64,000 nt of DNA from an uncultured bacterium (GTDB taxonomy: Bacteria; CAYJRR01), in contig CAYJRR010000002.1 in NCBI GenBank assembly GCA_964372275.1, forward strand, positions 16,522 through 80,521, written 5' to 3'. Shown here piece after piece: positions 1-64,000 of this stretch. The stretch's first letter is position 1. Each line of letters begins with the position of its first letter. A program made the position numbers and the translations under genes. The notes beneath the pieces are model-generated. The model was not told the origin of the DNA, made no database searches, and saw only the letters and a list, made by a program, of their open reading frames with translations.

Positions 1-54
1 CCAGGAGGGGGCGCGGCTCGTCGTCGAGGCGGTCGCCGGCTTTCCCCTCGTGCG

Positions 55-1092
55 CTAGGGACCGGCCGAGGCGAGGAGATTCTCGGCAGCGGTCGCGAGC
101 TCGGGAAACCCCTTCAGGCGCTCGAAGTAGGTCTTCGCGGCGGCGAGGTCGCGCTCTCCCAGCGCGATCGTTCCCAGGAAGAAGGTCGCCTGCGCGGCCG
201 GCGCGGAGCCCGGCAGGCTGTCGATCGCCTCCCGAAAGTCGCCGCCGGCGCGCGAGTCGTTCCCGAGGAGCAGGTGAACCTGCCCGCGCTGCGCGAGGGC
301 CGTGGTGCGGAACAGGCGGGCGCGGGGGTCGGCCTCCCGCACCGGGGCCGAGGCGCGATCGAGCGCATCCAGCGCCTCGTCGAGCTCGCCGTCGGACGCG
401 AGGACCTGCCCCAGGACGAGGTAGGCGCGTCGCCGTTCGAGGGGCGGGGCGTCGGGCTGCGCCAGGATCTCCCACGCGTAGTCGATCGCCTCCCGCGCGT
501 CGCCGGCGCGGAGCCTCGATTCGGCGAAGTCGGCCGTCGTCGAGCGCCGCGCGCGGGTCGCCGCCTCCTCCCCCAGGAACGAGACCCTTCGCAGGCGGCC
601 GCCCAGCCGGCTCGCCTCCTCCAGCGTCGGCACCTGGCTGCCGCGCATCGCCAGCGCGGTCGATCCCCCTTCGGTCACCTCGATCACCGTCGATCGCGCC
701 TGTTGGAACGGATCGGAGAGGAAGACCCCCGCCGCGCCCGCCGCCAGCCGGCGAGCCGCGAGGACCTGCGCGCCGGCGATCGTCGTCTCGGCTCCACCCG
801 TGACGCGCAGGGTGCAGCGCGCGCCCGCCGGGACCTTCACCAGCTCCTCGATCGCCACCGTCGTCCCCGGCGCCGCGGTGCGCCAGGCCGTTCCCCGGCC
901 GACGGTCACCGGCCCCGAGGCGGAGACGACGACCACGTCCGGCGCGGGCGTCGATCCGAGGAGCTTCGCCGTCGCCGGCGCAGGCGCCCCGCCGAGGAGC
1001 ACCGCCACCGCCGCCGCGAGCGTCGTGCGGAGGAGCTTCGCCGCTGCACGCGCGGGCACCACCCGAACCGGCCATGTCCGGTCGCGCGTCAT
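55..1092 (-). CDS. FecR-like domain + TPR periplasmic protein (paralog of 3385..4332)
   Basis: Last 345 codons of track ORF 55..3363. The ATG at 1092 overlaps the TGA of the upstream cyclase gene (ATGA, 1089-1092). Hydrophobic signal-like N-terminus, beta-rich segment GPVTVGRGTAWRTAAPGTTV and C-terminal TPR-like helices. Collinear with the 3385..4332 product. Confidence 0.7.
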   Translation of the reverse strand: MTRDRTWPVRVVPARAAAKLLRTTLAAAVAVLLGGAPAPATAKLLGSTPAPDVVVVSASGPVTVGRGTAWRTAAPGTTVAIEELVKVPAGARCTLRVTGGAETTIAGAQVLAARRLAAGAAGVFLSDPFQQARSTVIEVTEGGSTALAMRGSQVPTLEEASRLGGRLRRVSFLGEEAATRARRSTTADFAESRLRAGDAREAIDYAWEILAQPDAPPLERRRAYLVLGQVLASDGELDEALDALDRASAPVREADPRARLFRTTALAQRGQVHLLLGNDSRAGGDFREAIDSLPGSAPAAQATFFLGTIALGERDLAAAKTYFERLKGFPELATAAENLLASAGP

Positions 1093-3347
1093 TTCTCGGT
1101 GTGCTTGATCTTGATGGTGAACTCGTTCTCGCCGGCCGCCGAGGACCGCTTCATGCTGCGCAGCGCGGCGGTCCGCTCCAGGAACGCGTCCGAGGCCGGG
1201 TCCCCCCCGCGCAGGTCGATCACCCGCCGGAACAGCTCCTCGGCCTTGTCCCAGTCGCGGGCGCGGAAGGCGGTCGTTGCCTTCTGGTAGGCCTCGAACC
1301 AGGGGATGGCGACGTCGTCGGCGCGCCGGCCGACCAGCTCGAAGATCATCGCCGCCTGGGTCTTCCCCTTCACCTGGGCATAGCCCAGCTCGCGGAAGAG
1401 GAACTCGTCCTGGGCCAGCTCGCGCGTCTTGTCCCCGACGATGATCGACGCGCGGTAGGTCTTGGTGAGCCCCTCCAGTCGCGACGCGAAGTTCACGCCG
1501 TCGCCGATCGCGGTGTATTCGTTCTTCGCCTTCGAGCCCATCCGTCCGACCGAGACCGGCGCGGTGTTGACGCCGATCCCGATCTCCAGCACCGGCAGGT
1601 TCCGCGCACGCCAACCCTCCTGCAGCCGGGCGAGGGACTCCATCATGCGAAGCGCCGCGCGGCAGGCGTGGGCGGCGTGCTCCTTCTGCGCCAGCGGGGC
1701 GCCGAACAGCGCCATCACGGCATCGCCGATGTACTTGTCGAGCGTCCCCTGTTCCTCGAAGACGATCTGCGTCATCGCCGTGAGGTATTCGTCGAGGAGC
1801 GCCACCAGCTCCTCCGGCGTCATCCGCTCGGCGGTGGTGGTGAAGCCGCGGATGTCGGAGAAGAGGATCGAGATCTCGCGGCGCGCCGGCATCAGCAGGC
1901 TCGGGTCGGACAGCGCGATCTCCGCCACCGAAGGCGACAGGAAGCGCCGGAACTCCGCCTCCGCCGCCAGCCGCTGCGCCCGCTCCCGCTGCGCGCGCTG
2001 CCGCTCCGACAAGTAGCGCAGCGCCCCGCAGCCGAGGATCGCCACCGTTCCGGTGAGTCCGGGCGCAAGCGCGTCGACGAGCAGGCCGTAGCGGGAGAAG
2101 ACGACCGAACCGTAGTGCCCGACCACGGGCAGCACGAACGCCCCGGCGAGCGGCCACGACCCGCTGCTGCGCCGGAAGGCCCACGTCGTCGCCAGCCCGA
2201 CGAGCAGGCAGGCGAGCGGCTCCCAGAGCGAGTCGGCGAGATCCGGACGGCGCAACCATCGTCCGGTGATCAGGCTGTGGGCGACGACGGCGTGGATGCC
2301 GACGCCGGGGAAGGCGGGATCGAAAAGGGTGGAGTACTTGTCGTCGTACTCGCTGACCGGTCCGAAGAAGACCAGCTTCTTCGAGAAGCGACCGCGCAGG
2401 GACTCCGGAAGAGCGTCGCCGGCGACGACCTCCTTGAAGGAGACGTAATTCGGGAACGACTGCCGGTAGCTCCCGGTGAAGTTGACCAGCATCGTCCCGT
2501 CGGGCTCGACGGGAAGGTAGCGGGCGCCGAGGCTGGCCCATCTCACGATGTCGCCGTCGCAGCCGACCGAAAGCTCCGCCGCCTCCTCCTCGACGACCTG
2601 CCGGTAGAGCGCCGCCCCGACGGCGGCATGGGACGGATAGAGCCCTTCCCCCATCCGGATCGCGAGCGGATATCGCCGGATCTGCTGGTCGTTGTCCGGC
2701 TCCTGGCGGGCGTTGCCGTAGTACGGGATCGCCTCGCGGAACGTCGGAAGGTCGAGGTTCACCCCCGCCGGCTGCCGGAACGATTCGCAGTGCTCGTTGT
2801 ACACCAGCGAGGGTTCGGGGAGTCCTTCGAACGCCGGTTCGGTCCCGGGTTGAGGGTACCCGTGGCTGTAGATCGTTCCGACCACGTTCCGGTCGCGCAC
2901 CGCCGCGAGCAGGATGGCGTCCTGGTCGTAGGCGCGGCGGATCTCGTCGAACCGGGCACCGGCCGCGCCCGGCGAGACCTTCGCGGCGGCCGCCATCGCC
3001 TCGGCGACCGACCGGCCGACGGGGTCGGGATCCGAGATCTGGAAGTCGACGACCACCGCCGCCGCGCCGTCGGCGAAGAGACGGTCGAGCAGCTTCGCGA
3101 TCTCGCGGCGGGGGGCGCTGCGCCCGTGCACCTGCGTCGCCTCCTGGTCGTAGCCGACGATGCGGATCGGATCGTCGGCGCCGTCGAGCGCGGTCGCCGT
3201 CCGGCCGGCGCGCTGGACGACGTCGAGGTAGGCCGTCTCCGCCTGGCGGATCGGCCCCTGCGCCGGAACGAGCAGCACCGCGCCGACGGCGCCGATCAGG
3301 GCGCCGAACCAGTACCACTCCTTCCGTTTCGCTTTGCCCTTCGCCAC
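1089..3347 (-). CDS. CHASE2 sensor domain - class III adenylate/guanylate cyclase
   Basis: 752-aa ORF with a GTG start. N-terminal TM helix (WYWFGALIGAVGAVLLV), then a large extracytoplasmic CHASE2-like region. A cluster of TM helices follows (WPLAGAFVLPVVGHYGSVVF, TGTVAILGCGALRYL). Cyclase core: ILFSDIRGFTT..DKYIGDAVMALFGAP..GVNTAPVSVGRMGS..YTAIGDGVNFASRLE. Confidence 0.85.
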   Translation of the reverse strand: MAKGKAKRKEWYWFGALIGAVGAVLLVPAQGPIRQAETAYLDVVQRAGRTATALDGADDPIRIVGYDQEATQVHGRSAPRREIAKLLDRLFADGAAAVVVDFQISDPDPVGRSVAEAMAAAAKVSPGAAGARFDEIRRAYDQDAILLAAVRDRNVVGTIYSHGYPQPGTEPAFEGLPEPSLVYNEHCESFRQPAGVNLDLPTFREAIPYYGNARQEPDNDQQIRRYPLAIRMGEGLYPSHAAVGAALYRQVVEEEAAELSVGCDGDIVRWASLGARYLPVEPDGTMLVNFTGSYRQSFPNYVSFKEVVAGDALPESLRGRFSKKLVFFGPVSEYDDKYSTLFDPAFPGVGIHAVVAHSLITGRWLRRPDLADSLWEPLACLLVGLATTWAFRRSSGSWPLAGAFVLPVVGHYGSVVFSRYGLLVDALAPGLTGTVAILGCGALRYLSERQRAQRERAQRLAAEAEFRRFLSPSVAEIALSDPSLLMPARREISILFSDIRGFTTTAERMTPEELVALLDEYLTAMTQIVFEEQGTLDKYIGDAVMALFGAPLAQKEHAAHACRAALRMMESLARLQEGWRARNLPVLEIGIGVNTAPVSVGRMGSKAKNEYTAIGDGVNFASRLEGLTKTYRASIIVGDKTRELAQDEFLFRELGYAQVKGKTQAAMIFELVGRRADDVAIPWFEAYQKATTAFRARDWDKAEELFRRVIDLRGGDPASDAFLERTAALRSMKRSSAAGENEFTIKIKHTEK

Positions 3348-3384
3348 GAGTCGGTCTGCCCATCCCGGCGCGCGAACGCGCGGG

Positions 3385-4332
3385 CTAGTTCGCGCCGGCT
3401 CCGGCCGTCAGGTCCCGGGCCGCGGCTTCGAGATCCGGATAGCCCGCCAGCAGCTTGAAGTGTGCCTCGGCGACCGCCGGTTTTTGCGCCTCCAGCGCCA
3501 GCGCCCCGAGGTAGAGGTTCGCCTTCGCCGCCTGGGCCGTCTTGGGGCTGGCCTCGATGGCGGCCTTGAAGTCGGCGTCGGCCTTGCCGTCCAGTCCAAG
3601 CTGCACGTGCACCAGTCCGCGCTCGACCAGCGCGGCCCCCCGGTAATGATCGGCGGCGTCCCCTTCGGCGGGGTCGCGCGCCGCCGCCGCGCCGTCGAAC
3701 GCCGAGAGCGCCTTTCCGAACTCCCCCTCCGCCGCGTGGACGCGGCCGAGGACGTAGCGCGCGCGCCGCTTCTCGGCCGGCGAGTCGTTCGGGTCGTCGA
3801 CGATCGCCTGCGCGCGGTTGCGGGCGTCGAAGTAGTCGCCGCGGCCGAGCGCCGCCTCGGCGAAGTCGGCCTCGCTCGACTTCGGCTTTTCGTCGGTGTC
3901 GACGAAGATCGCGCGCTTCTTCTGCCCCAGCTTGTCGGAGGCCTTGCCGGCGCCGGGCACCGTCCCCTTGGCGTCGACCCCGACGACCGCCTCGGACGCC
4001 TTCTGCACCGCGCGGGTGAGCTTCAGCAGCGCCCCCGCCGCCTTCTCCGACGACAGTCGCCGCCCGGGGACGATCACCTTCCCCACGAACTCGGCGACGG
4101 TGCCGTCCCCGAGCTTGACCGTCGCCCGGGCCGCGGGACCGAGCGAGAGGAAGTCGGCCGCGGCGATGACCGCCCCCGCGGCGGCGGTCTTCCAGGCCCC
4201 TTCGCGCCCGACCTTCACCTCCCCTTCGACCTTGGAGACGGTCGCGTCGGCCGCCATCGCCGCGGCCGGCAAGGCGAGGGCGAGGGCGAGGGGGGCGATG
4301 CGAGGGAGGAACGACAGCCTTCCGCGGGTCAT
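3385..4332 (-). CDS. FecR-like domain + TPR periplasmic protein (paralog of 55..1092)
   Basis: 315-aa ORF with GGAGG just upstream of the ATG. Signal peptide IAPLALALALPAAAMA, FecR-like segment VEGEVKVGREGAWKTAAAGAVI and C-terminal TPR-like helices. Confidence 0.7.
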   Translation of the reverse strand: MTRGRLSFLPRIAPLALALALPAAAMAADATVSKVEGEVKVGREGAWKTAAAGAVIAAADFLSLGPAARATVKLGDGTVAEFVGKVIVPGRRLSSEKAAGALLKLTRAVQKASEAVVGVDAKGTVPGAGKASDKLGQKKRAIFVDTDEKPKSSEADFAEAALGRGDYFDARNRAQAIVDDPNDSPAEKRRARYVLGRVHAAEGEFGKALSAFDGAAAARDPAEGDAADHYRGAALVERGLVHVQLGLDGKADADFKAAIEASPKTAQAAKANLYLGALALEAQKPAVAEAHFKLLAGYPDLEAAARDLTAGAGAN

Positions 4333-4378
4333 GGGAGCACCTCCACCGTTCGGACGCGGTCGCCGGACACGGTATTCG

Positions 4379-6454
4379 TCAGGGGATCCATCGCGACCGC
4401 CGCGGATCGCGTTCGCCGGCGCCGATCCCGGCCGCCTTTCCGGCGGTCCTCCCCGCCCCCGCCGCCTTGGCCATCTTGGCGTCGTTGCGGAGCAGGTCGG
4501 CGATCTCCGGGTACTCGCGCTCGTAGACCGGCTCGATCCGCACCGCGCGCTCGAAGTAGGCCTTGGCGTTGGCGGCGTCCCCCTCCTCGAAGTAGAGGTT
4601 CGCCACGTTGATCAGGATCGCGGCGTTCTCCCCGCCGACCCGCAGCGCCTCCAGGTATTGGGCGATCGCCTCGCGGCTGTTCCCCTGCAGGTAGTGGACG
4701 TTCGCCAGGTTGTTGTAGGCCTTCGCCAGCTTCGGGTCCTTCTCGATCGCCGCCTTGAAGTGCCGGATCGCCTCGTCGATCTGTCCGTCGCGGGCGAAGA
4801 CGATCCCGATTTCGTTCTCTTCGGCGGCCGGCGCGAGGTTCCGCGCGCGGATGGCGGCGACGGCCTGGTCGCGCGCCCCCTTCTCCTTGGCCCCGATGTT
4901 GGCCGCGTCCTCTTTCACCAGCAGGGCGAAGCGGGTCGCGAAACCGCCGTCGTTCAGGTCGGCCAGCGACAGGGCGCCGAAGTCGGGCGGCGACGGCGGG
5001 AACTGCCCTTGCGCCGAGCCGACCTCCACCAGCGCCATCTGGTTCAGGCCGGTCCACTTCTTGACTTCGGTGGCCGCCAGCTTCCACGCCTCGCTGAACG
5101 ACTTGCCGACCGCCGTCACCTCGACCGGGATCCAGGCCGACCCGTTGCGCACCACGAACGAGCCGTCGGTCGTCCCGGTGTAGCGCCGGATCTCCTCCGG
5201 GGTGAGCCCGCTGTCGAACATCATGAAGACGTGCCCCGGGACGTCGACCAGGAGCGTCGGGATCCCCGAGGACTCCAGGAGCGAGCTGTAGAGCGCGGTC
5301 AGGTCGTCGCAGTCCCCCGTCTTGCGCGCCAGCGTCTCCCGCGGATAGGCGATGTAGTCGACCGCCTCGGCGTTCCCGTCGAAGTAGTTGAACGGCGCCG
5401 TCGGGTCGGAGACGTAGGTCATCCCGTACGCCGACAACGCGTCGAAGTAGGCGGAGGCGACGGCGAGCGACTTCACCGTCGAGACCTGCACCTTGCGTTG
5501 CGCAACCAGGCTGGCGAACGCCTTGACCCCCTCCTCGCGCGGGGTGACGAAGGCCGCCATCTTGCGCATGTCGTCCCACACGATCGCGTTGCGGTTGTAG
5601 ACGGTGAAGGAGGCGGTGCGAACCAGCTCGCGCCGTTTCCGGCCGACCTCGTATTCGACGGTGATCTTGGCCTGCACCGCCTTCGGTTCCGACTTGCCGA
5701 CCTCGAAGATCTCCTTGTTGAAGGCGGCGGTGACCTGGATCGAGCGCCCGAGGCCGGGCGGGATGGCGTCGACGACCGCCGACTCCGCCGGCAGGTCCAT
5801 GATCCCCTTCGCTTCGAACTTCACCTTCACCTTGGAGACCGGCTCGCTGGAGCGGTTCTCGACGCTGATCACCAGCACCGGGTTCGATTCGTAGAACTTG
5901 TTCATCGCCGGGAAGACGTCCTTCACCCGCGCGTCCTTGATGCGCAGGTGCTCCAGCGGCGTGAACCCGGAGTCGATCAGGCTGTAGAGGTAGACGCCAC
6001 CGGTGAAGGCGGCGATCCCGTCGAACAGCACCGTGGCGTTGACCGCCTGGTTGTACTTCTGATCGTAGGGGGCCCCCTCCCCGGTGAGGTTGTCGTAGTC
6101 GGCGCGCGCCGACTGCATGTAGAAGTAGCTCCCGACCGTGGCCGCCGCCGAGGCGGTGGCGAGCCCGGTGAGGAACCATCCCTTCTTCTTCTCCCCCTTG
6201 TAGCGCTGCCCCCAGCCCGGGAAGAGGCTCGAGCGCCACACCGCCCCCATCGGGGTGATCACGTCCTCGCGCAGCGGCTTGGGCGAGGCGACGACCGCGG
6301 TCGGCGCCGCCGCGACGGCGACCGGCGTCGGCGACGGCGCCGGGGAGGCGGCGGGTGCCGCGGGCTTCGCGGGCGCGGCGGCCGGAGGCGGCTCGGCAAA
6401 CGCGCGTCCGGAGATCAGGGCGACCGAGAGAGCGACGACGACGGCGGAACGCAT
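4379..6454 (-). CDS. Transglutaminase-like (Cys-protease fold) protein with C-terminal TPR repeats
   Basis: 691-aa ORF with GGGGAGG upstream of the ATG. Signal peptide, Pro/Ala-rich linker and a membrane hairpin (SLFPGWGQRYKGEKKKGWFLTGLA..). Transglutaminase core GDCDDLTALYSSLLESSGIPTLLVDVPGHVFMMFD. TPR tail (AIRHFKAAIEKDPKLAKAYNNLANVHYLQGN..). Confidence 0.75.
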   Translation of the reverse strand: MRSAVVVALSVALISGRAFAEPPPAAAPAKPAAPAASPAPSPTPVAVAAAPTAVVASPKPLREDVITPMGAVWRSSLFPGWGQRYKGEKKKGWFLTGLATASAAATVGSYFYMQSARADYDNLTGEGAPYDQKYNQAVNATVLFDGIAAFTGGVYLYSLIDSGFTPLEHLRIKDARVKDVFPAMNKFYESNPVLVISVENRSSEPVSKVKVKFEAKGIMDLPAESAVVDAIPPGLGRSIQVTAAFNKEIFEVGKSEPKAVQAKITVEYEVGRKRRELVRTASFTVYNRNAIVWDDMRKMAAFVTPREEGVKAFASLVAQRKVQVSTVKSLAVASAYFDALSAYGMTYVSDPTAPFNYFDGNAEAVDYIAYPRETLARKTGDCDDLTALYSSLLESSGIPTLLVDVPGHVFMMFDSGLTPEEIRRYTGTTDGSFVVRNGSAWIPVEVTAVGKSFSEAWKLAATEVKKWTGLNQMALVEVGSAQGQFPPSPPDFGALSLADLNDGGFATRFALLVKEDAANIGAKEKGARDQAVAAIRARNLAPAAEENEIGIVFARDGQIDEAIRHFKAAIEKDPKLAKAYNNLANVHYLQGNSREAIAQYLEALRVGGENAAILINVANLYFEEGDAANAKAYFERAVRIEPVYEREYPEIADLLRNDAKMAKAAGAGRTAGKAAGIGAGERDPRRSRWIP

Positions 6455-6530
6455 CCGGAATTCCTCCCCGAGACCCCGCCAGATGCGGGATTCAACCCCC
6501 GATTCCGACGAGCCGATCGGGGGACGGGCA

Positions 6531-6560
6531 ACTGTACCGCCCCGCGGAACGGCCGGTCAA
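6531..6560 (-). promoter_or_regulatory. Candidate sigma-70-type promoter for the 6454->55 operon
   Basis: Minus-strand TTGACC-N18-TACAGT about 70 nt upstream of the start at 6454. The leader can form an 8-bp hairpin (CCCCCGAT..ATCGGGGG, 6496-6523). This is a pattern match only. Confidence 0.3.
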
Positions 6561-6606
6561 CGACGGGGAAAGGGCGGGGAGAGGAACGATCCGATTGACA
6601 GCGGAG

Positions 6607-6639
6607 GCGGCGGCCGTCGGGTAGACCGGCGGCCGCCGC
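6607..6639 (-). terminator. GC-rich hairpin downstream of the 6664..7215 gene
   Basis: 10-bp stem GCGGCGGCCG / CGGCCGCCGC with a 13-nt loop, 25 nt beyond the stop at 6664. No U-tract follows. Confidence 0.3.
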
Positions 6640-6663
6640 GTGTTCCGGAGTCGTCGCGGACGG

Positions 6664-7215
6664 TCACCGCTCGAGGCCGGTTCCTTGGGCGGCGTTGGCG
6701 TGGGTCGGGGTCGAGGAGAGGGCCACCGCGGTGGTGTTGGCGTCGCGGCGCGCGTTGTTGCCGTTCGAGGACGAGGCGACCGTCTTCGGGGCCGAGTCGA
6801 CGAAGCTGTCGTGCGCGAGAATGAACGGGACGGTCAGCGCCACCGCGACGCCGGCGGGGATGCCCACCAGAAACCAGCCGCCGGCCTTGGTGACGCGCCA
6901 CGAGAACTTGGCGCCGGTCACGATCTTCCCCCACGTCCACCGCGCGGCCGACTTGATGCCGGAGATCGCGGTCTCGGCGACGCCGACCACGAAGTCGGCG
7001 CTCGCCTCGATCGCGGCCTCGGTGGCCAGCGCGGCGATCGCCAGCGGGCCCGGCTCGCGCGCCTTCAACGTCTCCAGCAGGCTCGTCTCCGTTCCGGCGG
7101 ACGTCTGCACCTCCATGGCGTTCGCCATCGGCGCCGCGACGAGCGCGCTGACGGTGACGGCGGCGACGGTCCCTTCCCGAACGAGGCTCCACATCGATGT
7201 GAGAACGGTCTTCAT
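6664..7215 (-). CDS. Hypothetical secreted/membrane protein
   Basis: 183-aa ORF with AGGAGAG 8 nt upstream of the ATG. Signal-like N-terminus (AAVTVSALVAAPMANA) and an internal TM helix (GGWFLVGIPAGVAVALTVPFIL). No recognised family. Confidence 0.55.
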   Translation of the reverse strand: MKTVLTSMWSLVREGTVAAVTVSALVAAPMANAMEVQTSAGTETSLLETLKAREPGPLAIAALATEAAIEASADFVVGVAETAISGIKSAARWTWGKIVTGAKFSWRVTKAGGWFLVGIPAGVAVALTVPFILAHDSFVDSAPKTVASSSNGNNARRDANTTAVALSSTPTHANAAQGTGLER

Positions 7216-7255
7216 GGTCGTGCTCTCCTAAATGCGTGGGTTTTTCAAAATGTCC

Positions 7256-7270
7256 GCATCGAACGTGCCA
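7256..7270 (-). promoter_or_regulatory. Candidate sigma-54 (-24/-12) promoter
   Basis: The minus strand reads TGGCACGTTCGATGC. TGGCAC(G) and the GC dinucleotide sit at the canonical spacing of TGGCACG-N4-TTGC (the -12 box is ATGC). It lies about 41 nt upstream of the ATG at 7215. Confidence 0.45.
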
Positions 7271-7459
7271 TGAGTGAGTCGTCACTCACGGCGCGCCGCC
7301 CGAGAGCAAGGGGTGTGCCCGGCGTGTCGCACCCGCGGACCGGATCGAATAAATTAATATTTGCCGATCGTTACGGACCACGCGGTGCGTCGACATCGGC
7401 GGTCGGGGACGCCTCGAGCTGGGACACGTGCATCACAAAGACGGACATGCGCGACCCGA

Positions 7460-8023
7460 TCAACGAGCGCCGGCGGACCACTCGTCGACGACCATTTCGT
7501 AGGACACGTGGTTCCACCACCGGCCGTGGCGGAAAAAATGATCGCGCTGTTCGCCGACGAGCCGGAACCCGAGCTTCGCGATCACCCGCCGTGACGCCGC
7601 ATTTTCGGTGGCGCAGCCGACCGTGATCTTGTGCAGGCCAAGCTCCCGGAATCCGAAGCGCAAGGCCTCGCGCGCCGCCTCGGTGACGAGCCCCTTGTTC
7701 CGATGCGCCGAACCACACCAGTAACCGAGCTCCGCCCGGTCCTGCCGCCACGCGCGCACGACCCGCACCACCTCGTGAAGGCCGACGAGCCCGCAGAGTT
7801 CGCCCTCGTGGCGGAGAGTCCACACGTAGCCCGTTCCCGCGGCTCGTGCGGCGATCGTCGTCGTCACGAACTCCCGGGTCTCGCTTCGATCGCGGTGCGC
7901 CTCCCAGGTCATGAGGCGTGGGAGGTCGGGATCGGAGACGTACGGCCAGAGCGCGTCGGCATCGCCGGGCTCCAGGGGGCGGAGCTCGAGACGCGGTGTT
8001 CGAAGAGAGCCGTCGGAGGGCAT
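7460..8023 (-). CDS. GNAT family N-acetyltransferase (RimJ/RimL-like)
   Basis: 187-aa ORF starting 4 nt after the glmS stop. N-terminus TPRLELRPLEPGDADALWPYVSDP is typical of RimJ/RimL-type GNATs, and HRNKGLVTEAAREALRFGF is an acetyl-CoA motif region. Confidence 0.8.
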   Translation of the reverse strand: MPSDGSLRTPRLELRPLEPGDADALWPYVSDPDLPRLMTWEAHRDRSETREFVTTTIAARAAGTGYVWTLRHEGELCGLVGLHEVVRVVRAWRQDRAELGYWCGSAHRNKGLVTEAAREALRFGFRELGLHKITVGCATENAASRRVIAKLGFRLVGEQRDHFFRHGRWWNHVSYEMVVDEWSAGAR

Positions 8024-8027
8024 GTGC

Positions 8028-9914
<1,887 letters not shown>

Positions 9915-9922
9915 GGGAGGCT

Positions 9923-11371
9923 CTAGCCGCCTCCCGCGGAGGACTTCTTCTTGGCCTTCGCCGAAGGCTGCGCGGACTTCGACTTCGCCTTGCGCGCGCG
10001 CTCGGCGTAGCCGGGGATCTCCACCTGCTTGGCGCGGGTCAGCGCCAGCGCGCCGGCCGCCACGTCCTTGGTGATCGTCGAGCCGGCGCCGAGCACCGCC
10101 CCCTTCCCGATCCGGACCGGCGCCACGAGCTGCGTGTCGCTGCCGATGAAGACGCCGTCCTCGATCGTCGTCCGGTGCTTGGCGTAGCCGTCGTAGTTGC
10201 AGGTAATCGTGCCGGCGCCGACGTTCACCCCGGAACCGATCGTCGCGTCGCCGAGGTAGGCGAGGTGGTTCGCCTTCGATCCCTTCCCCAGCGTGCTCTT
10301 CTTCACCTCGACGAAGTTCCCGACGTGGACCTCCTCGCCGAGATCCGCTTCCGGACGCAGGTGCGCGAAGGGGCCGACGATCGCCCCGCGGGCGGCGCGG
10401 GCGCGGGTCAGGACGCAGTACGGCTTCACGTGGACCCCGGACCCGAGGACCACCTCCTCGAGCACCGAGCCGGTCTCGATCGTCGCCCTGTCGCCGATCG
10501 CGCAGGCGCCCCGGATCTCGACCCGCGGGTGAATCGTGGTGTCGGCCCCCAGCCGCGCGCGGGGATCGATGCGCGTCGAGGCCGGGTCGAGGATCGTGCG
10601 CCCCTCCGCCATCCAGTGGGCGGCGACGCGGCGGAAGAGGGCGACCTCGGCCTGCGCGAGCTGCGCGCGGTCGTTGATCCCCTCGAACTCCCACGCCGGC
10701 TCGCGGAGCGCGGCGGCGGCGCAGGTCCCGCGCGCGGCGGCGCGGGCGACGACGTCGGTGAGGTAGAGCTCCTTCTGCGCGTTGGCGGGCCGGATCTCGG
10801 CGAGCGCCTCGAAAAGGAACGTCGCGTCCGCGGCGAGGATTCCGGTGTTGATCTCGCCGATCGCGCGCTCGGCCTCCCCGGCATCCCGGTGCTCGACGAT
10901 CCGCTCGACGCGATCGCCGCCGCCCGGGGAGCGGACGATGCGTCCGTAACCGGTCGGGTCGGGCGGGCGGGTGGTGAGGACGGTCAGCGGTCCGTTCGCG
11001 GCGGCGTGCCGATCGAGGAGCGCGCGCAGGGAGTCGGCGCGCACCAGAGGCGCGTCTCCGGGGAGGATCAGCACCGTTCCGCGGAAGCCGGCGAGCGCGT
11101 CGCGACAGACCTGTACCGCGTGGCCGGTACCGCGCGGATCTCCCTGGTCGACGAAGGCGATCCCCGCGTGCGCGGCGCAGGCGGTGCGCACCCCGTCGGC
11201 GCCGTGGCCGACGACGACCAGGCGGCGCGCCGCCGAAAGCGCCGCGGTCGTTTCGAGGAGATGATCGATCATCGGCCGCCAGGCGACCGGATGGAGGACC
11301 TTGGGAAGGTCCGACTTCATCCGCGTCCCCTTGCCGGCGGCGAGGAGGACGATCGCGAGAGGGGAGGTCAT
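9923..11371 (-). CDS. glmU: Bifunctional UDP-GlcNAc pyrophosphorylase / GlcN-1-P acetyltransferase
   Basis: Starts MTSPLAIVLLAAGKGTRMKSDLPKVLHP inside track ORF 9923..11536, in frame. C-terminal left-handed beta-helix hexapeptide repeats. Confidence 0.95.
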   Translation of the reverse strand: MTSPLAIVLLAAGKGTRMKSDLPKVLHPVAWRPMIDHLLETTAALSAARRLVVVGHGADGVRTACAAHAGIAFVDQGDPRGTGHAVQVCRDALAGFRGTVLILPGDAPLVRADSLRALLDRHAAANGPLTVLTTRPPDPTGYGRIVRSPGGGDRVERIVEHRDAGEAERAIGEINTGILAADATFLFEALAEIRPANAQKELYLTDVVARAAARGTCAAAALREPAWEFEGINDRAQLAQAEVALFRRVAAHWMAEGRTILDPASTRIDPRARLGADTTIHPRVEIRGACAIGDRATIETGSVLEEVVLGSGVHVKPYCVLTRARAARGAIVGPFAHLRPEADLGEEVHVGNFVEVKKSTLGKGSKANHLAYLGDATIGSGVNVGAGTITCNYDGYAKHRTTIEDGVFIGSDTQLVAPVRIGKGAVLGAGSTITKDVAAGALALTRAKQVEIPGYAERARKAKSKSAQPSAKAKKKSSAGGG

Positions 11372-11444
11372 GGCGCGCGTGGGGGTCGAAGGCGGATCAT
11401 AGACGAAAAGACCGGCCTCCCACGAAAGGTCTCCCCCTATTACG

Positions 11445-11458
11445 CCGCAAGCTTGCGG
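11445..11458. repeat. 14-bp perfect palindrome CCGCAAGCTTGCGG in the glmU/ssb divergent intergenic region
   Basis: Read directly from the sequence. Function unknown; it could be an operator or a small hairpin. Confidence 0.6.
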
Positions 11459-11611
11459 TCGAACGATACGCGGTCTCGCGCCGCTCGCGCGCCGCCGGCC
11501 CTCTTTCCCCTTGCCCGCGGACGTTGCACGCGACAAAGTGCGCGCGTCGTCAGCGGCCGCTCCAGTGGCGGCTCCAGGACCGGCGAACAGCGATTCGGGG
11601 GTACTTCAAGC

Positions 11612-12064
11612 ATGGGCTCGTTGAACAAGGCGATGATCATCGGACGGCTCGGTCGGGACCCGGAGGTCCGCTACACGCAGGGGGGCCAGGCGGTCGCCTC
11701 CTTCAGCGTCGCGACCGACCACAAGTGGACCAACAAGAGCGGCGAGAAGCAGGAGAAGACCGAGTGGCACCGGATCAAGGCGTGGGGGAAGCTGGCGGAG
11801 CTGGCCGGCGAGTACCTGGCCAAGGGTCGGCAGGTCTACGTCGAAGGCCGCATCGAGACGAGCGAGTACACCGACAAGGACGGCGTGAAGAAGTATTCGA
11901 CCGAGATCAACGCCGAGACGATCCAGTTCCTCGACAGCGGCAAGGGGGCGGAGGGCGGCCGCGGTCGTGGTGAGGGGGGCCCGCGCAACGGCGGGAGCTC
12001 CTCGAGCGGAGGTCCCGGCGGCGCCGAGTCGGGCCCGGCGGCGGACGACGACATTCCGTTCTAG
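11612..12064 (+). CDS. ssb: Single-stranded DNA-binding protein
   Basis: 150-aa product. OB fold NKAMIIGRLGRDPEVRYTQGG..TEWHRIKAWGKLAE, Gly-rich linker and canonical acidic tail DDDIPF. Confidence 0.95.
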   Translation: MGSLNKAMIIGRLGRDPEVRYTQGGQAVASFSVATDHKWTNKSGEKQEKTEWHRIKAWGKLAELAGEYLAKGRQVYVEGRIETSEYTDKDGVKKYSTEINAETIQFLDSGKGAEGGRGRGEGGPRNGGSSSSGGPGGAESGPAADDDIPF

Positions 12065-12078
12065 CGCCTCGAGCGTCA

Positions 12079-12266
12079 CTCTCCTCTCGAACGTTCCACC
12101 TCGCTTCTCCTACTCCTTCTCCTCGAGTCTTCCCCCTCCTCCTTCTCCTGCTCCTCCGCCTGGCGCTGAAGGAGTAGCGGAAAGGAGGAGGAGAAGGAGA
12201 AGTGAGGAGATCCGGGGAGGAGGAGTAGGAGGAGCGAGGAGGGGGAGGGGATGACGATGAGGAGGG
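12079..12266. repeat. Polypyrimidine/polypurine imperfect inverted repeat (long hairpin), same family as the 21.1/21.6 kb repeats
   Basis: CT-rich arm 12079-12160, loop about 12161-12170, GA-rich arm 12171-12266. The distal arms 12099-12122 and 12216-12239 pair at 22/24 positions, and both mismatches would be G-U in RNA. Shares the 21-mer AAGGAGGAGGAGAAGGAGAAG (12182-12202) with ftsK 19351-19371. Confidence 0.75.
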
Positions 12267-12273
12267 TGCCGGC

Positions 12274-12726
12274 CTACCGGTTCGGCGAAGCGTCGGGTTC
12301 GATCCGGACGTACCACCGCCCGTCCTTTCGCTCCCACCGCTGGGTGACGGTTTCGCTTCGTTCCACCAGTTCGTCGTTGCGGTAGTAGCTCCAGGTCACG
12401 ACGACGTTTGCCTCGTGCGCGTCGGCCGGGTAGTCGATCGCGCCGACTCGCACGGCAGTAAAGCGGCGCTCCCTCTCCCGCTCGGCCTGCGCGGAGAGGA
12501 ACCGCACACGGTCGGCGGCAGGGACGAACTCGACGGCCCGTTCCACGAAGCCCGATCGAACCAGGTCGTTGAAACGGGCGGCCGCGTCGGAAAGCTCTTC
12601 GGACTCGCGGCGATGCACCCGCTGCGCGGAAGCGCACGCGGCCGCCAGGACGGAGAGCGTGACGGCCGCGAGAACGAGGGTGCGCCGGATCGGCCTTCGC
12701 ATCGATTGGACGGTATCGTTGCGCAT
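12274..12726 (-). CDS. Hypothetical lipoprotein
   Basis: The track ORF starts at a TTG at 12738. In-frame ATGs at 12726 and 12702 precede a lipoprotein signal RRTLVLAAVTLSVLAAAC. No recognised family, and the start is ambiguous. Confidence 0.6.
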   Translation of the reverse strand: MRNDTVQSMRRPIRRTLVLAAVTLSVLAAACASAQRVHRRESEELSDAAARFNDLVRSGFVERAVEFVPAADRVRFLSAQAERERERRFTAVRVGAIDYPADAHEANVVVTWSYYRNDELVERSETVTQRWERKDGRWYVRIEPDASPNR

Positions 12727-12822
12727 CGTCCCGGGCAAGGCGCGTGACCGCAGATACTGCGCCGGGCCGAATTCGGTGTAGGATCGGGACTTGTTCCCGG
12801 GTGATCCACATCAGGAGGCTCC

Positions 12823-13407
12823 ATGCGTCTTCGCACCGTCGTCGGCTCGATTCTGATCTTCGGCAGCGCCATCGGTTGCGACGTCCTCGACGACCTGAGC
12901 ACCGACATCGACCTCGAGCTGACCTGGGACGGCGCCTACTCCAACGCGACCGGTGGCGCCTGCACCGCCGACGGGCAGACCTACGACGAGACCGAGTCGG
13001 TGCCAGAGGAGGCGATCGACGCGGGGCTTGAGATCAAAAGCTACGAGATCACGAGCTGGACGCTGACCCAGAACTCCGTCAGCGGCACGGGTCAGGTCGG
13101 ACTCGCCGGCTACGGTCTGTTCAAAGGGGACGGAACGCCGATCGTCGTCGCCACGTCGTCCGAGTGCGCCGGCACGGAGCTCAGCCTGACCGACGTCACC
13201 GCCGCCAACCAGTGTCTCGAAAACCTTCGCCTGCTGCTCAACGACGACCAGGCGGCGCTGCTCGAGGCGATCAACGTCGACGGGACGCTCCGGGGGATGG
13301 GCACCGTCAACTGCTCCGGCGACTTCTCGGTCGACGTGACGATCCAGATGGCGATCACGGCGAAGGTCGGCACGTCGAGCGACGACGAAGAAGAGGCGCC
13401 GGAGTAG
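12823..13407 (+). CDS. Hypothetical lipoprotein with acidic tail
   Basis: 194-aa ORF with AGGAGG 5 nt upstream of the ATG. Lipobox ILIFGSAIGC and high GC3. No recognised family. Confidence 0.65.
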   Translation: MRLRTVVGSILIFGSAIGCDVLDDLSTDIDLELTWDGAYSNATGGACTADGQTYDETESVPEEAIDAGLEIKSYEITSWTLTQNSVSGTGQVGLAGYGLFKGDGTPIVVATSSECAGTELSLTDVTAANQCLENLRLLLNDDQAALLEAINVDGTLRGMGTVNCSGDFSVDVTIQMAITAKVGTSSDDEEEAPE

Positions 13408-13414
13408 CCCGCCG

Positions 13415-13831
13415 ATGCTCCTCCGTCGACGGGTCCTGTCGTTCGCGCCGTTCCTCTTGTCGGCGTGCGTCTGCCGGATGGGCCCTCCGGGGCCCGCGAC
13501 CGCCCCGGCGATGCCGCCACCGCCGCCGCCGCCGCGTGAGTGGCTCTACGTCGGCGCGCATCCGGTGCCGGCCGGTCTCGGCGGGGGGTGGGACGACACC
13601 CGCGGAAACCACGCCCATCCCTACGCCCCGGAGCCGCTCGACGGCTATCGCCAGGAGGGGAACCACTACCGCTGGACGGGACCCGGCCCCGGCGACGGCA
13701 CGCGTGGCCCCGACTATCGCGAGGGACGAGGCGCAGCTGGAAGCGACACCGGCCTCGGCACCACCACCACCCGCGAAGGGGCCGACGACCGCGACCGAAA
13801 GAAGGACGAGAAGGTGAAGGTCCCCAAGTAG
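13415..13831 (+). CDS. Hypothetical Pro-rich lipoprotein
   Basis: 138-aa ORF with lipobox FLLSAC, a PPPPPPP tract and a basic tail. Confidence 0.5.
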   Translation: MLLRRRVLSFAPFLLSACVCRMGPPGPATAPAMPPPPPPPREWLYVGAHPVPAGLGGGWDDTRGNHAHPYAPEPLDGYRQEGNHYRWTGPGPGDGTRGPDYREGRGAAGSDTGLGTTTTREGADDRDRKKDEKVKVPK

Positions 13832-13851
13832 GGGACCGACCTGGCGGTTGG

Positions 13852-14271
13852 ATGAAGCGAACCAACGTCTCGTCCGGCGCCAAGTGGGAGTCGATCGTCG
13901 GCTACTCCCGGCTCGTCCGCGTCGGAGACCGGATCTACGTGACCGGAACGACGGCGACCACGCCGGAAGGCGGTCGCGTCGGAGACGGCGATGCGTATGC
14001 GCAGGCCTACCAGGCGCTTCGCAACATCGAGCGCGCCTTGGGACAGGTGGGCGGGACGCTTCGGGACGTCGTCCGGACCCGGCTGTTCGTGACCGACATC
14101 CGGCGCGATTGGGAAGCCGTCGGGCGTGCGCACGCGGAGCTGCTCGGCGCGGTTCGACCCGCGACGTCGATGGTCGAGGTCGCACGCCTCATCGAGGACT
14201 GGATGCTGGTGGAGATCGAAGCCGACGCGGTGCTCGGCGCGACGGTCGAATCAGGAGACCGGGGGACGTAG
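13852..14271 (+). CDS. RidA/YjgF-like family protein
   Basis: 139-aa product inside track ORF 13540..14271, in frame. Motifs: SIVGYSRLVRVGDRIYVTGTTA..AYAQAYQALRNIERAL..RTRLFVTDI..ATSMVEV. Confidence 0.8.
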   Translation: MKRTNVSSGAKWESIVGYSRLVRVGDRIYVTGTTATTPEGGRVGDGDAYAQAYQALRNIERALGQVGGTLRDVVRTRLFVTDIRRDWEAVGRAHAELLGAVRPATSMVEVARLIEDWMLVEIEADAVLGATVESGDRGT

Positions 14272-16533
14272 CGATCGGGGAGCGTCGCCCAAGGGGGCGA
14301 CCGGGACCTCGATGCTGGGGTCGGAGTCGGTCGGAGGGAGCGGGCGCGGGGCGATCGACGACCAGAGGGTGGTGCGGTTCCGGCCGTTCTCCTTGGAGCG
14401 GTAGAGCGCCTGGTCGGCGCGGTCGAGGAGGCGGGCCTTCAACTCGGTGGCCGAATCATGCGGTTTGGGGGAACCAGCGTCGCCGGGCCAGGCCGCGATC
14501 CCGGCGCTCATCGTGATGCGGAAGGTCGTCCCCTTGTGCTCGAACTCCTCGCGGGCGATGGCGGCGCGCACCTTGTCGATCACCGCCGCGGAGCTGGCGC
14601 CATCGCTGTCGGCGAGGACGACGACGAACTCCTCCCCGCCGTACCGGGCGATCAGGTCGGTCTTCCGCTGCAACGTGGCGCGCAGCACCTTGCTCACCCG
14701 CCGGAGGACCTCGTCGCCGGTCGGATGGCCGTATTTGTCGTTCACTTTCTTGAAGTGGTCGATGTCGGCGAGCACCAGCGAGAAGCGGGTCGACGGATTG
14801 CGTTGGGCCCGCTCGATCTCGCGGGTGAACGCCTCCTGGAAGTAGCGGTGGTTGTGCAGGCCGGTCAGCCCGTCGGTCGTCGCCAGCTCCTCCATCCGCC
14901 GGAAGAGCGCCGCGCTCGACATCGACATCGCCGTCTGTCGCGAGACGTTCTCCAGGAGGTCGAACTCGTCCTTGGTGAAGGCGTCGCGCGTCATCGAGGC
15001 GAAGACGCAGGCGCCGAGCGCGTCCCCCGTCTCGGGGCGGAGCATCGGGAAGATCAGCGCCGCCCGGACGCCGGCAGGGTCGAGGCGGGCGCCGATCAGC
15101 GGCGTCTTCACCGTGCGCGCCTGGAATCCGGGAGCGTTGAGGTAGACGCGATTGCGCAGCACCCAGCCGACCAGCGTCTCGCCGGTCGGCGCGTCCTTTC
15201 CGAGCAGCCGTCCCTCGTCGATCCCGGACGCGTTGCCGATCGTGAACCGCTCCCCTTCGGCTGCGCCGAAGACGACGAGCGCGCAGTCGATCTGCGCCAG
15301 CTTCGACGCCGACCGCAGCGCCTCCAGGCCGATCGCCTCCGGCCGGAGCTTCCCTTGCAGCGCCTTCGAAACCTCCAGCAGGTGTCGATGCTGGTCGGAG
15401 AGCTTCTCCCGCCGCTCGCGCTCGCGCCCGGCGTTCTCCAGCTCCCGGAGGAGACGTCCGATCCCGAGCAGGATCTCGGCGGCGGCCTTGCCGTAACGGT
15501 CGGCCTCGAGGTGGTCGGCGACGAGAAGCCCCGTGACCCAGTTCCCTTCGACGATCGGCGCAACCACCACCGACCGCACGCCGACCTCCTTGCGGTAGTA
15601 GGCGACCGGCATCGCCTTCACGTCGTTGAGGACGATCGGCTGGCGATTCTTGATCGCGCCGGCAAAAAACCCTTCGCGCGGGTCGAGCGGCGTCTCGACC
15701 AGGTCGTCCCCCTCGCTCAAGGCGTCGGCGACGACGAGCCGTTCGTTGCGCGCGTCGCAGCGGAAGTAGACGACGGTGTGCGCCGAGAGCGTGTCGCGAG
15801 CCAGGCTCACGGCGCGGTGGATCGACGCGTCGAGCTCGTTCTGCAGCTCGCGCAGTCGGCGCTCCCGCTCCTGCGCCAACAGCCCCTTCTCCTCCTTCAG
15901 GTCCTCCACGTCGTCGGTCTCGGCCGCGAGCGCCTCCGACGCCCCCTGGAAACGCGACAGCCGCCGGGCGGCGTCGATCCGCGCCTGCCGCTCGAGTCGC
16001 AGGAAGGCGCCGACCACCGATGCGAAGGAGAAAAGCATCGCGGCGTGCGTCAGCAGCAGCGGTGCGTAGTCGCGCAAAGCCCCGGCGGCGAAGACCGGAA
16101 GCCCTTCGAGCAGCGCCGCCAGACCGGCGAGCAGCAGCGAGGAGGTCAGGTCGGTGTGTGCGGCCATCAGCGCCAGCACCAGGAAGAGGACCGGGTAGAG
16201 CAGGGAGTGGGTCCCGCCGGTCGCCTGGACCACGATCGTCGCCAAAAGCACCATCAGGCTGCCGACCTCCAACCCGTCGCGCCGAGAGGGGGCCGTCCCC
16301 TCCTCGCGGGTGGCGATGCGGAGCATCTTGGCGGCGGCGATCCCGAGGAGGACGGCGGTCACCAGCAGCTTGGAGGTGTCGAGCGCCGAGACGAACCCCT
16401 CCCCCTGCGACGGCCTGAAGAAGCCGAAGGCGACGAGCGCGCCGTAGATCAGCGCCGTCCCGCCGTAGATCGGCGAGGTGCGCCGCTGGATCCGGCGCGG
16501 CGTTTTCAACCTCGTGGTGTTCATCGACGGCAT
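14251..16533 (-). CDS. Membrane-anchored GAF-GAF-GGDEF diguanylate cyclase
   Basis: 760-aa ORF. N-terminal multi-TM region, a coiled segment and two GAF-like regions. GGDEF domain: LVLADIDHFKKVNDKYGHPTGDEVL..RYGGEEFVVVLAD..ADQALYRSKENGRN. Confidence 0.85.
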   Translation of the reverse strand: MPSMNTTRLKTPRRIQRRTSPIYGGTALIYGALVAFGFFRPSQGEGFVSALDTSKLLVTAVLLGIAAAKMLRIATREEGTAPSRRDGLEVGSLMVLLATIVVQATGGTHSLLYPVLFLVLALMAAHTDLTSSLLLAGLAALLEGLPVFAAGALRDYAPLLLTHAAMLFSFASVVGAFLRLERQARIDAARRLSRFQGASEALAAETDDVEDLKEEKGLLAQERERRLRELQNELDASIHRAVSLARDTLSAHTVVYFRCDARNERLVVADALSEGDDLVETPLDPREGFFAGAIKNRQPIVLNDVKAMPVAYYRKEVGVRSVVVAPIVEGNWVTGLLVADHLEADRYGKAAAEILLGIGRLLRELENAGRERERREKLSDQHRHLLEVSKALQGKLRPEAIGLEALRSASKLAQIDCALVVFGAAEGERFTIGNASGIDEGRLLGKDAPTGETLVGWVLRNRVYLNAPGFQARTVKTPLIGARLDPAGVRAALIFPMLRPETGDALGACVFASMTRDAFTKDEFDLLENVSRQTAMSMSSAALFRRMEELATTDGLTGLHNHRYFQEAFTREIERAQRNPSTRFSLVLADIDHFKKVNDKYGHPTGDEVLRRVSKVLRATLQRKTDLIARYGGEEFVVVLADSDGASSAAVIDKVRAAIAREEFEHKGTTFRITMSAGIAAWPGDAGSPKPHDSATELKARLLDRADQALYRSKENGRNRTTLWSSIAPRPLPPTDSDPSIEVPVAPLGDAPRSLRPPVS

Positions 16534-16570
16534 CGATCGGCCACGGACGGGATCGGTCGGACGGGGACGT

Positions 16571-16846
16571 TCACTCGGGGGGGAACCGGTAGACGGTTTC
16601 GCCTTCGCGCACGACCCCCTGGCTCTCGCGGGCGACGCGCTCCAGGTATGCGTCGTCCTCGTGAAGGCGGCGGACGTTCTCGCGGAGGCGGGCGTTCTCG
16701 GATTCGATCGACTCGGCCTTGACGCGCAGGCGCGCCTCCTCGGCGCGTAGCCGCCGGATCGCGAGCAGGCCCCGGTCGCCGAACGCGGAGGAGATCCCGA
16801 GGATGGTCATCAGCGCGGCGGCCCCGGCGAAGGCGAACCGTTTCAC
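16571..16846 (-). CDS. ftsB: Septum formation initiator (FtsB/DivIC family)
   Basis: The GTG at 16846 overlaps the rimO TGA (GTGA). 91-aa product with a TM helix (FAFAGAAALMTILGISSAF), a coiled coil (LRAEEARLRVKAESIESENARLRENVRRL) and the ..YLERVARESQGVVREGE motif. Confidence 0.65.
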   Translation of the reverse strand: MKRFAFAGAAALMTILGISSAFGDRGLLAIRRLRAEEARLRVKAESIESENARLRENVRRLHEDDAYLERVARESQGVVREGETVYRFPPE

Positions 16847-18315
16847 GAGAGGATCGTCCCAACCCGGGTGGTGCGCGGCGCGGCCCCCCCGGCGTGTTCC
16901 AAGTCGTGGTGGTGCGGAACCGCATCGCACGCCGCCTCCTGGCGCGGGAGGAGGCGCACCGGCTCGGCGTCGTCGCGCGGACCCCGGACGATCCCCCCCA
17001 CGAGGTCGTGCGCGTGGGTCTCGGCGATCTTCACGGGGACCAGGTCCCCGGCCTTGGCCTTCCCTTCGTTGACGTAGACGACGCCGTCGACGTCGGGGGC
17101 CTGCGTCGCCATGCGGCCCACGAGCAGGTGCTCGGTCTCCGGCGAGACGCCGTCGACGAGGACGGTCACCGTCTTGCCGCGGAGCTTCTTCAGGCGCGCC
17201 GCCGAGATCTTCTCCTGGCGCTCCATCACGCGGCGGCGCCGGTCCTCCTTGACCTCCGGTGGGACGTCGTCCTCGAGCTTCGCCGCCGGCGTCCCCTCTT
17301 CGTGCGAGTAGGTGAAGCAGCCGACGTGGTCGAACTTCGTCTCGACGAGGAAGTCGAGCAGCTCGTCGAACTCCGAGTCCGACTCTCCCGGGAAGCCGAC
17401 GATCACGCCGGTGCGAAGCGCGGCGCCCGGGATCGCCCGGCGAAAATCGCGGATCACGCGGCGGATCCCGCCGGCCGTCACCGAGCGGTGCATCGCCCGG
17501 AGCACGCGGTCGCTCGCGTGTTGGATCGGCATGTCGACGTAGGGGACGACCTTCGGCAGCTCGGCGAAGGCGCGTACCAGCCGCGCGGTCACCTTGTCGG
17601 GATACATGTAGTGGACGCGGATCCAGCGAAGCTCCTCGATTCCGTCGAGCCGGGAGAGGAGCTCCGGCAACGCGTCCGGAACCCCCAGGTCGCGGCCGTA
17701 GTCGGTCGAATCCTGGGCGATGAGGTTGATCTCGCGCACGCCGCCCGCGGCGAGGCGGCGCGCCTCGGTCACGACGTCGTCGACCGGGCGGCTGCGCAGC
17801 GGTCCGCGCAGCTTCGGGATGATGCAGAAGGCGCAGCGCGTCGAGCAGCCTTCGGCGATCTTGAGGAAGGTGGAGTGACGGCGCCCGGTCGCCACGCGCG
17901 GCGTCGCGTGGTCGTAGAGGAACTTCGGCCGGCGGAAGAATCCGCGCGCCTTCGGCCTCTCCCGGAGGACCTCGGCGATTCGCGGGAACTCTCCCGTGCC
18001 GAGGAAGTAGTCGACCTCCGGAAGTTCGGCCATCAGTTCGTCGGGGTAGCGCTGCGCGAGGCAGCCGGTCATCAGCAGCGTCTCGCAGCGGCCGCGTTCC
18101 TTGTAGTCGGCCATCTCCAGGATCGTGTCGACCGACTCCGCCTTCGCCGACTCGACGAAGCCGCAGGTGTTCACCACGATCACGTTCGCCTTCGCCGGGT
18201 CGTCGGTGACGGAGTAGCCGGCCTCGGTGGTCAGCCCGAGCATCACCTCGCTGTCGAGGAGGTTCCTCGCACAGCCGAGGCTCACGAAGTGGATGGAGCG
18301 TCCCTTTGGCGACAT
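16843..18315 (-). CDS. rimO: Ribosomal protein S12 methylthiotransferase
   Basis: N-terminus IHFVSLGCARNLLDSEVMLG..VIVVNTCGFVESAK, radical-SAM CSTRCAFC and a TRAM-like C-terminus. About 50 aa of low-complexity C-terminal extension. Confidence 0.9.
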   Translation of the reverse strand: MSPKGRSIHFVSLGCARNLLDSEVMLGLTTEAGYSVTDDPAKANVIVVNTCGFVESAKAESVDTILEMADYKERGRCETLLMTGCLAQRYPDELMAELPEVDYFLGTGEFPRIAEVLRERPKARGFFRRPKFLYDHATPRVATGRRHSTFLKIAEGCSTRCAFCIIPKLRGPLRSRPVDDVVTEARRLAAGGVREINLIAQDSTDYGRDLGVPDALPELLSRLDGIEELRWIRVHYMYPDKVTARLVRAFAELPKVVPYVDMPIQHASDRVLRAMHRSVTAGGIRRVIRDFRRAIPGAALRTGVIVGFPGESDSEFDELLDFLVETKFDHVGCFTYSHEEGTPAAKLEDDVPPEVKEDRRRRVMERQEKISAARLKKLRGKTVTVLVDGVSPETEHLLVGRMATQAPDVDGVVYVNEGKAKAGDLVPVKIAETHAHDLVGGIVRGPRDDAEPVRLLPRQEAACDAVPHHHDLEHAGGAAPRTTRVGTILS

Positions 18316-18394
18316 TCCGGCCCTTTTACGACGGCACCGCCATCGTATCCGACCACCAGGCGCATAAGCAACCGAATTTGCTGCATTATTCTGA

Positions 18395-18423
18395 TTGATT
18401 TCGACGTAAAATTATGCATAATT
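18395..18423 (+). promoter_or_regulatory. Candidate sigma-70 promoter of ftsK overlapped by a 14-bp perfect palindrome
   Basis: TTGATT (18395-18400) - N16 - CATAAT (18417-18422). The palindrome AATTATGCATAATT (18410-18423) covers the -10 box. It lies in a 70-bp island of about 34% GC (hand count, 18361-18430). Confidence 0.45.
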
Positions 18424-18474
18424 AAACTCCAGCCAGATCGCGCGCCCGACGGCGCGCGCGACGGGGAGGTCGCG

Positions 18475-20976
18475 GTGGGTCGAGCAAGGGCGTTGGCGGA
18501 CGCGCGCGCGTCCGGGGATGAACGGGAGACGAGCCGGCTTCGCGAAGCGGCCGGCGTGCTGTCGGCCGCCGCCGGCGCCTACGCGCTCGTCAGCCTCCTG
18601 AGCTACCACCCGTTCGATCCGTCGTTCAACTCGAGCGTCGCCCGCGGCGCGGTGCAGAATGCGGGCGGCGTCGTCGGCGCGTACCTGGCCGATCTGCTGG
18701 TGCAGCTCCTCGGCGTCAGCAGCTATTCGGTCGTCGCGCTGGCGTTCGCCACCGGCGCGCGGTTGATCTTCGGGCGTCCGGTCGCCGTGCGAGGCGAGCG
18801 CGGTCTGGCCTCGGCGGGATTGCTCGTCGCGGCGTCGATCCTCCTTCAGCTTTGGTTCGGTCCGGTGACCATGGGCGGGCACCGTGTCCCGGCGGGGGGG
18901 CTGCTCGGCCACGCGCTCGCCGAGTTCCTCGTCCGGTGGATCGACGTGACCGGCAGCTTCCTGCTCGCGTCGTCGATCCTGGTCGTCTCGTCGATGGTGC
19001 TCACCGGGACCCGCGTGTCGGACCTGTTGGTGCGCGGCGCGGCCGAGGCGGCGAAGGCCTGGCGATGGGGAAAGAAGGAGTGGATCGCGTATCGCGCGGC
19101 GTCGGCGCCCGCGGGCAGAACGGCGGAGCGAAAGAAGATGGAAAAGCCGGCGCGGCGGACGAAGCCGGGCGACGTCGCGCCATCGGCGGACGACGACGCG
19201 GCGGAGGAGGCGATCGACGAGTTCGAGCCGTCGATGCTCGACATCGTGCGGCAGGGGGCGGCGGAGGAGGCGGCGCAGCGGCTCGGTGTGGCGGTGGAGG
19301 GGCCGAGGATCGTGGCGCCGGGTGTGTATGGAGGGAGGAAAGGAAAGGGGAAGGAGGAGGAGAAGGAGAAGCTCAAGGAGAAGGAGCAGGAGAAGGAGAA
19401 GGGGAAAGGGAGAGAGAAGGGGTTGGAGGTTCCGGCGCCGGTGGAGGGGGTCTACGCGCTGCCGTCGATCGAGCTGTTGGAGAGCGAAGACCAGAAGCCG
19501 ATGCAGATCGACGCCGAGGCGCTGAAGAGCACGGCGGAGGTGCTGGAGAGGAAGCTGAAGGACTTCGGCGTCTTCGGGCGGGTGGTCGAGGTCCATCCGG
19601 GGCCGGTGATCACCATGTTCGAGTTCGAGCCGGCTCCGGGGATCAAGGTGAACCGGGTGTCGAACCTGGTCGACGATCTGAAGATGGCGATGAAGGCGAC
19701 CTCGGTGCGGATCGTCGCGCCGATCCCGGGGAAGGGGACGGTCGGGATCGAGATCCCGAACGACCACCGCGAAATGGTCTACCTGAAAGACATCCTCGCC
19801 AGCGCGGAGTTCACCGAGCGCGCGACGATGACGCCGATGGCGCTGGGAAAGGACATCGCCGGAAAACCGGTGATGGCGGACCTCGCGAAGATGCCGCACC
19901 TGCTCGTCGCCGGCACGACCGGGTCGGGCAAGTCGGTGTCGGTCAACGCCATGATCCTCTCGCTCCTCTACCGCTCCACGCCGAACGACGTGCGGATGGT
20001 GATGATCGACCCGAAGATGCTCGAGTTCAGCATCTACGACGGGATCCCGCACCTGCTGCTGCCGGTGATCACCAACCCCAAGAAGGCGGCGATGGCCCTC
20101 AAGTGGGCGGTCACCGAGATGGAGCGGCGGTACCGCCTGCTCGCCGACGTCAACGCCCGCAACATCGCCGCTTACAACAAGCGGATCCCCCGGATCCTCG
20201 AGGAGCGGAAGCGCGAGGCGGTCGATCAGACGGCCAAGAACGACCCGATGGACGGCGCGCCCTCGATGGAGGCCCAGGCCGAGGAGGCGGCGAAGCCCCT
20301 CGAACACGGCCATCTCCCCTACATCGTGATCGTCATCGACGAGCTCTCCGACCTGATGATGATCGCCAAGAACGAGGTGGAGGAATCGATCACCCGGCTG
20401 GCGCAGATGGCGCGCGCCGCCGGGATTCACCTCCTGATCGCGACCCAACGGCCGTCGGTCGACGTCATCACGGGCCTCATCAAGGCGAACTTCCCGGCGC
20501 GGATCGCGTTCCGCGTCCTGTCGAAGATCGACTCGCGCACCGTGCTCGACGCCTCGGGGGCGGAGGCGCTCCTCGGCGACGGCGACATGCTCTTCCTCCA
20601 GCCGGGAACGACCCGCATGAGCCGCGTGCACGGCGCGTTCGTCTCCGACACCGAGATCCAGCGCGTCGTCGACTTCCTGAAAGCCCAAGGGAAGCCGCAG
20701 TACGAGGAGGAGATCCTGCGCGCGTCGCTCGCCGCCGACGCCGGGACGGAAGGGAGCGTCGACGAGGAGGCCGACGAGCTCTACGACCAGGCGGTGGCGA
20801 TCGTGGCCGAGAGCCGGCAAGCCTCGATCAGCTACATCCAGCGCCGGCTCAAGGTCGGCTACAACCGCGCCGCCCGGATGATCGAGCGGATGGAGACCGA
20901 AGGGATCGTCGGCGCCAGCGACGGCGTCAAACCGCGCCCCGTCCTGGTTCAACACATCCCCGGCCCACAGCCCTAG
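18475..20976 (+). CDS. ftsK: DNA translocase FtsK
   Basis: GTG start with GGGGAGG upstream, in frame within track ORF 16894..20976. 4-TM N-terminus and a variable linker. Motor motifs LVAGTTGSGKSVSVN and IVIVIDELSDLMM. Gamma domain SISYIQRRLKVGYNRAARMIERME. Confidence 0.9.
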   Translation: MGRARALADARASGDERETSRLREAAGVLSAAAGAYALVSLLSYHPFDPSFNSSVARGAVQNAGGVVGAYLADLLVQLLGVSSYSVVALAFATGARLIFGRPVAVRGERGLASAGLLVAASILLQLWFGPVTMGGHRVPAGGLLGHALAEFLVRWIDVTGSFLLASSILVVSSMVLTGTRVSDLLVRGAAEAAKAWRWGKKEWIAYRAASAPAGRTAERKKMEKPARRTKPGDVAPSADDDAAEEAIDEFEPSMLDIVRQGAAEEAAQRLGVAVEGPRIVAPGVYGGRKGKGKEEEKEKLKEKEQEKEKGKGREKGLEVPAPVEGVYALPSIELLESEDQKPMQIDAEALKSTAEVLERKLKDFGVFGRVVEVHPGPVITMFEFEPAPGIKVNRVSNLVDDLKMAMKATSVRIVAPIPGKGTVGIEIPNDHREMVYLKDILASAEFTERATMTPMALGKDIAGKPVMADLAKMPHLLVAGTTGSGKSVSVNAMILSLLYRSTPNDVRMVMIDPKMLEFSIYDGIPHLLLPVITNPKKAAMALKWAVTEMERRYRLLADVNARNIAAYNKRIPRILEERKREAVDQTAKNDPMDGAPSMEAQAEEAAKPLEHGHLPYIVIVIDELSDLMMIAKNEVEESITRLAQMARAAGIHLLIATQRPSVDVITGLIKANFPARIAFRVLSKIDSRTVLDASGAEALLGDGDMLFLQPGTTRMSRVHGAFVSDTEIQRVVDFLKAQGKPQYEEEILRASLAADAGTEGSVDEEADELYDQAVAIVAESRQASISYIQRRLKVGYNRAARMIERMETEGIVGASDGVKPRPVLVQHIPGPQP
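19331..19439 (+). repeat. GA-rich repeat tract inside the FtsK linker (in frame)
   Basis: Encodes GRKGKGKEEEKEKLKEKEQEKEKGKGREKG. Contains the 21-mer AAGGAGGAGGAGAAGGAGAAG (19351-19371), identical to 12182-12202. Confidence 0.7.
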
Positions 20977-20978
20977 CC

Positions 20979-20999
20979 GCCGGCCGCACAGCGGCCGGC
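20979..20999 (+). terminator. GC hairpin immediately after the ftsK stop
   Basis: GCCGGCCGC-ACA-GCGGCCGGC, a 9-bp stem, starts 3 nt after the TAG and is followed by TT only. At best a weak intrinsic terminator. Confidence 0.4.
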
Positions 21000-21096
21000 T
21001 TGATCGAGTGATCGCGCAGCCGACGGCGTAGCACGTCTGCCGATCCCATCCCCTTTTCTTCCCTCCTCTCCCCGCTCCGTCTGCTCCTTCTCCTCG

Positions 21097-21132
21097 AACC
21101 TCCTCACTTCTCCTCCTCCTACTCCTCACCGC
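21097..21132. repeat. Left 36-bp perfect inverted-repeat core
   Basis: AACCTCCTCACTTCTCCTCCTCCTACTCCTCACCGC is the exact reverse complement of 21560-21595. Confidence 0.9.
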
Positions 21133-21214
21133 CTCTCCTCACCGTTACGCGTCTTCGCCCACGCACCATCGCCCCTCCCCCGACCTCGGCACTCTTCGAG
21201 CAAGGCCTGTCGGG

Positions 21215-21598
21215 ATGTCTTTCATTGCCTCGGAACGCGCCCGGTCCGCCCTTCGCGAGCTGCCGCCGCTTGTGGAGAAGATTCGTTCTCGCGACAACGA
21301 CCTCGCCGCCCAGATCCTCTTCGCGGCCCAGAGCGCTGCGCTCAATCTCGAGGAAGGATCCTGGAAGAGCGGGAGAGATCGCTCGAATCGATATCGCATC
21401 GCTGCCGGGAGCGCGTCGGAAGCGCGGATTGGGCTACGGATCGCGGCGGCGTTGCGCTATGTCGGGGAGCTGGAGATCGCGAAGGCGGTAGGCTACTTGA
21501 ATGAAGTTCTCGCGATTTTGGGGAAGATTCTCGGGTTCGAACGACAAGGGGAAGGGGTAGCGGTGAGGAGTAGGAGGAGGAGAAGTGAGGAGGTTTGA
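21215..21598 (+). CDS. Four-helix-bundle protein (23S rRNA intervening-sequence protein family)
   Basis: 127-aa ORF with the family signature ..AAQSAALNLEEGSWKSGRDRSNRYRIAAGSASEARIGLRIAAALRYV.. The last 13 codons (AVRSRRRRSEEV) are encoded by the right repeat arm. Confidence 0.8.
   Translation: MSFIASERARSALRELPPLVEKIRSRDNDLAAQILFAAQSAALNLEEGSWKSGRDRSNRYRIAAGSASEARIGLRIAAALRYVGELEIAKAVGYLNEVLAILGKILGFERQGEGVAVRSRRRRSEEV
21560..21595. repeat. Right 36-bp perfect inverted-repeat core
   Basis: GCGGTGAGGAGTAGGAGGAGGAGAAGTGAGGAGGTT ends 1 nt before the TGA of the enclosed ORF. Confidence 0.9.
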
Positions 21599-21728
21599 GG
21601 AGGAGGAGTAGGAGCAGGGGGAAGGAAAGAGAAAGAGAAGCGTTAGGGGGTAGTCCGGCGCTCATGACGAGGAGAGGCTATTTTCGGAGACCCGGCCAGC
21701 GGGCCGCGCTGGTTGTCTTCAGAACGCT

Positions 21729-22658
21729 ATGAGAGCTTGGCAAACGATGGGTGGCCGCGCAGCGGCGTTGTCGGTGATTTCAACCGCGCTACTGGCCGAG
21801 GCATGTGGCGATGCTGCCGTGGCGGAAGTCGGGATGCGATGGTCGGGAATCGTCGGGGGGGAGTTGGACGACGCGCACCCGGCGGTCGTCTACATCGCGG
21901 AGAGCGGGTTCAGCTGCTCAGGGGCGCTGGTCGCGCCGACGATCGTCCTCACGGCGGGGCACTGCACCTACGATGGCGATCCCGCCCACTACACCGTTTC
22001 GGGCGGGGTCGAGGCACGCGATCTGCCGGACTGGACGCGGGCGGTGACGGCGGTCGTTCAGAACACGGCCTACGATCCGGTGAACCTGCGGCACGACGTC
22101 GGGCTCCTCTTCCTCGACGAGGAGCCGCCCGTCGAGCCGATCCCTTGGCTCCGGGGACGCGACGACGGGCGCTACGAGGACGGGACGCCGATCGTCGCGG
22201 TCGGGTACGGCACCGCGGGCGGCACGCAGGGGGACGACCGCGGCACGCGGCGTCGGGTGGAGATGGAGATCCTGAAGGCGACGGAGTCGAAGTTCCGGTT
22301 CGGCGGAGACGGGGAGAACGTCTGCTCGGGCGACTCCGGCGGGCCGATCCTCGCCGAGGTGGAGGGGCGCGAGACGATCGTCGGCATCGCCGCCGCCGCC
22401 GACGAGGCGTGCGCGGAGGTCGGAATCGCCATGCGCACCGACGACAACGCGGAGTTCCTCGCGCCCTACCTCCCGGAGGAGGAGGGCGACGGCGGAGGGG
22501 GCGGCGGGCGCGGCTGCCGCGTCGCCTCGGCGACGGCGCGCCGCGGCCCTCCGTACGCGTCGGCCGTCGGCCTGCTGGCCGCGGTCGCCGCGTCCTGCTT
22601 CGTCACGCGACGGCGAGCAGTTCGACCTCGAAGACCAGGGTCGAGTGGGGCGGGATGA
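21729..22658 (+). CDS. Trypsin-like (S1) serine protease with MYXO-CTERM-like C-terminal tail
   Basis: Signal/lipobox STALLAEAC and mature-type IVGG. Catalytic triad TAGHC / RHDVGLLFL / GDSGGP. Tail: GGGGGGRGC..AVGLLAAVAASCFVTRRR. Confidence 0.8.
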   Translation: MRAWQTMGGRAAALSVISTALLAEACGDAAVAEVGMRWSGIVGGELDDAHPAVVYIAESGFSCSGALVAPTIVLTAGHCTYDGDPAHYTVSGGVEARDLPDWTRAVTAVVQNTAYDPVNLRHDVGLLFLDEEPPVEPIPWLRGRDDGRYEDGTPIVAVGYGTAGGTQGDDRGTRRRVEMEILKATESKFRFGGDGENVCSGDSGGPILAEVEGRETIVGIAAAADEACAEVGIAMRTDDNAEFLAPYLPEEEGDGGGGGGRGCRVASATARRGPPYASAVGLLAAVAASCFVTRRRAVRPRRPGSSGAG

Positions 22659-22920
22659 CGGGCGGATATCCGCGTGCGCCGTACGCCAGCTCGGGCGGGA
22701 TCGTCAGCTTGCGGATGCCGCCGACCTTCATTCCGGCGACCCCCTGGTCCCAGCCCTGGATCACGTCGCCGGCGCCGAGGGAGAACTCGAACCCCTCGTT
22801 CCGGTCGCGCGAGCTGTCGACCTTCTTCCCGTTGGTGAGCGTCCCGACGTAGTGCACCGTCACGCTCTTCCCGGCCACCGCTTCGGCCCCCGTTCCGACC
22901 TTCAGTTCCTCGATCTTCAT
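22603..22920 (-). CDS. FKBP-type peptidyl-prolyl cis-trans isomerase
   Basis: 105-aa product MKIEELKVGTG..VTVHYVGTLTNGKKVDSSRDRNEGFEFSLGAGDVIQGWDQGVAGMKVGGIRKLTIPPELAYG, in frame in track ORF 22603..23610. Confidence 0.9.
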   Translation of the reverse strand: MKIEELKVGTGAEAVAGKSVTVHYVGTLTNGKKVDSSRDRNEGFEFSLGAGDVIQGWDQGVAGMKVGGIRKLTIPPELAYGARGYPPVIPPHSTLVFEVELLAVA

Positions 22921-22995
22921 GGGCGAGGCATACCACGCCAGTCGAATGGAGCGCCCCCACATTGCGTTTCTACGGGCAAGGGGTAGGGTGCCGCC

Positions 22996-23733
22996 ATGCT
23001 CACCGTGACGACCGTTCGATGCCTCGCCGCCGCGACGATCCTCGGAGGAGGAGCGGCGGCGACCGGTGCCGCACCGAACGTGACCGCGACCCCTGCGCGC
23101 GTGCCGGCACCGGTCGCGACGGCCACGCCGCCCGCCGCGGCGGCCCCGGCCGGATTGGTGGCGCGGGTGCAGCGCGCGTACGAAGGCATGCGCCACTACG
23201 CCGCGGAGTTCGACCAGGTCACGCGGCTCAAAGGGGCGCGCGCCGGGGCGGAATCGGGCGGCCGCGTCTGGTTGCAGAAGCCCGGTCGGATGCGGTGGGA
23301 GTTCGAGCGGCCGGAGAAGAAGCTGTTCGTCTCGGACGGGAAGTCGATGTGGATCTACGAGCCGTCCGAGAACCAGGTGATCGTCACCGAATCGGTCGCC
23401 TCGTCGACGTCGATGACGGCGCTGAACTTCCTCGAAGGGCTGGGCTCCCTCGAGCGTTCGTTCGACGTCGCGACCGCCGAACCGCCTGCCGAAGCGGCCG
23501 GGAAGGATCTCGCCTTCCTGGTCCTCACGCCGAAGCCGGAGTCGGACGTGCAGTACTCGCGGATCCTCCTCGGCGTCGATCCGAAGTCGGCGCTGGCGCG
23601 CGAGGTGCACCTCGTCGACGCGCTCGGAAACGCCACCCGGCTGGTGTTCCGCAACGCCACCACCGCGGCGAAGGGACCGCCCGACGGATTCACCTTCGCC
23701 ATCCCACCGGGAGCCGAGGTGATCCGACCGTAG
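22996..23733 (+). CDS. lolA: Outer-membrane lipoprotein carrier protein LolA-like
   Basis: 245-aa ORF with a signal peptide and an Ala/Pro-rich linker. LolA-type pattern: F.Q...L..A......GRVWLQKPGRMRWEFERPEKKLFVSDGKSMWIYEPSENQV. Confidence 0.75.
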   Translation: MLTVTTVRCLAAATILGGGAAATGAAPNVTATPARVPAPVATATPPAAAAPAGLVARVQRAYEGMRHYAAEFDQVTRLKGARAGAESGGRVWLQKPGRMRWEFERPEKKLFVSDGKSMWIYEPSENQVIVTESVASSTSMTALNFLEGLGSLERSFDVATAEPPAEAAGKDLAFLVLTPKPESDVQYSRILLGVDPKSALAREVHLVDALGNATRLVFRNATTAAKGPPDGFTFAIPPGAEVIRP

Positions 23734-23784
23734 GACGGCCTGGCCGCCTCCACGCTCCCGCGCGGGACGGTGGCCGGTTTCGGG

Positions 23785-24507
23785 TCAGCCCCAGGCCGCG
23801 TCGTCGGGATCGACCGCCACCACCAGATCGAGCTGCCGGGCGAGCTCGGCGTGGCGGATCAGGAGGCCGACGTCGACGGCGATCCTCTCCGGCGAAACGT
23901 CGGTGATGGCGGCGGCGCGCCGGACCTCCTCCGATCCGATCGAGCACAGCTCGTCGAGCAGGTCGACGGAAACGTTCCGTATCCGTGCGCGTGGAAGCAG
24001 TTGCCAGGTGATCGGGTAGGGCTTTCCGACGTCGAGGCACAGGGGGCTTGTCGCGGCCAACCGCAGGTCGTGGCCGCAAGCCCGACCGAGTGCACCGAGG
24101 AGCGCGCCCGGCCCGGCGTCGGCGCAGAGCCGCGCCTCCGGCCACGGCGGCGTGACGAGCGCCGTCCAGAGTCGGACCAGGTCCTCGTAGACCGACCAGC
24201 CGTCGAGCCGCGCCTCGGGGTCGTCGCCGAGCGACTCGCGCAGCGCGCGGTCGCCGGGAAGGAGCTCCGCGGTTCGCCCGAGACGCGCCATCGTCGCCTC
24301 GAAACGCGCGACATCGAAACGGCGACGTTCCTCGAGCCGCGGTCCCTCGCCGGGAACGAACGGCTCGCGGGCTCCGAACCCGCCGCGCGGGTCGGCTTTT
24401 GCCCGCACGTCGCCGGCCCAGGCTTTGGCCTCGGCGAAGCCCTCGCGCCAGGGCGCCTGCTGCGCGATCCGGATCAGCGCTTCGTAGTCGTAGGCAAGGA
24501 GTCGCAC
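23785..24507 (-). CDS. Hypothetical protein
   Basis: C-terminal 240 codons of track ORF 23785..27390, with normal composition. The first plausible start is a GTG at 24507, which overlaps the upstream gene by 34 nt, so the start is uncertain. No recognised family. Confidence 0.45.
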   Translation of the reverse strand: MRLLAYDYEALIRIAQQAPWREGFAEAKAWAGDVRAKADPRGGFGAREPFVPGEGPRLEERRRFDVARFEATMARLGRTAELLPGDRALRESLGDDPEARLDGWSVYEDLVRLWTALVTPPWPEARLCADAGPGALLGALGRACGHDLRLAATSPLCLDVGKPYPITWQLLPRARIRNVSVDLLDELCSIGSEEVRRAAAITDVSPERIAVDVGLLIRHAELARQLDLVVAVDPDDAAWG

Positions 24508-25292
24508 GCGTCGCCCGCGCCATAGCACGGCAGTTCGAGCCGCGCCACCAGCGGGAGGTGGTCGCTCGCGGTCCGGGCCGGTCCGCGACGGAGTGGACGG
24601 CAGTGCACGACCCGGACGTCGCGGCTGACGTAGACGTGGTCGACCCGGAACAGCGGGAACCGGGCCGGGTAGGTGGCGGCGCGCCGGTCGAGGAGCGCCG
24701 CGTCCTGGTATCGCGCTCGGAGCGCGCGCGTATCGCGTCCGCGGAACCAGTCGTTGAAATCTCCGCCGAGGACCGTCGGCCGCCGCTCCCCCTCCAGCAC
24801 GGCGTCGACCAGGTGCGCCGCCTGTCGCGCGCGCTCGCCGTGGAGCAGGCCGAGGTGAGCCGATCCCGCCAGGAGGTCGACGCCGGGCAGCTCGATCCTC
24901 GCGAGCAGGCACCCGCGCGGCTCCGGTCGCACCGTCCATCCGTGCGCGGCCAGCGCCGTCCCGATCCGTCCCGGGACCGACAGGTCGTGGTTCTCCCAGC
25001 TCGCGATCGGATACCGGGAGAGGATGGCGTTCCCGTAGCGGTAGCGGCCGCCGCGCCACACCACGTTCGGCGCGAAGGCCACAACCCCGTAGCCAAGCAG
25101 ATCGGCGATCGCCGTCAGCGGATCGCGGGCGCGGTCGCCCTCGATCCGTCCGACCTCCTGGAGGGCGATCACGTCGGCGCCGGTCTCGGCGATCGCCGCC
25201 GCGACCCGCCGCGCGTCGAACGTGTGCAGGAATCGGTGGCCGGCGTGGATGTTGTAGGTGGCGAACGTCACCGCGGCGTGGAGACTCGGCAT
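24474..25292 (-). CDS. Endonuclease/exonuclease/phosphatase (EEP) family protein
   Basis: 272-aa ORF with motifs TFATYNIHAG, DVIALQEV, GGDFNDW and ASDHLPLVARLEL. Confidence 0.8.
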   Translation of the reverse strand: MPSLHAAVTFATYNIHAGHRFLHTFDARRVAAAIAETGADVIALQEVGRIEGDRARDPLTAIADLLGYGVVAFAPNVVWRGGRYRYGNAILSRYPIASWENHDLSVPGRIGTALAAHGWTVRPEPRGCLLARIELPGVDLLAGSAHLGLLHGERARQAAHLVDAVLEGERRPTVLGGDFNDWFRGRDTRALRARYQDAALLDRRAATYPARFPLFRVDHVYVSRDVRVVHCRPLRRGPARTASDHLPLVARLELPCYGAGDACDSLPTTTKR

Positions 25293-25328
25293 CGTCGGCC
25301 GGCCACGCTAGCACCCGCCGCCGCGCGC

Positions 25329-26948
25329 TCAATCGGCGGCGGCGGGCGGGGGGACGCGCCGGTTCGGCTCCGGCCGATAGCGGACGAAGAACCGGTGCAG
25401 CTCCTCCGGCCGGCGCACCGCGCGGAAGTCGAACGGCGCATCGCGCGGGTGGATCACGAACCCTTCGATCTCGTCGGCCCCGATGCCGCCGTGGCTTCCG
25501 AACTCCCAGGAGAAGGCGACGGTCGTCGATCCGCCGTTCCCGTAGAGGACGAGGTCCCCCGCCGAGGGCATGGCGATCACCCGGCGCAGGTAGCCGGCGA
25601 GCACGTCGGCGCGCGCGGCGAATCCGGGGATCTCGCGGAGGCGTTCCGCGACGCGCCCGTCGTCCAGCCGGATCACCCGATCGCCGGCGATCAGCATCGG
25701 TCCGTGCTCGCCGCGCGCGAGGAGGAACGGCACGGCGCCCGACCGGCGCAGCGCCTCCACGATCTTCGGCTGGAGGGATCGGGCCTGTTCGAAGGTCGCC
25801 GGCGCCTCGATGTCGGTGAAGTAGAGGTGGGCGATGTCCCCGGCGTCGACGATCTGAACGCCGGCGGGAGGCGTGGCGGCGGTCCGCGCCCGTTGGTGGA
25901 CGATCCATCCGACCGGCGGCACCAGGCGATCCCCGAGCGCGCGAAGCCGCGCGTGGCGTTCCGCCGACCGCTCTCCTTCCGCCGCGGCGCACAGGAACGC
26001 GGGGAGGTCGCGCCCGTCGAGGGCGGCGAAGGGGACGGCGTCGACCATGCCGTGATCGGCCAGGACGAAGACGTCGTATCCCATCTCCGGCCAGGCGGCG
26101 GCCGCCGCGAAGATCGTCTCCGCCGCTCGGTCGGCCGAGCGGAGGAATCGCATCGCCAGCGGCGATCGCGGTCCGCGGCGGTGGCCGATCTCGTCGTAGT
26201 CGACGATGCAGGTGTAGACGATCGGAACGCCGTGGGCCATGTCCCCCACCGTCCCCCAGACGGCGAACTCCCAGAGCGGGATCGATGTCAGGAGGCGCAT
26301 TCCGAGCAGGCGCCATTCCCAGTCGAAGCGCCCGACCTTCGTCGCCCAGCGGAGACCGTCGGCGATCGACGGGCCGACTTCGAGCGCGGCCCGCCCGAGG
26401 AGGCGCACCCCGAGCCCGCCGAGCGCCAGCGCCGCGAGTCGCGGTTCCCAGTGGCGGAAGCCGACGTTCCATTGCATCGTCGACACCCGCGCCAGGTTCA
26501 GCGCCGGGGCAGCGGCCCCGCCGGCGAAGAGCGTCGTGTAGGAGGTGCCGCCCGCGAGCAGCCCGGGGTCGCCGTTCGCGTGGCGCCGCTCGATCCGCTT
26601 CGCGTCGGCGGAGCGGTCCATCCGCACGTGGCGACGCCGGCGCTTGTCGTACCAGAGGTAGCCCGGCACGTCGTCGACCCTTCCGTAGAGGAATCCGGCC
26701 TGGAAGGCGGAGGTCGACGCGGGGGCTCCGACCAGGTAGGCCGAGCAGCGGTGGGTGCCCTCCTCGAGCAGGCGGGCGAGGAACGGCGCATGCCCCTCGC
26801 GCATCGCCGCGCAGAGCGCGCCGTGCGAGACGCCGTCGAGGTGGACGATCACCGCGCGGCGGCCGCACGCTCCGGCGGGCTGCCGCCGCCGAGCGGGCGC
26901 CATCCCGGCCGTGGCGAGCCAGCGCGTGAGCCGGCGGAAGCGGTCCAC
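25329..26948 (-). CDS. Alkaline-phosphatase-superfamily protein (nucleotide pyrophosphatase/phosphodiesterase-like)
   Basis: 539-aa ORF with a GTG start. Motifs: VIVHLDGVSHGAL, PASTSAFQAGFLYG, DYDEIGHRRGP and VLADHGM. Confidence 0.7.
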   Translation of the reverse strand: MDRFRRLTRWLATAGMAPARRRQPAGACGRRAVIVHLDGVSHGALCAAMREGHAPFLARLLEEGTHRCSAYLVGAPASTSAFQAGFLYGRVDDVPGYLWYDKRRRRHVRMDRSADAKRIERRHANGDPGLLAGGTSYTTLFAGGAAAPALNLARVSTMQWNVGFRHWEPRLAALALGGLGVRLLGRAALEVGPSIADGLRWATKVGRFDWEWRLLGMRLLTSIPLWEFAVWGTVGDMAHGVPIVYTCIVDYDEIGHRRGPRSPLAMRFLRSADRAAETIFAAAAAWPEMGYDVFVLADHGMVDAVPFAALDGRDLPAFLCAAAEGERSAERHARLRALGDRLVPPVGWIVHQRARTAATPPAGVQIVDAGDIAHLYFTDIEAPATFEQARSLQPKIVEALRRSGAVPFLLARGEHGPMLIAGDRVIRLDDGRVAERLREIPGFAARADVLAGYLRRVIAMPSAGDLVLYGNGGSTTVAFSWEFGSHGGIGADEIEGFVIHPRDAPFDFRAVRRPEELHRFFVRYRPEPNRRVPPPAAAD

Positions 26949-27025
26949 CGCGATGCCCCTGCTCCGCCGCGGCCCGGACGCAAATTCGCAAAATCGAAGC
27001 CGCCGGGAGTAGGCTTGACGGTCGC

Positions 27026-30000
27026 GTGGACGGGCGGGTCATCGCCGGAAAATACGACCTCCTCCGCAAGTTGGGGGCGGGCGGGATGGCCGAAGTCTTC
27101 CTCGCGCGGCAGCGCGGCGTCGCCGGCTTCGAGAAGCTGGTGGTGGTGAAACGGATCCTGCCCCACCTCGCCGAGAACGCCGAGTTCGTGACGATGCTCC
27201 AGGCCGAAGCGCGGGTCGCCGCCGACCTGCGGCACCCGAACGTCGTCAGCGTCAACGAGGTCGGGGTCGACGACGGCGTCTGGTACATCGCCATGGAGTT
27301 CCTCGACGGGCACGACCTGGCGCGCGTCCTGCGCGAGAGCGCCGTCAAGGGGGTCCCGATCCCGTTGGAGGTCGCGGTCCAGATCGTCATCGCTTCGGCG
27401 CGAGGGCTGCACTACGCCCATCAGAAGAAAGATCTTCGCGGGCAACCTTTGAACATCGTTCATCGCGACGTCTCTCCGAAGAACCTCCACGTCACCTACG
27501 ACGGGATCACCAAGGTTCTCGACTTCGGGATCGCGCGCGCGGTGAGCACGCTTGGCGAGACCGGCGCCGGGATGGTGAAGGGGACCTTCAACTATCTCTC
27601 TCCCGAGCAGGCGATGGGGGGCGCGCTCGACGCGCGCTCCGACCAGTTCGCGCTCGGGATCGTGCTCCTCGACGTCACCACCCTGTCGGCGACGATGGGG
27701 AAGAAGCGCGAGGTTCCGATCTTCCGTCAGGCGTTCGACGGCGCGTTGAAGCGGCCGTCCTCGATCGTCGAGGGATACCCGCGCGGTCTGGAGGAGGTCG
27801 TCCTCCGATCGCTCCGCCTGCGGGTGGAGGACCGGTTCGCGAGCCTCCAGGAGATGGCGAGCGCGCTCGAGTCGTTCCTCGAGGACGCCCGACTGCGGGG
27901 GTCGGAAGCGAAGACGTCCGAGTTCCTCGCGTCGCTCCTGCCGCGGCAGGAGATGGACCTGACGCTCCCGGTGGCCGAACAGGTCCCGGCGGCGCCGGCG
28001 CCGACGCGTATCGAGCCGACGCGCATGAGTCGGTCGAACCTGCCGGCGGAGGCGGGAACGCTCGTCGGCCGGAAGCGCGAGCTGGACGCGATCGCCTCGA
28101 CCTTCGCCGACGGCGCGCGGCTGGTGACCCTCCTCGGACCGGGCGGCGCCGGGAAATCGGCGGTCGCGCTCCACTACGGCGTCACCGCGCGACCGGCCTA
28201 CGCCACCGAAGGGGGCGTCTGGATCTGCGACCTGACCGAGGCGCGCGACGCCGACGGGGTGATCGCCAGCGTCGGCCGCGCGTTGAGCGTCTCGCTCGCG
28301 CCCGGCGCGAGCAGCGCCGACGCGGTGGCGCAGATCGGCCACGCGCTCGCCGGGCGAGGGAAGATGCTCGTCCTGTTCGACACCTTCGAGCACGTGGTCG
28401 GCGCCGGACCGCAGACCGTCGCCGCGTGGATGGGGATCGCCCCCGACGCGCGCTTCCTGGTCACCAGCCGCGAGCGCCTGAAGCTCGACGGCGAGCAGGT
28501 GATCGAGCTGTCGTCGCTCTCCCTCCCCCAGGAGGGGAGGCCGGTCACCGATTCCGAGGCGGTGCAGCTCTTCACCCAGCGCGCCAAGGCGGTGCGCGCG
28601 AGCTTCTCCATCTCCAAGGCCGACGAGCCGGTGGTGGCGCAGATCGTCCAGGAGCTCGACGGGATCCCGCTGGCGATCGAGCTCGCAGCGGCGCGGATGG
28701 CGGTGCTCACCCCGGCGAAGCTGTTGGAGCGCCTGCCGCGGCGGTTCGAGCTGCTCGCCGGCGCCAAGCGCGAGGTCTCGTCGCGGCAGGCGACGTTGCG
28801 TGGCGCGATCGAATGGTCGTGGAACCTGTTGCCGGCTTGGGAACAACGGGCGCTGGCGCAGGCGTCGGTCTTCCGCGGGGGGTTCAGCCTGGAGTCGGCC
28901 GAGGCGGTGATCGACCTCTCCGGCCTCGACGGCAGCCCGATGGTCTTCGACGTCGTGCAGTCGCTCCGCGACAAGTCGCTCCTTCGCGCCTGGGAGCCGC
29001 CGGACCTGCCGGGGGAGCTGAGGTTCGCCGCCTACGTCAACGTCCGGGAGTTCGCCGCAGAGAAGCTGGAGCAGTCGGGGGCACGGGCAGAGGCGGAGCG
29101 CCGTCACGCCGAGCACTTCGTGGAGGCCTCCGGTCCCTGGATCGCCGGGGCGAATCGTCGCGAGGGACTCGAGCTGCGCAAGCGGATCGCGCTGGAGCTC
29201 GACAACCTCCAGGAGCTGTTGCGGCGCGCGGGAACGCCGAACCCGAAGGCGCCGGCCGATCCGGCCACCCGGGCGGTGTGGGCGCTTCACGCGGCGCTGG
29301 CCATCGGCCAGATCGCCGCGCGGATCCCGATGAAGGCGCACCTGGCGAACCTCGACCTCGCCGTCGGCGCCGCGGCCCATGACGGAGTCGAACGGACGCT
29401 GCTCGCCCGCGTCCTGGAGATGCGCGGCCGCGCCCGCCGGCTCGCCGGCCGCGTCGACGAATCGCTCGAGGACCTGGAGGAGGCGAAGTCGCTCTCCCGC
29501 CAAGCCGGCGATCGGGCCCTCGAGGCGCAGGTGCTGGTGCAGGTCGGAACCAGCTTCCAGGCGAAGGGGGAGAGCGAGGACGCGCGGGAAGCGGTGCAGA
29601 AGGCGCTGCTCCTCGCCCGCGAGGCGAAGGACACCGAGCGCGAGGGGCTTGCCTTCGGCTACCTGGGCACGGTGCTCCACGTCTCCGGGGACCTCGACCG
29701 GGGGATGGAGTGTTACCAGCGCTCGCTGCACCTGCTCCGCTCCGCCGGGAACGTCTGGATGGAGGCGGCGATGAGCGCCAACTTCGGCGCCTTCCTCCTC
29801 CAGGTGGGGCGCTACGAGGAGGCGCGGGCGATCCTGCAGAAGGGGTTGCAGCTCGCGCGCGAAGTCGGCGAGCGGAACTTCGAGGCGAACGCGCTGGGCC
29901 TGATCGCGACGCTGTTCCACCTCCAGGAGCGGTACGAAGAGGCGTTGATCTTCTACGACCAGGCCTACGCCCTCCAGATCCAGACCGGCGTGATCCGCTC

Positions 30001-30496
30001 CATGGCGCACGTCCACGGAAACCGCGGGCTGCTGCACCACGACATGGAGAGGATCGACCAGGCCCGCGCCGACTACGAGCGTGCGGTGGAGATCGCGCGC
30101 GGCATGGGGGATCGGCGGCTCCTGGGTCTCTACCTCGCCTACCAGGCGGCGCTCGAGGCGGAGCACGGAGAGGCCAAGCGCGCCGCGGCGCTGCTCCACG
30201 AGGCGCGGCTGCAGCACAACTTCGCGCAGAACCGGATCCTCCTCGGGGTCGACGACCTGGTGGAAGGGTTCCTCGACCTCGCCAAGGCGCGCGAGGGGAA
30301 CGCGCGCGCCCACCTCGAGAGCGCGCGGAAACGGTGCGCCACGGCCTGCGCGTCGACGCCGAAGACCGAACGCCACCCCGAGGGCGGGCCGCCGCTGGTC
30401 GCCGAGTCGGACGAGGCGCGGATGGTGTTGAAGCTGTTGGAGCGGGCGGTGAGGAAGCAGGAGCGGCGACTCACCTCGGCCGGGGCGGCGGGGTAG
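27026..30496 (+). CDS. Ser/Thr protein kinase - AAA/STAND ATPase - TPR protein
   Basis: 1156-aa ORF with a GTG start. Kinase motifs GAGGMAEV, VVVKRI, HRDVSPKNL and DFGIAR. Walker A LLGPGGAGKSAV and Walker B MLVLFDTFEHV. Long TPR region. Confidence 0.9.
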   Translation: MDGRVIAGKYDLLRKLGAGGMAEVFLARQRGVAGFEKLVVVKRILPHLAENAEFVTMLQAEARVAADLRHPNVVSVNEVGVDDGVWYIAMEFLDGHDLARVLRESAVKGVPIPLEVAVQIVIASARGLHYAHQKKDLRGQPLNIVHRDVSPKNLHVTYDGITKVLDFGIARAVSTLGETGAGMVKGTFNYLSPEQAMGGALDARSDQFALGIVLLDVTTLSATMGKKREVPIFRQAFDGALKRPSSIVEGYPRGLEEVVLRSLRLRVEDRFASLQEMASALESFLEDARLRGSEAKTSEFLASLLPRQEMDLTLPVAEQVPAAPAPTRIEPTRMSRSNLPAEAGTLVGRKRELDAIASTFADGARLVTLLGPGGAGKSAVALHYGVTARPAYATEGGVWICDLTEARDADGVIASVGRALSVSLAPGASSADAVAQIGHALAGRGKMLVLFDTFEHVVGAGPQTVAAWMGIAPDARFLVTSRERLKLDGEQVIELSSLSLPQEGRPVTDSEAVQLFTQRAKAVRASFSISKADEPVVAQIVQELDGIPLAIELAAARMAVLTPAKLLERLPRRFELLAGAKREVSSRQATLRGAIEWSWNLLPAWEQRALAQASVFRGGFSLESAEAVIDLSGLDGSPMVFDVVQSLRDKSLLRAWEPPDLPGELRFAAYVNVREFAAEKLEQSGARAEAERRHAEHFVEASGPWIAGANRREGLELRKRIALELDNLQELLRRAGTPNPKAPADPATRAVWALHAALAIGQIAARIPMKAHLANLDLAVGAAAHDGVERTLLARVLEMRGRARRLAGRVDESLEDLEEAKSLSRQAGDRALEAQVLVQVGTSFQAKGESEDAREAVQKALLLAREAKDTEREGLAFGYLGTVLHVSGDLDRGMECYQRSLHLLRSAGNVWMEAAMSANFGAFLLQVGRYEEARAILQKGLQLAREVGERNFEANALGLIATLFHLQERYEEALIFYDQAYALQIQTGVIRSMAHVHGNRGLLHHDMERIDQARADYERAVEIARGMGDRRLLGLYLAYQAALEAEHGEAKRAAALLHEARLQHNFAQNRILLGVDDLVEGFLDLAKAREGNARAHLESARKRCATACASTPKTERHPEGGPPLVAESDEARMVLKLLERAVRKQERRLTSAGAAG

Positions 30497-30518
30497 GCGT
30501 CCGCGCCGGCCTTGCAAA

Positions 30519-30547
30519 TTGACGCGACAGGCCTTTCTTGCTAGCGT
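30519..30547 (+). promoter_or_regulatory. Candidate sigma-70 promoter for coxII-ctaA-ctaB
   Basis: TTGACG-N17-TAGCGT about 45 nt upstream of the GTG at 30593. This is a pattern match only. Confidence 0.3.
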
Positions 30548-30592
30548 GCCCGGCCCGTTTTCGCTGTCGGGACGGGCAGGAAGCGATCGGTC

Positions 30593-31213
30593 GTGACGCC
30601 CACGAACATCCTCATCGCCGTTGGTGCCGGGAGCGTCGTCGCCTTCGCGGGGGTTCAGGCGGGGGTCTGGGGGCTGGCGCGGCGGTGGGGGGGGGCCGGG
30701 CGGCCGGTGCCGGGTCGGGTTCGGCTCTTCGAGGCGGCCTGGATGGCGACCCCGGCGATCCTTCTCCTCGGACTGCTCGGGTGGTCGGCGCGGGTGCTGG
30801 GGGGCGGGGTCGGGATCGTCGGCGGCGAGGCCGATCTCACCGTCCACGTCGCGGCCCGCCAGTTCGTGTGGAAGATCCGGCACGAGATCGACACCGCCGA
30901 GGGGCGGCGCGCGGTCGAGACCCTCAACCAGCTGCACCTTCCGGTGGGCAAGACGGCGCGGATCGTCCTCGAGTCCGAGGACGTGCTCCACGGGTTCTGG
31001 ATCCCGCAGCTCCGGGTGCGCGAGGAGGTCCCGCCGGGCGAAGTCCGGGAGTTCTGGATCCGGCCGACCGAGGAGGGGCAGTTCAACATCGTCTGCGCCG
31101 ACGCATGCGGCGTCGCCCACTACGCAATGCGCGGGTTCGCGCACGTCCAGGCGGAGGAGGCGTTCCGCGCGTGGCTCGACGCGGAGCGGGAGACGCAGGT
31201 CTCGCGCCGATGA
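30593..31213 (+). CDS. coxB: Cytochrome c oxidase subunit II (CuA cupredoxin, no fused cytochrome c)
   Basis: 206-aa product with two N-terminal TM helices. CuA ligand pattern VLHGFWIP .. CADACGVAHYAM (H, CxxxCxxxHxxM). Confidence 0.8.
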   Translation: MTPTNILIAVGAGSVVAFAGVQAGVWGLARRWGGAGRPVPGRVRLFEAAWMATPAILLLGLLGWSARVLGGGVGIVGGEADLTVHVAARQFVWKIRHEIDTAEGRRAVETLNQLHLPVGKTARIVLESEDVLHGFWIPQLRVREEVPPGEVREFWIRPTEEGQFNIVCADACGVAHYAMRGFAHVQAEEAFRAWLDAERETQVSRR

Positions 31214-32085
31214 CTCGCGGCGAACATGCGGCGCGCATCGTCGTGCGGTTGAACGTCGTCGCCACCTTCCTCCTGCTGCTGGTCGGCGGCGTCGTCCACG
31301 CCACCGACTCCGGGCTCGCCTGCCCGGACTGGCCGCAGTGCTTCGGGAGCTTCTTCCCGCCGATGGTGGGGAAGGTCTTCTTCGAGCACGGCCACCGCCT
31401 CTTCGCCACCGGCGTCGGTCTGCTCACCATCGCGCAACTGGCGCTCGTCTGGCGGGGGTTCCCGCCGGGGCACGCGTCGCGTTCGCTCGCGGTCGGCGCG
31501 CTCCTGCTTGTCGTGTGGCAGGGGTTGCTCGGCGGGATGACCGTCCGCATGCGCCTTCCGGACGCGGTCTCGACGGCCCACCTGGCCACGTCAATGCTCT
31601 TCTTCGCGTTGCTCGTCGTGCTTGCCTTCCGCACCCGCCCGGCGACGGTCGACCGGCCGCTCCCCCGATCCGCCGCGCGCGTAACCGGCGTGGCGGCGGT
31701 CGCGGTCTACGCGCAGCTCGTGCTCGGCGCATTGGTTCGACACACCGACGCGGGATTGGCCTGCACCCGCTTTCCGTCCTGCGACGGGATCGGAACGTCG
31801 TTGCCGATCGCGCTGCACATGTTGCACCGCGCCGGCGCGGTGATCGCCGCCGTGGCGGTGATCGCGGCGGCGTTGGTCGTTCTGCGCGCCGCGGGGGAGG
31901 CCCGGCTCGCCCGCCTGCTGGCGCTCGCCGTGCCGGGGCTCGTGGTCGTGCAGATCTTCCTGGGGGTGATGAGCGTGCTGTCGGCGCTCGAAGCGGTCCT
32001 CGTGACCGCGCACCTCGGCGTGGGGGCGCTCCTGTGGGGGACGACGGTCTCGATGTACTGCGCGGCGCGCGGGAGGACGGCGTGA
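31210..32085 (+). CDS. ctaA: Heme A synthase (COX15/CtaA)
   Basis: The ATG overlaps the coxB TGA (ATGA), in frame in track ORF 30538..32085. HATDSGLACPDWPQCFG, conserved His in TM helices (EHGHRLF, LHMLHRAG) and 8 TM-like segments. Confidence 0.85.
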   Translation: MTRGEHAARIVVRLNVVATFLLLLVGGVVHATDSGLACPDWPQCFGSFFPPMVGKVFFEHGHRLFATGVGLLTIAQLALVWRGFPPGHASRSLAVGALLLVVWQGLLGGMTVRMRLPDAVSTAHLATSMLFFALLVVLAFRTRPATVDRPLPRSAARVTGVAAVAVYAQLVLGALVRHTDAGLACTRFPSCDGIGTSLPIALHMLHRAGAVIAAVAVIAAALVVLRAAGEARLARLLALAVPGLVVVQIFLGVMSVLSALEAVLVTAHLGVGALLWGTTVSMYCAARGRTA

Positions 32086-33089
32086 GCGCCCGACCGTTCG
32101 CCGAGACCGCTCCAGTCGATTCGGGCGCGTGGCGGCCGACAGAGGCCCTGACTCATGCGGACGGCGAGGCGGCTCCGGGACTCGTCACCGATCTGCTCTC
32201 CCTCGCCAAGCCGCGGCTGACCGCGCTCGTTCTGGTGACGACCGCCGGCGGCTACTCGCTCGCCCCGGGCCGTTCGGGCCTGTGGCCGATGCTGCAGGTC
32301 GTCTTCGCCACGGCGATGCTCGTCGGGAGCGCGAACTCGCTCAACTGCTGGATGGAGCGCGACGTCGACCGCCGCATGCGGCGCACGCGGAACCGGCCGC
32401 TTCCCGCGGGTCGGCTGCGCCCGGCGGCGGCCGTGATCCAGGCGGCGCTCCTTGCATCGTTGGGCGTTCCGCTCCTGTGGTTCTCGGCCAACGGTCCGCT
32501 CGCCGCGGTGTTGGGCCTGCTCGCGATCGTCCTCTACGCCGGCGTCTACACGCCGCTCAAGCGGCGTTCGTCGCTGGCGACGGTGGTGGGGGCGATTCCG
32601 GGCGCGCTCCCTCCGCTGATCGGCTGGACCGCCGCGACCGGGCGGATCGAGCTGCCCGGCCTGGTGCTGTTCGGGATCCTCTTCCTGTGGCAGATCCCGC
32701 ATTTCCTCGCCCTCTCGGTGATGCTCGCGGAGGAGTACGCCGAAGCGGGGCTCCGCGTCCTCCCGATCGATCCCGCTGCCTTCGGCCGCGGGGAGGCGTT
32801 CACCCGGTGGAACGTCGTCCTCTGGACGCTCGCGCTCCTCCCGGTCTCGCTGCTTCCGGTGCCGCTGGGGTTGGCCGGTGAGCTCTACGGGGTGGGTGCC
32901 CTTCTCGCCGGCCTCGCCTTCCTCGGGCAGGGGGCGTTGGGACTGCGGCTCGTCGCCGCCGGGAACGGGGGGGCCGCGAGGGGCGACGCGGCGGCGCGCG
33001 AGCGGCGCTGGGCCGGCCGCCTGTTCGCGGCGTCGATCGTCTACCTGAGCGTCCTGTTCCTGCTCCTGGCGTGCGACTCCGCGTCCTGA
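32082..33089 (+). CDS. ctaB: Protoheme IX farnesyltransferase (heme O synthase)
   Basis: The GTG overlaps the ctaA TGA (GTGA), in frame in track ORF 30621..33089. UbiA-family motif NCWMERDVDRRMRRTRNRPLPAGR. Polytopic. Confidence 0.9.
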   Translation: MSARPFAETAPVDSGAWRPTEALTHADGEAAPGLVTDLLSLAKPRLTALVLVTTAGGYSLAPGRSGLWPMLQVVFATAMLVGSANSLNCWMERDVDRRMRRTRNRPLPAGRLRPAAAVIQAALLASLGVPLLWFSANGPLAAVLGLLAIVLYAGVYTPLKRRSSLATVVGAIPGALPPLIGWTAATGRIELPGLVLFGILFLWQIPHFLALSVMLAEEYAEAGLRVLPIDPAAFGRGEAFTRWNVVLWTLALLPVSLLPVPLGLAGELYGVGALLAGLAFLGQGALGLRLVAAGNGGAARGDAAARERRWAGRLFAASIVYLSVLFLLLACDSAS

Positions 33090-35740
33090 CCGTCCTGCTC
33101 CTCCTCGCCGGCCGCGCGGCGGCGGCGGCGGAGCCCGTCTCCCCCGTTCGCTACCGGATCGAGGCGCGGGTCGACGGTCCGGAGATCCGCGGCCGGACCG
33201 AGATCGAGATCGACCCGCCGCCGGACGCACCGATCGAGGACGTCGTCCTGTTCCTCTTCCCGAACCTCCTCTCCGAGCGGCTGCACGGGGAGAACTCGAA
33301 GAGCTTCTACACGATCCATCCGGCGCGCTTCGAGGCGGGGGGGATGGAACTCCTCGCGCTGGAAGGGGAGGACGGCACGCCGTTGCCGTTCGCGGGAGTC
33401 GACGTCGACCGGCCCGACGGACATGGGGGGCGCGTTCCGCTGCCGTCGATGATCGCGGTGCGGGCCGCCCTTCCGCTGCCGGCCACGACGACGGTGCGGC
33501 TCCGCGCCGAATTCCGCGTCCGCGTGCCGGTGCGGTTCGGCACCTTCTCGTGGTACCGGAACGATCTGCTGGTGAACAACGGATGGTTCCCGTTGGTGGC
33601 GGGCCGCGGGGCCGATGGCCGGTGGGACCTCTCCGCCGACCTGCCGCGTGCCGACGTCTCGTTGCGGCTCGACGTCGACGACGATCGGTGGGCGGTGGTC
33701 GACGGGACGGTGCATCCGCCGGCTGCCGGACGGGCGGCGATCGCCCACGCGACGCGCTCCCGGTCCGGTGTGATGCTGCTCGTCGCCGACCGGCTCCACC
33801 GGCGTGAGCGGGACGGCGTCGTCCTGCTCTCGCCGACGCCGCCGAAGTCCTACGAAGAACGCATCCTCGAGGTCGCCTCCAAGGCGAGGAGGAGCCTCGT
33901 GCAGCGCGGTCTCCTGCGCGAGGACGCCCCGCCGGTCACGCTCTACGAAGCCCCGCTGACCCGCGAGCTGGTCTTCCACGATGCGCCGACCGGCCTGCTC
34001 TCCTCGCGGATCTACCGCGTCTTTCCGCCGATGCGGCGCTACCACGACCTGCACGTCGCGCGCGCCGCGATCGCCGCCTCGATGCGCGAGGCCGTCTACG
34101 CCGGCGAGCCGGGCGCCGACGCGGGGTGGGTGCTGGACGCCGTCACGTGGTACCTCGCGCGGGCCTGGGCTTCGACCACCTACGGCGAGCTGCGAGATGT
34201 CCGCGAGTACGCGCGGCCGCTGTCGTTCCTCCCCGCCGTCGACCTCGTTCTCTACACCCCCGACTTCCCGTTCTTCGCGGAGTACTACGACAACCGGTTC
34301 TTCACCGACCTTCTCCGCGACGACGCCTCGCGTTTCAACCACCTCCGGCCCAACGGTCGCGTCGCCTACGACAAGCTGGTCGACCTGTCCGGCACCGTCG
34401 AAGCGTCGCGGGCGATGTGGGCCTACCTACGCGGACTCCCGGCCGGCGAAGGATTCCGCGCCACGGTGGAGCGCGAGCTGGACCGCGACCTCGGCTGGTT
34501 TTTCGACCAGTGGCGCGCGCCGCTCCCGTCGGTCAACTACGTGCTTCGTTCCGTGACCACGCGGCGGGCGCCGGACGGCACGTGGATCTCGACCGTCGGT
34601 CTGGCGCGGGAGGGGGACGCCATCGCCGAGCCGGTGCGGGTGCAGGCGATCGCCCCGGGGGCCGATGCCCGCGTCACCTGGAACTCGGACGAAGGCGCGG
34701 GGGAGCTGCAGCTGACCACCGCCCGCCGGCCTTTGGCGATCGAGCTCGACCCGAACGGTCGATTGATCGAGACCGACCGGCGCGACAACCGCATCCCGCC
34801 GGTCTGGCGCCTTCTGCTCCACTACGCCTACGTCGACTACGAGTTCAAGCTGAATACGATCGACGCCGGGTTCTCGGTCCAGGTCGAACGCTCGAACGAC
34901 CTGCGCAACCAGATCGACGTGGTCGGCTTTCGCCGCCAGCAGTCGACCGGCGCGGCGCTGGGCTACATCCGCAGCGCCGGCCGATTCACCTACTACCGCG
35001 GCCTGCTCCATCGCCTCGGCTTCTACCTGTTGGCCGAAGACCTGGAGACCCGCTACGCCCGCGAGGGGCTCCACGTCGTTCCCGGGTTCGATCCGGAGAT
35101 CAGCCGCGTCGACTCCACCCTGGGCGTCGTCGCCGCCTACCGCTACGACTCGCGGGACGACTGGCGCTTTTCGCGCCGCGGGACACGGTTCTACGCGGGG
35201 ATCGAGGCGGGGACCTCCCTCGACGAACGGTTGGACGTCTACCGGCTGGCGTCGGCCGAGGTCGTGCATCAGAAGCGTCTGAGCGACAACAACGTGCTCG
35301 CGCTGCAGCTCAAGGCGGGGACGTTCCTCGCCACCGATCCCGCGGCAGTGCCACTCTCGAAGCTGTTCTACCTGGGCGGCATCGAGGACGTGCGCGGCAT
35401 CAGCGCGCCGGAGATCGTCGGGCCCACCAAGTTCCTCGTCGGCGCCGAGTGGCGCCACTACTGGCTGCACGATCTCGACCTGAACTTCTACGTCGAGCGG
35501 ATGCGCGGCCTTCAAGGGGTGCTCTTCGTCGACTCCGGATTCATCGCCCCCCGCCTGGGGGACGTTCCGGCCCTGCCACGCTGGGTGACCAGCGTCGGCT
35601 ACGGATTTCGCGAGCACTACGACTTCCTCGGGGTGCGCCCGATGGTCTTTCGACTCGACCTCGCGCAGAGGATCGACGACCTCGCGCGCACCGGAAAGCC
35701 CGACCTGCGCCTCTACATCGGCGCAGGCCAGAGCTTCTAG
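33071..35740 (+). CDS. Outer-membrane protein: degenerate peptidase-MA-like N-terminal region + Omp85/surface-antigen-type beta-barrel
   Basis: 889-aa ORF whose GTG start overlaps the ctaB end by 19 nt. Signal peptide LTVLLLLAGRAAAAA. C-terminal barrel (FYLGGIEDVRGI..VGYGFREHYDF..LYIGAGQSF, terminal Phe). Confidence 0.7.
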   Translation: MRLRVLTVLLLLAGRAAAAAEPVSPVRYRIEARVDGPEIRGRTEIEIDPPPDAPIEDVVLFLFPNLLSERLHGENSKSFYTIHPARFEAGGMELLALEGEDGTPLPFAGVDVDRPDGHGGRVPLPSMIAVRAALPLPATTTVRLRAEFRVRVPVRFGTFSWYRNDLLVNNGWFPLVAGRGADGRWDLSADLPRADVSLRLDVDDDRWAVVDGTVHPPAAGRAAIAHATRSRSGVMLLVADRLHRRERDGVVLLSPTPPKSYEERILEVASKARRSLVQRGLLREDAPPVTLYEAPLTRELVFHDAPTGLLSSRIYRVFPPMRRYHDLHVARAAIAASMREAVYAGEPGADAGWVLDAVTWYLARAWASTTYGELRDVREYARPLSFLPAVDLVLYTPDFPFFAEYYDNRFFTDLLRDDASRFNHLRPNGRVAYDKLVDLSGTVEASRAMWAYLRGLPAGEGFRATVERELDRDLGWFFDQWRAPLPSVNYVLRSVTTRRAPDGTWISTVGLAREGDAIAEPVRVQAIAPGADARVTWNSDEGAGELQLTTARRPLAIELDPNGRLIETDRRDNRIPPVWRLLLHYAYVDYEFKLNTIDAGFSVQVERSNDLRNQIDVVGFRRQQSTGAALGYIRSAGRFTYYRGLLHRLGFYLLAEDLETRYAREGLHVVPGFDPEISRVDSTLGVVAAYRYDSRDDWRFSRRGTRFYAGIEAGTSLDERLDVYRLASAEVVHQKRLSDNNVLALQLKAGTFLATDPAAVPLSKLFYLGGIEDVRGISAPEIVGPTKFLVGAEWRHYWLHDLDLNFYVERMRGLQGVLFVDSGFIAPRLGDVPALPRWVTSVGYGFREHYDFLGVRPMVFRLDLAQRIDDLARTGKPDLRLYIGAGQSF

Positions 35741-35765
35741 CGTCCGTCCGTGCCGCGCCGGCCGG

Positions 35766-36197
35766 TCAGATCTGGATCCGGGTCGGCTTGCCGTTCTCGT
35801 CCAGGAAGACCGTCACGGTCTGTCCGACGCGGAGCCTCCGCGCCAGCTCCTCCGCCCGCTCCTCCCCTTCCACCAGCCGTTCCAGCTCCGCGAAGTCGAC
35901 CGTCAACTCGCGGCCCGCCTGCATCTGCCGCTCGTCGGCCATCGGCTGATCGACGGGCAGCTTGCGCAGCACGAGGCTGCGCCCCTCGTGGTCGACGCGC
36001 GAGATCTGGTAGGAGATCCCCGCGCCGGTTCGCTCCATGGCGGCCTGCGGCTCGCCCATCGGGCGTTCGCCCCCGCGTCCCGCTTGCGGCTCGGTGACGG
36101 GTCGTTCCCCGGGCCGCTCCATGTCGCGCCGCTCGCAACCGAGAATGCCCAGCGCGATCGCGCCGGCCACGACGAGTGCTCCGTGGATCGTTCTCAT
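35766..36197 (-). CDS. Hypothetical small lipoprotein
   Basis: 143-aa product in frame in track ORF 35766..36947. Lipobox GAIALGILGC. No recognised family. Confidence 0.55.
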   Translation of the reverse strand: MRTIHGALVVAGAIALGILGCERRDMERPGERPVTEPQAGRGGERPMGEPQAAMERTGAGISYQISRVDHEGRSLVLRKLPVDQPMADERQMQAGRELTVDFAELERLVEGEERAEELARRLRVGQTVTVFLDENGKPTRIQI

Positions 36198-36286
36198 CTC
36201 GTCCTCCCGCTCCGCGAAGCATTCGCGGATCCGCCGGGAGGGATGAGCACCCCGCGAACGGTGGCAAGCGGGGCGGGAGCGATCGG

Positions 36287-36721
36287 CTAGCGGCGCGCGC
36301 GCTCGAGCACCGATTCGAAACCGGGATCGCCGCGGAACGGCTCGAACGAGGGCTCCCCCGTGATCGCGTCCGCGTTCGTCCAACCGGCGGCGAGCGCCCG
36401 CTCCAGGCTCCCTAGCGCCGCCGCGCGATCGCCGGCCCGGACCGCCAGCGCCGCCAGCCGCTCGAAGCAGGCCCCCGCCGCGAACGGAAAGCGCTCGGCA
36501 ATCGACTCGAGCGACGCGCGTGCCTCGCCGACGCGCCCGAGGCGTTCCAGCGCTTCGGCGCGCAGCACGTGCCCCGCGAGTCCCGACGGTTCCGCGGCGA
36601 TCAGCGATTCGAAGAGCTCGAGCGCCAGCTCCGGCCGGCCCGTGCGGAGCGCCGCGAGACCGCGCGCCGCCGGGTGATCGGCGAGCAGAGGCGGAGCTTT
36701 GCTGCCGTCGCCACAGTTCAA
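36287..36721 (-). CDS. TPR-repeat protein
   Basis: A TTG at 36721 overlaps the TGA of the upstream gene (TTGA), giving 144 aa. TPR-like helices (LALELFESLIAAEP..AEALERLGRVGEARASLE..). The start is inferred. Confidence 0.5.
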   Translation of the reverse strand: MNCGDGSKAPPLLADHPAARGLAALRTGRPELALELFESLIAAEPSGLAGHVLRAEALERLGRVGEARASLESIAERFPFAAGACFERLAALAVRAGDRAAALGSLERALAAGWTNADAITGEPSFEPFRGDPGFESVLERARR

Positions 36722-38196
36722 CGGCCGGCCCCCGTGGCGTCGGCGTGCTCCTCGAGGAAGGCCTCCGCCTCCTTCGTGTGGTCGGGATCTTCGCCCCTGT
36801 GGCGCTTGAGGTACTCCTTCGCCCGAGACTTCCGTTCGGCGAGGTTCGTCCCCTTCGCCCGCTTCGCGTAGCGGAACAGGTCGTAGCGGACCTTCTCCTT
36901 GTCGAAGTTCTGCTTGAGGCCCTGGATGAGGCGCTCGTACGCGGCATCGAAGTCGCCCTTCAGCGCGAGGAGCCCGACCTCGGTCTCGAACTCCTTCCAC
37001 TCCTCTGGCGAGTGTGCGGTCGCGGTGGCGGCGTCGACCGGGTCGGGCGCGCGGGGGCTGGTTTCGCGCACCGCCGGCGTCGGCGCCGGGCGCGGCCTAA
37101 AGGGCGGAGTGGGCGGCGCCACGGCCGTGACCGCGTCGCGCTCCACCCGCAAGGGGCCGGTCGACGCGGCGCCGTTCGCGCCGCCGACGACGGCCGGCGT
37201 GGCGCCGCCGGTCGCGGTCGCCGGGCCGCCGCCGGCCGCGACCGCCCCGGAATCGGGCGTCGGGACCGGTCCGCGCGGCGTGTCGATCGGACTCCGCGCG
37301 GCACGGGGTCCGTCGGTGCGCGTTCCCGTGCGATTCGCAACGAGCCAACCGACGAGGATCACCGCCGCGGCTGCGGCTGCGAGCAGAACGCGGTTCCTCG
37401 ACGGCGCGCGGGGCGCGGGCTCCGCCACCGGGAGGGTTCCGCCGGTGGGATTTGGCGCGAGCGGCGGCGGTCCGGGCAACCGAACCGTCTCGCGCAGGAT
37501 CGCCGTCTTGACCAGGGCCTCGTCGGGCGGCCGCGTCGCGGCGGCGAGGCGTCCGGTGAGCGGCGGTCGGACGATCGGCCGAGGTCCCGAGATTCGAAAT
37601 CCGAGGGCGCCGATGCCGATTGGACCTGTCCCGCTGCGTCCGATCCCGGCGATCGACGTACGCGGCGCGGGGAGTGGAACGGGCGGATTGACCTTGCGTT
37701 GCGTCACCTCGTCGCGAGGCTCTTCCGGCAGCGCCGGGGCGCGCATCGCGGCGCCCGGCGCGGAGTCGGCCGTGCTCGTGGACGCCGTCGCCGTGGAGGC
37801 GACGCCGACCGTCGCGGCGACGGCGGCGCCCGCCGACGGGGTGAGGGCGTCGCTCGCCCTCGGCGGGTCGGACGTCCCCGGCGACTTCGGCGTCTCGGCG
37901 TGGTCGGGCTCCGCCGGAACGACCCCGGCCTCCGAGCCCGGTTCGGCCGGTTTCGGGCGAAGGCGGCTGGCGGCCTCTTCGAGGCTTCCGCCGATGGGCA
38001 GCCCCTCGAACAGCTCCTCCATCTCCGCGGCCGCTCCGGTGATCGGCGCGCGGCCGATCATCTCCGCCATCCCCTGTGAAAGGTCGGTCTTGCACTTCGG
38101 GCAGCGGAAGATCGACTGCACTTCGAAACGCGTGACGTCTCGTTCGGAGACCTCGACGGCGGACTCGCAGCTGCGGCAGATGAGGGTACCGATCAA
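36718..38196 (-). CDS. Zinc-ribbon (CxxC..CxxC) - Pro-rich - TM - C-terminal helical domain protein
   Basis: 492-aa ORF with a TTG start. N-terminus ICRSCES..RCPKCKT, a long Pro/Ala-rich region, a single TM helix (VLLAAAAAAVILVGWLVA) and a conserved-looking helical C-terminus. Confidence 0.6.
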   Translation of the reverse strand: MIGTLICRSCESAVEVSERDVTRFEVQSIFRCPKCKTDLSQGMAEMIGRAPITGAAAEMEELFEGLPIGGSLEEAASRLRPKPAEPGSEAGVVPAEPDHAETPKSPGTSDPPRASDALTPSAGAAVAATVGVASTATASTSTADSAPGAAMRAPALPEEPRDEVTQRKVNPPVPLPAPRTSIAGIGRSGTGPIGIGALGFRISGPRPIVRPPLTGRLAAATRPPDEALVKTAILRETVRLPGPPPLAPNPTGGTLPVAEPAPRAPSRNRVLLAAAAAAVILVGWLVANRTGTRTDGPRAARSPIDTPRGPVPTPDSGAVAAGGGPATATGGATPAVVGGANGAASTGPLRVERDAVTAVAPPTPPFRPRPAPTPAVRETSPRAPDPVDAATATAHSPEEWKEFETEVGLLALKGDFDAAYERLIQGLKQNFDKEKVRYDLFRYAKRAKGTNLAERKSRAKEYLKRHRGEDPDHTKEAEAFLEEHADATGAGR

Positions 38197-38252
38197 CGAA
38201 GGGCCCGCTCGGACTTTCGAGTCTAACCGATCCGGAAAGGGCGGAACAAGCT

Positions 38253-39107
38253 ATGCTCCGGGCGAAAATGCCATCGGATCCGCAGCCATGGCCGCTTGCA
38301 CGCCCCGATCTCGACGGCTTCGAGATCGCCGGAACGCGCGACACGCCGTGCCTGCTCCTCCACGGATTCACCGCCGCGCCGACCGAGGTGCGGCCGCTGG
38401 CGATGGCTCTGTCGGCCGCAGGCTTTCCGGTCCGTGCATTGCGTCTGCCCGGGCACGGCACCGACGTGGAGGAGCTGGCGCGGACCGGTCGGGGGCGCTG
38501 GATCGACGCGATCGGATCGGCACTCGAGGCGCTGCCGCCGGGGATCGGCGCCTATCTCGTCGGCCAGTCGATGGGGGGGCTTCTCGCCTTGGCGGCGGCC
38601 GCGCGGTGGCCCGATCGCGTCGGCGCCGTCGTGACGCTCGCGGCCCCCCTTCGGTTCGCCGACCCCCGGGCGCGGGCGATCCTGCCGATCCTTCGCCACA
38701 CTCCGCTCGGGCGGCTGGTCCGGTTCCTCCCCAAGGCGCCATCGGCGATCCCGGAGGAACGGCGTCCGCTCCACTTCACCTACACTCGCTTCCCGGTCGC
38801 GGGGCTGCTGGAACTGCAGGATCTGATGCGCGACGTGGAGCGTCTGCTCCCGCGCGTGCGGGCGCCGCTCCTGGTCGTGCACGGCCGCCTCGACCGGACG
38901 GCGCCGTTCGCGTCGGCGCCGCGCATCCTCGCGCTCGCCGGAAGCGCGCGAAAAGAGATGGCCGAGTTCGCGCGGTCGCGGCACGTCTTGACGATGGACG
39001 TCGAGTCCGAGGCGGTCTGCGAGCGGATCGGGTCCTTCCTGTCCGGGCTTGCGGCCGGTCGCGCGCCGGGCGACGCGTTTCCGGGGGCGACGGCGGAGGG
39101 GGCGTGA
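38253..39107 (+). CDS. Alpha/beta-hydrolase (carboxylesterase/lipase-like)
   Basis: 284-aa ORF with LLLHGFT, the nucleophile elbow GQSMGG and a late VHGRLDRT..H pattern. Confidence 0.85.
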   Translation: MLRAKMPSDPQPWPLARPDLDGFEIAGTRDTPCLLLHGFTAAPTEVRPLAMALSAAGFPVRALRLPGHGTDVEELARTGRGRWIDAIGSALEALPPGIGAYLVGQSMGGLLALAAAARWPDRVGAVVTLAAPLRFADPRARAILPILRHTPLGRLVRFLPKAPSAIPEERRPLHFTYTRFPVAGLLELQDLMRDVERLLPRVRAPLLVVHGRLDRTAPFASAPRILALAGSARKEMAEFARSRHVLTMDVESEAVCERIGSFLSGLAAGRAPGDAFPGATAEGA

Positions 39108-39718
39108 AGACGAAGCGATACATCGCCGTGGCGGGGAACATGGGTTCCGGGAAGTCGAGCCTGGTGCGCTTCCTCTGCCAGCAGTTCGATCTCACCCCGT
39201 TTTTCGAGCCGAACGACCGCAATCCCTACCTCGACGACTTCTACAAGGAGATGCCGCGCTGGGCGTTCCAGTCGCAGATCTTCTTCCTCATCCATCGCTT
39301 CCGAATCCACAAGGAGATGGAAGGACGGCCGGAGACGGTGGTCCAGGACCGCACCATTTACGAGGACGCCGAGATCTTTGCGGAGTACCTGCATCGCCGG
39401 AAGGCGATCGACGCCCGCGACTACCGGACCTATCGCGAGCTGTACGACACGTTGACCCAGGAGCTCAAGGCCCCCGACCTGATGATCTACCTTCGCTGCA
39501 CCACCGCCAGCCTGATGAAGCGGATCAAGCGGCGCGGACGCAAGTCGGAGGAGGCGGTCCCGCGCGACTACGTCGACCGCCTGAACCACCTGTACGAGGA
39601 GTGGTTCGCGCGCTACGACCGTTCGCCGACGCTGGTGCTTCCGTCCGACCGCCTCGACTACATCGAGGACCTCTTCGATCGCGCCGACCTGCTGAAGGCG
39701 ATCGAGCGGCACCTGTAG
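39104..39718 (+). CDS. Deoxynucleoside kinase
   Basis: The GTG overlaps the hydrolase TGA (GTGA), in frame in track ORF 36899..39718. P-loop AVAGNMGSGKSS, plus FEPNDRNPYLDDFY, QDRTIYED and a RRGRKSE lid. Confidence 0.85.
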   Translation: MKTKRYIAVAGNMGSGKSSLVRFLCQQFDLTPFFEPNDRNPYLDDFYKEMPRWAFQSQIFFLIHRFRIHKEMEGRPETVVQDRTIYEDAEIFAEYLHRRKAIDARDYRTYRELYDTLTQELKAPDLMIYLRCTTASLMKRIKRRGRKSEEAVPRDYVDRLNHLYEEWFARYDRSPTLVLPSDRLDYIEDLFDRADLLKAIERHL

Positions 39719-39744
39719 ACGCGCGAAGCCGCGGCTCGAAGGAC

Positions 39745-41118
39745 TCAGAGCGCGTCGGTGGTGGTAACGACGCCGCTTACGCCGCCCAGTGCCCCGTCGG
39801 AGCTGCCGTTGTGCGTACCCGGCGTGCCGCCCTCCGTTGTGCGGCTCGCCGAGGGTGACGCAGGAGCATGGACCCGTCCGCCGCCGCCGCCGCCGCCCGG
39901 GCCACGCGAGGCGCCGTCGTCGACACTTCCGCCGTCGCCACCGACTGCGGCGATCGAGCCGGTGAAGCCGTTCGCGTCGGCGGCGTAGAGAGCGATCGTC
40001 CCGCCGGCCCCCCCGCCACCGCCGCCGTCGAGCGTTCCGTCCTCACCGTTGTTCCCCGAGGCCGAGATCGTTCCCGCTCCGGCGAGAAGACGGACAAACC
40101 CGAAGAAGATCCCCCCACCGGCACCTCCGGGACCGGCGCCGTTCTCGCCCCGCTGCCCGGCGCCCCCTCCGCCGCCCAACAGGAGGAGCGTCTGGCTCGA
40201 GTCGACGCGCTGGCCCGGGATTCCCGCGCCGTTCGCATCGCCGCCACCCGAACCGCCATCCCCGCCGTTTGCGCCGCCGGCGCCGCCCCAGTTGCAGGCG
40301 TTTCCGCCGCCGCCGGCATTCGCCCGGTTCCCCTTTCCCCCGATCCCGTACGAGGCGGCGTCGAGCCCCTCCCCCTTTCCGCCGCCGTTCCCGTTGGTAA
40401 GGGCGAAGTCGAGCGCGGTCATCGTTCCCGAACAGCCGTTGTTGGTGGCCAACTGTCCGCCGCGGAAACCTCGGCCGTCGGCGGAAACGTGTCCGCCGAC
40501 GTCCACCGAGAGATCGTCGCTCACCAGGAACGCCAGCACGCCGCCTTCGACGCCGTCCCACGGCGTCGGCCGGAGCCGGCCGGTCGAAGTCACGTGCACC
40601 GATCGGAACTGCGGCAGCTTGCAGACCTGCGCCGACCGGCGGCTGTCGGTGGCGTACGAAGACAGGAGGCTCGAGGCGAGCGTCGCCGACAACGGGGGGC
40701 CGGCCGTGAACGAGACCGACCAAGCGATCTCCCATCGCCCGCTCGCCCCTTCGTCGTAGTCGGCGAGGTCGCCGGAGACGGCCGGGACGTCATCGCGCAC
40801 CTGATGGAGGAGCAACGGTCCGGTCGGGAGGAACCCGGCCGCGGAGGTTCCGACGACCAGCGTCGTACCCGACGCCGACTGGAGGGTGTGGCAAGAGTCG
40901 AGCACGAGCTCGCCGGTCACGGTCAATGCGCCGTCGCTTCCGTCGCCGTAGGCGGGTGTAGGGGTTGTGCCGTCGTCGTCCCCGTCGTCGTCCGACCCCA
41001 AATGGGCGTCGGTCGAAAAGCGGCAGGCTCCGGCCGCGATCAGGACCGCCAGCAAGAGGTCGACACGCCGCCGCCGTCGAATGGGCGCCTCCACGGTCGA
41101 GACCGCATCCGACCCCAT
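39745..41118 (-). CDS. Glycine-rich lipoprotein (predicted beta-helical/repetitive)
   Basis: 457-aa ORF with lipobox LIAAGAC and an Asp-rich linker. The C-terminal half is dominated by GGxGG/NGG repeats (GGGNACNWGGAGGANGGDGGSGGGDANGAG..). Confidence 0.7.
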   Translation of the reverse strand: MGSDAVSTVEAPIRRRRRVDLLLAVLIAAGACRFSTDAHLGSDDDGDDDGTTPTPAYGDGSDGALTVTGELVLDSCHTLQSASGTTLVVGTSAAGFLPTGPLLLHQVRDDVPAVSGDLADYDEGASGRWEIAWSVSFTAGPPLSATLASSLLSSYATDSRRSAQVCKLPQFRSVHVTSTGRLRPTPWDGVEGGVLAFLVSDDLSVDVGGHVSADGRGFRGGQLATNNGCSGTMTALDFALTNGNGGGKGEGLDAASYGIGGKGNRANAGGGGNACNWGGAGGANGGDGGSGGGDANGAGIPGQRVDSSQTLLLLGGGGGAGQRGENGAGPGGAGGGIFFGFVRLLAGAGTISASGNNGEDGTLDGGGGGGAGGTIALYAADANGFTGSIAAVGGDGGSVDDGASRGPGGGGGGGRVHAPASPSASRTTEGGTPGTHNGSSDGALGGVSGVVTTTDAL

Positions 41119-41161
41119 GGTACACCCGCCGACGCGGGAAGGCGGGACCGCGCGCGGGCGG

Positions 41162-41197
41162 TGAAAAGGAGAAGGCCCGACCTGAAAGGCCGGGCCT
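41162..41197 (-). terminator. Candidate intrinsic terminator after the 41219..42280 gene
   Basis: Minus-strand hairpin AGGCCCG..CGGGCCT (7 bp) followed by CTTCTCCTTTTCAC, about 20 nt after the stop. Confidence 0.45.
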
Positions 41198-41218
41198 CCG
41201 TCCGATCGCGACGTTCGA

Positions 41219-42280
41219 CTACTGGCGCAGGGCCACGTAGTCCATCGCGAAGTCGTGATTGAACGAGCCGACCTGCAGGTGCCCGGCGAGGTTTCCGGTG
41301 ATCTTGTCGGTCATCCCGTCGGCATTGGTGTCGGACATCGCGCCGGTCCCGCTGAAGGTCAGCGGCGAGAGGTAGTTGTCGGCCAGCGCGTTGACGACGA
41401 TCGCGCCGTAGGTGCCGTAGTTCCCGAGGTCGAGGTCGAGGACCTCCTCCAGGATGAACAGCACCAGGTTCCCCATCTCGACGTCGAGCTGGTAGTTCTT
41501 GTAGTTCATCGTCGTCGAACCGGGCACCTCGCCGGTGAACCCGCCCGAGACCAGCTCGTAGGCGCCGACGTCCTGTCCCTCGACCGTCAGCCACTGGACC
41601 TCGCCCAGGAACGTCCCGTCGACCTGCTCGGTGATCGTCCACTGCGAGACGACGTCGAGGCTGGTGACGATGTCGTTCACCTCGGAGACGACGTTGCACA
41701 GCTCCGAGGCGTTCTGCAGAAGGCCGCAGACCGCCTGCAGGCCGAGGAGCACGTTGGTGATGTTGCTCGGCAGACCCATGTTCAGGTTCTGCTCGACGAG
41801 GTAGTTCCCATTGGTGTCGGCGACCCAGTTCTCGAGGGTCAGCTCCACCAGGGTCGTCTCCTCCGCGATCACGTTGATGCCGTCCTGGCAGGCCTCGGCG
41901 ACGCGGACGCCGTTCGACTTCTCGCCGTAGGCGACGACGACGTAGCGGGTCCCCTCCTCGACGTTGTCGAAGGAGACCGAGCCGCTGATCGGAAGCCCGG
42001 ACCGGGTGGCGACGATCCCCTGGGTCGGGACGAACGGAAGGTTTCCGCAGTTCTGCCCGCCGACGTTGCCGTCGAGGACGAAGACCTTCACCCGGTTCGG
42101 GGCTTCGGTCCCGGAGAAGGTGTAGCGGATGTCGACCGTCCCTTCGGTGCCCGGCTCCGGATCGGGATCGTCGTCGAAGTCGCGCGCGCCGGACGACGTG
42201 CTGGCGCCGCAGCCCAGCGTCGTGTTCAGCGCCATCGCGAGCCCAAGCGTTCCCAGAGTCCGGACGTTCCAGATCGACAT
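41219..42280 (-). CDS. Hypothetical lipoprotein
   Basis: 353-aa product starting MSIWNVRTLGTLGLAMALNTTLGC (lipobox), in frame in track ORF 41219..42685. No recognised family. Confidence 0.65.
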   Translation of the reverse strand: MSIWNVRTLGTLGLAMALNTTLGCGASTSSGARDFDDDPDPEPGTEGTVDIRYTFSGTEAPNRVKVFVLDGNVGGQNCGNLPFVPTQGIVATRSGLPISGSVSFDNVEEGTRYVVVAYGEKSNGVRVAEACQDGINVIAEETTLVELTLENWVADTNGNYLVEQNLNMGLPSNITNVLLGLQAVCGLLQNASELCNVVSEVNDIVTSLDVVSQWTITEQVDGTFLGEVQWLTVEGQDVGAYELVSGGFTGEVPGSTTMNYKNYQLDVEMGNLVLFILEEVLDLDLGNYGTYGAIVVNALADNYLSPLTFSGTGAMSDTNADGMTDKITGNLAGHLQVGSFNHDFAMDYVALRQ

Positions 42281-42539
42281 CGGGTCCCCCTTGCTGTTCG
42301 TGCGAACGAGAGGCTGCACAAAGCGAGAACCGTGCCGGGCTGGGGCGGGAAGTAGCCAGGCGTGGAGTTCCGAAACAAGCCCGCGCCCACGGAAACAGAA
42401 ACGGATATTCATTCTGAGGCGCGTACCCGATCGACACCGAAGGGGTGGGGGGAGCCCCCGTCCAAAATCGAGACAGTGTCCCATCGAGGTCCCAACTCCC
42501 CGGCCGCGGATCGAAGCTGCTACAGTGCCGGCCCCGCCG

Positions 42540-43607
42540 ATGGTCGGCGGGGATCCAACGAGGGCGACGGTGGCGAAGGTCAAGCTGACGAAGCTGGTGA
42601 AGAAGGCCGGCTGAGCGGCGAAGCTGGGCCCGGGGGGCCTGGACCAGTTGATGGCGTTCCTGCCTCGCGCGGGCGCCGATCCCAAGCTGATCGTCGGTCC
42701 CGAGACCCACGACGACGCCGGGGTCTATCGCCTGTCCGAGACGCTCGCGCTCGTCCAGACGCTCGACGTCATCACGCCGATCGTCGACGACCCGCACCGC
42801 TTCGGCCGCGTCGCCGCGGCGAACAGCCTTTCCGACGTCTGGGCGATGGGGGGGACCCCCATCACCGCGATGAACATCGCCTGCTATCCGGTCGAAACGC
42901 TGGGGCCCGAGGAGATGGGGGCGATCCTGGCGGGGGCGGCCGGGATCTGCGCCGACGCCGGGACCGCCGTCGTCGGCGGCCATACCGTCGAGGACGACAC
43001 CCTCAAGTTCGGATTGTCGGTGACTGGAACGGTCGACCCGCAGCGGACGATCGAGAACCGCCTCGCCCGGCCGGGGGACGCGCTGGTGCTGACCAAGGCG
43101 ATCGGCACCGGGATCGTCACCACCGCGCTCAAGAAGGGGACGGTGCGCGACGGCTCGCCCGAGGTCGAGGCGGCCATCGCCTCGATGGAGACGCTGAACC
43201 GCGCCGCCGGGGAGGCGGCGGTGGCGGCGGGGGTCCGCGCCGGCACCGACGTCACCGGCTTCGGACTGATCGGGCACGCGCTCAACATCGCGCGCGGGTC
43301 GGACGTCTCGATCGAGATCGACGGCGGCGCCGTGCCGCTGCTCCCCGGGACGCGCACGCTCGCGGCCAAGGGGATCTGCACCGGCGGCGCGCGCTCCAAC
43401 GCCAAGCACTACGGCGGCGAGGTCGACGTGCCGGCATCGCTTGCCGACGTCGTCTACGACCCGCAGACCTCCGGCGGACTGCTGCTGGCGATCGCGGAGT
43501 CGAAGGTCGAGGGGTTGCTCGCCGAGCTCACCCGGCGCGGCGTCGAGACGCGCGCGGTGATCGGGCGCGTGGTCGCGCGAAGAGAACGGAGGATCGTGGT
43601 CCGATGA
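42540..43607 (+). CDS. selD: Selenide, water dikinase (selenophosphate synthetase), Sec-containing (TGA 42612-42614 read as U)
   Basis: Track ORFs 42129..42614 and 42648..43607 are in the same frame and are separated only by the TGA. Read-through gives VAKVKLTKLVKKAG-U-AAKLGPGGLDQL.., the SelD N-terminal loop. The rest is an AIR-synthase-like fold (DDAGVY, SDVWAMGG, TDVTGFGL). The start could be the ATG at 42540 or the GTG at 42570. Confidence 0.85.
42612..42647 (+). promoter_or_regulatory. Sec codon plus candidate SECIS stem-loop
   Basis: TGA at 42612-42614. The stem-loop CUGGGCC-CGGGG-GGCCUGG (42624-42642; alternative CUGG..CCAG closing to 42647) begins 10 nt downstream. Confidence 0.55.
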
Positions 43608-45211
43608 TCGACCGGGTGAAGGTGCAGCGGGCGCTGGTGAGCCTCTCCGACAAGAGCGGCGCCGCCGATCTCTGCCGGGCGCTGACCGCGGCCGGCGTCG
43701 AGATCGTCTCCAGCGGCGGGACCGCGGAGCACCTTCGCAAGGCGGGGGTCCCGGTCGTGGAGCTGGGGACCTTCACCGGATTCCCAGAAATGCTCGACGG
43801 GCGGGTGAAGACGCTGCATCCGGCGGTGCACGCCGGGCTGCTGGCGCGCCGTGACCTGCCGGAGCACCTCGCCACGCTCGACAGGCACGGCCTCAAGGCG
43901 ATCGACCTGGTGGTCGTGAACCTCTACCCGTTCGAGGGGACCGTCGCCCGGCCCGACCACACCTTCGAGCAGGCGATCGAAAACATCGACATCGGCGGAC
44001 CGGCGATGCTGCGCTCGGCGGCCAAGAACTGGGAGGCGGTCGGGGTGGTGACCGATCCCGCCGACTACGGGCGGGTGGTGGAGGAGATCCGCGGCGGTGG
44101 ATTGACCCGCGCCTTCCGCTTCGAGCTGATGCGCCGCTGCTTCGACCGCGTCGCCGCCTACGACGACGCGATCTCGACCTACCTTTCGTCCGTTCCGCCG
44201 GAGGCGGCCGGGCGCCCGGAGGCGACGCCGGCGCGCGCCCCCTTCCCGGAGACGCTCAACGTGCAGATGCGCCGTGCCCAGGACCTGCGCTACGGCGAGA
44301 ACCCGCACCAGCAGGCGACCTTCTACGTCGAGACGGCGCGCGAGGCGGTCGGCGTCCCGTCGATGCACCAGCACCAGGGGAAGGAGCTCAGCTACAACAA
44401 CATCCTCGACTTCGACGCCGGCTTACGCCTGGCGTCCGAGTTCGATCCGGCGGACGGACACGTCTGCGTGATCGTGAAGCACAACAACCCCTGCGGCGTC
44501 GCGCGGGCGGCCTCGGCCGAGGCGGCGTTCCGCGCGGCGCTGGCCTGCGATCCGGTCTCGGCCTTCGGCGGGGTGATCGCCTTCAACGGCGCGGTCGACG
44601 CGGCGGCGACGGCGGCGATCGCCGAGCAGTTCTACGAGGGGGTGGCGGCGCCGTCGTTCGCCAACGGGGCGCGGGCCGTTCTCGAGAAGAAGAAGAACCT
44701 CCGCGTGCTCACGGTCCAATCGATGCCGACGGCGGAGCGCCACCGCGGTGTCGACCTGCGGCGCGTCGTCGGCGGGATGCTGGCGCAGACCTGGGACCTC
44801 TCCGCCGAGGATCTCGCGAAGGCCAAGGTGGTCACGAAGCGGGCCCCGGCCCCGGACGAGCTCGCCGAGCTCGCCTTCGGATGGCGCATCGCCAAGCACG
44901 TCAAGTCGAACGCCATCGTCCTGACCCGCGACCGGCGGCTGGTCGGCGTCGGCGCCGGACAGATGAGCCGCGTCGATTCGATGGAGGTGGCGATCCGAAA
45001 GGCGACCGCCGCCGGACACGCGCTCGCGGGGGCCGCGCTCGCCTCCGACGCCTTCTTCCCCTTCCGCGACGGGATCGACGCCGCGGCCCGCGCCGGGATC
45101 CGCGCCATTGCTCAACCCGGCGGCTCGATCCGCGACGAGGAGTGCGTCCGGGCCGCGGACGAAGCGGGGATCGCGATGCTGTTCACCGAGATCCGGCATT
45201 TCCGGCACTGA
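43604..45211 (+). CDS. purH: Bifunctional AICAR transformylase / IMP cyclohydrolase
   Basis: The ATG overlaps the selD TGA (ATGA), in frame in track ORF 42362..45211. Motifs: ALVSLSDKSG..GGTA..LDGRVKTLHP ... AIAQPGGSIRD..MLFTEIRHFRH. Confidence 0.95.
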   Translation: MIDRVKVQRALVSLSDKSGAADLCRALTAAGVEIVSSGGTAEHLRKAGVPVVELGTFTGFPEMLDGRVKTLHPAVHAGLLARRDLPEHLATLDRHGLKAIDLVVVNLYPFEGTVARPDHTFEQAIENIDIGGPAMLRSAAKNWEAVGVVTDPADYGRVVEEIRGGGLTRAFRFELMRRCFDRVAAYDDAISTYLSSVPPEAAGRPEATPARAPFPETLNVQMRRAQDLRYGENPHQQATFYVETAREAVGVPSMHQHQGKELSYNNILDFDAGLRLASEFDPADGHVCVIVKHNNPCGVARAASAEAAFRAALACDPVSAFGGVIAFNGAVDAAATAAIAEQFYEGVAAPSFANGARAVLEKKKNLRVLTVQSMPTAERHRGVDLRRVVGGMLAQTWDLSAEDLAKAKVVTKRAPAPDELAELAFGWRIAKHVKSNAIVLTRDRRLVGVGAGQMSRVDSMEVAIRKATAAGHALAGAALASDAFFPFRDGIDAAARAGIRAIAQPGGSIRDEECVRAADEAGIAMLFTEIRHFRH

Positions 45212-45227
45212 TCGCGCGGCGGTGGGA

Positions 45228-46502
45228 ATGAAACGCGAACGGTCGAAAAGGGTGCTCGTGGTCGGCAGCGGAGGCCGGGAGCACGCGCTGGCGTGGAAGA
45301 TCGCGCAGTCGCCGGACCGACCCGAGGTGCTGATCGCCCCGGGGAACGCGGGGACGGCGGCGGTCGGCGAGAACCTGCCGGTGCAGGCCGACGACCTCGA
45401 AGGGATCGTGCGGCTGGCGCGCGAACGCGGCGTCTCGCTGGTGGTGGTCGGACCGGAGGGGCCGCTGGTGCTCGGGCTCGTCGATCGCCTGCAGGAGGCG
45501 GGGATCCCGGCGTTCGGGCCGTCGAAGGCGGCGGCGCAGCTCGAGGGGAGCAAGGCGTTCGCCAAGCGCTTCCTCGCCCGGCACGGGATCCCGACCGCCG
45601 CCTACGGCGAGTTCGACGAGCTCGACGCCGCAATCCGATACGTGCGCGCGCAGCCCGGGCCGCAGGTGGTGAAGGCCGACGGTCTGGCGGCGGGGAAGGG
45701 GGTCTTCGTCTGCGACGACCTCGCGCAGGCCGAAGCCGCGCTGCGGGCCGTCCTGCGGGAAGGGGCGGTCGGTGGCGCGGGGGGCCGGGTGGTGATCGAG
45801 GAGCGCCTTCCCGGCGTCGAGGTCTCGGCGCTCGCCCTGTGCGACGGGGAGCGCGTGCTGCCGCTGTCGACGGCGCGCGATCACAAGCGGGCCTTCGACG
45901 GCGATCAGGGCCCCAACACCGGCGGGATGGGGGCCTTCTCCCCGGCCCCCGACGTGGATCCTTCGCTCGAGCGGGAGATTCTCGAGCGTGTTCTCCAGCC
46001 GGCGGTCGACGGGATGCGCGCCGACGGCATCCCCTACCGCGGGCTGCTCTACGCCGGGCTGATGGTCCACCAGGGGCGCCCCTACGTCCTCGAGTTCAAC
46101 GCGCGCTTCGGCGATCCGGAGACGCAGCCGCTGTTGGTGCGGCTTCGCACCGACCTCGTGCCGCTGCTGGAGGCGTCGGCCGTCGGCTCCCTCGCCGGGC
46201 GTTCGCTCGAGTGGGATCCGCGGGCGGCGACGTGCGTGGTGATGGTCGCCGACGGCTATCCCGGGGAGTACGCCAAGGGGGCGGAGATCGTCGGGCTGGA
46301 GGAGGCCGGACGGATTCCGGACGTGAACGTCTTCCACGCAGGAACCGCGCTCGCCGGCGGGAAGGTCGTCACCGCGGGGGGGCGCGTTCTCGGCGTCACC
46401 GCGCTGGGGAACGACGTTGCCGCGGCGGCCCGGCGCGCGTATGAAGCGGTCGACCGGATCGGCTGGCGCGGCGCGCGCGCGCGTCGCGACGTCGGTCTAT
46501 AG
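45228..46502 (+). CDS. purD: Phosphoribosylamine--glycine ligase
   Basis: Starts MKRERSKRVLVVGSGGREHALAWK, in frame in track ORF 45108..46502. ATP-grasp motifs (VVKADGLAAGKGV, EFNARFGDPE). Confidence 0.95.
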   Translation: MKRERSKRVLVVGSGGREHALAWKIAQSPDRPEVLIAPGNAGTAAVGENLPVQADDLEGIVRLARERGVSLVVVGPEGPLVLGLVDRLQEAGIPAFGPSKAAAQLEGSKAFAKRFLARHGIPTAAYGEFDELDAAIRYVRAQPGPQVVKADGLAAGKGVFVCDDLAQAEAALRAVLREGAVGGAGGRVVIEERLPGVEVSALALCDGERVLPLSTARDHKRAFDGDQGPNTGGMGAFSPAPDVDPSLEREILERVLQPAVDGMRADGIPYRGLLYAGLMVHQGRPYVLEFNARFGDPETQPLLVRLRTDLVPLLEASAVGSLAGRSLEWDPRAATCVVMVADGYPGEYAKGAEIVGLEEAGRIPDVNVFHAGTALAGGKVVTAGGRVLGVTALGNDVAAAARRAYEAVDRIGWRGARARRDVGL

Positions 46503-46516
46503 GGGATGAGGGCACG

Positions 46517-47899
46517 ATGGCGGTGATCCGACCGTTCCGTGGACTGCGTTACGACCGCTCCAGGGTCGGACCGCTGGAGCGCGTCCTCTGCCCCCCGTAC
46601 GACGTCGTCGACGAAGCGGAGCGCGCGCGGCTCACCGCCCTCTCCCCCTACAACCTGATCCGCGTCGAACTGCCGCAGGAGCGTCCGTCGGTCGCGGCCA
46701 CCCCCGAGGACTACGCGCGCGCCGCCGAGACGCTCGCCCGGTGGGAGGCGGAGGGGGCCTTGCTCCGGGACGGGAAGCCGTCGGTCTATCCATATTCCCA
46801 ACGGTTCGTCGGTCCGGACGGGAAGACGCGCGAGCGGCGCGGCTTCCTCACACTGCTCCGCGTCGAGGACTACGACGGCGGCGCCGTTCGGCCGCACGAG
46901 AAGACGCTGCCCAAGCCGAAGGAGGACCGGTTCAACCTCCTCCGCTCGACGAGCACCAACGTCTCGCCCGTCTTCGGGCTGTTCGACGACCGCGACGGTC
47001 GCGCCTCCGAGGTGCTGGCGAGGGCCTGCGCGGGGGCGCCGCTCGCGGAGATCGTCGACGGGAAGGGGATCGAGCACCGCGTCTGGCGGATCGAGGACGG
47101 CGAGGCGCTGGGCGGCGTCCGCGCGGCGCTGACCGAAGCGAGGATCTACATCGCCGACGGACACCACCGCTACGAGACGGCGATCCGTTACCGCAACGCG
47201 CGCCGCGAGGCGGAGTCGGTGCGCCCGCCGATCGGAACCGCCCCCTACGACTTCACCCTCGCCTATCTCTCCGACCTGCGCGATCCGGGCCTCGCCGTCT
47301 TCCCCATCCACCGCCTGGCGAAGATCCCCCCGGGCCTGACCCCCGCCGCGGCCCGCGCCGCGTTGGAGCGGTTCTTCGTCGTCGAGGAGATCGCCGGCGT
47401 CGAGGCGGCGCCCCCGGGTTCGGCGGCGTCGGCCCCCGAGGCGACCGCCGCCGCTCTCGAGGCGGCGATCCAGCCGTTCGCCGGGCGCAAGGAGAAGGCC
47501 TTCGGGCTGTTCGCCCCCTCGTGGCGCGCGGCGTGGCTGCTCCGCGCCAAGGGGGACGAGCTCACCCGCTTCCTGCTCCAGGCGGGGGTGGTGCGCCCGG
47601 TGGCCGCGCTCGACGTGGTCGCCCTCCACCGCGCGATCCTGGAGGAGGTGTTCGCCGCCACCTACGCCGAAGGCTCCGTCCACTTCGCCCACTCCGCCGC
47701 AGACGCCGTGCGGATCGTTCTGGGAAAAGGCACCGGCGCCGGCGACGCCGCCCACTTCGGCGCCGCCATCCTCTGCAACGCGACCAAGGTCTCCGAGATG
47801 GTCGCTGTCGTCGACGCCGCCGAAACGATGCCCCAGAAGAGCACCTTCTTCTACCCCAAGCCCGCCACCGGCGTCGTCATGAACCGCCTCGACGAGTAG
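46517..47899 (+). CDS. DUF1015 family protein
   Basis: 460-aa ORF. Starts MAVIRPFRGLRY.....V.CPPYDVV and contains IADGHHRYETA, characteristic of DUF1015. Confidence 0.8.
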   Translation: MAVIRPFRGLRYDRSRVGPLERVLCPPYDVVDEAERARLTALSPYNLIRVELPQERPSVAATPEDYARAAETLARWEAEGALLRDGKPSVYPYSQRFVGPDGKTRERRGFLTLLRVEDYDGGAVRPHEKTLPKPKEDRFNLLRSTSTNVSPVFGLFDDRDGRASEVLARACAGAPLAEIVDGKGIEHRVWRIEDGEALGGVRAALTEARIYIADGHHRYETAIRYRNARREAESVRPPIGTAPYDFTLAYLSDLRDPGLAVFPIHRLAKIPPGLTPAAARAALERFFVVEEIAGVEAAPPGSAASAPEATAAALEAAIQPFAGRKEKAFGLFAPSWRAAWLLRAKGDELTRFLLQAGVVRPVAALDVVALHRAILEEVFAATYAEGSVHFAHSAADAVRIVLGKGTGAGDAAHFGAAILCNATKVSEMVAVVDAAETMPQKSTFFYPKPATGVVMNRLDE

Positions 47900-47915
47900 C
47901 CGCGTCTCGTCCGCG

Positions 47916-49346
47916 TCAGGCGTGGTGGCAGGAGGTCGGCTTGGCCTTGCCGGGGAGGCGCGGGCCGTCCTTTCGCGGGTCGGCGAGATCGCGCGTGAGC
48001 AGCTCCAGCTCCTCGAAGGTGCGGGTGTACTGCCGCGCCGACTGGTAGAGCGCGATCGCCACGTCGTCCGGGCCCCGGGCGTTTGCCAGGCGCTCCAGGA
48101 AGGGGGACGAGGCGAGCGAGCCTCGGGCGCGCAGGTACTCCCGCGCCCGATCGCGGTAGCCGATCCAGTCGTCCCCCTCCAGGGTGAGCGTCGTGTCCGG
48201 ACCCACCTTCGCGATCCCAACGGCCTTCCCCAGCATCGCCGCGTTGTGCGCCGACAGCCCCTTGAACTTGACCTCGTGTTTCGGCCCGGCGATCACCGAA
48301 CCGTCCGGGCCGACCGTCTTGGTGACGGTCACCGTCTCGTTCCCGTAGGCCGCCTCGGTCTCGATCTCCTTGTTCCCCTTTTCGTCGGTCGTGATCTTCA
48401 CCTTGCCGCTGCTCGACAGGATCGTCTTGTCGACCGAGAAGAGGCTGTCGGAGCCGATCTCGGCCTTGATCGCCGTCTGGTCCTTGAAGTCGATGGTGCG
48501 GATCTTCTCGGCGTGGCGGGCGCCGCCGTCGGCGCGGCCGAGCACCATCCCTTTTCCGACCGCCGCGTAGAACGCCTCCATCTCGCGCGGATCGGAAGGG
48601 TCGAACTCCCATCGCGTGACCCGCCCGCTCTCCAGCCGCTTGGTGTTGGCGATCCCGGCGCGCGCGCCGTGCGTGCCGATCGCCACGTAGGCCTCGTTCT
48701 TGACGGCCTCGTACGGCCCGACCGAAAGAACGACCTTCCCCGATTCGGTGCGGGTGACGGCGACGACGTTTCCGGCCGATTCGACGATCTCGGCGCGCGC
48801 CATCAGCGCCCGGTACGCCCCCTCCATCTCCATCGCGGCGAACGACTCCGCCTTCAGCACCGCGGTCGAGCCCGGCGGCAGCGTCGACGGATCGAGCGGG
48901 TTCGGGCGTGGCCTGTTCGGGTCGTTCTGGAACGGACTCCAGGCCTCCCGCGGGAGGATGATCTCGAGATTGCCGGCGGCGCCGATCTTGGGAACGATCG
49001 AGCCGTGGACCGGCCCCGTGTGCCCGCTGACCTTCGGCGCGTAGGCGGTCGAGCCGGAGAAGCTGGCCGCCACCATCCCGCAGCCATGGTCGGCCACCTC
49101 CGCCTTGTACTTCCGCTCGATCCCGTCCTTGCTGCGGAGGGTGCCTTCGGCCGCCGCGCCCCCGTTGCCGATCACCCAGTTCCAGGCGCCGCCGACGGCG
49201 CCGGCGATCCCCTGGAGGATCCCCTGGTTCGCCGGCGGCTCGGGCGGGCAGGACGAACCGTCGACGACGCCGGCGCGGACGGAAGGCGCCCCCAGCAGGA
49301 GGAGCGCGATCGTCGCGGCAAGGCCCCGAGCGGCGGTCCGGTCCAC
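47916..49346 (-). CDS. Hypothetical secreted protein
   Basis: Track ORF 47916..49493. The preferred start is the GTG at 49346, preceding the signal peptide AARGLAATIALLLLGAPSVRAG. Normal composition; no recognised family. Confidence 0.55.
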   Translation of the reverse strand: MDRTAARGLAATIALLLLGAPSVRAGVVDGSSCPPEPPANQGILQGIAGAVGGAWNWVIGNGGAAAEGTLRSKDGIERKYKAEVADHGCGMVAASFSGSTAYAPKVSGHTGPVHGSIVPKIGAAGNLEIILPREAWSPFQNDPNRPRPNPLDPSTLPPGSTAVLKAESFAAMEMEGAYRALMARAEIVESAGNVVAVTRTESGKVVLSVGPYEAVKNEAYVAIGTHGARAGIANTKRLESGRVTRWEFDPSDPREMEAFYAAVGKGMVLGRADGGARHAEKIRTIDFKDQTAIKAEIGSDSLFSVDKTILSSSGKVKITTDEKGNKEIETEAAYGNETVTVTKTVGPDGSVIAGPKHEVKFKGLSAHNAAMLGKAVGIAKVGPDTTLTLEGDDWIGYRDRAREYLRARGSLASSPFLERLANARGPDDVAIALYQSARQYTRTFEELELLTRDLADPRKDGPRLPGKAKPTSCHHA

Positions 49347-49401
49347 GGCCCCCCTCCCCCGTTCGGTCTCCCATTCTACCGGGGGAGGGGTCCGCGGTCG
49401 A

Positions 49402-50277
49402 TCACTCGACGTTCTGCGGCGTCGCGCCGCCGAGGGCCACGGCGTCGGCGACGCCGTAGACGTCGAGCGTTCCGAGGGTGACCGCGTCGCCACCCTCCTC
49501 GACGATCCCCTTGACGGTGATCGTCTCCACCGAGCCGGGGGTCAGGCCGAGCACGATGAACTGGCCGGTCTCGTTGGTCTTGGTGGCGTTCGGGCTCGGG
49601 TTCGTGCCGTTGAAGTAGGCGATGCACGGGAAGGCGCCGTCCGAGTCCTTGCAGAGGTCGGCCCCCTCCAGCTCGATCCAGGCGTTCATCACCTCTTCAC
49701 CGGAGCAGTCGGAGACCGAACCGGCGACCTGGGTCAGCCCTTCGACGTCGTCCGGGCTGGGGCCGATCAACGCGATGAAGGCGTTGTAGATCGACTCGGG
49801 GATGATCCGCAGGTTGACGACGCCGGCGGTGTCGCCGACCGCCGGGGCCCGCAGGCCGAACTGGTAGGTGTCGACGTAGACGGTGTTGCCCGACGCCGCC
49901 TTGGTCAGCTTGGCGGCGAAGAGGCTGTTCTCGTCCAGCTCGATCGTGGCGTTGCCGGCGGAGTTGGTGGTCGCGCTGTCACCGGTGAGCGCGCCCGTCG
50001 TCGGATTGACGATCGCGATCGTGGCGTTGCTGGCGACCGGAGCGGTTCCGGTCAGCGGCTGGATGATGACGTTGAAGTTCACGCCGACCGAGGTGGTGGT
50101 GGTGGTGCCGGGGGCCTCGCAGCTGCTGAAGTCGGCCGCCCCTCCGTCCGCCTGGGTGACGACATCGCCGCCACCGTCGTCGTCGTCATCGTCGCCGCCG
50201 CTGCAGGCCGTCAAGAACACACCCGCGGTGGCGAGAATCGCCACCCCCATTGCCACCTTCAACGTGAGCCGTTCCAT
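49402..50277 (-). CDS. Lipoprotein with carboxypeptidase-regulatory-like (Ig-fold) segments
   Basis: ATG at 50277 with AAGGAG 6 nt upstream. Lipobox GVFLTAC and an Asp-rich linker. Segments ATIAIVNPTTGALTGDSATTNSAGNATIEL and ETGQFIVLGLTPGSVETITVKG. Confidence 0.65.
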   Translation of the reverse strand: MERLTLKVAMGVAILATAGVFLTACSGGDDDDDDGGGDVVTQADGGAADFSSCEAPGTTTTTSVGVNFNVIIQPLTGTAPVASNATIAIVNPTTGALTGDSATTNSAGNATIELDENSLFAAKLTKAASGNTVYVDTYQFGLRAPAVGDTAGVVNLRIIPESIYNAFIALIGPSPDDVEGLTQVAGSVSDCSGEEVMNAWIELEGADLCKDSDGAFPCIAYFNGTNPSPNATKTNETGQFIVLGLTPGSVETITVKGIVEEGGDAVTLGTLDVYGVADAVALGGATPQNVE

Positions 50278-50410
50278 CGACATCTCCTTCACCACGGTGC
50301 CCGTCCAGTCTTCGACTCCCCGAAACAAAGACGCGGAGTCTGCCAGAGATTCCCGGAGGTGCGCAAGACGTTCGCGCGTCCGTGCCCACGCGGGCCCTCG
50401 CCGGGAGGCG

Positions 50411-50920
50411 TCAGGGATCCTGGCGGGACTGCGCGGTCGCGAGCAGAAGCCGCCGCGCCGCCTCCCGAAGCTCCGGATCCCGGACCCCCTCCAGGCGGGC
50501 GTCGGTCGCCCGCCGCTCCTCCGGCGTCGGAGGCCGGCGCACCGGCTTGGCGGGCGGGGGCGGTCGCGGGGCGGGCAGGGTCCCGAGCTGCAACCGCAGC
50601 CTCTTCACCGGCTCCGGCGGACCGGCGGGCTGGCGCTCCCGGAAGCGCCGGTTCAGGCGCTCCACGATCTCCCGCTCGATGAAGTGGAGCTCGTGGACCC
50701 ACGCCGGGCTTTCGACGGTGACGAAGAGCGTCCCGCGGGCGAGCCGGACCGCCGCCGACCGGCGGGCGATCGACTCCCCGACCGAATCGGTCCACGCCTC
50801 GCACGCGTTGAGCTCGACGCGGCGGGCCTCGAGCTCGAGCTTCGCCAGCACGCCGCCGACGCCGACCGAGACCGCTTGCGGCGGCTTCCAGGGCTTTCCG
50901 CGCGACGTCATCCGGGCCAC
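50411..50920 (-). CDS. DUF721 (DciA-like) family protein
   Basis: 169-aa ORF starting at the GTG at 50920 (alternative ATG at 50911). Motif: ..CEAWTDSVGESIARRSAAVRLARGTLFVTVESPAWVHELHFIEREIVERLN. Pro-rich tail. Confidence 0.6.
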   Translation of the reverse strand: MARMTSRGKPWKPPQAVSVGVGGVLAKLELEARRVELNACEAWTDSVGESIARRSAAVRLARGTLFVTVESPAWVHELHFIEREIVERLNRRFRERQPAGPPEPVKRLRLQLGTLPAPRPPPPAKPVRRPPTPEERRATDARLEGVRDPELREAARRLLLATAQSRQDP

Positions 50921-50959
50921 GGTCCTTGGGACTAGAGCACATGTGCTCTACTTCGGTCG

Positions 50960-51502
50960 ATGGCGCGCCGTCGATCGCTCGGACTGCTCCTCCTTCTCGC
51001 CGCCTGCGAGCCGTCCGGAGGCCCGGGCCGGTCGGCGGGACCCTCCGCGGGAACGGAGTTCGCCGGCTTCGACGGCCTTCGATGGGGGAGCCCCCGCGAC
51101 GAGGTGCGCCGCGCGCGTCGCGACCTGCGACCCGGGCGGAAGGATCCGCGCGTCCTGGTGCGCGAGACGTCGCGTTGGGGGCACCCGGCGGTCGAGGCCT
51201 ACTTTTTCGGCGACGACGACCGTCTCGCCGAGGTCGAAGTGCGTTTCGAGCCGAAGCGCTCGGCCGAGGAGAGCGCCGGGATCGCGCGCGCCCTGGACGC
51301 GGAGCGGGGGCCACACGCCGTCTCGCGTGCCGACGCCACGAGCTACCAGCTGGCGTGGGTCGACGGGTCGAACGAGGTTCGCCTGACCTACGACCTGCGC
51401 GAGGAGATCCCGTTCGGTCCGGTGGTCGGGTACTTCCCGCCGCCGGTCGATCCGCCGCCGCCGGTCACGCCCCCGCCCGGGAAAATCCCGGAGGAACGTT
51501 GA
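50960..51502 (+). CDS. Hypothetical lipoprotein
   Basis: 180-aa ORF with lipobox LLLLLAAC and a Pro-rich C-terminus. Its 3' end overlaps the convergent ALDH gene by 38 nt. Confidence 0.55.
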   Translation: MARRRSLGLLLLLAACEPSGGPGRSAGPSAGTEFAGFDGLRWGSPRDEVRRARRDLRPGRKDPRVLVRETSRWGHPAVEAYFFGDDDRLAEVEVRFEPKRSAEESAGIARALDAERGPHAVSRADATSYQLAWVDGSNEVRLTYDLREEIPFGPVVGYFPPPVDPPPPVTPPPGKIPEER

Positions 51503-52964
51503 CCCCGTCCATCGTCGGCCGGTCGTCCTCCATCGACGAGACGGGAAAGGTCGCGTAGCGTACCGCGTGGAGCGCGGTCGGCCGGTAGTTCCCGCTGCGG
51601 CCGGTCCCGCCCAACGGAAGTCGGCTGGAGGCGCCGACGGTCCCCCGGTTCCAGTTCACCACGCCGTCGGCCGCTTCGCGCCGCGCGTGGTCGTAGGCGT
51701 CGCGCCGCGCGGTGAAGACCGCGAGCGCGAGGCCGAACTCGCTCTTGGTGTGCGCCTCCAGCGCGTGATCGAGATCGTCGACCTCGTAGACCGCCAGGTC
51801 GGGGGCGAACAGCTCCTCCGCCTCGTACGGGCCGCTCCCGAGAACCGGCAGTCGGTGGATCGAGGGGCGGACGTAGAAGCCGTCCCGTCCCACCGCCGCC
51901 GGCCCACCGGGGACGATCGGCTCCGCGCCGGCGGCGGTGGCGGCGTCGATCCCGCGGATCAGCCGCTTCACCGCCCCCTCCGAGGCGAGCGGTCCCATGA
52001 AGACGTTCTCGTCGAACGGGTCGCCGACCGTGAGCCCCCGGGCGTACCCGGCCAGGAGCTCCAGCAGCTTCGGCGCGATCCCGTGCGTGACGTAGACCCG
52101 GGAGGTGGAGGTGCAGCGCTGCCCGGCGGTGACGAAGGCGGAGAAGGCGATCTCGTAGGCGGCCCGCTCCGCCTCCGCGTCGTCGAGCACGATCGAGGCG
52201 TTCTTGGCGCCGGTCTGCAGGGCGAGGAGCTTGCGCGGCTGCGCGGCGCACGCCGTCTGCACCTCGACCCCGGTCTCGAATCGGCCGGTGAGGAAGACGG
52301 CGTTGACGTCGGGGTGGGAGGCGAGGAGCCGCCCGATCGCGTCGTCCCCCTGCACCATGTTGAAGACGCCGCGCGGAAACTTGGAGCGGTCGATCAGGTC
52401 GGCGAGCACCTGGCCGACCCCCGGGGTGAGCGGCGACGGCTTCAAGACGACGGTGTTTCCGGTGGCGAGCGCCGGGACGAAGTGTCCGCAGGCGAGGTGG
52501 CCGGGGAAGTTGAACGGGGCGAGCACCGCCACCACGCCGAGCGGCCGGTAGCGGCAGATCCCGGCGTTTCCGCCGGGACCGAAGTCGGCGATGTCGGCCA
52601 GCCCGGCCTCGAGCGTGATGTCGATCTTGGCCATCATCAGGTTCACTTCGGCCAGCGACTCCCATCGGGGCTTCCCGGACTCGCGGGTGACGGCGTCGGC
52701 GAGCCGATCGCGGTGCATGTCGAGGCTCTCCCGGAAGCGGCGGAGCGCCGCCGTCCGCTCCAGGAGCGGCGTGTCGCGCCATCCGCGGAACGCCTGCCGC
52801 GCGCAGGAGACGGCGTGCGCCACGGACGGGATCGAGATCGGAAACTTCATCCCCCGGTCGGCGAGGTTGCCGGGGTTGACGCGCTCCAGGTAGGCGTCGA
52901 TCTGCGTGGGCCGGAGGAACGACCCGTTGATGTAGTTCCCCTTGGGAAGGATCCGATCGGCCAC
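51465..52964 (-). CDS. Aldehyde dehydrogenase family protein (succinylglutamate-semialdehyde dehydrogenase AstD-like)
   Basis: C-terminal 499 codons of track ORF 51465..56414, starting at the GTG at 52964. Motifs: LAPFNFPGH, VVLKPSPLTP, FLTGRFETG, catalytic Cys in VTAGQRCTS, EELFAP and the tail VNWNRGTVGASSRLPLGGTGRSGN. Confidence 0.8.
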   Translation of the reverse strand: MADRILPKGNYINGSFLRPTQIDAYLERVNPGNLADRGMKFPISIPSVAHAVSCARQAFRGWRDTPLLERTAALRRFRESLDMHRDRLADAVTRESGKPRWESLAEVNLMMAKIDITLEAGLADIADFGPGGNAGICRYRPLGVVAVLAPFNFPGHLACGHFVPALATGNTVVLKPSPLTPGVGQVLADLIDRSKFPRGVFNMVQGDDAIGRLLASHPDVNAVFLTGRFETGVEVQTACAAQPRKLLALQTGAKNASIVLDDAEAERAAYEIAFSAFVTAGQRCTSTSRVYVTHGIAPKLLELLAGYARGLTVGDPFDENVFMGPLASEGAVKRLIRGIDAATAAGAEPIVPGGPAAVGRDGFYVRPSIHRLPVLGSGPYEAEELFAPDLAVYEVDDLDHALEAHTKSEFGLALAVFTARRDAYDHARREAADGVVNWNRGTVGASSRLPLGGTGRSGNYRPTALHAVRYATFPVSSMEDDRPTMDGVNVPPGFSRAGA

Positions 52965-53045
52965 GTCCGGGGATGATACACCCGCCCGATTCGGGCAGAA
53001 TCGGTGGGCTTGGGCCTGGGAACCGGCCCCGGGGAGGGACGTTCG

Positions 53046-56000
53046 ATGCGCGCCGCCCGACCGACTCCGCTGCTCGCCGCCGCGACCGCCGCGGTGACGC
53101 TGACCGCCTGCCTGCCGGAGCGGGACAATCCGCAAGACCCCGCCAATCGTCCCGCCGCGGTGCTGAACGTCGACAGCGGTCCGTTCGACAACTACGAGGG
53201 CGAGTGCGAGCCGGCGACGGAGAGCTCGGTTACGACGGTGACGCGCGGGCAGTGCCTGCATCTCACCGCCGAAGGGACGACCGATCCGCAAGGGGACGCG
53301 CTGGTCCGATGCCGGTTCACCCTTCTCGCCTCCCCGCCGATCGCGGTCAGCAGCAGCTGCGGATCGGCCGCCGTTGTCATCTCCTCCACCGCGCTCCGCG
53401 CGGTCGGCGTGGGGGAGTACGAGCTGCTGCTCGAGGTCGAGGACGCGCGAGGGGATGAGGGCTCGACGAGCACCACGCTCTCGCTCGCCAACACCGTCCC
53501 GACGGCGGTTTCTCCCGGACTGCGCGTCGTCAACAACTGGGGGGCCGCCTGGCGATCCGATCCGGGGGGCAGCTGGGACGATCGTCCGAACCTTCGCGTC
53601 CACTTCAGCGGAGCGTCGAGCGTCGACGACGACGGCGACCGGCTGTTCTTCTGCTGGAGCGTCGTCAAGGGGGCCGAGCGGTTGGCGAACGGTTCGCTCC
53701 CGGTCGGCATGGCAAACGATTCGATCCAGGCCTCCGCACGCGCGATGCTGGTTCCCAACAGCCAATGCTTCGAGTCGCCCGATCTCGAGGTGGAGGTGGA
53801 ACCGATCCCGGGCGGCGAGAGCGACTCGATCACCCTCCAACTGCAGGTGGTCGACGACTGGACCGTCAGCAACGTGGCGCGGAGCACCGTCGTCCTCTCC
53901 TCGATCCCCGGCTGGGCGATCGAGGAACAGACCGGAAACGCGGCGATCTACGACCTCGCCCGCAAGCCGTTCGTGATCAATTCGAACTATCGGGGCGCGC
54001 CTTCGATCCGTTTCAATCCGGCCCCGGCCGGCAGCTTCGGGGCGAGCGTCCTGTTCTACGACCACGGTGGGACGAACCAGATCGGTCGGCACCGTCTCGA
54101 CGCGCCGTACGGCGATGTCGACGTCGTCACGTTGGGCCAGACCGATGCGATCCTCGAGACGGCGCTGTCTGACACCGCCTCCGGGATCCTCTGGGTTTTC
54201 GGCCAGTCGAACAGCGGGCGAGTGGTGGTTCACGCCGTCGACGAGTCGTCGCAACCGAACCTCGTCGTGCTCGACACCTACGAGTCGGCGACGGCGTTTC
54301 CGAGCGGATCGGACTCCGCGACACTCAAGGTTCATCCGACGACCCGCGACCTGTGGGCCCTGATCCCGTTCAGCCAGAACGCATTCGTCTTCCGCTGGAA
54401 CCCGAACACCTTTCAGATCGAGGAGCGGGCGGCGCTCGCGCCCGGAACGGGGCGCTTTCTGACCGGGTTGAGTTTCCGGCAGCCGTCCGCCGCCGGCGCC
54501 GAGGTCGAGGCCTGGGTATTCGAGAGTCGCAACGTTTTCGCGGGGCAGGTGGCCGATCCCACGGCCGTTGTCTACTACGACGAGGTCCTCGACGAAGCGG
54601 TCCCCGCCGGAATCGAAGTGCCGCTTTCCGCGGACGCGCTCACCGTCGATCCCACGATCGGCACCTCTTTCGAGTTCTTCGGACCGGAACAGTCGATGGT
54701 GAACCTGTTCGACGACGGGATTGCCACCTTCGATGTATGCGACTTCACCGACGAAGCGATGGTCACGAACACGGCCGCAGTCGCCGACATCCCGACCCCG
54801 GCGGCCCTCAACCCGACGCCCGCCCTCTGCCTGCGCGATGTGGAGGCCGACTTCCTGCCGGGTCTGGCGCACGTCCTCGGCCGCAACACCAACGTTCTCG
54901 TACAGCGGAGCATCACGCGTTACCAGATCTCCCGCTTCGTCCCCGGGGGGCTCGCCACCAACAGTCCGGACTCGCTTTACCGGATCAAATCGCTCGAGGG
55001 TCCCGACGCGGAGGACGGAATCTGGGTTTTCACCGAGAACGAAGGGCTCGGCGGGGCGGTGAAGGACGTCGTCTACCGGGGCGCCGGGACGCCCGCCGAG
55101 GGGCTGATCCTGCGGAACCCCGTGCCGATCGGGTTCTCGCGTCCCGCGATCGACTTCTCGACCGGCGACCTCTGGGTCAGCAACGCGCTCTCCGCCTCGG
55201 CCGTGCGGATCAGCCCCGACGGGCGCGAGATCGATCGCATCTCCCGCGTCCTCAATCCGCAAACCGGCGGCGAACCGGTCCCCCTGATGCCGCCGAGCGT
55301 GATCGCCTCCGACCCGCAGACCGGAGAGGTCTGGATCGTGGATGGCGGCGGAGGGGCGACGAGCACGGGGGGCGGGACGCGCGTCTTCCTGGTGAACCCG
55401 TACCTGTACCGGCCCGACGCGGCGACGGTGATCACCGCCATGCGGACCGATCTCAACCCTCCGCTGAACGTTCCCGCGCCGTTGACCCTGTCCCCCGCCT
55501 TGGTCGACGAGTACATCGTCGACGCCCTGTCGAGACCGCAGGGTTCCGACCTGGTCCTGCTCACCCGGTCGACGGCGCAGGGAACGTGCGCCGCGCCGGC
55601 GGCGGCGGACTCGAACAACTACTTCCTGCGCGTCCTGACGCGCGACGGAGCACTCTCCGCCGCCGTCTGCGTCGTCGAAAGCTTCGCCCAGAGCGCCGGG
55701 GACGACCGGGTCCGATTCGCGCGCGACTTGAGCACCGGCGACGTCTGCACCGTGCACCGGGTATCGGTCTCCCCGAAAGGGGCGTTGATCCAGCGCTTCG
55801 CCGGAAACCCGCTCCAATTGCGGGCGTCGGGGATGGCGCATCGCGGGTATCCGGGCGTCGACCAGAATCAGGAGGTCTTTCCGAACGCCTTGGTCGCCGA
55901 TCCACAACGCTGTTGGCTCGGGGCATCCGACTACGACGGATCGGGAGAGTACGGGCGGCTCTGGCTGTTGCCGTTCGCCTCCGGATTGAACCAGGTCCCC

Positions 56001-56219
56001 TATCGCTCGAACCCCGGTCTGGTCCCCCTGGTCGCCGGGATCCGGACCCTTCCTTCGCTCGCCGAGGTGCAGGGCCAGGTCGGCATCCGCAATGCGTGGG
56101 TGGGTGGTGAGGGGGACTCGATCACGCTGGTCAACGTCGCCACCAACGGAGCCATCACGACGATCGATCCCATCGGCGCGTTCCCGGAGTCGTCGGTCAC
56201 CTCGCTGATCGAGCCGTAG
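53046..56219 (+). CDS. Large lipoprotein: PKD-like domains + beta-propeller-like region
   Basis: The ATG at 53046 gives the lipobox AAVTLTAC. Two PKD-type motifs (DPQGDALVRCRF, DDDGDRLFFCWS) are followed by about 800 aa of beta-rich repeats. 1057 aa. Confidence 0.7.
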   Translation: MRAARPTPLLAAATAAVTLTACLPERDNPQDPANRPAAVLNVDSGPFDNYEGECEPATESSVTTVTRGQCLHLTAEGTTDPQGDALVRCRFTLLASPPIAVSSSCGSAAVVISSTALRAVGVGEYELLLEVEDARGDEGSTSTTLSLANTVPTAVSPGLRVVNNWGAAWRSDPGGSWDDRPNLRVHFSGASSVDDDGDRLFFCWSVVKGAERLANGSLPVGMANDSIQASARAMLVPNSQCFESPDLEVEVEPIPGGESDSITLQLQVVDDWTVSNVARSTVVLSSIPGWAIEEQTGNAAIYDLARKPFVINSNYRGAPSIRFNPAPAGSFGASVLFYDHGGTNQIGRHRLDAPYGDVDVVTLGQTDAILETALSDTASGILWVFGQSNSGRVVVHAVDESSQPNLVVLDTYESATAFPSGSDSATLKVHPTTRDLWALIPFSQNAFVFRWNPNTFQIEERAALAPGTGRFLTGLSFRQPSAAGAEVEAWVFESRNVFAGQVADPTAVVYYDEVLDEAVPAGIEVPLSADALTVDPTIGTSFEFFGPEQSMVNLFDDGIATFDVCDFTDEAMVTNTAAVADIPTPAALNPTPALCLRDVEADFLPGLAHVLGRNTNVLVQRSITRYQISRFVPGGLATNSPDSLYRIKSLEGPDAEDGIWVFTENEGLGGAVKDVVYRGAGTPAEGLILRNPVPIGFSRPAIDFSTGDLWVSNALSASAVRISPDGREIDRISRVLNPQTGGEPVPLMPPSVIASDPQTGEVWIVDGGGGATSTGGGTRVFLVNPYLYRPDAATVITAMRTDLNPPLNVPAPLTLSPALVDEYIVDALSRPQGSDLVLLTRSTAQGTCAAPAAADSNNYFLRVLTRDGALSAAVCVVESFAQSAGDDRVRFARDLSTGDVCTVHRVSVSPKGALIQRFAGNPLQLRASGMAHRGYPGVDQNQEVFPNALVADPQRCWLGASDYDGSGEYGRLWLLPFASGLNQVPYRSNPGLVPLVAGIRTLPSLAEVQGQVGIRNAWVGGEGDSITLVNVATNGAITTIDPIGAFPESSVTSLIEP

Positions 56220-56338
56220 CCGGAGGGATCGGATTGCCGGGTGTGAAGCGGCGGGGGGCGAGCTAGAATCGACTCCAGGTCCGGGGCACCGCCGGAGCTC
56301 TCTTGACGCGCACGCGACGTACCCCAGGGAGGGAAGAG

Positions 56339-59300
56339 ATGCGGCGGTCCCACCCAACTGCGGCCGCCGCCCGCCGCATCGGGATCGTTCACGGACTGGC
56401 CGCCGTGCTCGCACTCGCCTCCGCCGTGGCCGCGCCGTGGCCGGCCCGCGCCCAGATCAACCTGGTCGTCCCGCAGACCGCCGGTCAGAACCAGGTTCGA
56501 TGGGACAAGTTCGACTGGAAGTTCGTGGATCTGCTTCGCGACCGCGGGGTCGGGGCCGGGGTGCGGCTCTACTACTACGAAGAGGAGCGGGAGACGGCCG
56601 AGCGCGCGGCGGCGGCGGTGGAGGAGGAGTACCTCTGGCTGGTGGAGCAGTTCGACTACAAGCCGACCGTCCGTGTCCCGTACATCCTCTACAACAGCCA
56701 CGGAGAGCTGGAGCAGACCAACCTCTTCCAGATCGGCGAGTCGACGCTCGGGGTGACCTCCCCCGAGGACCTGAAGATGACCGCCGCCTACTGGGGGGAC
56801 CACGCGCGCTTCCGACACGTGTCGCTCCACGAGATGGTCCACCAGTTCACCATCCAGAAGGTGAACGGGATCGCCGAGAAGGCCAAAGCCTACGGGACCC
56901 CGCTACAGAAGCTACCGCTGTGGTTCATCGAGGGGCTCGCCGAGTACTACTCCACGCCCGGCGGACTCGACGCCGAGGCGGAGCAGTACCTCCGCGACCT
57001 GATCGCCAACCCCGACCCGTACCGCGGATACGGACTGCCCACCTTCCTCTCCGACGACCTGCGCTCGTTCCTCTACACCTACAAGCTGGGGCAGGGCCGG
57101 GTCTACTTCCTCGCCGAGACCTACGGGAAGGCGAAGCTTCAGGAGATCCTCTCCACCTCCTACCGGCTCCGCGGATGGCGCCGAACCTCCGGACCGGAGG
57201 GGGTCGAGCCCGGTCCCGGGGCGAGCGGCCGCCGCGGCGATCGGGTGCTGGAGTTCGACGAGCTCCTGGAACGGGTCACCGGCGATTCGATGGAGAAGAT
57301 CCAGGGCCGGTGGGAGGACTGGCTCAAGCGGCGCTACTTCCGCCAATACCTCTCCGCGACCCAGGAGTTCTCCGACTTCCGCGAGGTGGAAGCGGCCCGT
57401 GCGCACCCCGATTCGTTCGTGGTCTCCCCGGACGGACACGCGCTCGTCTACCGCGGGATCGAGCCGGTCACCGGAAAAAGCCGCCTCTACCTGGTCGACC
57501 CGCGCGATCCGATGAGCCAGGCGGAGATCGTCGAGGACGGCCGTCCCGGCGTCGACACCCTGCACTACTTCGATCGGCCGGTGGTGGCGATCGACGACGA
57601 ACGGATCGCCTACGTCGCCCGCTCGGGTCCGGGGGACGTGATTCGGATCCTACGCTACCGCCACTCGGCGCGGGACGCCGAAGAGGGGAACCGCATCCAT
57701 ACCCGGGCCCGCTTCCGCGTGGGCGGCGCCCGCGAAACGTTCGACCCGCGGGGGGAGCGGATCCGCGAGATCGGATCGCCGGTCTTCTCCCCGGACGGCA
57801 AGCGGCTGGCGTTCGTCGGTCTGGACGACACCGGCGTGAGCGATCTGTGGGTGCTGGAGCTCGCGACCTCCCGATATCGCCGAATCACCCACGACCTCCA
57901 CGCCGAGAAGGAGATCGACTGGGGGAAGGCCGGAATCGTCTACTCCGCCGACGCGACCGAGAGCCGCCGCTACAACCTGTTTCTCGTCGATCCGGACGAT
58001 CCCACCCCCCGCCGGATCACCCAGGCCGACGCCAACCACCGCTATCCGCGCTTCACGCCCGAAGGGGACCGGATCGGATTTTCGGGCGACGACGCCGGGA
58101 AGTGGGACGTCTACTTCCTCTCGGTCGCCGCCGCGGTCGACCGGGCGCGCGCGTTTGCGCCGGCTCCCTCCGGGGCGCCACCGTCGCCCGGCGCGGTAGA
58201 GGCGTCCGGCGCCGGCGCGGCGACGGTGGTCGCGCTCTCCGGCGGCGGCGCGACGACGATCGCCCTGCGCGCCACGTCGGCGGTCTCGGCCGGAGCGGAT
58301 GCCGACGGCTTCGGCGCCGCGCCGAAGGAGACCGGGTACGCGCGCGCCACCGACTTCCCGACCGGGCTCACCTACCCGTTCTTCACCGCCCGGAGGATGC
58401 TGGCGCTGGGGATCAAGTCGGGCCGGTTCCGCGTCTTCTCGATCGATCGCGGCGATCTCCAGAACGAACCGCTCCCCTACCCGGCGATCGCGCCGTGGAC
58501 CCCCTGGCAGATCCCGCACCGCCCGCTCGAGCGGCCTCGGGAGTATTCGGTCCTGCGGGCCGACTCGTGGCAGCTCGAGCAGGCGTTCGCGTCGCTGGGC
58601 GGCGGCAGCATGGGGGTCGTCGGCGCCGGGTTCCTGCTGTTCAACGACCGGATGCGCGACCGGACCGTCTACGTCGTCGCCGAGGCGCGCGGGCGGCCCG
58701 ACCTCACCGACGCGCAGGCGATCTACTTCGACCGCAGCCGCCGCGTCCCGTGGGGGATTGCCGCCTTCCTCCGGCCGACCTGGATCGTCGACCCCGAGTT
58801 CTCCGACGCCAACCGGGCGATCTACGTGCTGGAGCGCAAGTTCGGCGGCGCCGCGATCCTGGAACTGCCGTTCAACCGCTACTTCCGGATCGGCGCGTCG
58901 TTCGGACTGGCCGGCACGTCGCGCAGCATCCCCTCCATCGCCGAGGACGACTCGCAGAACCTGGGCTTCGGCAACGACGTCACCGGGCGCCAGGCCTGGG
59001 AGAGGAAGAACGTCGGGGTCGAGCCCGAGATCGACGCCTCCGTCTCGGTCGGGTTCGACACGTTGATCCAGTCGTGGGAGACCGGCCCCTTGAGCGGCGA
59101 CTCGGTGGTGGCCACCGTCTCGACCTACTTCCAGCCCACGCGGGGGAGCTGGTTCGGCGACGTCGGGGTCGATGCCCAGCACTACCTGCGTCTCTACAAG
59201 ACGGTCAACCTGGGGCTCCGCGCCGCGTGGGGCCAGGCGTTCGGCGACGAGTGGCTACGCCCCTTCTGGGTCTACTCCTTCTACAACCTGCGCGGCGTCC

Positions 59301-59653
59301 CCTACTACCAGATCGGCTATCTGGTGAACGAGAAGTACACGCTGGCGCAGGCCGAACTGCAGGTGCCGCTCGACGGCCTGATCCGATTGTTGATCTTCCA
59401 GAACATCGAGGGAATCGCCGCCATCGATGCCGGATCGGTCTTCCGCCGCTACGACGAATTCGAGGAGAACCGCACCGCCGCCTTCGTCACCGGTTTCAAC
59501 TTCAACCTGGCGATCTTCCAGTTCCGCCTGCACTTCGCCAAGTCGTTCGACATCGGCGGGATCAAGCCCGGCGTTCCGCGCCCCGGCGATCGGTTCCCGG
59601 TGGTGCCGACCGGCTGGGTCACCAACTTCTCGATCCAGTACGTCTTTTTCTGA
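56339..59653 (+). CDS. Outer-membrane protein: peptidase-MA-like (HExxH) + TolB-like PD40 repeats + beta-barrel
   Basis: ATG at 56339 with GGGAGGGAAGAG upstream and a signal peptide ..AAPWPARA. HEMVHQF (56828-56842) plus WFIEGLAEYY. PD40-type repeats (VSPDGHALVY, FSPDGKRLAF, FTPEGDRIGF). C-terminal barrel ending NFSIQYVFF. Confidence 0.75.
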   Translation: MRRSHPTAAAARRIGIVHGLAAVLALASAVAAPWPARAQINLVVPQTAGQNQVRWDKFDWKFVDLLRDRGVGAGVRLYYYEEERETAERAAAAVEEEYLWLVEQFDYKPTVRVPYILYNSHGELEQTNLFQIGESTLGVTSPEDLKMTAAYWGDHARFRHVSLHEMVHQFTIQKVNGIAEKAKAYGTPLQKLPLWFIEGLAEYYSTPGGLDAEAEQYLRDLIANPDPYRGYGLPTFLSDDLRSFLYTYKLGQGRVYFLAETYGKAKLQEILSTSYRLRGWRRTSGPEGVEPGPGASGRRGDRVLEFDELLERVTGDSMEKIQGRWEDWLKRRYFRQYLSATQEFSDFREVEAARAHPDSFVVSPDGHALVYRGIEPVTGKSRLYLVDPRDPMSQAEIVEDGRPGVDTLHYFDRPVVAIDDERIAYVARSGPGDVIRILRYRHSARDAEEGNRIHTRARFRVGGARETFDPRGERIREIGSPVFSPDGKRLAFVGLDDTGVSDLWVLELATSRYRRITHDLHAEKEIDWGKAGIVYSADATESRRYNLFLVDPDDPTPRRITQADANHRYPRFTPEGDRIGFSGDDAGKWDVYFLSVAAAVDRARAFAPAPSGAPPSPGAVEASGAGAATVVALSGGGATTIALRATSAVSAGADADGFGAAPKETGYARATDFPTGLTYPFFTARRMLALGIKSGRFRVFSIDRGDLQNEPLPYPAIAPWTPWQIPHRPLERPREYSVLRADSWQLEQAFASLGGGSMGVVGAGFLLFNDRMRDRTVYVVAEARGRPDLTDAQAIYFDRSRRVPWGIAAFLRPTWIVDPEFSDANRAIYVLERKFGGAAILELPFNRYFRIGASFGLAGTSRSIPSIAEDDSQNLGFGNDVTGRQAWERKNVGVEPEIDASVSVGFDTLIQSWETGPLSGDSVVATVSTYFQPTRGSWFGDVGVDAQHYLRLYKTVNLGLRAAWGQAFGDEWLRPFWVYSFYNLRGVPYYQIGYLVNEKYTLAQAELQVPLDGLIRLLIFQNIEGIAAIDAGSVFRRYDEFEENRTAAFVTGFNFNLAIFQFRLHFAKSFDIGGIKPGVPRPGDRFPVVPTGWVTNFSIQYVFF

Positions 59654-59830
59654 CCTGCATTTCCCACCAGGCGCCGTCGCGAGGCGCGCGAGACCGGAGG
59701 CGAGGCGGGCGCGCGAGAAGCGAGCGGCGGACGCATACTTGCAGTATGCAGAGCAGCGCAGCGACGAGTCCGCCCGCCGCAGCCCCGGGATCGCGCGCCG
59801 CAGTAGGCGCCTGGTGGGAAATGCAGGTCA
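59651..59830. repeat. 25-bp perfect inverted repeat bounding a 130-bp GC-rich spacer (long hairpin) between convergent genes
   Basis: TGACCTGCATTTCCCACCAGGCGCC (59651-59675) pairs with GGCGCCTGGTGGGAAATGCAGGTCA (59806-59830). An inner hairpin GCATACT-TGC-AGTATGC lies at 59723-59739. The outer 3 nt of each arm are the stop codons of the flanking genes. Confidence 0.85.
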
Positions 59831-60085
59831 GCTGACCGGGGCGAGCTTGGCCGCCTTCGGGCGCTCCACGAAGAAGAGGCTGGAGAACTCCCCCTCCTGG
59901 ACGGCGGCGAAACACGACTGGCAGATGTCGGAGACACGCAGGGTCAGCTTGTCGCTCGGGGAGTTGCCGGCGCCGAGGCGGGTGATGTTGGCCTCGATGC
60001 GGTACCAGCCCTCCCCGGTGACCGGAAGCTCGCGGCTCTGCTCGCACAGGTCGCACTGGACGTAGGTCTTGGTGAAGACGGCCAC
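59828..60085 (-). CDS. Small CxxC..CxxC (zinc-ribbon-like) protein, last gene of the cox-sco operon
   Basis: 85-aa ORF with a GTG start and GGAGGG upstream. Motifs QCDLCEQ and ICQSCF. High GC3. Confidence 0.55.
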   Translation of the reverse strand: MAVFTKTYVQCDLCEQSRELPVTGEGWYRIEANITRLGAGNSPSDKLTLRVSDICQSCFAAVQEGEFSSLFFVERPKAAKLAPVS

Positions 60086-60157
60086 GTGACCCTCCGAGGC
60101 GGCGCCCGAACGTCTCCCATCCTAGCGCCCCCGGCAGGCGGTCGCAACCGGGCGGGC

Positions 60158-60754
60158 CTACCGTGTGAGCGTTCTCACGTCGCGCACCATCGCCTCGACG
60201 CGCGCCTCCTCGGCCGAGTCGTAGTAGCCGCGGATGCGGAGCGCGCCGTCGACCAGCACGAAGTGCGAGCCGTGGAAGATCGTCGCCGGGTCGGCGTCCG
60301 GGCCGGCCGGGCCGGCGGAGACCTTCAACCCCTCGACCACCGCCGCCTGGATCGCCTCCGGCTTGCCGGTCAGGAAGCGCCAGATCGCCGGGTCGGCGCC
60401 GTGCCGGGTGGCGAAGTCGGCGAGCCGCTCGGGTGTGTCGTGCAACGGATCGACGGTGAACGACACCAGCCGCACGTCGATCCCCTCCGCCTTCACCGTC
60501 GCCTGAACCTCCGCCATCTGCGCGGTGAAGACGGGACAGACGGTGGTGCAGCGTGTGAAGACGAAGTTGGCGATCCAGGGCCGGCCCGAGAGCTCGGCGG
60601 AGCCGAAGGCGGCTCCGGTCTGGTCGGTGAGCTGGAACGGAGGGAGCGTCCCGTAGACCTTGGGCTCGGCCGGCGAGCACGCGAAGGAGATCACCGCCAC
60701 CAGGACGACGGAACGAAGAGCGCGCTCGGCGGCGGTACGGCGTAGGAGGGCCAC
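60158..60754 (-). CDS. SCO1/SenC copper chaperone (thioredoxin fold), lipoprotein
   Basis: 198-aa ORF with a GTG start and lipobox AVISFAC. CxxxC motif FTRCTTVCP and a downstream conserved His (FHGSHFVLVD). Confidence 0.85.
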   Translation of the reverse strand: MALLRRTAAERALRSVVLVAVISFACSPAEPKVYGTLPPFQLTDQTGAAFGSAELSGRPWIANFVFTRCTTVCPVFTAQMAEVQATVKAEGIDVRLVSFTVDPLHDTPERLADFATRHGADPAIWRFLTGKPEAIQAAVVEGLKVSAGPAGPDADPATIFHGSHFVLVDGALRIRGYYDSAEEARVEAMVRDVRTLTR

Positions 60755-60764
60755 GGCCGTCCGG

Positions 60765-61049
60765 TTACCGGGGCGCCGAGCGCAGGCCCGGGCGAAGCGA
60801 AATCTCGACGGTCGCCGCCGGGGCCGCGCGAGGCTCCGGCGGCGCCGCCTCCAGCTTTCGCGCCCGGCGGGCCCAGAAGACGATGACCCCGGCGATCGCC
60901 GCCAGCAGTCCGACGATCACGGCGCCGAGGAAGAGCACCCCCGCCTTCGCCCCTTCGGTCAGCGGCGACGCCGGGTCGCCGTAGCAGACCGAGCAGGCGA
61001 GCCGGAGGAGCGGCGCGGCGGCGGCGACGAAGGGGGGGGCGGCGCTCAC
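60765..61049 (-). CDS. Small membrane protein with N-terminal CxxC (CSVCYGDP)
   Basis: The GTG at 61049 overlaps the TGA of the upstream 68-aa ORF (GTGA), in frame in track ORF 60765..61313. 94 aa with one TM helix (GVLFLGAVIVGLLAAIAGVIVFW). Confidence 0.45.
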   Translation of the reverse strand: MSAAPPFVAAAAPLLRLACSVCYGDPASPLTEGAKAGVLFLGAVIVGLLAAIAGVIVFWARRARKLEAAPPEPRAAPAATVEISLRPGLRSAPR

Positions 61050-61252
61050 AGGTAGCCTTCGCCCTTCGTCTTGCGCAGGAACCACGCGGCGTACGGGATC
61101 AGCAGACCGCCGATCACCAACGAGGCGATCCCGAGCCAGAGGTGCAGCGTATTGCCGTTCACGCGCGCGTCGTGGAGCCCCCAGATCCCGAAGCCGAGGC
61201 TGAAGGTGAGCGCGACGGTGACGAAGGCGATGTGGAAGGCTTTGAGCGACAT
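61046..61252 (-). CDS. Small two-TM membrane protein
   Basis: 68-aa ORF with AGGAG 9 nt upstream of the ATG. Two TM helices and high GC3. Confidence 0.55.
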   Translation of the reverse strand: MSLKAFHIAFVTVALTFSLGFGIWGLHDARVNGNTLHLWLGIASLVIGGLLIPYAAWFLRKTKGEGYL

Positions 61253-61296
61253 GGGTTCGACTCCTGGAGGTCCGGCCTGCGGGGGCGACCGATGCG

Positions 61297-61665
61297 TCAG
61301 TGCCCCCCTCCATGCGCCGATCCGTGGGCGGCGGCGGGCGGCGCGCGGTGCGTTTCGCCCACCGAATCCCGGTCGGTCATCAGCGGGACGAGCATGCAGA
61401 CTCCGAAGAAAAACGCGGTCAAGGTCAGCGTGGCGTAGATCAGCTTCTTCTCGTCGATCAGGTGCATGAAAAAGAGGGCCACCAGGCTCCCCTTCACCAT
61501 CGCCACGGCGAGCGCCACCACCACCGCCATCGCCGGCGAGAGGTCGAGCCGCGAAACCCCCACGGTGACCACCGTCAGGACCAGAAGGGCGCCGAAGACG
61601 AACCAGTAGGTGCGGATGTGCTTGCGGAACTCTTCCGACGAATGGGCGTGTGCGTGGTCGGCCAT
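61297..61665 (-). CDS. Cytochrome c oxidase subunit IV (prokaryotic COX4 family)
   Basis: 122-aa product starting MADHAHAHSSEEFRKHIRTYWFVFGALLVLTVVTV, in frame in track ORF 61297..61791. Three TM helices. Confidence 0.7.
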   Translation of the reverse strand: MADHAHAHSSEEFRKHIRTYWFVFGALLVLTVVTVGVSRLDLSPAMAVVVALAVAMVKGSLVALFFMHLIDEKKLIYATLTLTAFFFGVCMLVPLMTDRDSVGETHRAPPAAAHGSAHGGGH

Positions 61666-61679
61666 CGGCTTGATCGCTC

Positions 61680-62276
61680 CTAGAGTAGGTAGAGCACGGG
61701 GAAAAGGAAGATCCACACCAAGTCGACGAAGTGCCAGTAGAGGCCCGTGCACTCGACCCGGCCGGTCAACTTCTCGGGGTCGGTGGTCCACATCTTCGAC
61801 CCCGGACCGAGCAGGTAGCCGATCACCACGATCCCCCCCAGGATGTGCAGGCCGTGCAGCCCGGTGATCGTGAAGTAGATCGCGTAGAACAGGTGCGACG
61901 ACGGGACGTGGCCGTGGTGGATCTTGGCGCTGTACTCGAAGTACTTCACCACCAGGAAGAAGACGGCGCAGGCGATCGTCAGCGCCATGTACACCTTGTA
62001 GCGGCCGAACTCCTTCAACTTCAAGGAGGCCCAGGCCATCACGATCGTCACCGACGAGAAGATCAGGACGACGGTGTTCATGAACGCCAGCCAGACGTTC
62101 AAGCCCATCTCCTGCCCGTGCGGCCAGTCGGGGAACCCGGTCCGCAGCAGCACGTAGGCGGAGAACAGCGCTCCGAACAGCATCACTTCGGAGGCGAGGA
62201 AGAGCCAGATGCCGAACTTCCCGTTGTTGATCCCGGTGACCGGATGCGGCTCGACGGAGTAGGGGATGACGTCCAT
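61680..62276 (-). CDS. ctaE: Cytochrome c oxidase subunit III
   Basis: 198-aa ORF with motifs GIWLFLASEVMLFGALFSAY and YWHFVDLVWIFLFPVLY. Confidence 0.9.
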   Translation of the reverse strand: MDVIPYSVEPHPVTGINNGKFGIWLFLASEVMLFGALFSAYVLLRTGFPDWPHGQEMGLNVWLAFMNTVVLIFSSVTIVMAWASLKLKEFGRYKVYMALTIACAVFFLVVKYFEYSAKIHHGHVPSSHLFYAIYFTITGLHGLHILGGIVVIGYLLGPGSKMWTTDPEKLTGRVECTGLYWHFVDLVWIFLFPVLYLL

Positions 62277-62280
62277 CTCG

Positions 62281-64000
62281 TTAACCCTTCTGGAACTGCG
62301 GGAGGAAGTCGGCGGCGGCGCCGGGGACGCTGTACTCGTACGGTCCGCGGTGCGCCACCGGCGGGGTCAGGAAGTTGCCGTGGCCGGGAGGGGAGGGGGT
62401 CGCCCACTCCAGCGTCGTCGCCTCCCACGGGTTCTCCGCGATCTTCTTCCCGGCGCGCAGGCTCCAGAAGAAGTTCACGATGAAGAACAGCTGCCCTGCC
62501 CCTAAGATCCACGCCCCCCAGGACTGGTACTCGGTCAGCCACTGCAGCTCCTTGCCGGCCTGGTAGATCGTCTGGTCGTAGAGGCGCCGGTTCACCCCGA
62601 GCATCCCGTGGATGAACATCGGGAAGAAGACGAGCTGCATCGCCGGGAGCGAGACCCAGAAGTGCAGCTTCCCGAGCGTCTCGTTCATCATCCGCCCCGT
62701 CGCCTTCGGGTACCAGTAGTAGATCCCGGCGAACAGGCCGAACAGCGTCCCCGGCGCCACCACGTAGTGGAAGTGGCCGATAACGTAGTAGGTGTCGTGC
62801 AGGTGCAGGTCGGTGGCGGTCAGCCCCAGCGGCAGTCCGGTCAGCCCGCCGATGGCGAACATCACCATCCAGGCCAGCGCGAACAGCATCGGCACGGTGA
62901 AGCGGATGGCGCCCCCCCACAGGCTGATGAGGAAGACGGTCAGGATGATCACCGACGGGACGGAGATGATCATCGTGGTGACCTGGAAGAAGTTGCTCAT
63001 CGTCGTCCCCATGCCGGTCATGAACATGTGGTGCGCCCACACGATGAACGACATGAAGCCGAGGAAGATCGCCGCCCAGACCGCCGACTTGTAGCCCCAC
63101 AGCGGCTTCCGGGTGTTGTTGGCCACCACCTCGCCGACGATCCCCATCGCCGGCAGGATCAGGACGTAGACCTCGGGGTGCGCCAGGAACCAGAACAGGT
63201 GCTGCCACTGCAGCGGGTTCCCCCCGCCCGACGCCGCGAACGCCTTCCCCGACACAACCAGCCCCGAGGGGAGGAAGAAGCTCGTCCCCGCGACCCGGTC
63301 CATCAGCTGCAGTACCGCCGCCCCTTCCAGCGGCGGGAAGGCGAGCAGCAGCAGGAACGAGGTGACGAGCTGCGCCCAGACGAAGAACGGCAGGCGCATC
63401 ATCGTCAGCCCCGGCGCCCGCATCTGCACGATCGTCACGATGATGTTGATCGAGCCGAGCAGCGACGAGGTGATGAGGAACACCATGCCGATCAGCCAGA
63501 TCGTCTGTCCGAGCTGTGCTCGATCGATGACCGACAGCGGCGGGTAGACGGTCCAGCCCCCCTGCGTCGCGCCGCCGGGGACGAAGAAGCTCGCCAGCAT
63601 GACCACGCCGCCGACGAAGTAGACCCAGTAGCTCATCATGTTGAGCCGCGGGAAGGCCATGTCCGGTGCGCCGACCTGCAGCGGCGTCACGAAGTTGCCG
63701 AAGCCACCGACCGCCAGCGGGACGACGCCGAGGAAGATCATGATCGTCCCGTGCATCGCCCCCAGCTCGTTGTAGAAGTTCGACTGGAGGATGCCGTCGG
63801 GGGCGCGCGGGCTGTCGGGGCCGAAGAGGAGTCCGAGCAGCGGGATCGGCTGCCCGGGGTAGGCGAGCTGCCACCGCATCATCATCATCAGCATGAAGCC
63901 GAAGAGGAGGAAGAGGAGCGCGGTCACCGTGTACTGGATCCCGATCGTCTTGTGATCGACCGAGAAGACGTACTTCCGCCAGAAGCCCAGCTCGTGGTGC
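62281..64000 (-). CDS. ctaD: Cytochrome c oxidase subunit I (5' end beyond the window)
   Basis: The track starts at an internal Met (63927), but the frame stays open to 64000 (..HHELGFWRKYVFSVDHKTIGIQYTVTALLFLL..). Heme/CuB motifs: WFLAHPEVYVLILP and HHMFMTGMG. Confidence 0.95.
   Translation of the reverse strand, partial: HHELGFWRKYVFSVDHKTIGIQYTVTALLFLLFGFMLMMMMRWQLAYPGQPIPLLGLLFGPDSPRAPDGILQSNFYNELGAMHGTIMIFLGVVPLAVGGFGNFVTPLQVGAPDMAFPRLNMMSYWVYFVGGVVMLASFFVPGGATQGGWTVYPPLSVIDRAQLGQTIWLIGMVFLITSSLLGSINIIVTIVQMRAPGLTMMRLPFFVWAQLVTSFLLLLAFPPLEGAAVLQLMDRVAGTSFFLPSGLVVSGKAFAASGGGNPLQWQHLFWFLAHPEVYVLILPAMGIVGEVVANNTRKPLWGYKSAVWAAIFLGFMSFIVWAHHMFMTGMGTTMSNFFQVTTMIISVPSVIILTVFLISLWGGAIRFTVPMLFALAWMVMFAIGGLTGLPLGLTATDLHLHDTYYVIGHFHYVVAPGTLFGLFAGIYYWYPKATGRMMNETLGKLHFWVSLPAMQLVFFPMFIHGMLGVNRRLYDQTIYQAGKELQWLTEYQSWGAWILGAGQLFFIVNFFWSLRAGKKIAENPWEATTLEWATPSPPGHGNFLTPPVAHRGPYEYSVPGAAADFLPQFQKG

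Follow-up and report, generated by a model that had tools for sequence, protein, structure and literature searches.

The origin of the ORF-containing intervening sequences (IVSs) of 23S rRNA, and the function of the four-helix-bundle (4HB) protein encoded by their ORF, have been open questions since the early 1990s. To our knowledge, the suspected mobility of these IVSs has never been tested. Eukaryotic foldback (FB) transposons have long terminal inverted repeats made up of short tandem sub-repeats of variable length, and the loop between them may be coding or not. The IVSs of 23S rRNA, long suspected to be mobile, are found at the tips of its hairpins; those that carry an ORF are excised by RNase III, and the IVS of Coxiella has 7-nt tandem repeats beside its ORF (PMC4990558). 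The Correia elements of Neisseria are likewise bound or cut by RNase III (PMC2649163). In Geobacter metallireducens, classes 1–3 of multi-copy intergenic repeats comprise short (7–9 nt) tandem repeats that are paired across the two strands at a variable distance; the authors read them as IHF/HU binding sites, and their paper is silent on any intervening 4HB gene (Aklujkar et al., 2009; PMC2700814). The protein family PF05635 is also the commonest accessory family near the reverse transcriptases of diversity-generating retroelements (DGRs; PMC10053308). Here, a member of the same family is described outside rRNA as a hairpin-bounded unit (cassette A), which is found at different sites in related genomes, has empty orthologous sites and has probable ORF-less derivatives. 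The locus was analysed within a 64-kb stretch of DNA, referred to below as the window.

Results

Cassette A is located between ftsK, upstream, and a trypsin-like protease gene, downstream. A CT-rich left arm (21040–21148) and a GA-rich right arm (21546–21660) on the forward strand enclose ORF 21215–21598, as can be read directly in the sequence. The left arm is a degenerate period-3/6 repeat, and its core (21097–21132) is the exact reverse complement of the perfect 36-nt core of the right arm (21560–21595). This 36-mer, GCGGTGAGGAGTAGGAGGAGGAGAAGTGAGGAGGTT, has exactly two matches in the window, at 21560–21595 (+) and 21097–21132 (−), and no further exact copy in its 64 kb; its chance expectation is zero in 100 dinucleotide-preserving shuffles with up to three mismatches allowed. 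The imperfect pairing originally noted beyond the cores is borne out by an inverted-repeat search, which extends the arm pair to 21059–21146 and 21546–21633 (88 nt, 80% complementary, 399 nt apart), and a scan of all 64 kb ranks the arms as the strongest inverted repeat. When 21040–21660 is folded as RNA, the two ends pair almost continuously, with a predicted energy of −323 kcal/mol against −266 ± 6.7 for shuffled sequences (z = −8.6). Complementarity of the arms is maintained: a 59-bp stem is common to four elements, with 15 of its pairs changed on both sides, and the cores match at 36 of 36 positions inside cassette A versus about 80% identity between elements. Globally aligned, the arms of different elements resemble each other by only about 2 SD more than shuffles of matched composition do, a small signal because the arms are effectively a two-letter sequence; shared complex motifs and BLAST matches are therefore used as evidence of arm homology instead.

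The enclosed gene (21215–21598, forward strand) encodes 127 aa and scores above the curated cut-offs of both PF05635 (37.2 bits; cut-off 33.8) and TIGR02436 (39 bits; cut-off 24). The AlphaFold (AF2) monomer model of its product has four helices and a mean pLDDT of 88.6. Its top Foldseek matches are the non-DGR S23/IVS proteins 2RLD (TM 0.73/0.85) and 2GSC, and it also matches the DGR accessory variability proteins (Avd) 8UB7 and 4DWL at a TM of about 0.7–0.8, with only 15–17% sequence identity. The product is thus a member of the IVS-protein/Avd fold family, as had been proposed from the sequence. Compared with the ORF of a homologous cassette in a related MAG (L001), dN/dS is 0.06 at a pS of 0.65, which points to strong purifying selection on a functional gene. 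The conserved part of the ORF ends near 21547, while its last 13 or so codons (21557–21595) lie inside the right arm and its stop codon (21596–21598) is located 1 nt past the right core. These codons are repeat-derived by position, as predicted, but the tail is absent from the closest homologs, in which the protein terminates ahead of the arm. A TAG at 21558–21560, now out of frame, corresponds in the alignment to the L001 stop codon; the arm-encoded tail, which is modelled with low confidence (pLDDT 50–59), therefore looks like the product of a 1-nt indel that bypasses this apparently ancestral stop. The arm-derived C-terminal codons thus follow an apparent frameshift and are not a conserved feature. 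A second 4HB-like match in the window, at 49024–49119, is weak, lies within a 525-aa gene and was rejected as noise.

A GGCAC-N7-GCA motif at 21188–21202 (forward strand) ends exactly 12 nt before the ATG. Its GG-N10-GC core has the spacing of sigma54 −24/−12 promoters, and both its position and its core bases are invariant in the window, L001 and two further loci (L002 and L005), against a chance expectation of about 0.013 occurrences per locus. The motif is a candidate promoter, and its distance from the start codon would make the mRNA leaderless.

Within about 8 kb on either side of cassette A, a Pfam scan identifies rimO, ftsK, trypsin, FKBP, LolA, EEP nuclease and phosphodiesterase genes, and finds no reverse transcriptase, transposase or integrase in the cassette or among these neighbours. 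There are no direct repeats of at least 40 nt, of the template/variable type, in 14000–30000. Nowhere in the 64 kb does an Rfam family attain its gathering score, and there is therefore no rRNA in the window. The original description of a locus outside rRNA, without reverse transcriptase or template/variable repeats nearby, is thus confirmed. PADLOC, PHROGs, viral contigs, plasmids and phages give zero matches, and nothing points to a function in a defence system or a phage. A terminator-like hairpin of ftsK is located at 20983–21003, upstream of the left arm, and no intrinsic terminator with a T-tract is predicted in 20900–21800 or 11950–12400. A GA-rich stretch is also present in the linker region of ftsK (19320–19432).

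A second, ORF-less hairpin (hairpin B) is found in the same window on the forward strand. Its CT-rich left arm (12080–12160) starts 16 nt past the ssb stop codon (12062–12064), its loop is 27 nt long, and its GA-rich right arm (12166–12270) is homologous to that of cassette A (about 82–86% over 64–75 nt). Both right arms contain GGAGAAGTGAGGAG-N6-GGAGGAGGAGTAGGAG. At the orthologous site downstream of ssb, relatives have a short canonical terminator only, and hairpin B is absent. The search for further copies of the repeat that had been suggested at the outset thus yields a homologous relative in the window, but no exact 36-mer elsewhere in it. The 30 specified bases of GGAGAAGTGAGGAG-N6-GGAGGAGGAGTAGGAG have no match in 185,579 representative genomes, a set without the source species and its close kin. 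A metagenome scan with an arm-core 20-mer returned at least 120 loci; none of the 80 listed is GC-rich, encodes a 4HB homolog or offers a convincing second arm, and these matches were rejected as unrelated low-complexity DNA.

Comparison with relatives defines the unit. In blastn, homology between the window and L001 covers 21051–21633 and 3104–3687, respectively, which is exactly arm, ORF and arm. The neighbours of the L001 cassette are BMC shell and aldehyde dehydrogenase genes, unlike those in the window, and homology stops at the outer ends of the arms, so that the inverted repeats define the ends of the unit. The arm-ORF-arm block is a discrete unit, located at different loci in related genomes. 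In the four closest FtsK relatives (79–85% identity), rimO-ftsK is followed within 60–100 nt by lolA or another gene, and the cassette is absent from this rimO-ftsK-lolA locus in all four; one of these cassette-free sites (L196) belongs to the same assembly as L001. Cassette A and hairpin B therefore both vary in presence at orthologous sites, and what is missing downstream of ftsK in relatives is the entire cassette, rather than the repeats alone. Two other genes have also been acquired between ftsK and lolA, so the empty site is no clean excision footprint. Inspection of the junctions revealed no convincing direct repeat that could mark a target-site duplication around cassette A, hairpin B or L001. 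Copy number is low: the 64 kb of the window contain two hairpins, and about 58 kb of DNA from close relatives contain no cassette other than that of L001.

L001, L002 and L005 all show the arm-gene-arm layout around the same gene. The inner junctions of the window cassette and L001 are identical, with unbroken homology through arms and gene, and L005, whose protein is only 51% identical, nonetheless keeps arms with the same 20-mer core, AGGAGTAGGAGGAGGAGAAG, as the right arm of cassette A. Arms and gene have thus long been inherited together in this subclade.

The family was surveyed at 71 loci, mostly from Myxococcota. In 17% of them, the flanking inverted repeats surpass all controls, and the density of period-6 arrays is about 12-fold higher up to 500 nt from 4HB genes than in the rest of the same loci. 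In Myxococcota MAGs, paralogs that are 89–100% identical occur at different loci inside one genome, and such near-identical copies adjoin 6-nt tandem arrays at several loci. One pair of these near-identical paralogs (L036 and L042) shares a 740-bp unit, 93% identical, with 20-bp terminal inverted repeats (TIRs) whose motif was not found at other loci. Both units sit within hexamer arrays, which would hide any target duplication. At L047, a cassette with arms of about 200 nt occupies the space that separates two genes of an operon encoded on the other strand. A stem cannot form in some members, whose arrays are direct or confined to one side. The literature searched, largely outside subscription journals, contains neither free-standing hairpin-enclosed 4HB cassettes nor a link to hexamer arrays, which is weak evidence of novelty.

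Discussion

The locus is best explained as a low-copy, translocatable IVS-type gene cassette with foldback-like inverted arms, an interpretation that has, in our judgement, about an even chance of being correct. A functional 4HB (Avd/S23p-like) gene with its own promoter-like element would lie within long, imperfect inverted arms of degenerate 3/6-nt repeats. These arms would form the ends of the unit, and related genomes would have received the entire arm-gene-arm block at different chromosomal sites. The landing site would be intergenic DNA just downstream of genes, with cassette A landing after the terminator-like hairpin of ftsK and hairpin B where relatives carry the ssb terminator. ORF-less derivatives such as hairpin B could persist as MITE-like foldback hairpins. 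The arms would act at the DNA level, either as terminal inverted repeats or as a recognised foldback structure, and the mobilising activity that recognises them may be supplied in trans or by the 4HB protein itself, through a capacity to bind nucleic acid. Transcription of the gene would start from the sigma54-like motif, without a leader. Any read-through RNA with both arms would contain a duplex of at least 36 bp, which RNase III may cleave by analogy with 23S IVSs and Correia elements. A pattern like that of transposition could also arise if ancient paralogs were lost differentially. The original interpretation is borne out in part. The suggestion that the cassette was formerly mobile is strengthened by its other locus in a related genome, the empty orthologous sites and the second hairpin, and it withstands the check proposed with it, as relatives lack the cassette entirely instead of having the ORF without repeats. 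The proposed RNase III processing finds no support in the arm mismatches, and the arm-derived C-terminal codons are not conserved.

A serious, if rather unlikely, alternative is that the arms represent a pre-existing host hairpin, formed by inverted arrays of degenerate short repeats that perhaps grew from a terminator, and that a smaller 4HB module entered its loop; hairpin B would then be an unoccupied target and cassette A an occupied one. The short loop of hairpin B, and its position where relatives have a terminator hairpin, fit this scenario, as do the classic IVSs at the hairpin tips of 23S rRNA (PMC4990558). Further evidence comes from L036/L042, where the unit has its own TIRs inside hexamer arrays; as these arrays differ between two copies that are 93% identical, they are the target there and not the cargo. 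The enrichment of period-6 arrays near 4HB genes can be read in the same way, since such arrays also occur between unrelated genes (L056). At cassette A itself, however, no TIRs or duplications are seen at the inner arm/loop junctions. The window cassette and L001 share these junctions and are continuously homologous at different loci, and L005 keeps its arms. Hairpin B is, moreover, the only empty hairpin known.

The primary role of the stem could instead lie at the RNA level, with RNase III excising or insulating the cassette as it does a 23S IVS and mobility being at most historical, but this is improbable. A perfect 36-bp duplex, extended to 88 nt, is a textbook RNase III substrate, and the predicted fold is far stabler than those of shuffled sequences. 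ORF-carrying IVSs (PMC4990558) and Correia elements (PMC2649163) provide precedents for processing, looping out of the L047 cassette would spare the operon transcript, and stem pairs are kept through changes on both sides. Against this, arm mismatches have no G·U bias towards either strand (37 versus 49, p = 0.24) and are mostly non-wobble, and thus give no indication of selection on the stem as RNA. With the conserved promoter-like motif located in the loop, the gene's own transcript would hold the right arm only. In addition, a terminator-like hairpin of ftsK precedes the left arm, and the members with direct or one-sided arrays lack a stem altogether.

That the ORF is a remnant or orphan avd of a DGR is very improbable, and effectively refuted for this locus. 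The match of its predicted fold to Avd and the prevalence of PF05635 near DGR reverse transcriptases (PMC10053308) are what would be expected of such a remnant, but the better structural matches are to non-DGR proteins, no reverse transcriptase is found among the neighbours and no direct repeats of at least 40 nt in 14–30 kb, and searches of viral contigs, phages and plasmids found no relatives. That the repeat arose by chance as a low-complexity palindrome, or serves as an ordinary terminator, beside an unrelated small gene can be dismissed: the arms are low-complexity CT/GA sequence, and GA-rich sequence recurs in the ftsK linker, but shuffling predicts zero matches, the stem is many times longer than that of a terminator, no T-tract terminator is predicted, and arm-gene-arm recurrence in independent genomes (L001, L002 and L005) refutes the chance palindrome.

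If the interpretation as a translocatable cassette is extended to the whole family, 4HB (IVS-protein/Avd-like) genes would mark an unrecognised class of bacterial foldback-type mobile elements, which would either build hairpins and tandem arrays of short period or use them as insertion sites. The ORF-containing IVSs of 23S rRNA would then be a special case in which the tip of a helix was struck, and the 4HB protein would be a hairpin- or repeat-binding mobility factor that works with a polymerase or nuclease of the host or supplied in trans. This extension is tentative and, on balance, unlikely. Were it correct, the recently proliferated Myxococcota copies, with their 89–100% identity, would make the class experimentally tractable. 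The present locus and its relatives supply insertion junctions, candidates for both the ends and the promoter, and a protein under strong selection.

Comparison with known systems

The closest counterparts of cassette A are the ORF-containing 23S rRNA IVSs of Leptospira, Coxiella and the Xanthomonas type (S23p), which share its protein family and fold and likewise carry the ORF in the loop of a long inverted-repeat stem. Unlike these IVSs, which occupy helix 25 or 45 of 23S rRNA, the cassette is intergenic and follows protein-coding genes; its arms (about 100 nt) are built of repeats, and a promoter-like motif is conserved in its loop. The Correia repeat-enclosed elements of Neisseria are MITEs that resemble the cassette in being intergenic, bounded by inverted repeats, polymorphic in insertion and foldable in transcripts, and hairpin B looks like an element of this Correia/MITE type. 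Correia elements, however, are 100–150 bp long with TIRs of about 26 bp, occur in hundreds of copies per genome and have no conserved gene, whereas the cassette is low-copy, has short-repeat arms of about 100 nt and exists in a full-length form with a selected gene. The paired repeats of G. metallireducens are ORF-less and hairpin-like, and in this respect comparable to hairpin B, although their sequences are unrelated. Likeness to FB transposons is in architecture alone, as these are eukaryotic and unrelated in sequence. DGR Avd loci differ from the cassette in having a reverse transcriptase and template/variable repeats, and Avd proteins share only 15–17% identity with the ORF product. Avd (8UB7, 4DWL) nevertheless has the same four-helix-bundle fold and binds both nucleic acid and polymerase, which suggests, by analogy, a role in nucleic-acid handling for the ORF product. 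If this protein does bind the arms or arrays, it would bear on how the Avd proteins of DGRs came to handle nucleic acids.

Cassette downstream of ftsK

In the window, ftsK ends at position 20976, and directly after it, ahead of the left arm, comes a short GC-rich hairpin (20983–21003; GCCGGCCGC-aca-GCGGCCGGC, with TTGAT next) that looks like the gene's own weak terminator. A CT-rich stretch, an ORF (21215–21598) and a GA-rich stretch then follow in that order, and are together termed cassette A. The original prediction of exact 36-nt reverse-complement cores around the ORF is borne out: the 36-mer occurs exactly twice in the window, on opposite strands (21097–21132 and 21560–21595), with none expected from 100 shuffles at three mismatches allowed. 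A repeat search extended the arms to 21059–21146 and 21546–21633 (88 nt, 80% complementary), which form the strongest inverted repeat in all 64 kb, and the ends of region 21040–21660, folded as RNA, are paired nearly continuously (z = −8.6 versus shuffles). The ORF also lies outside any rRNA, as had been proposed; no Rfam family, rRNA included, reached its gathering score in the window.

The ORF exceeds the curated thresholds of PF05635 and TIGR02436, the four-helix-bundle (4HB) family that includes the 23S rRNA intervening sequence (IVS) protein. AlphaFold confidently predicts a bundle of four helices (2–24, 28–49, 53–79 and 85–106; pLDDT about 94–98), with the solved S23/IVS-protein bundles 2RLD and 2GSC as best structural neighbours, followed by Avd of diversity-generating retroelements (DGRs; 8UB7, 4DWL). 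The anticipated membership of the IVS-protein/Avd fold family is supported. The protein has few close relatives. Comparison with the closest (locus L001, 86% identity, assembly GCA_040960215.1) gave a dN/dS of 0.06, synonymous sites being almost saturated (pS 0.65); we conclude that the ORF is a functional gene and that the two cassettes did not arise by recent copying. The last 13 codons are repeat-derived in the window, as predicted, whereas the homologs end in ...ILGFERKARG, before the arm. The window carries one extra base in CGACAAGGGGAAGGGGTAG relative to CGAAAGGCGAGGGGGTAG of L001, so that the ancestral TAG (21558–21560) is out of frame and translation continues 13 codons into the right arm. 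This tail is modelled with low confidence; the repeat-derived C-terminus is real but probably accidental.

Upstream alignment of cassette A and loci L001, L002 and L005 revealed an invariant GGCAY-N7-GCA motif (21188–21202 of the window) that ends exactly 12 nt before the ATG. It occurs at that place in only these four of 67 loci (about 0.013 expected per locus). The GG-N10-GC geometry is that of sigma54 −24/−12 promoters, and we infer a putative sigma54-like promoter whose spacing would put the transcription start 1–2 nt before the ATG, giving a leaderless mRNA. If so, the gene's own transcript would contain the right arm only. No sigma70-type promoter and no T-tract terminator were predicted in the regions of cassette A or of hairpin B, described below.

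A second, empty hairpin

A scan for purine/pyrimidine runs located a second CT-rich/GA-rich pair, hairpin B, at about 12080–12270, which begins 16 nt downstream of the ssb stop codon. The arms (12096–12155 and 12183–12242; 60 nt, 82% complementary) are separated by 27 nt and enclose no ORF. The right arms of A and B align at about 82–86% over 64–75 nt and have in common the complex motif GGAGAAGTGAGGAG-N6-GGAGGAGGAGTAGGAG. No other inverted repeat in the window comes close to A and B in strength. We assign the arms to a small repeat family that exists with the gene (A) and without it (B). RNAalifold on four arm pairs (A, B, L001 and L005) predicted a common 59-bp stem, 15 pairs of which still pair after changes on both sides. 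In global alignment, the arms of different elements are only ~2 SD more alike than composition-matched shuffles, so it is the shared complex motifs that carry the case for homology.

In relatives, the 35–90 nt between ssb and the next gene hold an ordinary intrinsic terminator hairpin and T-tract, and the CT/GA hairpin is absent from this site in all relatives compared; the downstream gene is orthologous to that of the window in two of them (50% and 37% identity). Hairpin B is best read as a MITE-like derivative or else as a hairpin left unoccupied. Arm-like sequence was also seen at GA-rich positions 19320–19432, which encode a K/E-rich low-complexity FtsK linker: 21 nt match the right arm of B exactly, and 84 nt show 76% identity to the reverse complement of the L001 left arm. 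This likeness may reflect compositional coincidence or a recombination partner.

Close homologs and empty sites

L001 is not near ftsK; it has BMC-shell/aldehyde dehydrogenase genes on one side and an unrelated gene on the other, and homologous CT/GA arms of 70 nt (83% complementary) enclose it. Nucleotide homology (blastn; window 21051–21633, L001 3104–3687) covers exactly arm, ORF and arm, and nothing beyond. L005, from a Myxococcaceae MAG (51% protein identity), has arms of 87–89 nt containing the same 20-mer as the window, AGGAGTAGGAGGAGGAGAAG. The arms of L002 (57% protein identity) are of a different, C-rich/G-rich sequence. Its two arm modules (1684–1741 and 2265–2320) are in non-nested order (X-Y ... 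X′-Y′), so that both pairings are impossible in one simple hairpin.

The four nearest FtsK relatives (79–85% identity) keep the rimO(−)-ftsK(+) arrangement, and none has the cassette or CT/GA runs after ftsK; the next gene, 60–100 nt downstream, is lolA in L196 and L198 and another gene in L197 and L199/L200. L196 and L001 belong to the same assembly, and this genome thus carries the cassette elsewhere while its ftsK-lolA junction is empty. These sites without the cassette, and the same unit at another locus, agree with the proposal of a formerly mobile cassette. In the window, about 2 kb between ftsK and lolA (20977–22995) is lineage-specific and breaks the adjacency conserved in relatives. 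Beside cassette A, it contains a trypsin-like protease gene (21729–22658) and a minus-strand FKBP gene inside ORF 22603–23610, with its Pfam domain at the C-terminal end. The comparison shows clear presence/absence, yet no clean single-element footprint.

The wider 4HB family

Scanning one genome per species with a protein pattern yielded 71 loci, all but a few of which come from Myxococcota MAGs; the others are from Bdellovibrionota/Oligoflexia and other contigs. Several genomes hold 4–6 copies, and contig ends are a frequent location of copies. Within-genome paralogs at different loci are 89–100% identical, and recent proliferation within genomes is indicated. In 17% of loci, flanking inverted repeats surpassed every one of the 215 shifted-position controls, and in 34% they passed the controls' 95th percentile. 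In most strong-repeat loci, the arms consist of 6-nt units repeated in tandem and inverted between the two sides; the unit varies by locus: (CGCCCG)n, (GGAGTC)n of about 200 nt, (CGGTGK)n, (GGCGTG)n or (GACTCC)n. Period-6 arrays reach 0.78 per kb within 500 nt of 4HB genes, about 12 times their density in the rest of the same loci (0.062 per kb). They fall outside the ORF; some loci have them in inverted and others in direct orientation, and in many they are found downstream only. The space separating two operon genes at L047 is taken up by a cassette in the opposite orientation, its arms ~200 nt long. In the 4.7-kb locus L056, arrays of one CGGACT-type unit (862–1110, 2732–2820, 3288–3398 and 4526–4695) occupy every intergenic gap, including those away from the 4HB gene, and some Myxococcota seem to carry hexamer arrays in intergenic DNA generally.

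Other arrangements were also observed. L016, L017 and L018 (about 2317–3216) each contain a ~900-nt palindrome of two inverted 4HB genes, mutually about 70% identical; the L017 and L018 copies, 99.7% identical, share a contig at a distance of 420 kb. Several loci (L036, 3778–4211; L025, about 1500–1940; L027; L034) have a further, more divergent 4HB gene near the first, often in opposite orientation, and cassettes thus cluster. Long tandem arrays of 21/42-nt period, a class distinct from the hexamer arrays, adjoin cassettes in Polyangiaceae-type and other uncultured deltaproteobacterial MAGs (L022, 503–992; L023, 2304–2689; L025, 2350–2656; L027, 2301–2621; L028, 567–948). L059, L065 and L075 have a weak 4HB-like match after long 7/8-nt tandem arrays, such as (GGAACCC)38; their Klebsiella or Enterobacterales labels look doubtful for such sequence.

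Nature of the cassette

The best-supported reading of cassette A is a low-copy translocatable IVS-type cassette with a selected 4HB gene, a promoter-like element of its own and long foldback-type inverted arms; its support comes from a few MAG contigs. The original observation of a stem and ORF without rRNA is confirmed, while its interpretation is supported only in part. We put at roughly even the chance that the arms are the ends of the element. This is favoured over a host hairpin that was hit by the gene, because in the subclade of cassette A the arms and gene have shared junctions and were inherited together down to 51% protein identity. A host hairpin seems unlikely here, even if insertion into a pre-existing hairpin or array does exist in the 4HB family. 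Two loci of one Sandaracinus MAG (L036 and L042) have a common 744-nt unit (93% identity) bounded by its own 20-bp terminal inverted repeats (TIRs; GTGGTTCTCATCCTGACGCG / CGCGTCAGGATGAGAACCGCAC). Both copies are embedded in hexamer arrays; the repeat is identical to the left and right of a given copy, yet it is (GAGTCG)n for one and (CACCGA)n for the other, which argues that these arrays were the target or were made at insertion, and were not cargo.

A stem selected as RNA should favour G·U mismatches on the transcribed strand. Of the arm mismatches in 14 elements, 37 would be G·U in RNA of the gene's sense strand and 49 in RNA of the opposite strand, while the other 123 would be so in neither (p = 0.24), counts that give no support to strand-specific RNA selection. 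The pattern would fit a symmetric DNA-level constraint, such as TIRs or concerted arm evolution. RNase III prefers perfect duplexes; its cleavage of read-through RNA may be compatible with the same counts.

No transposase, integrase or reverse transcriptase gene lies within about 8 kb of cassette A, and no target-site duplication was identified. A DGR was rejected, given the lack of a reverse transcriptase over that distance. Avd in DGRs binds nucleic acid and a reverse transcriptase, and the predicted fold kinship is a lead, not evidence, on how the unit might move. The cassette offers concrete, testable material on the old question of what ORF-carrying IVSs are and how they spread.

Comparison with known systems

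A literature search of incomplete coverage turned up no account of 4HB cassettes that are both free-standing and enclosed by a hairpin, nor of a link between such cassettes and arrays. Cassette A is not a 23S rRNA IVS, since these are defined by their location in rRNA and no Rfam match in the window reaches its gathering score. Eukaryotic foldback elements have TIRs made of short sub-repeats, a construction that cassette A resembles. It is also similar to Correia-type MITEs, which are intergenic TIR hairpins and potential RNase III substrates (PMC2649163). The ORF-less "paired inverted tandem-repeat sites" of Geobacter metallireducens are a partial precedent for hairpin B (PMC2700814), and the tandem 7-nt repeats that adjoin the S23p ORF of the Coxiella IVS parallel the arrays at 4HB loci (PMC4990558).
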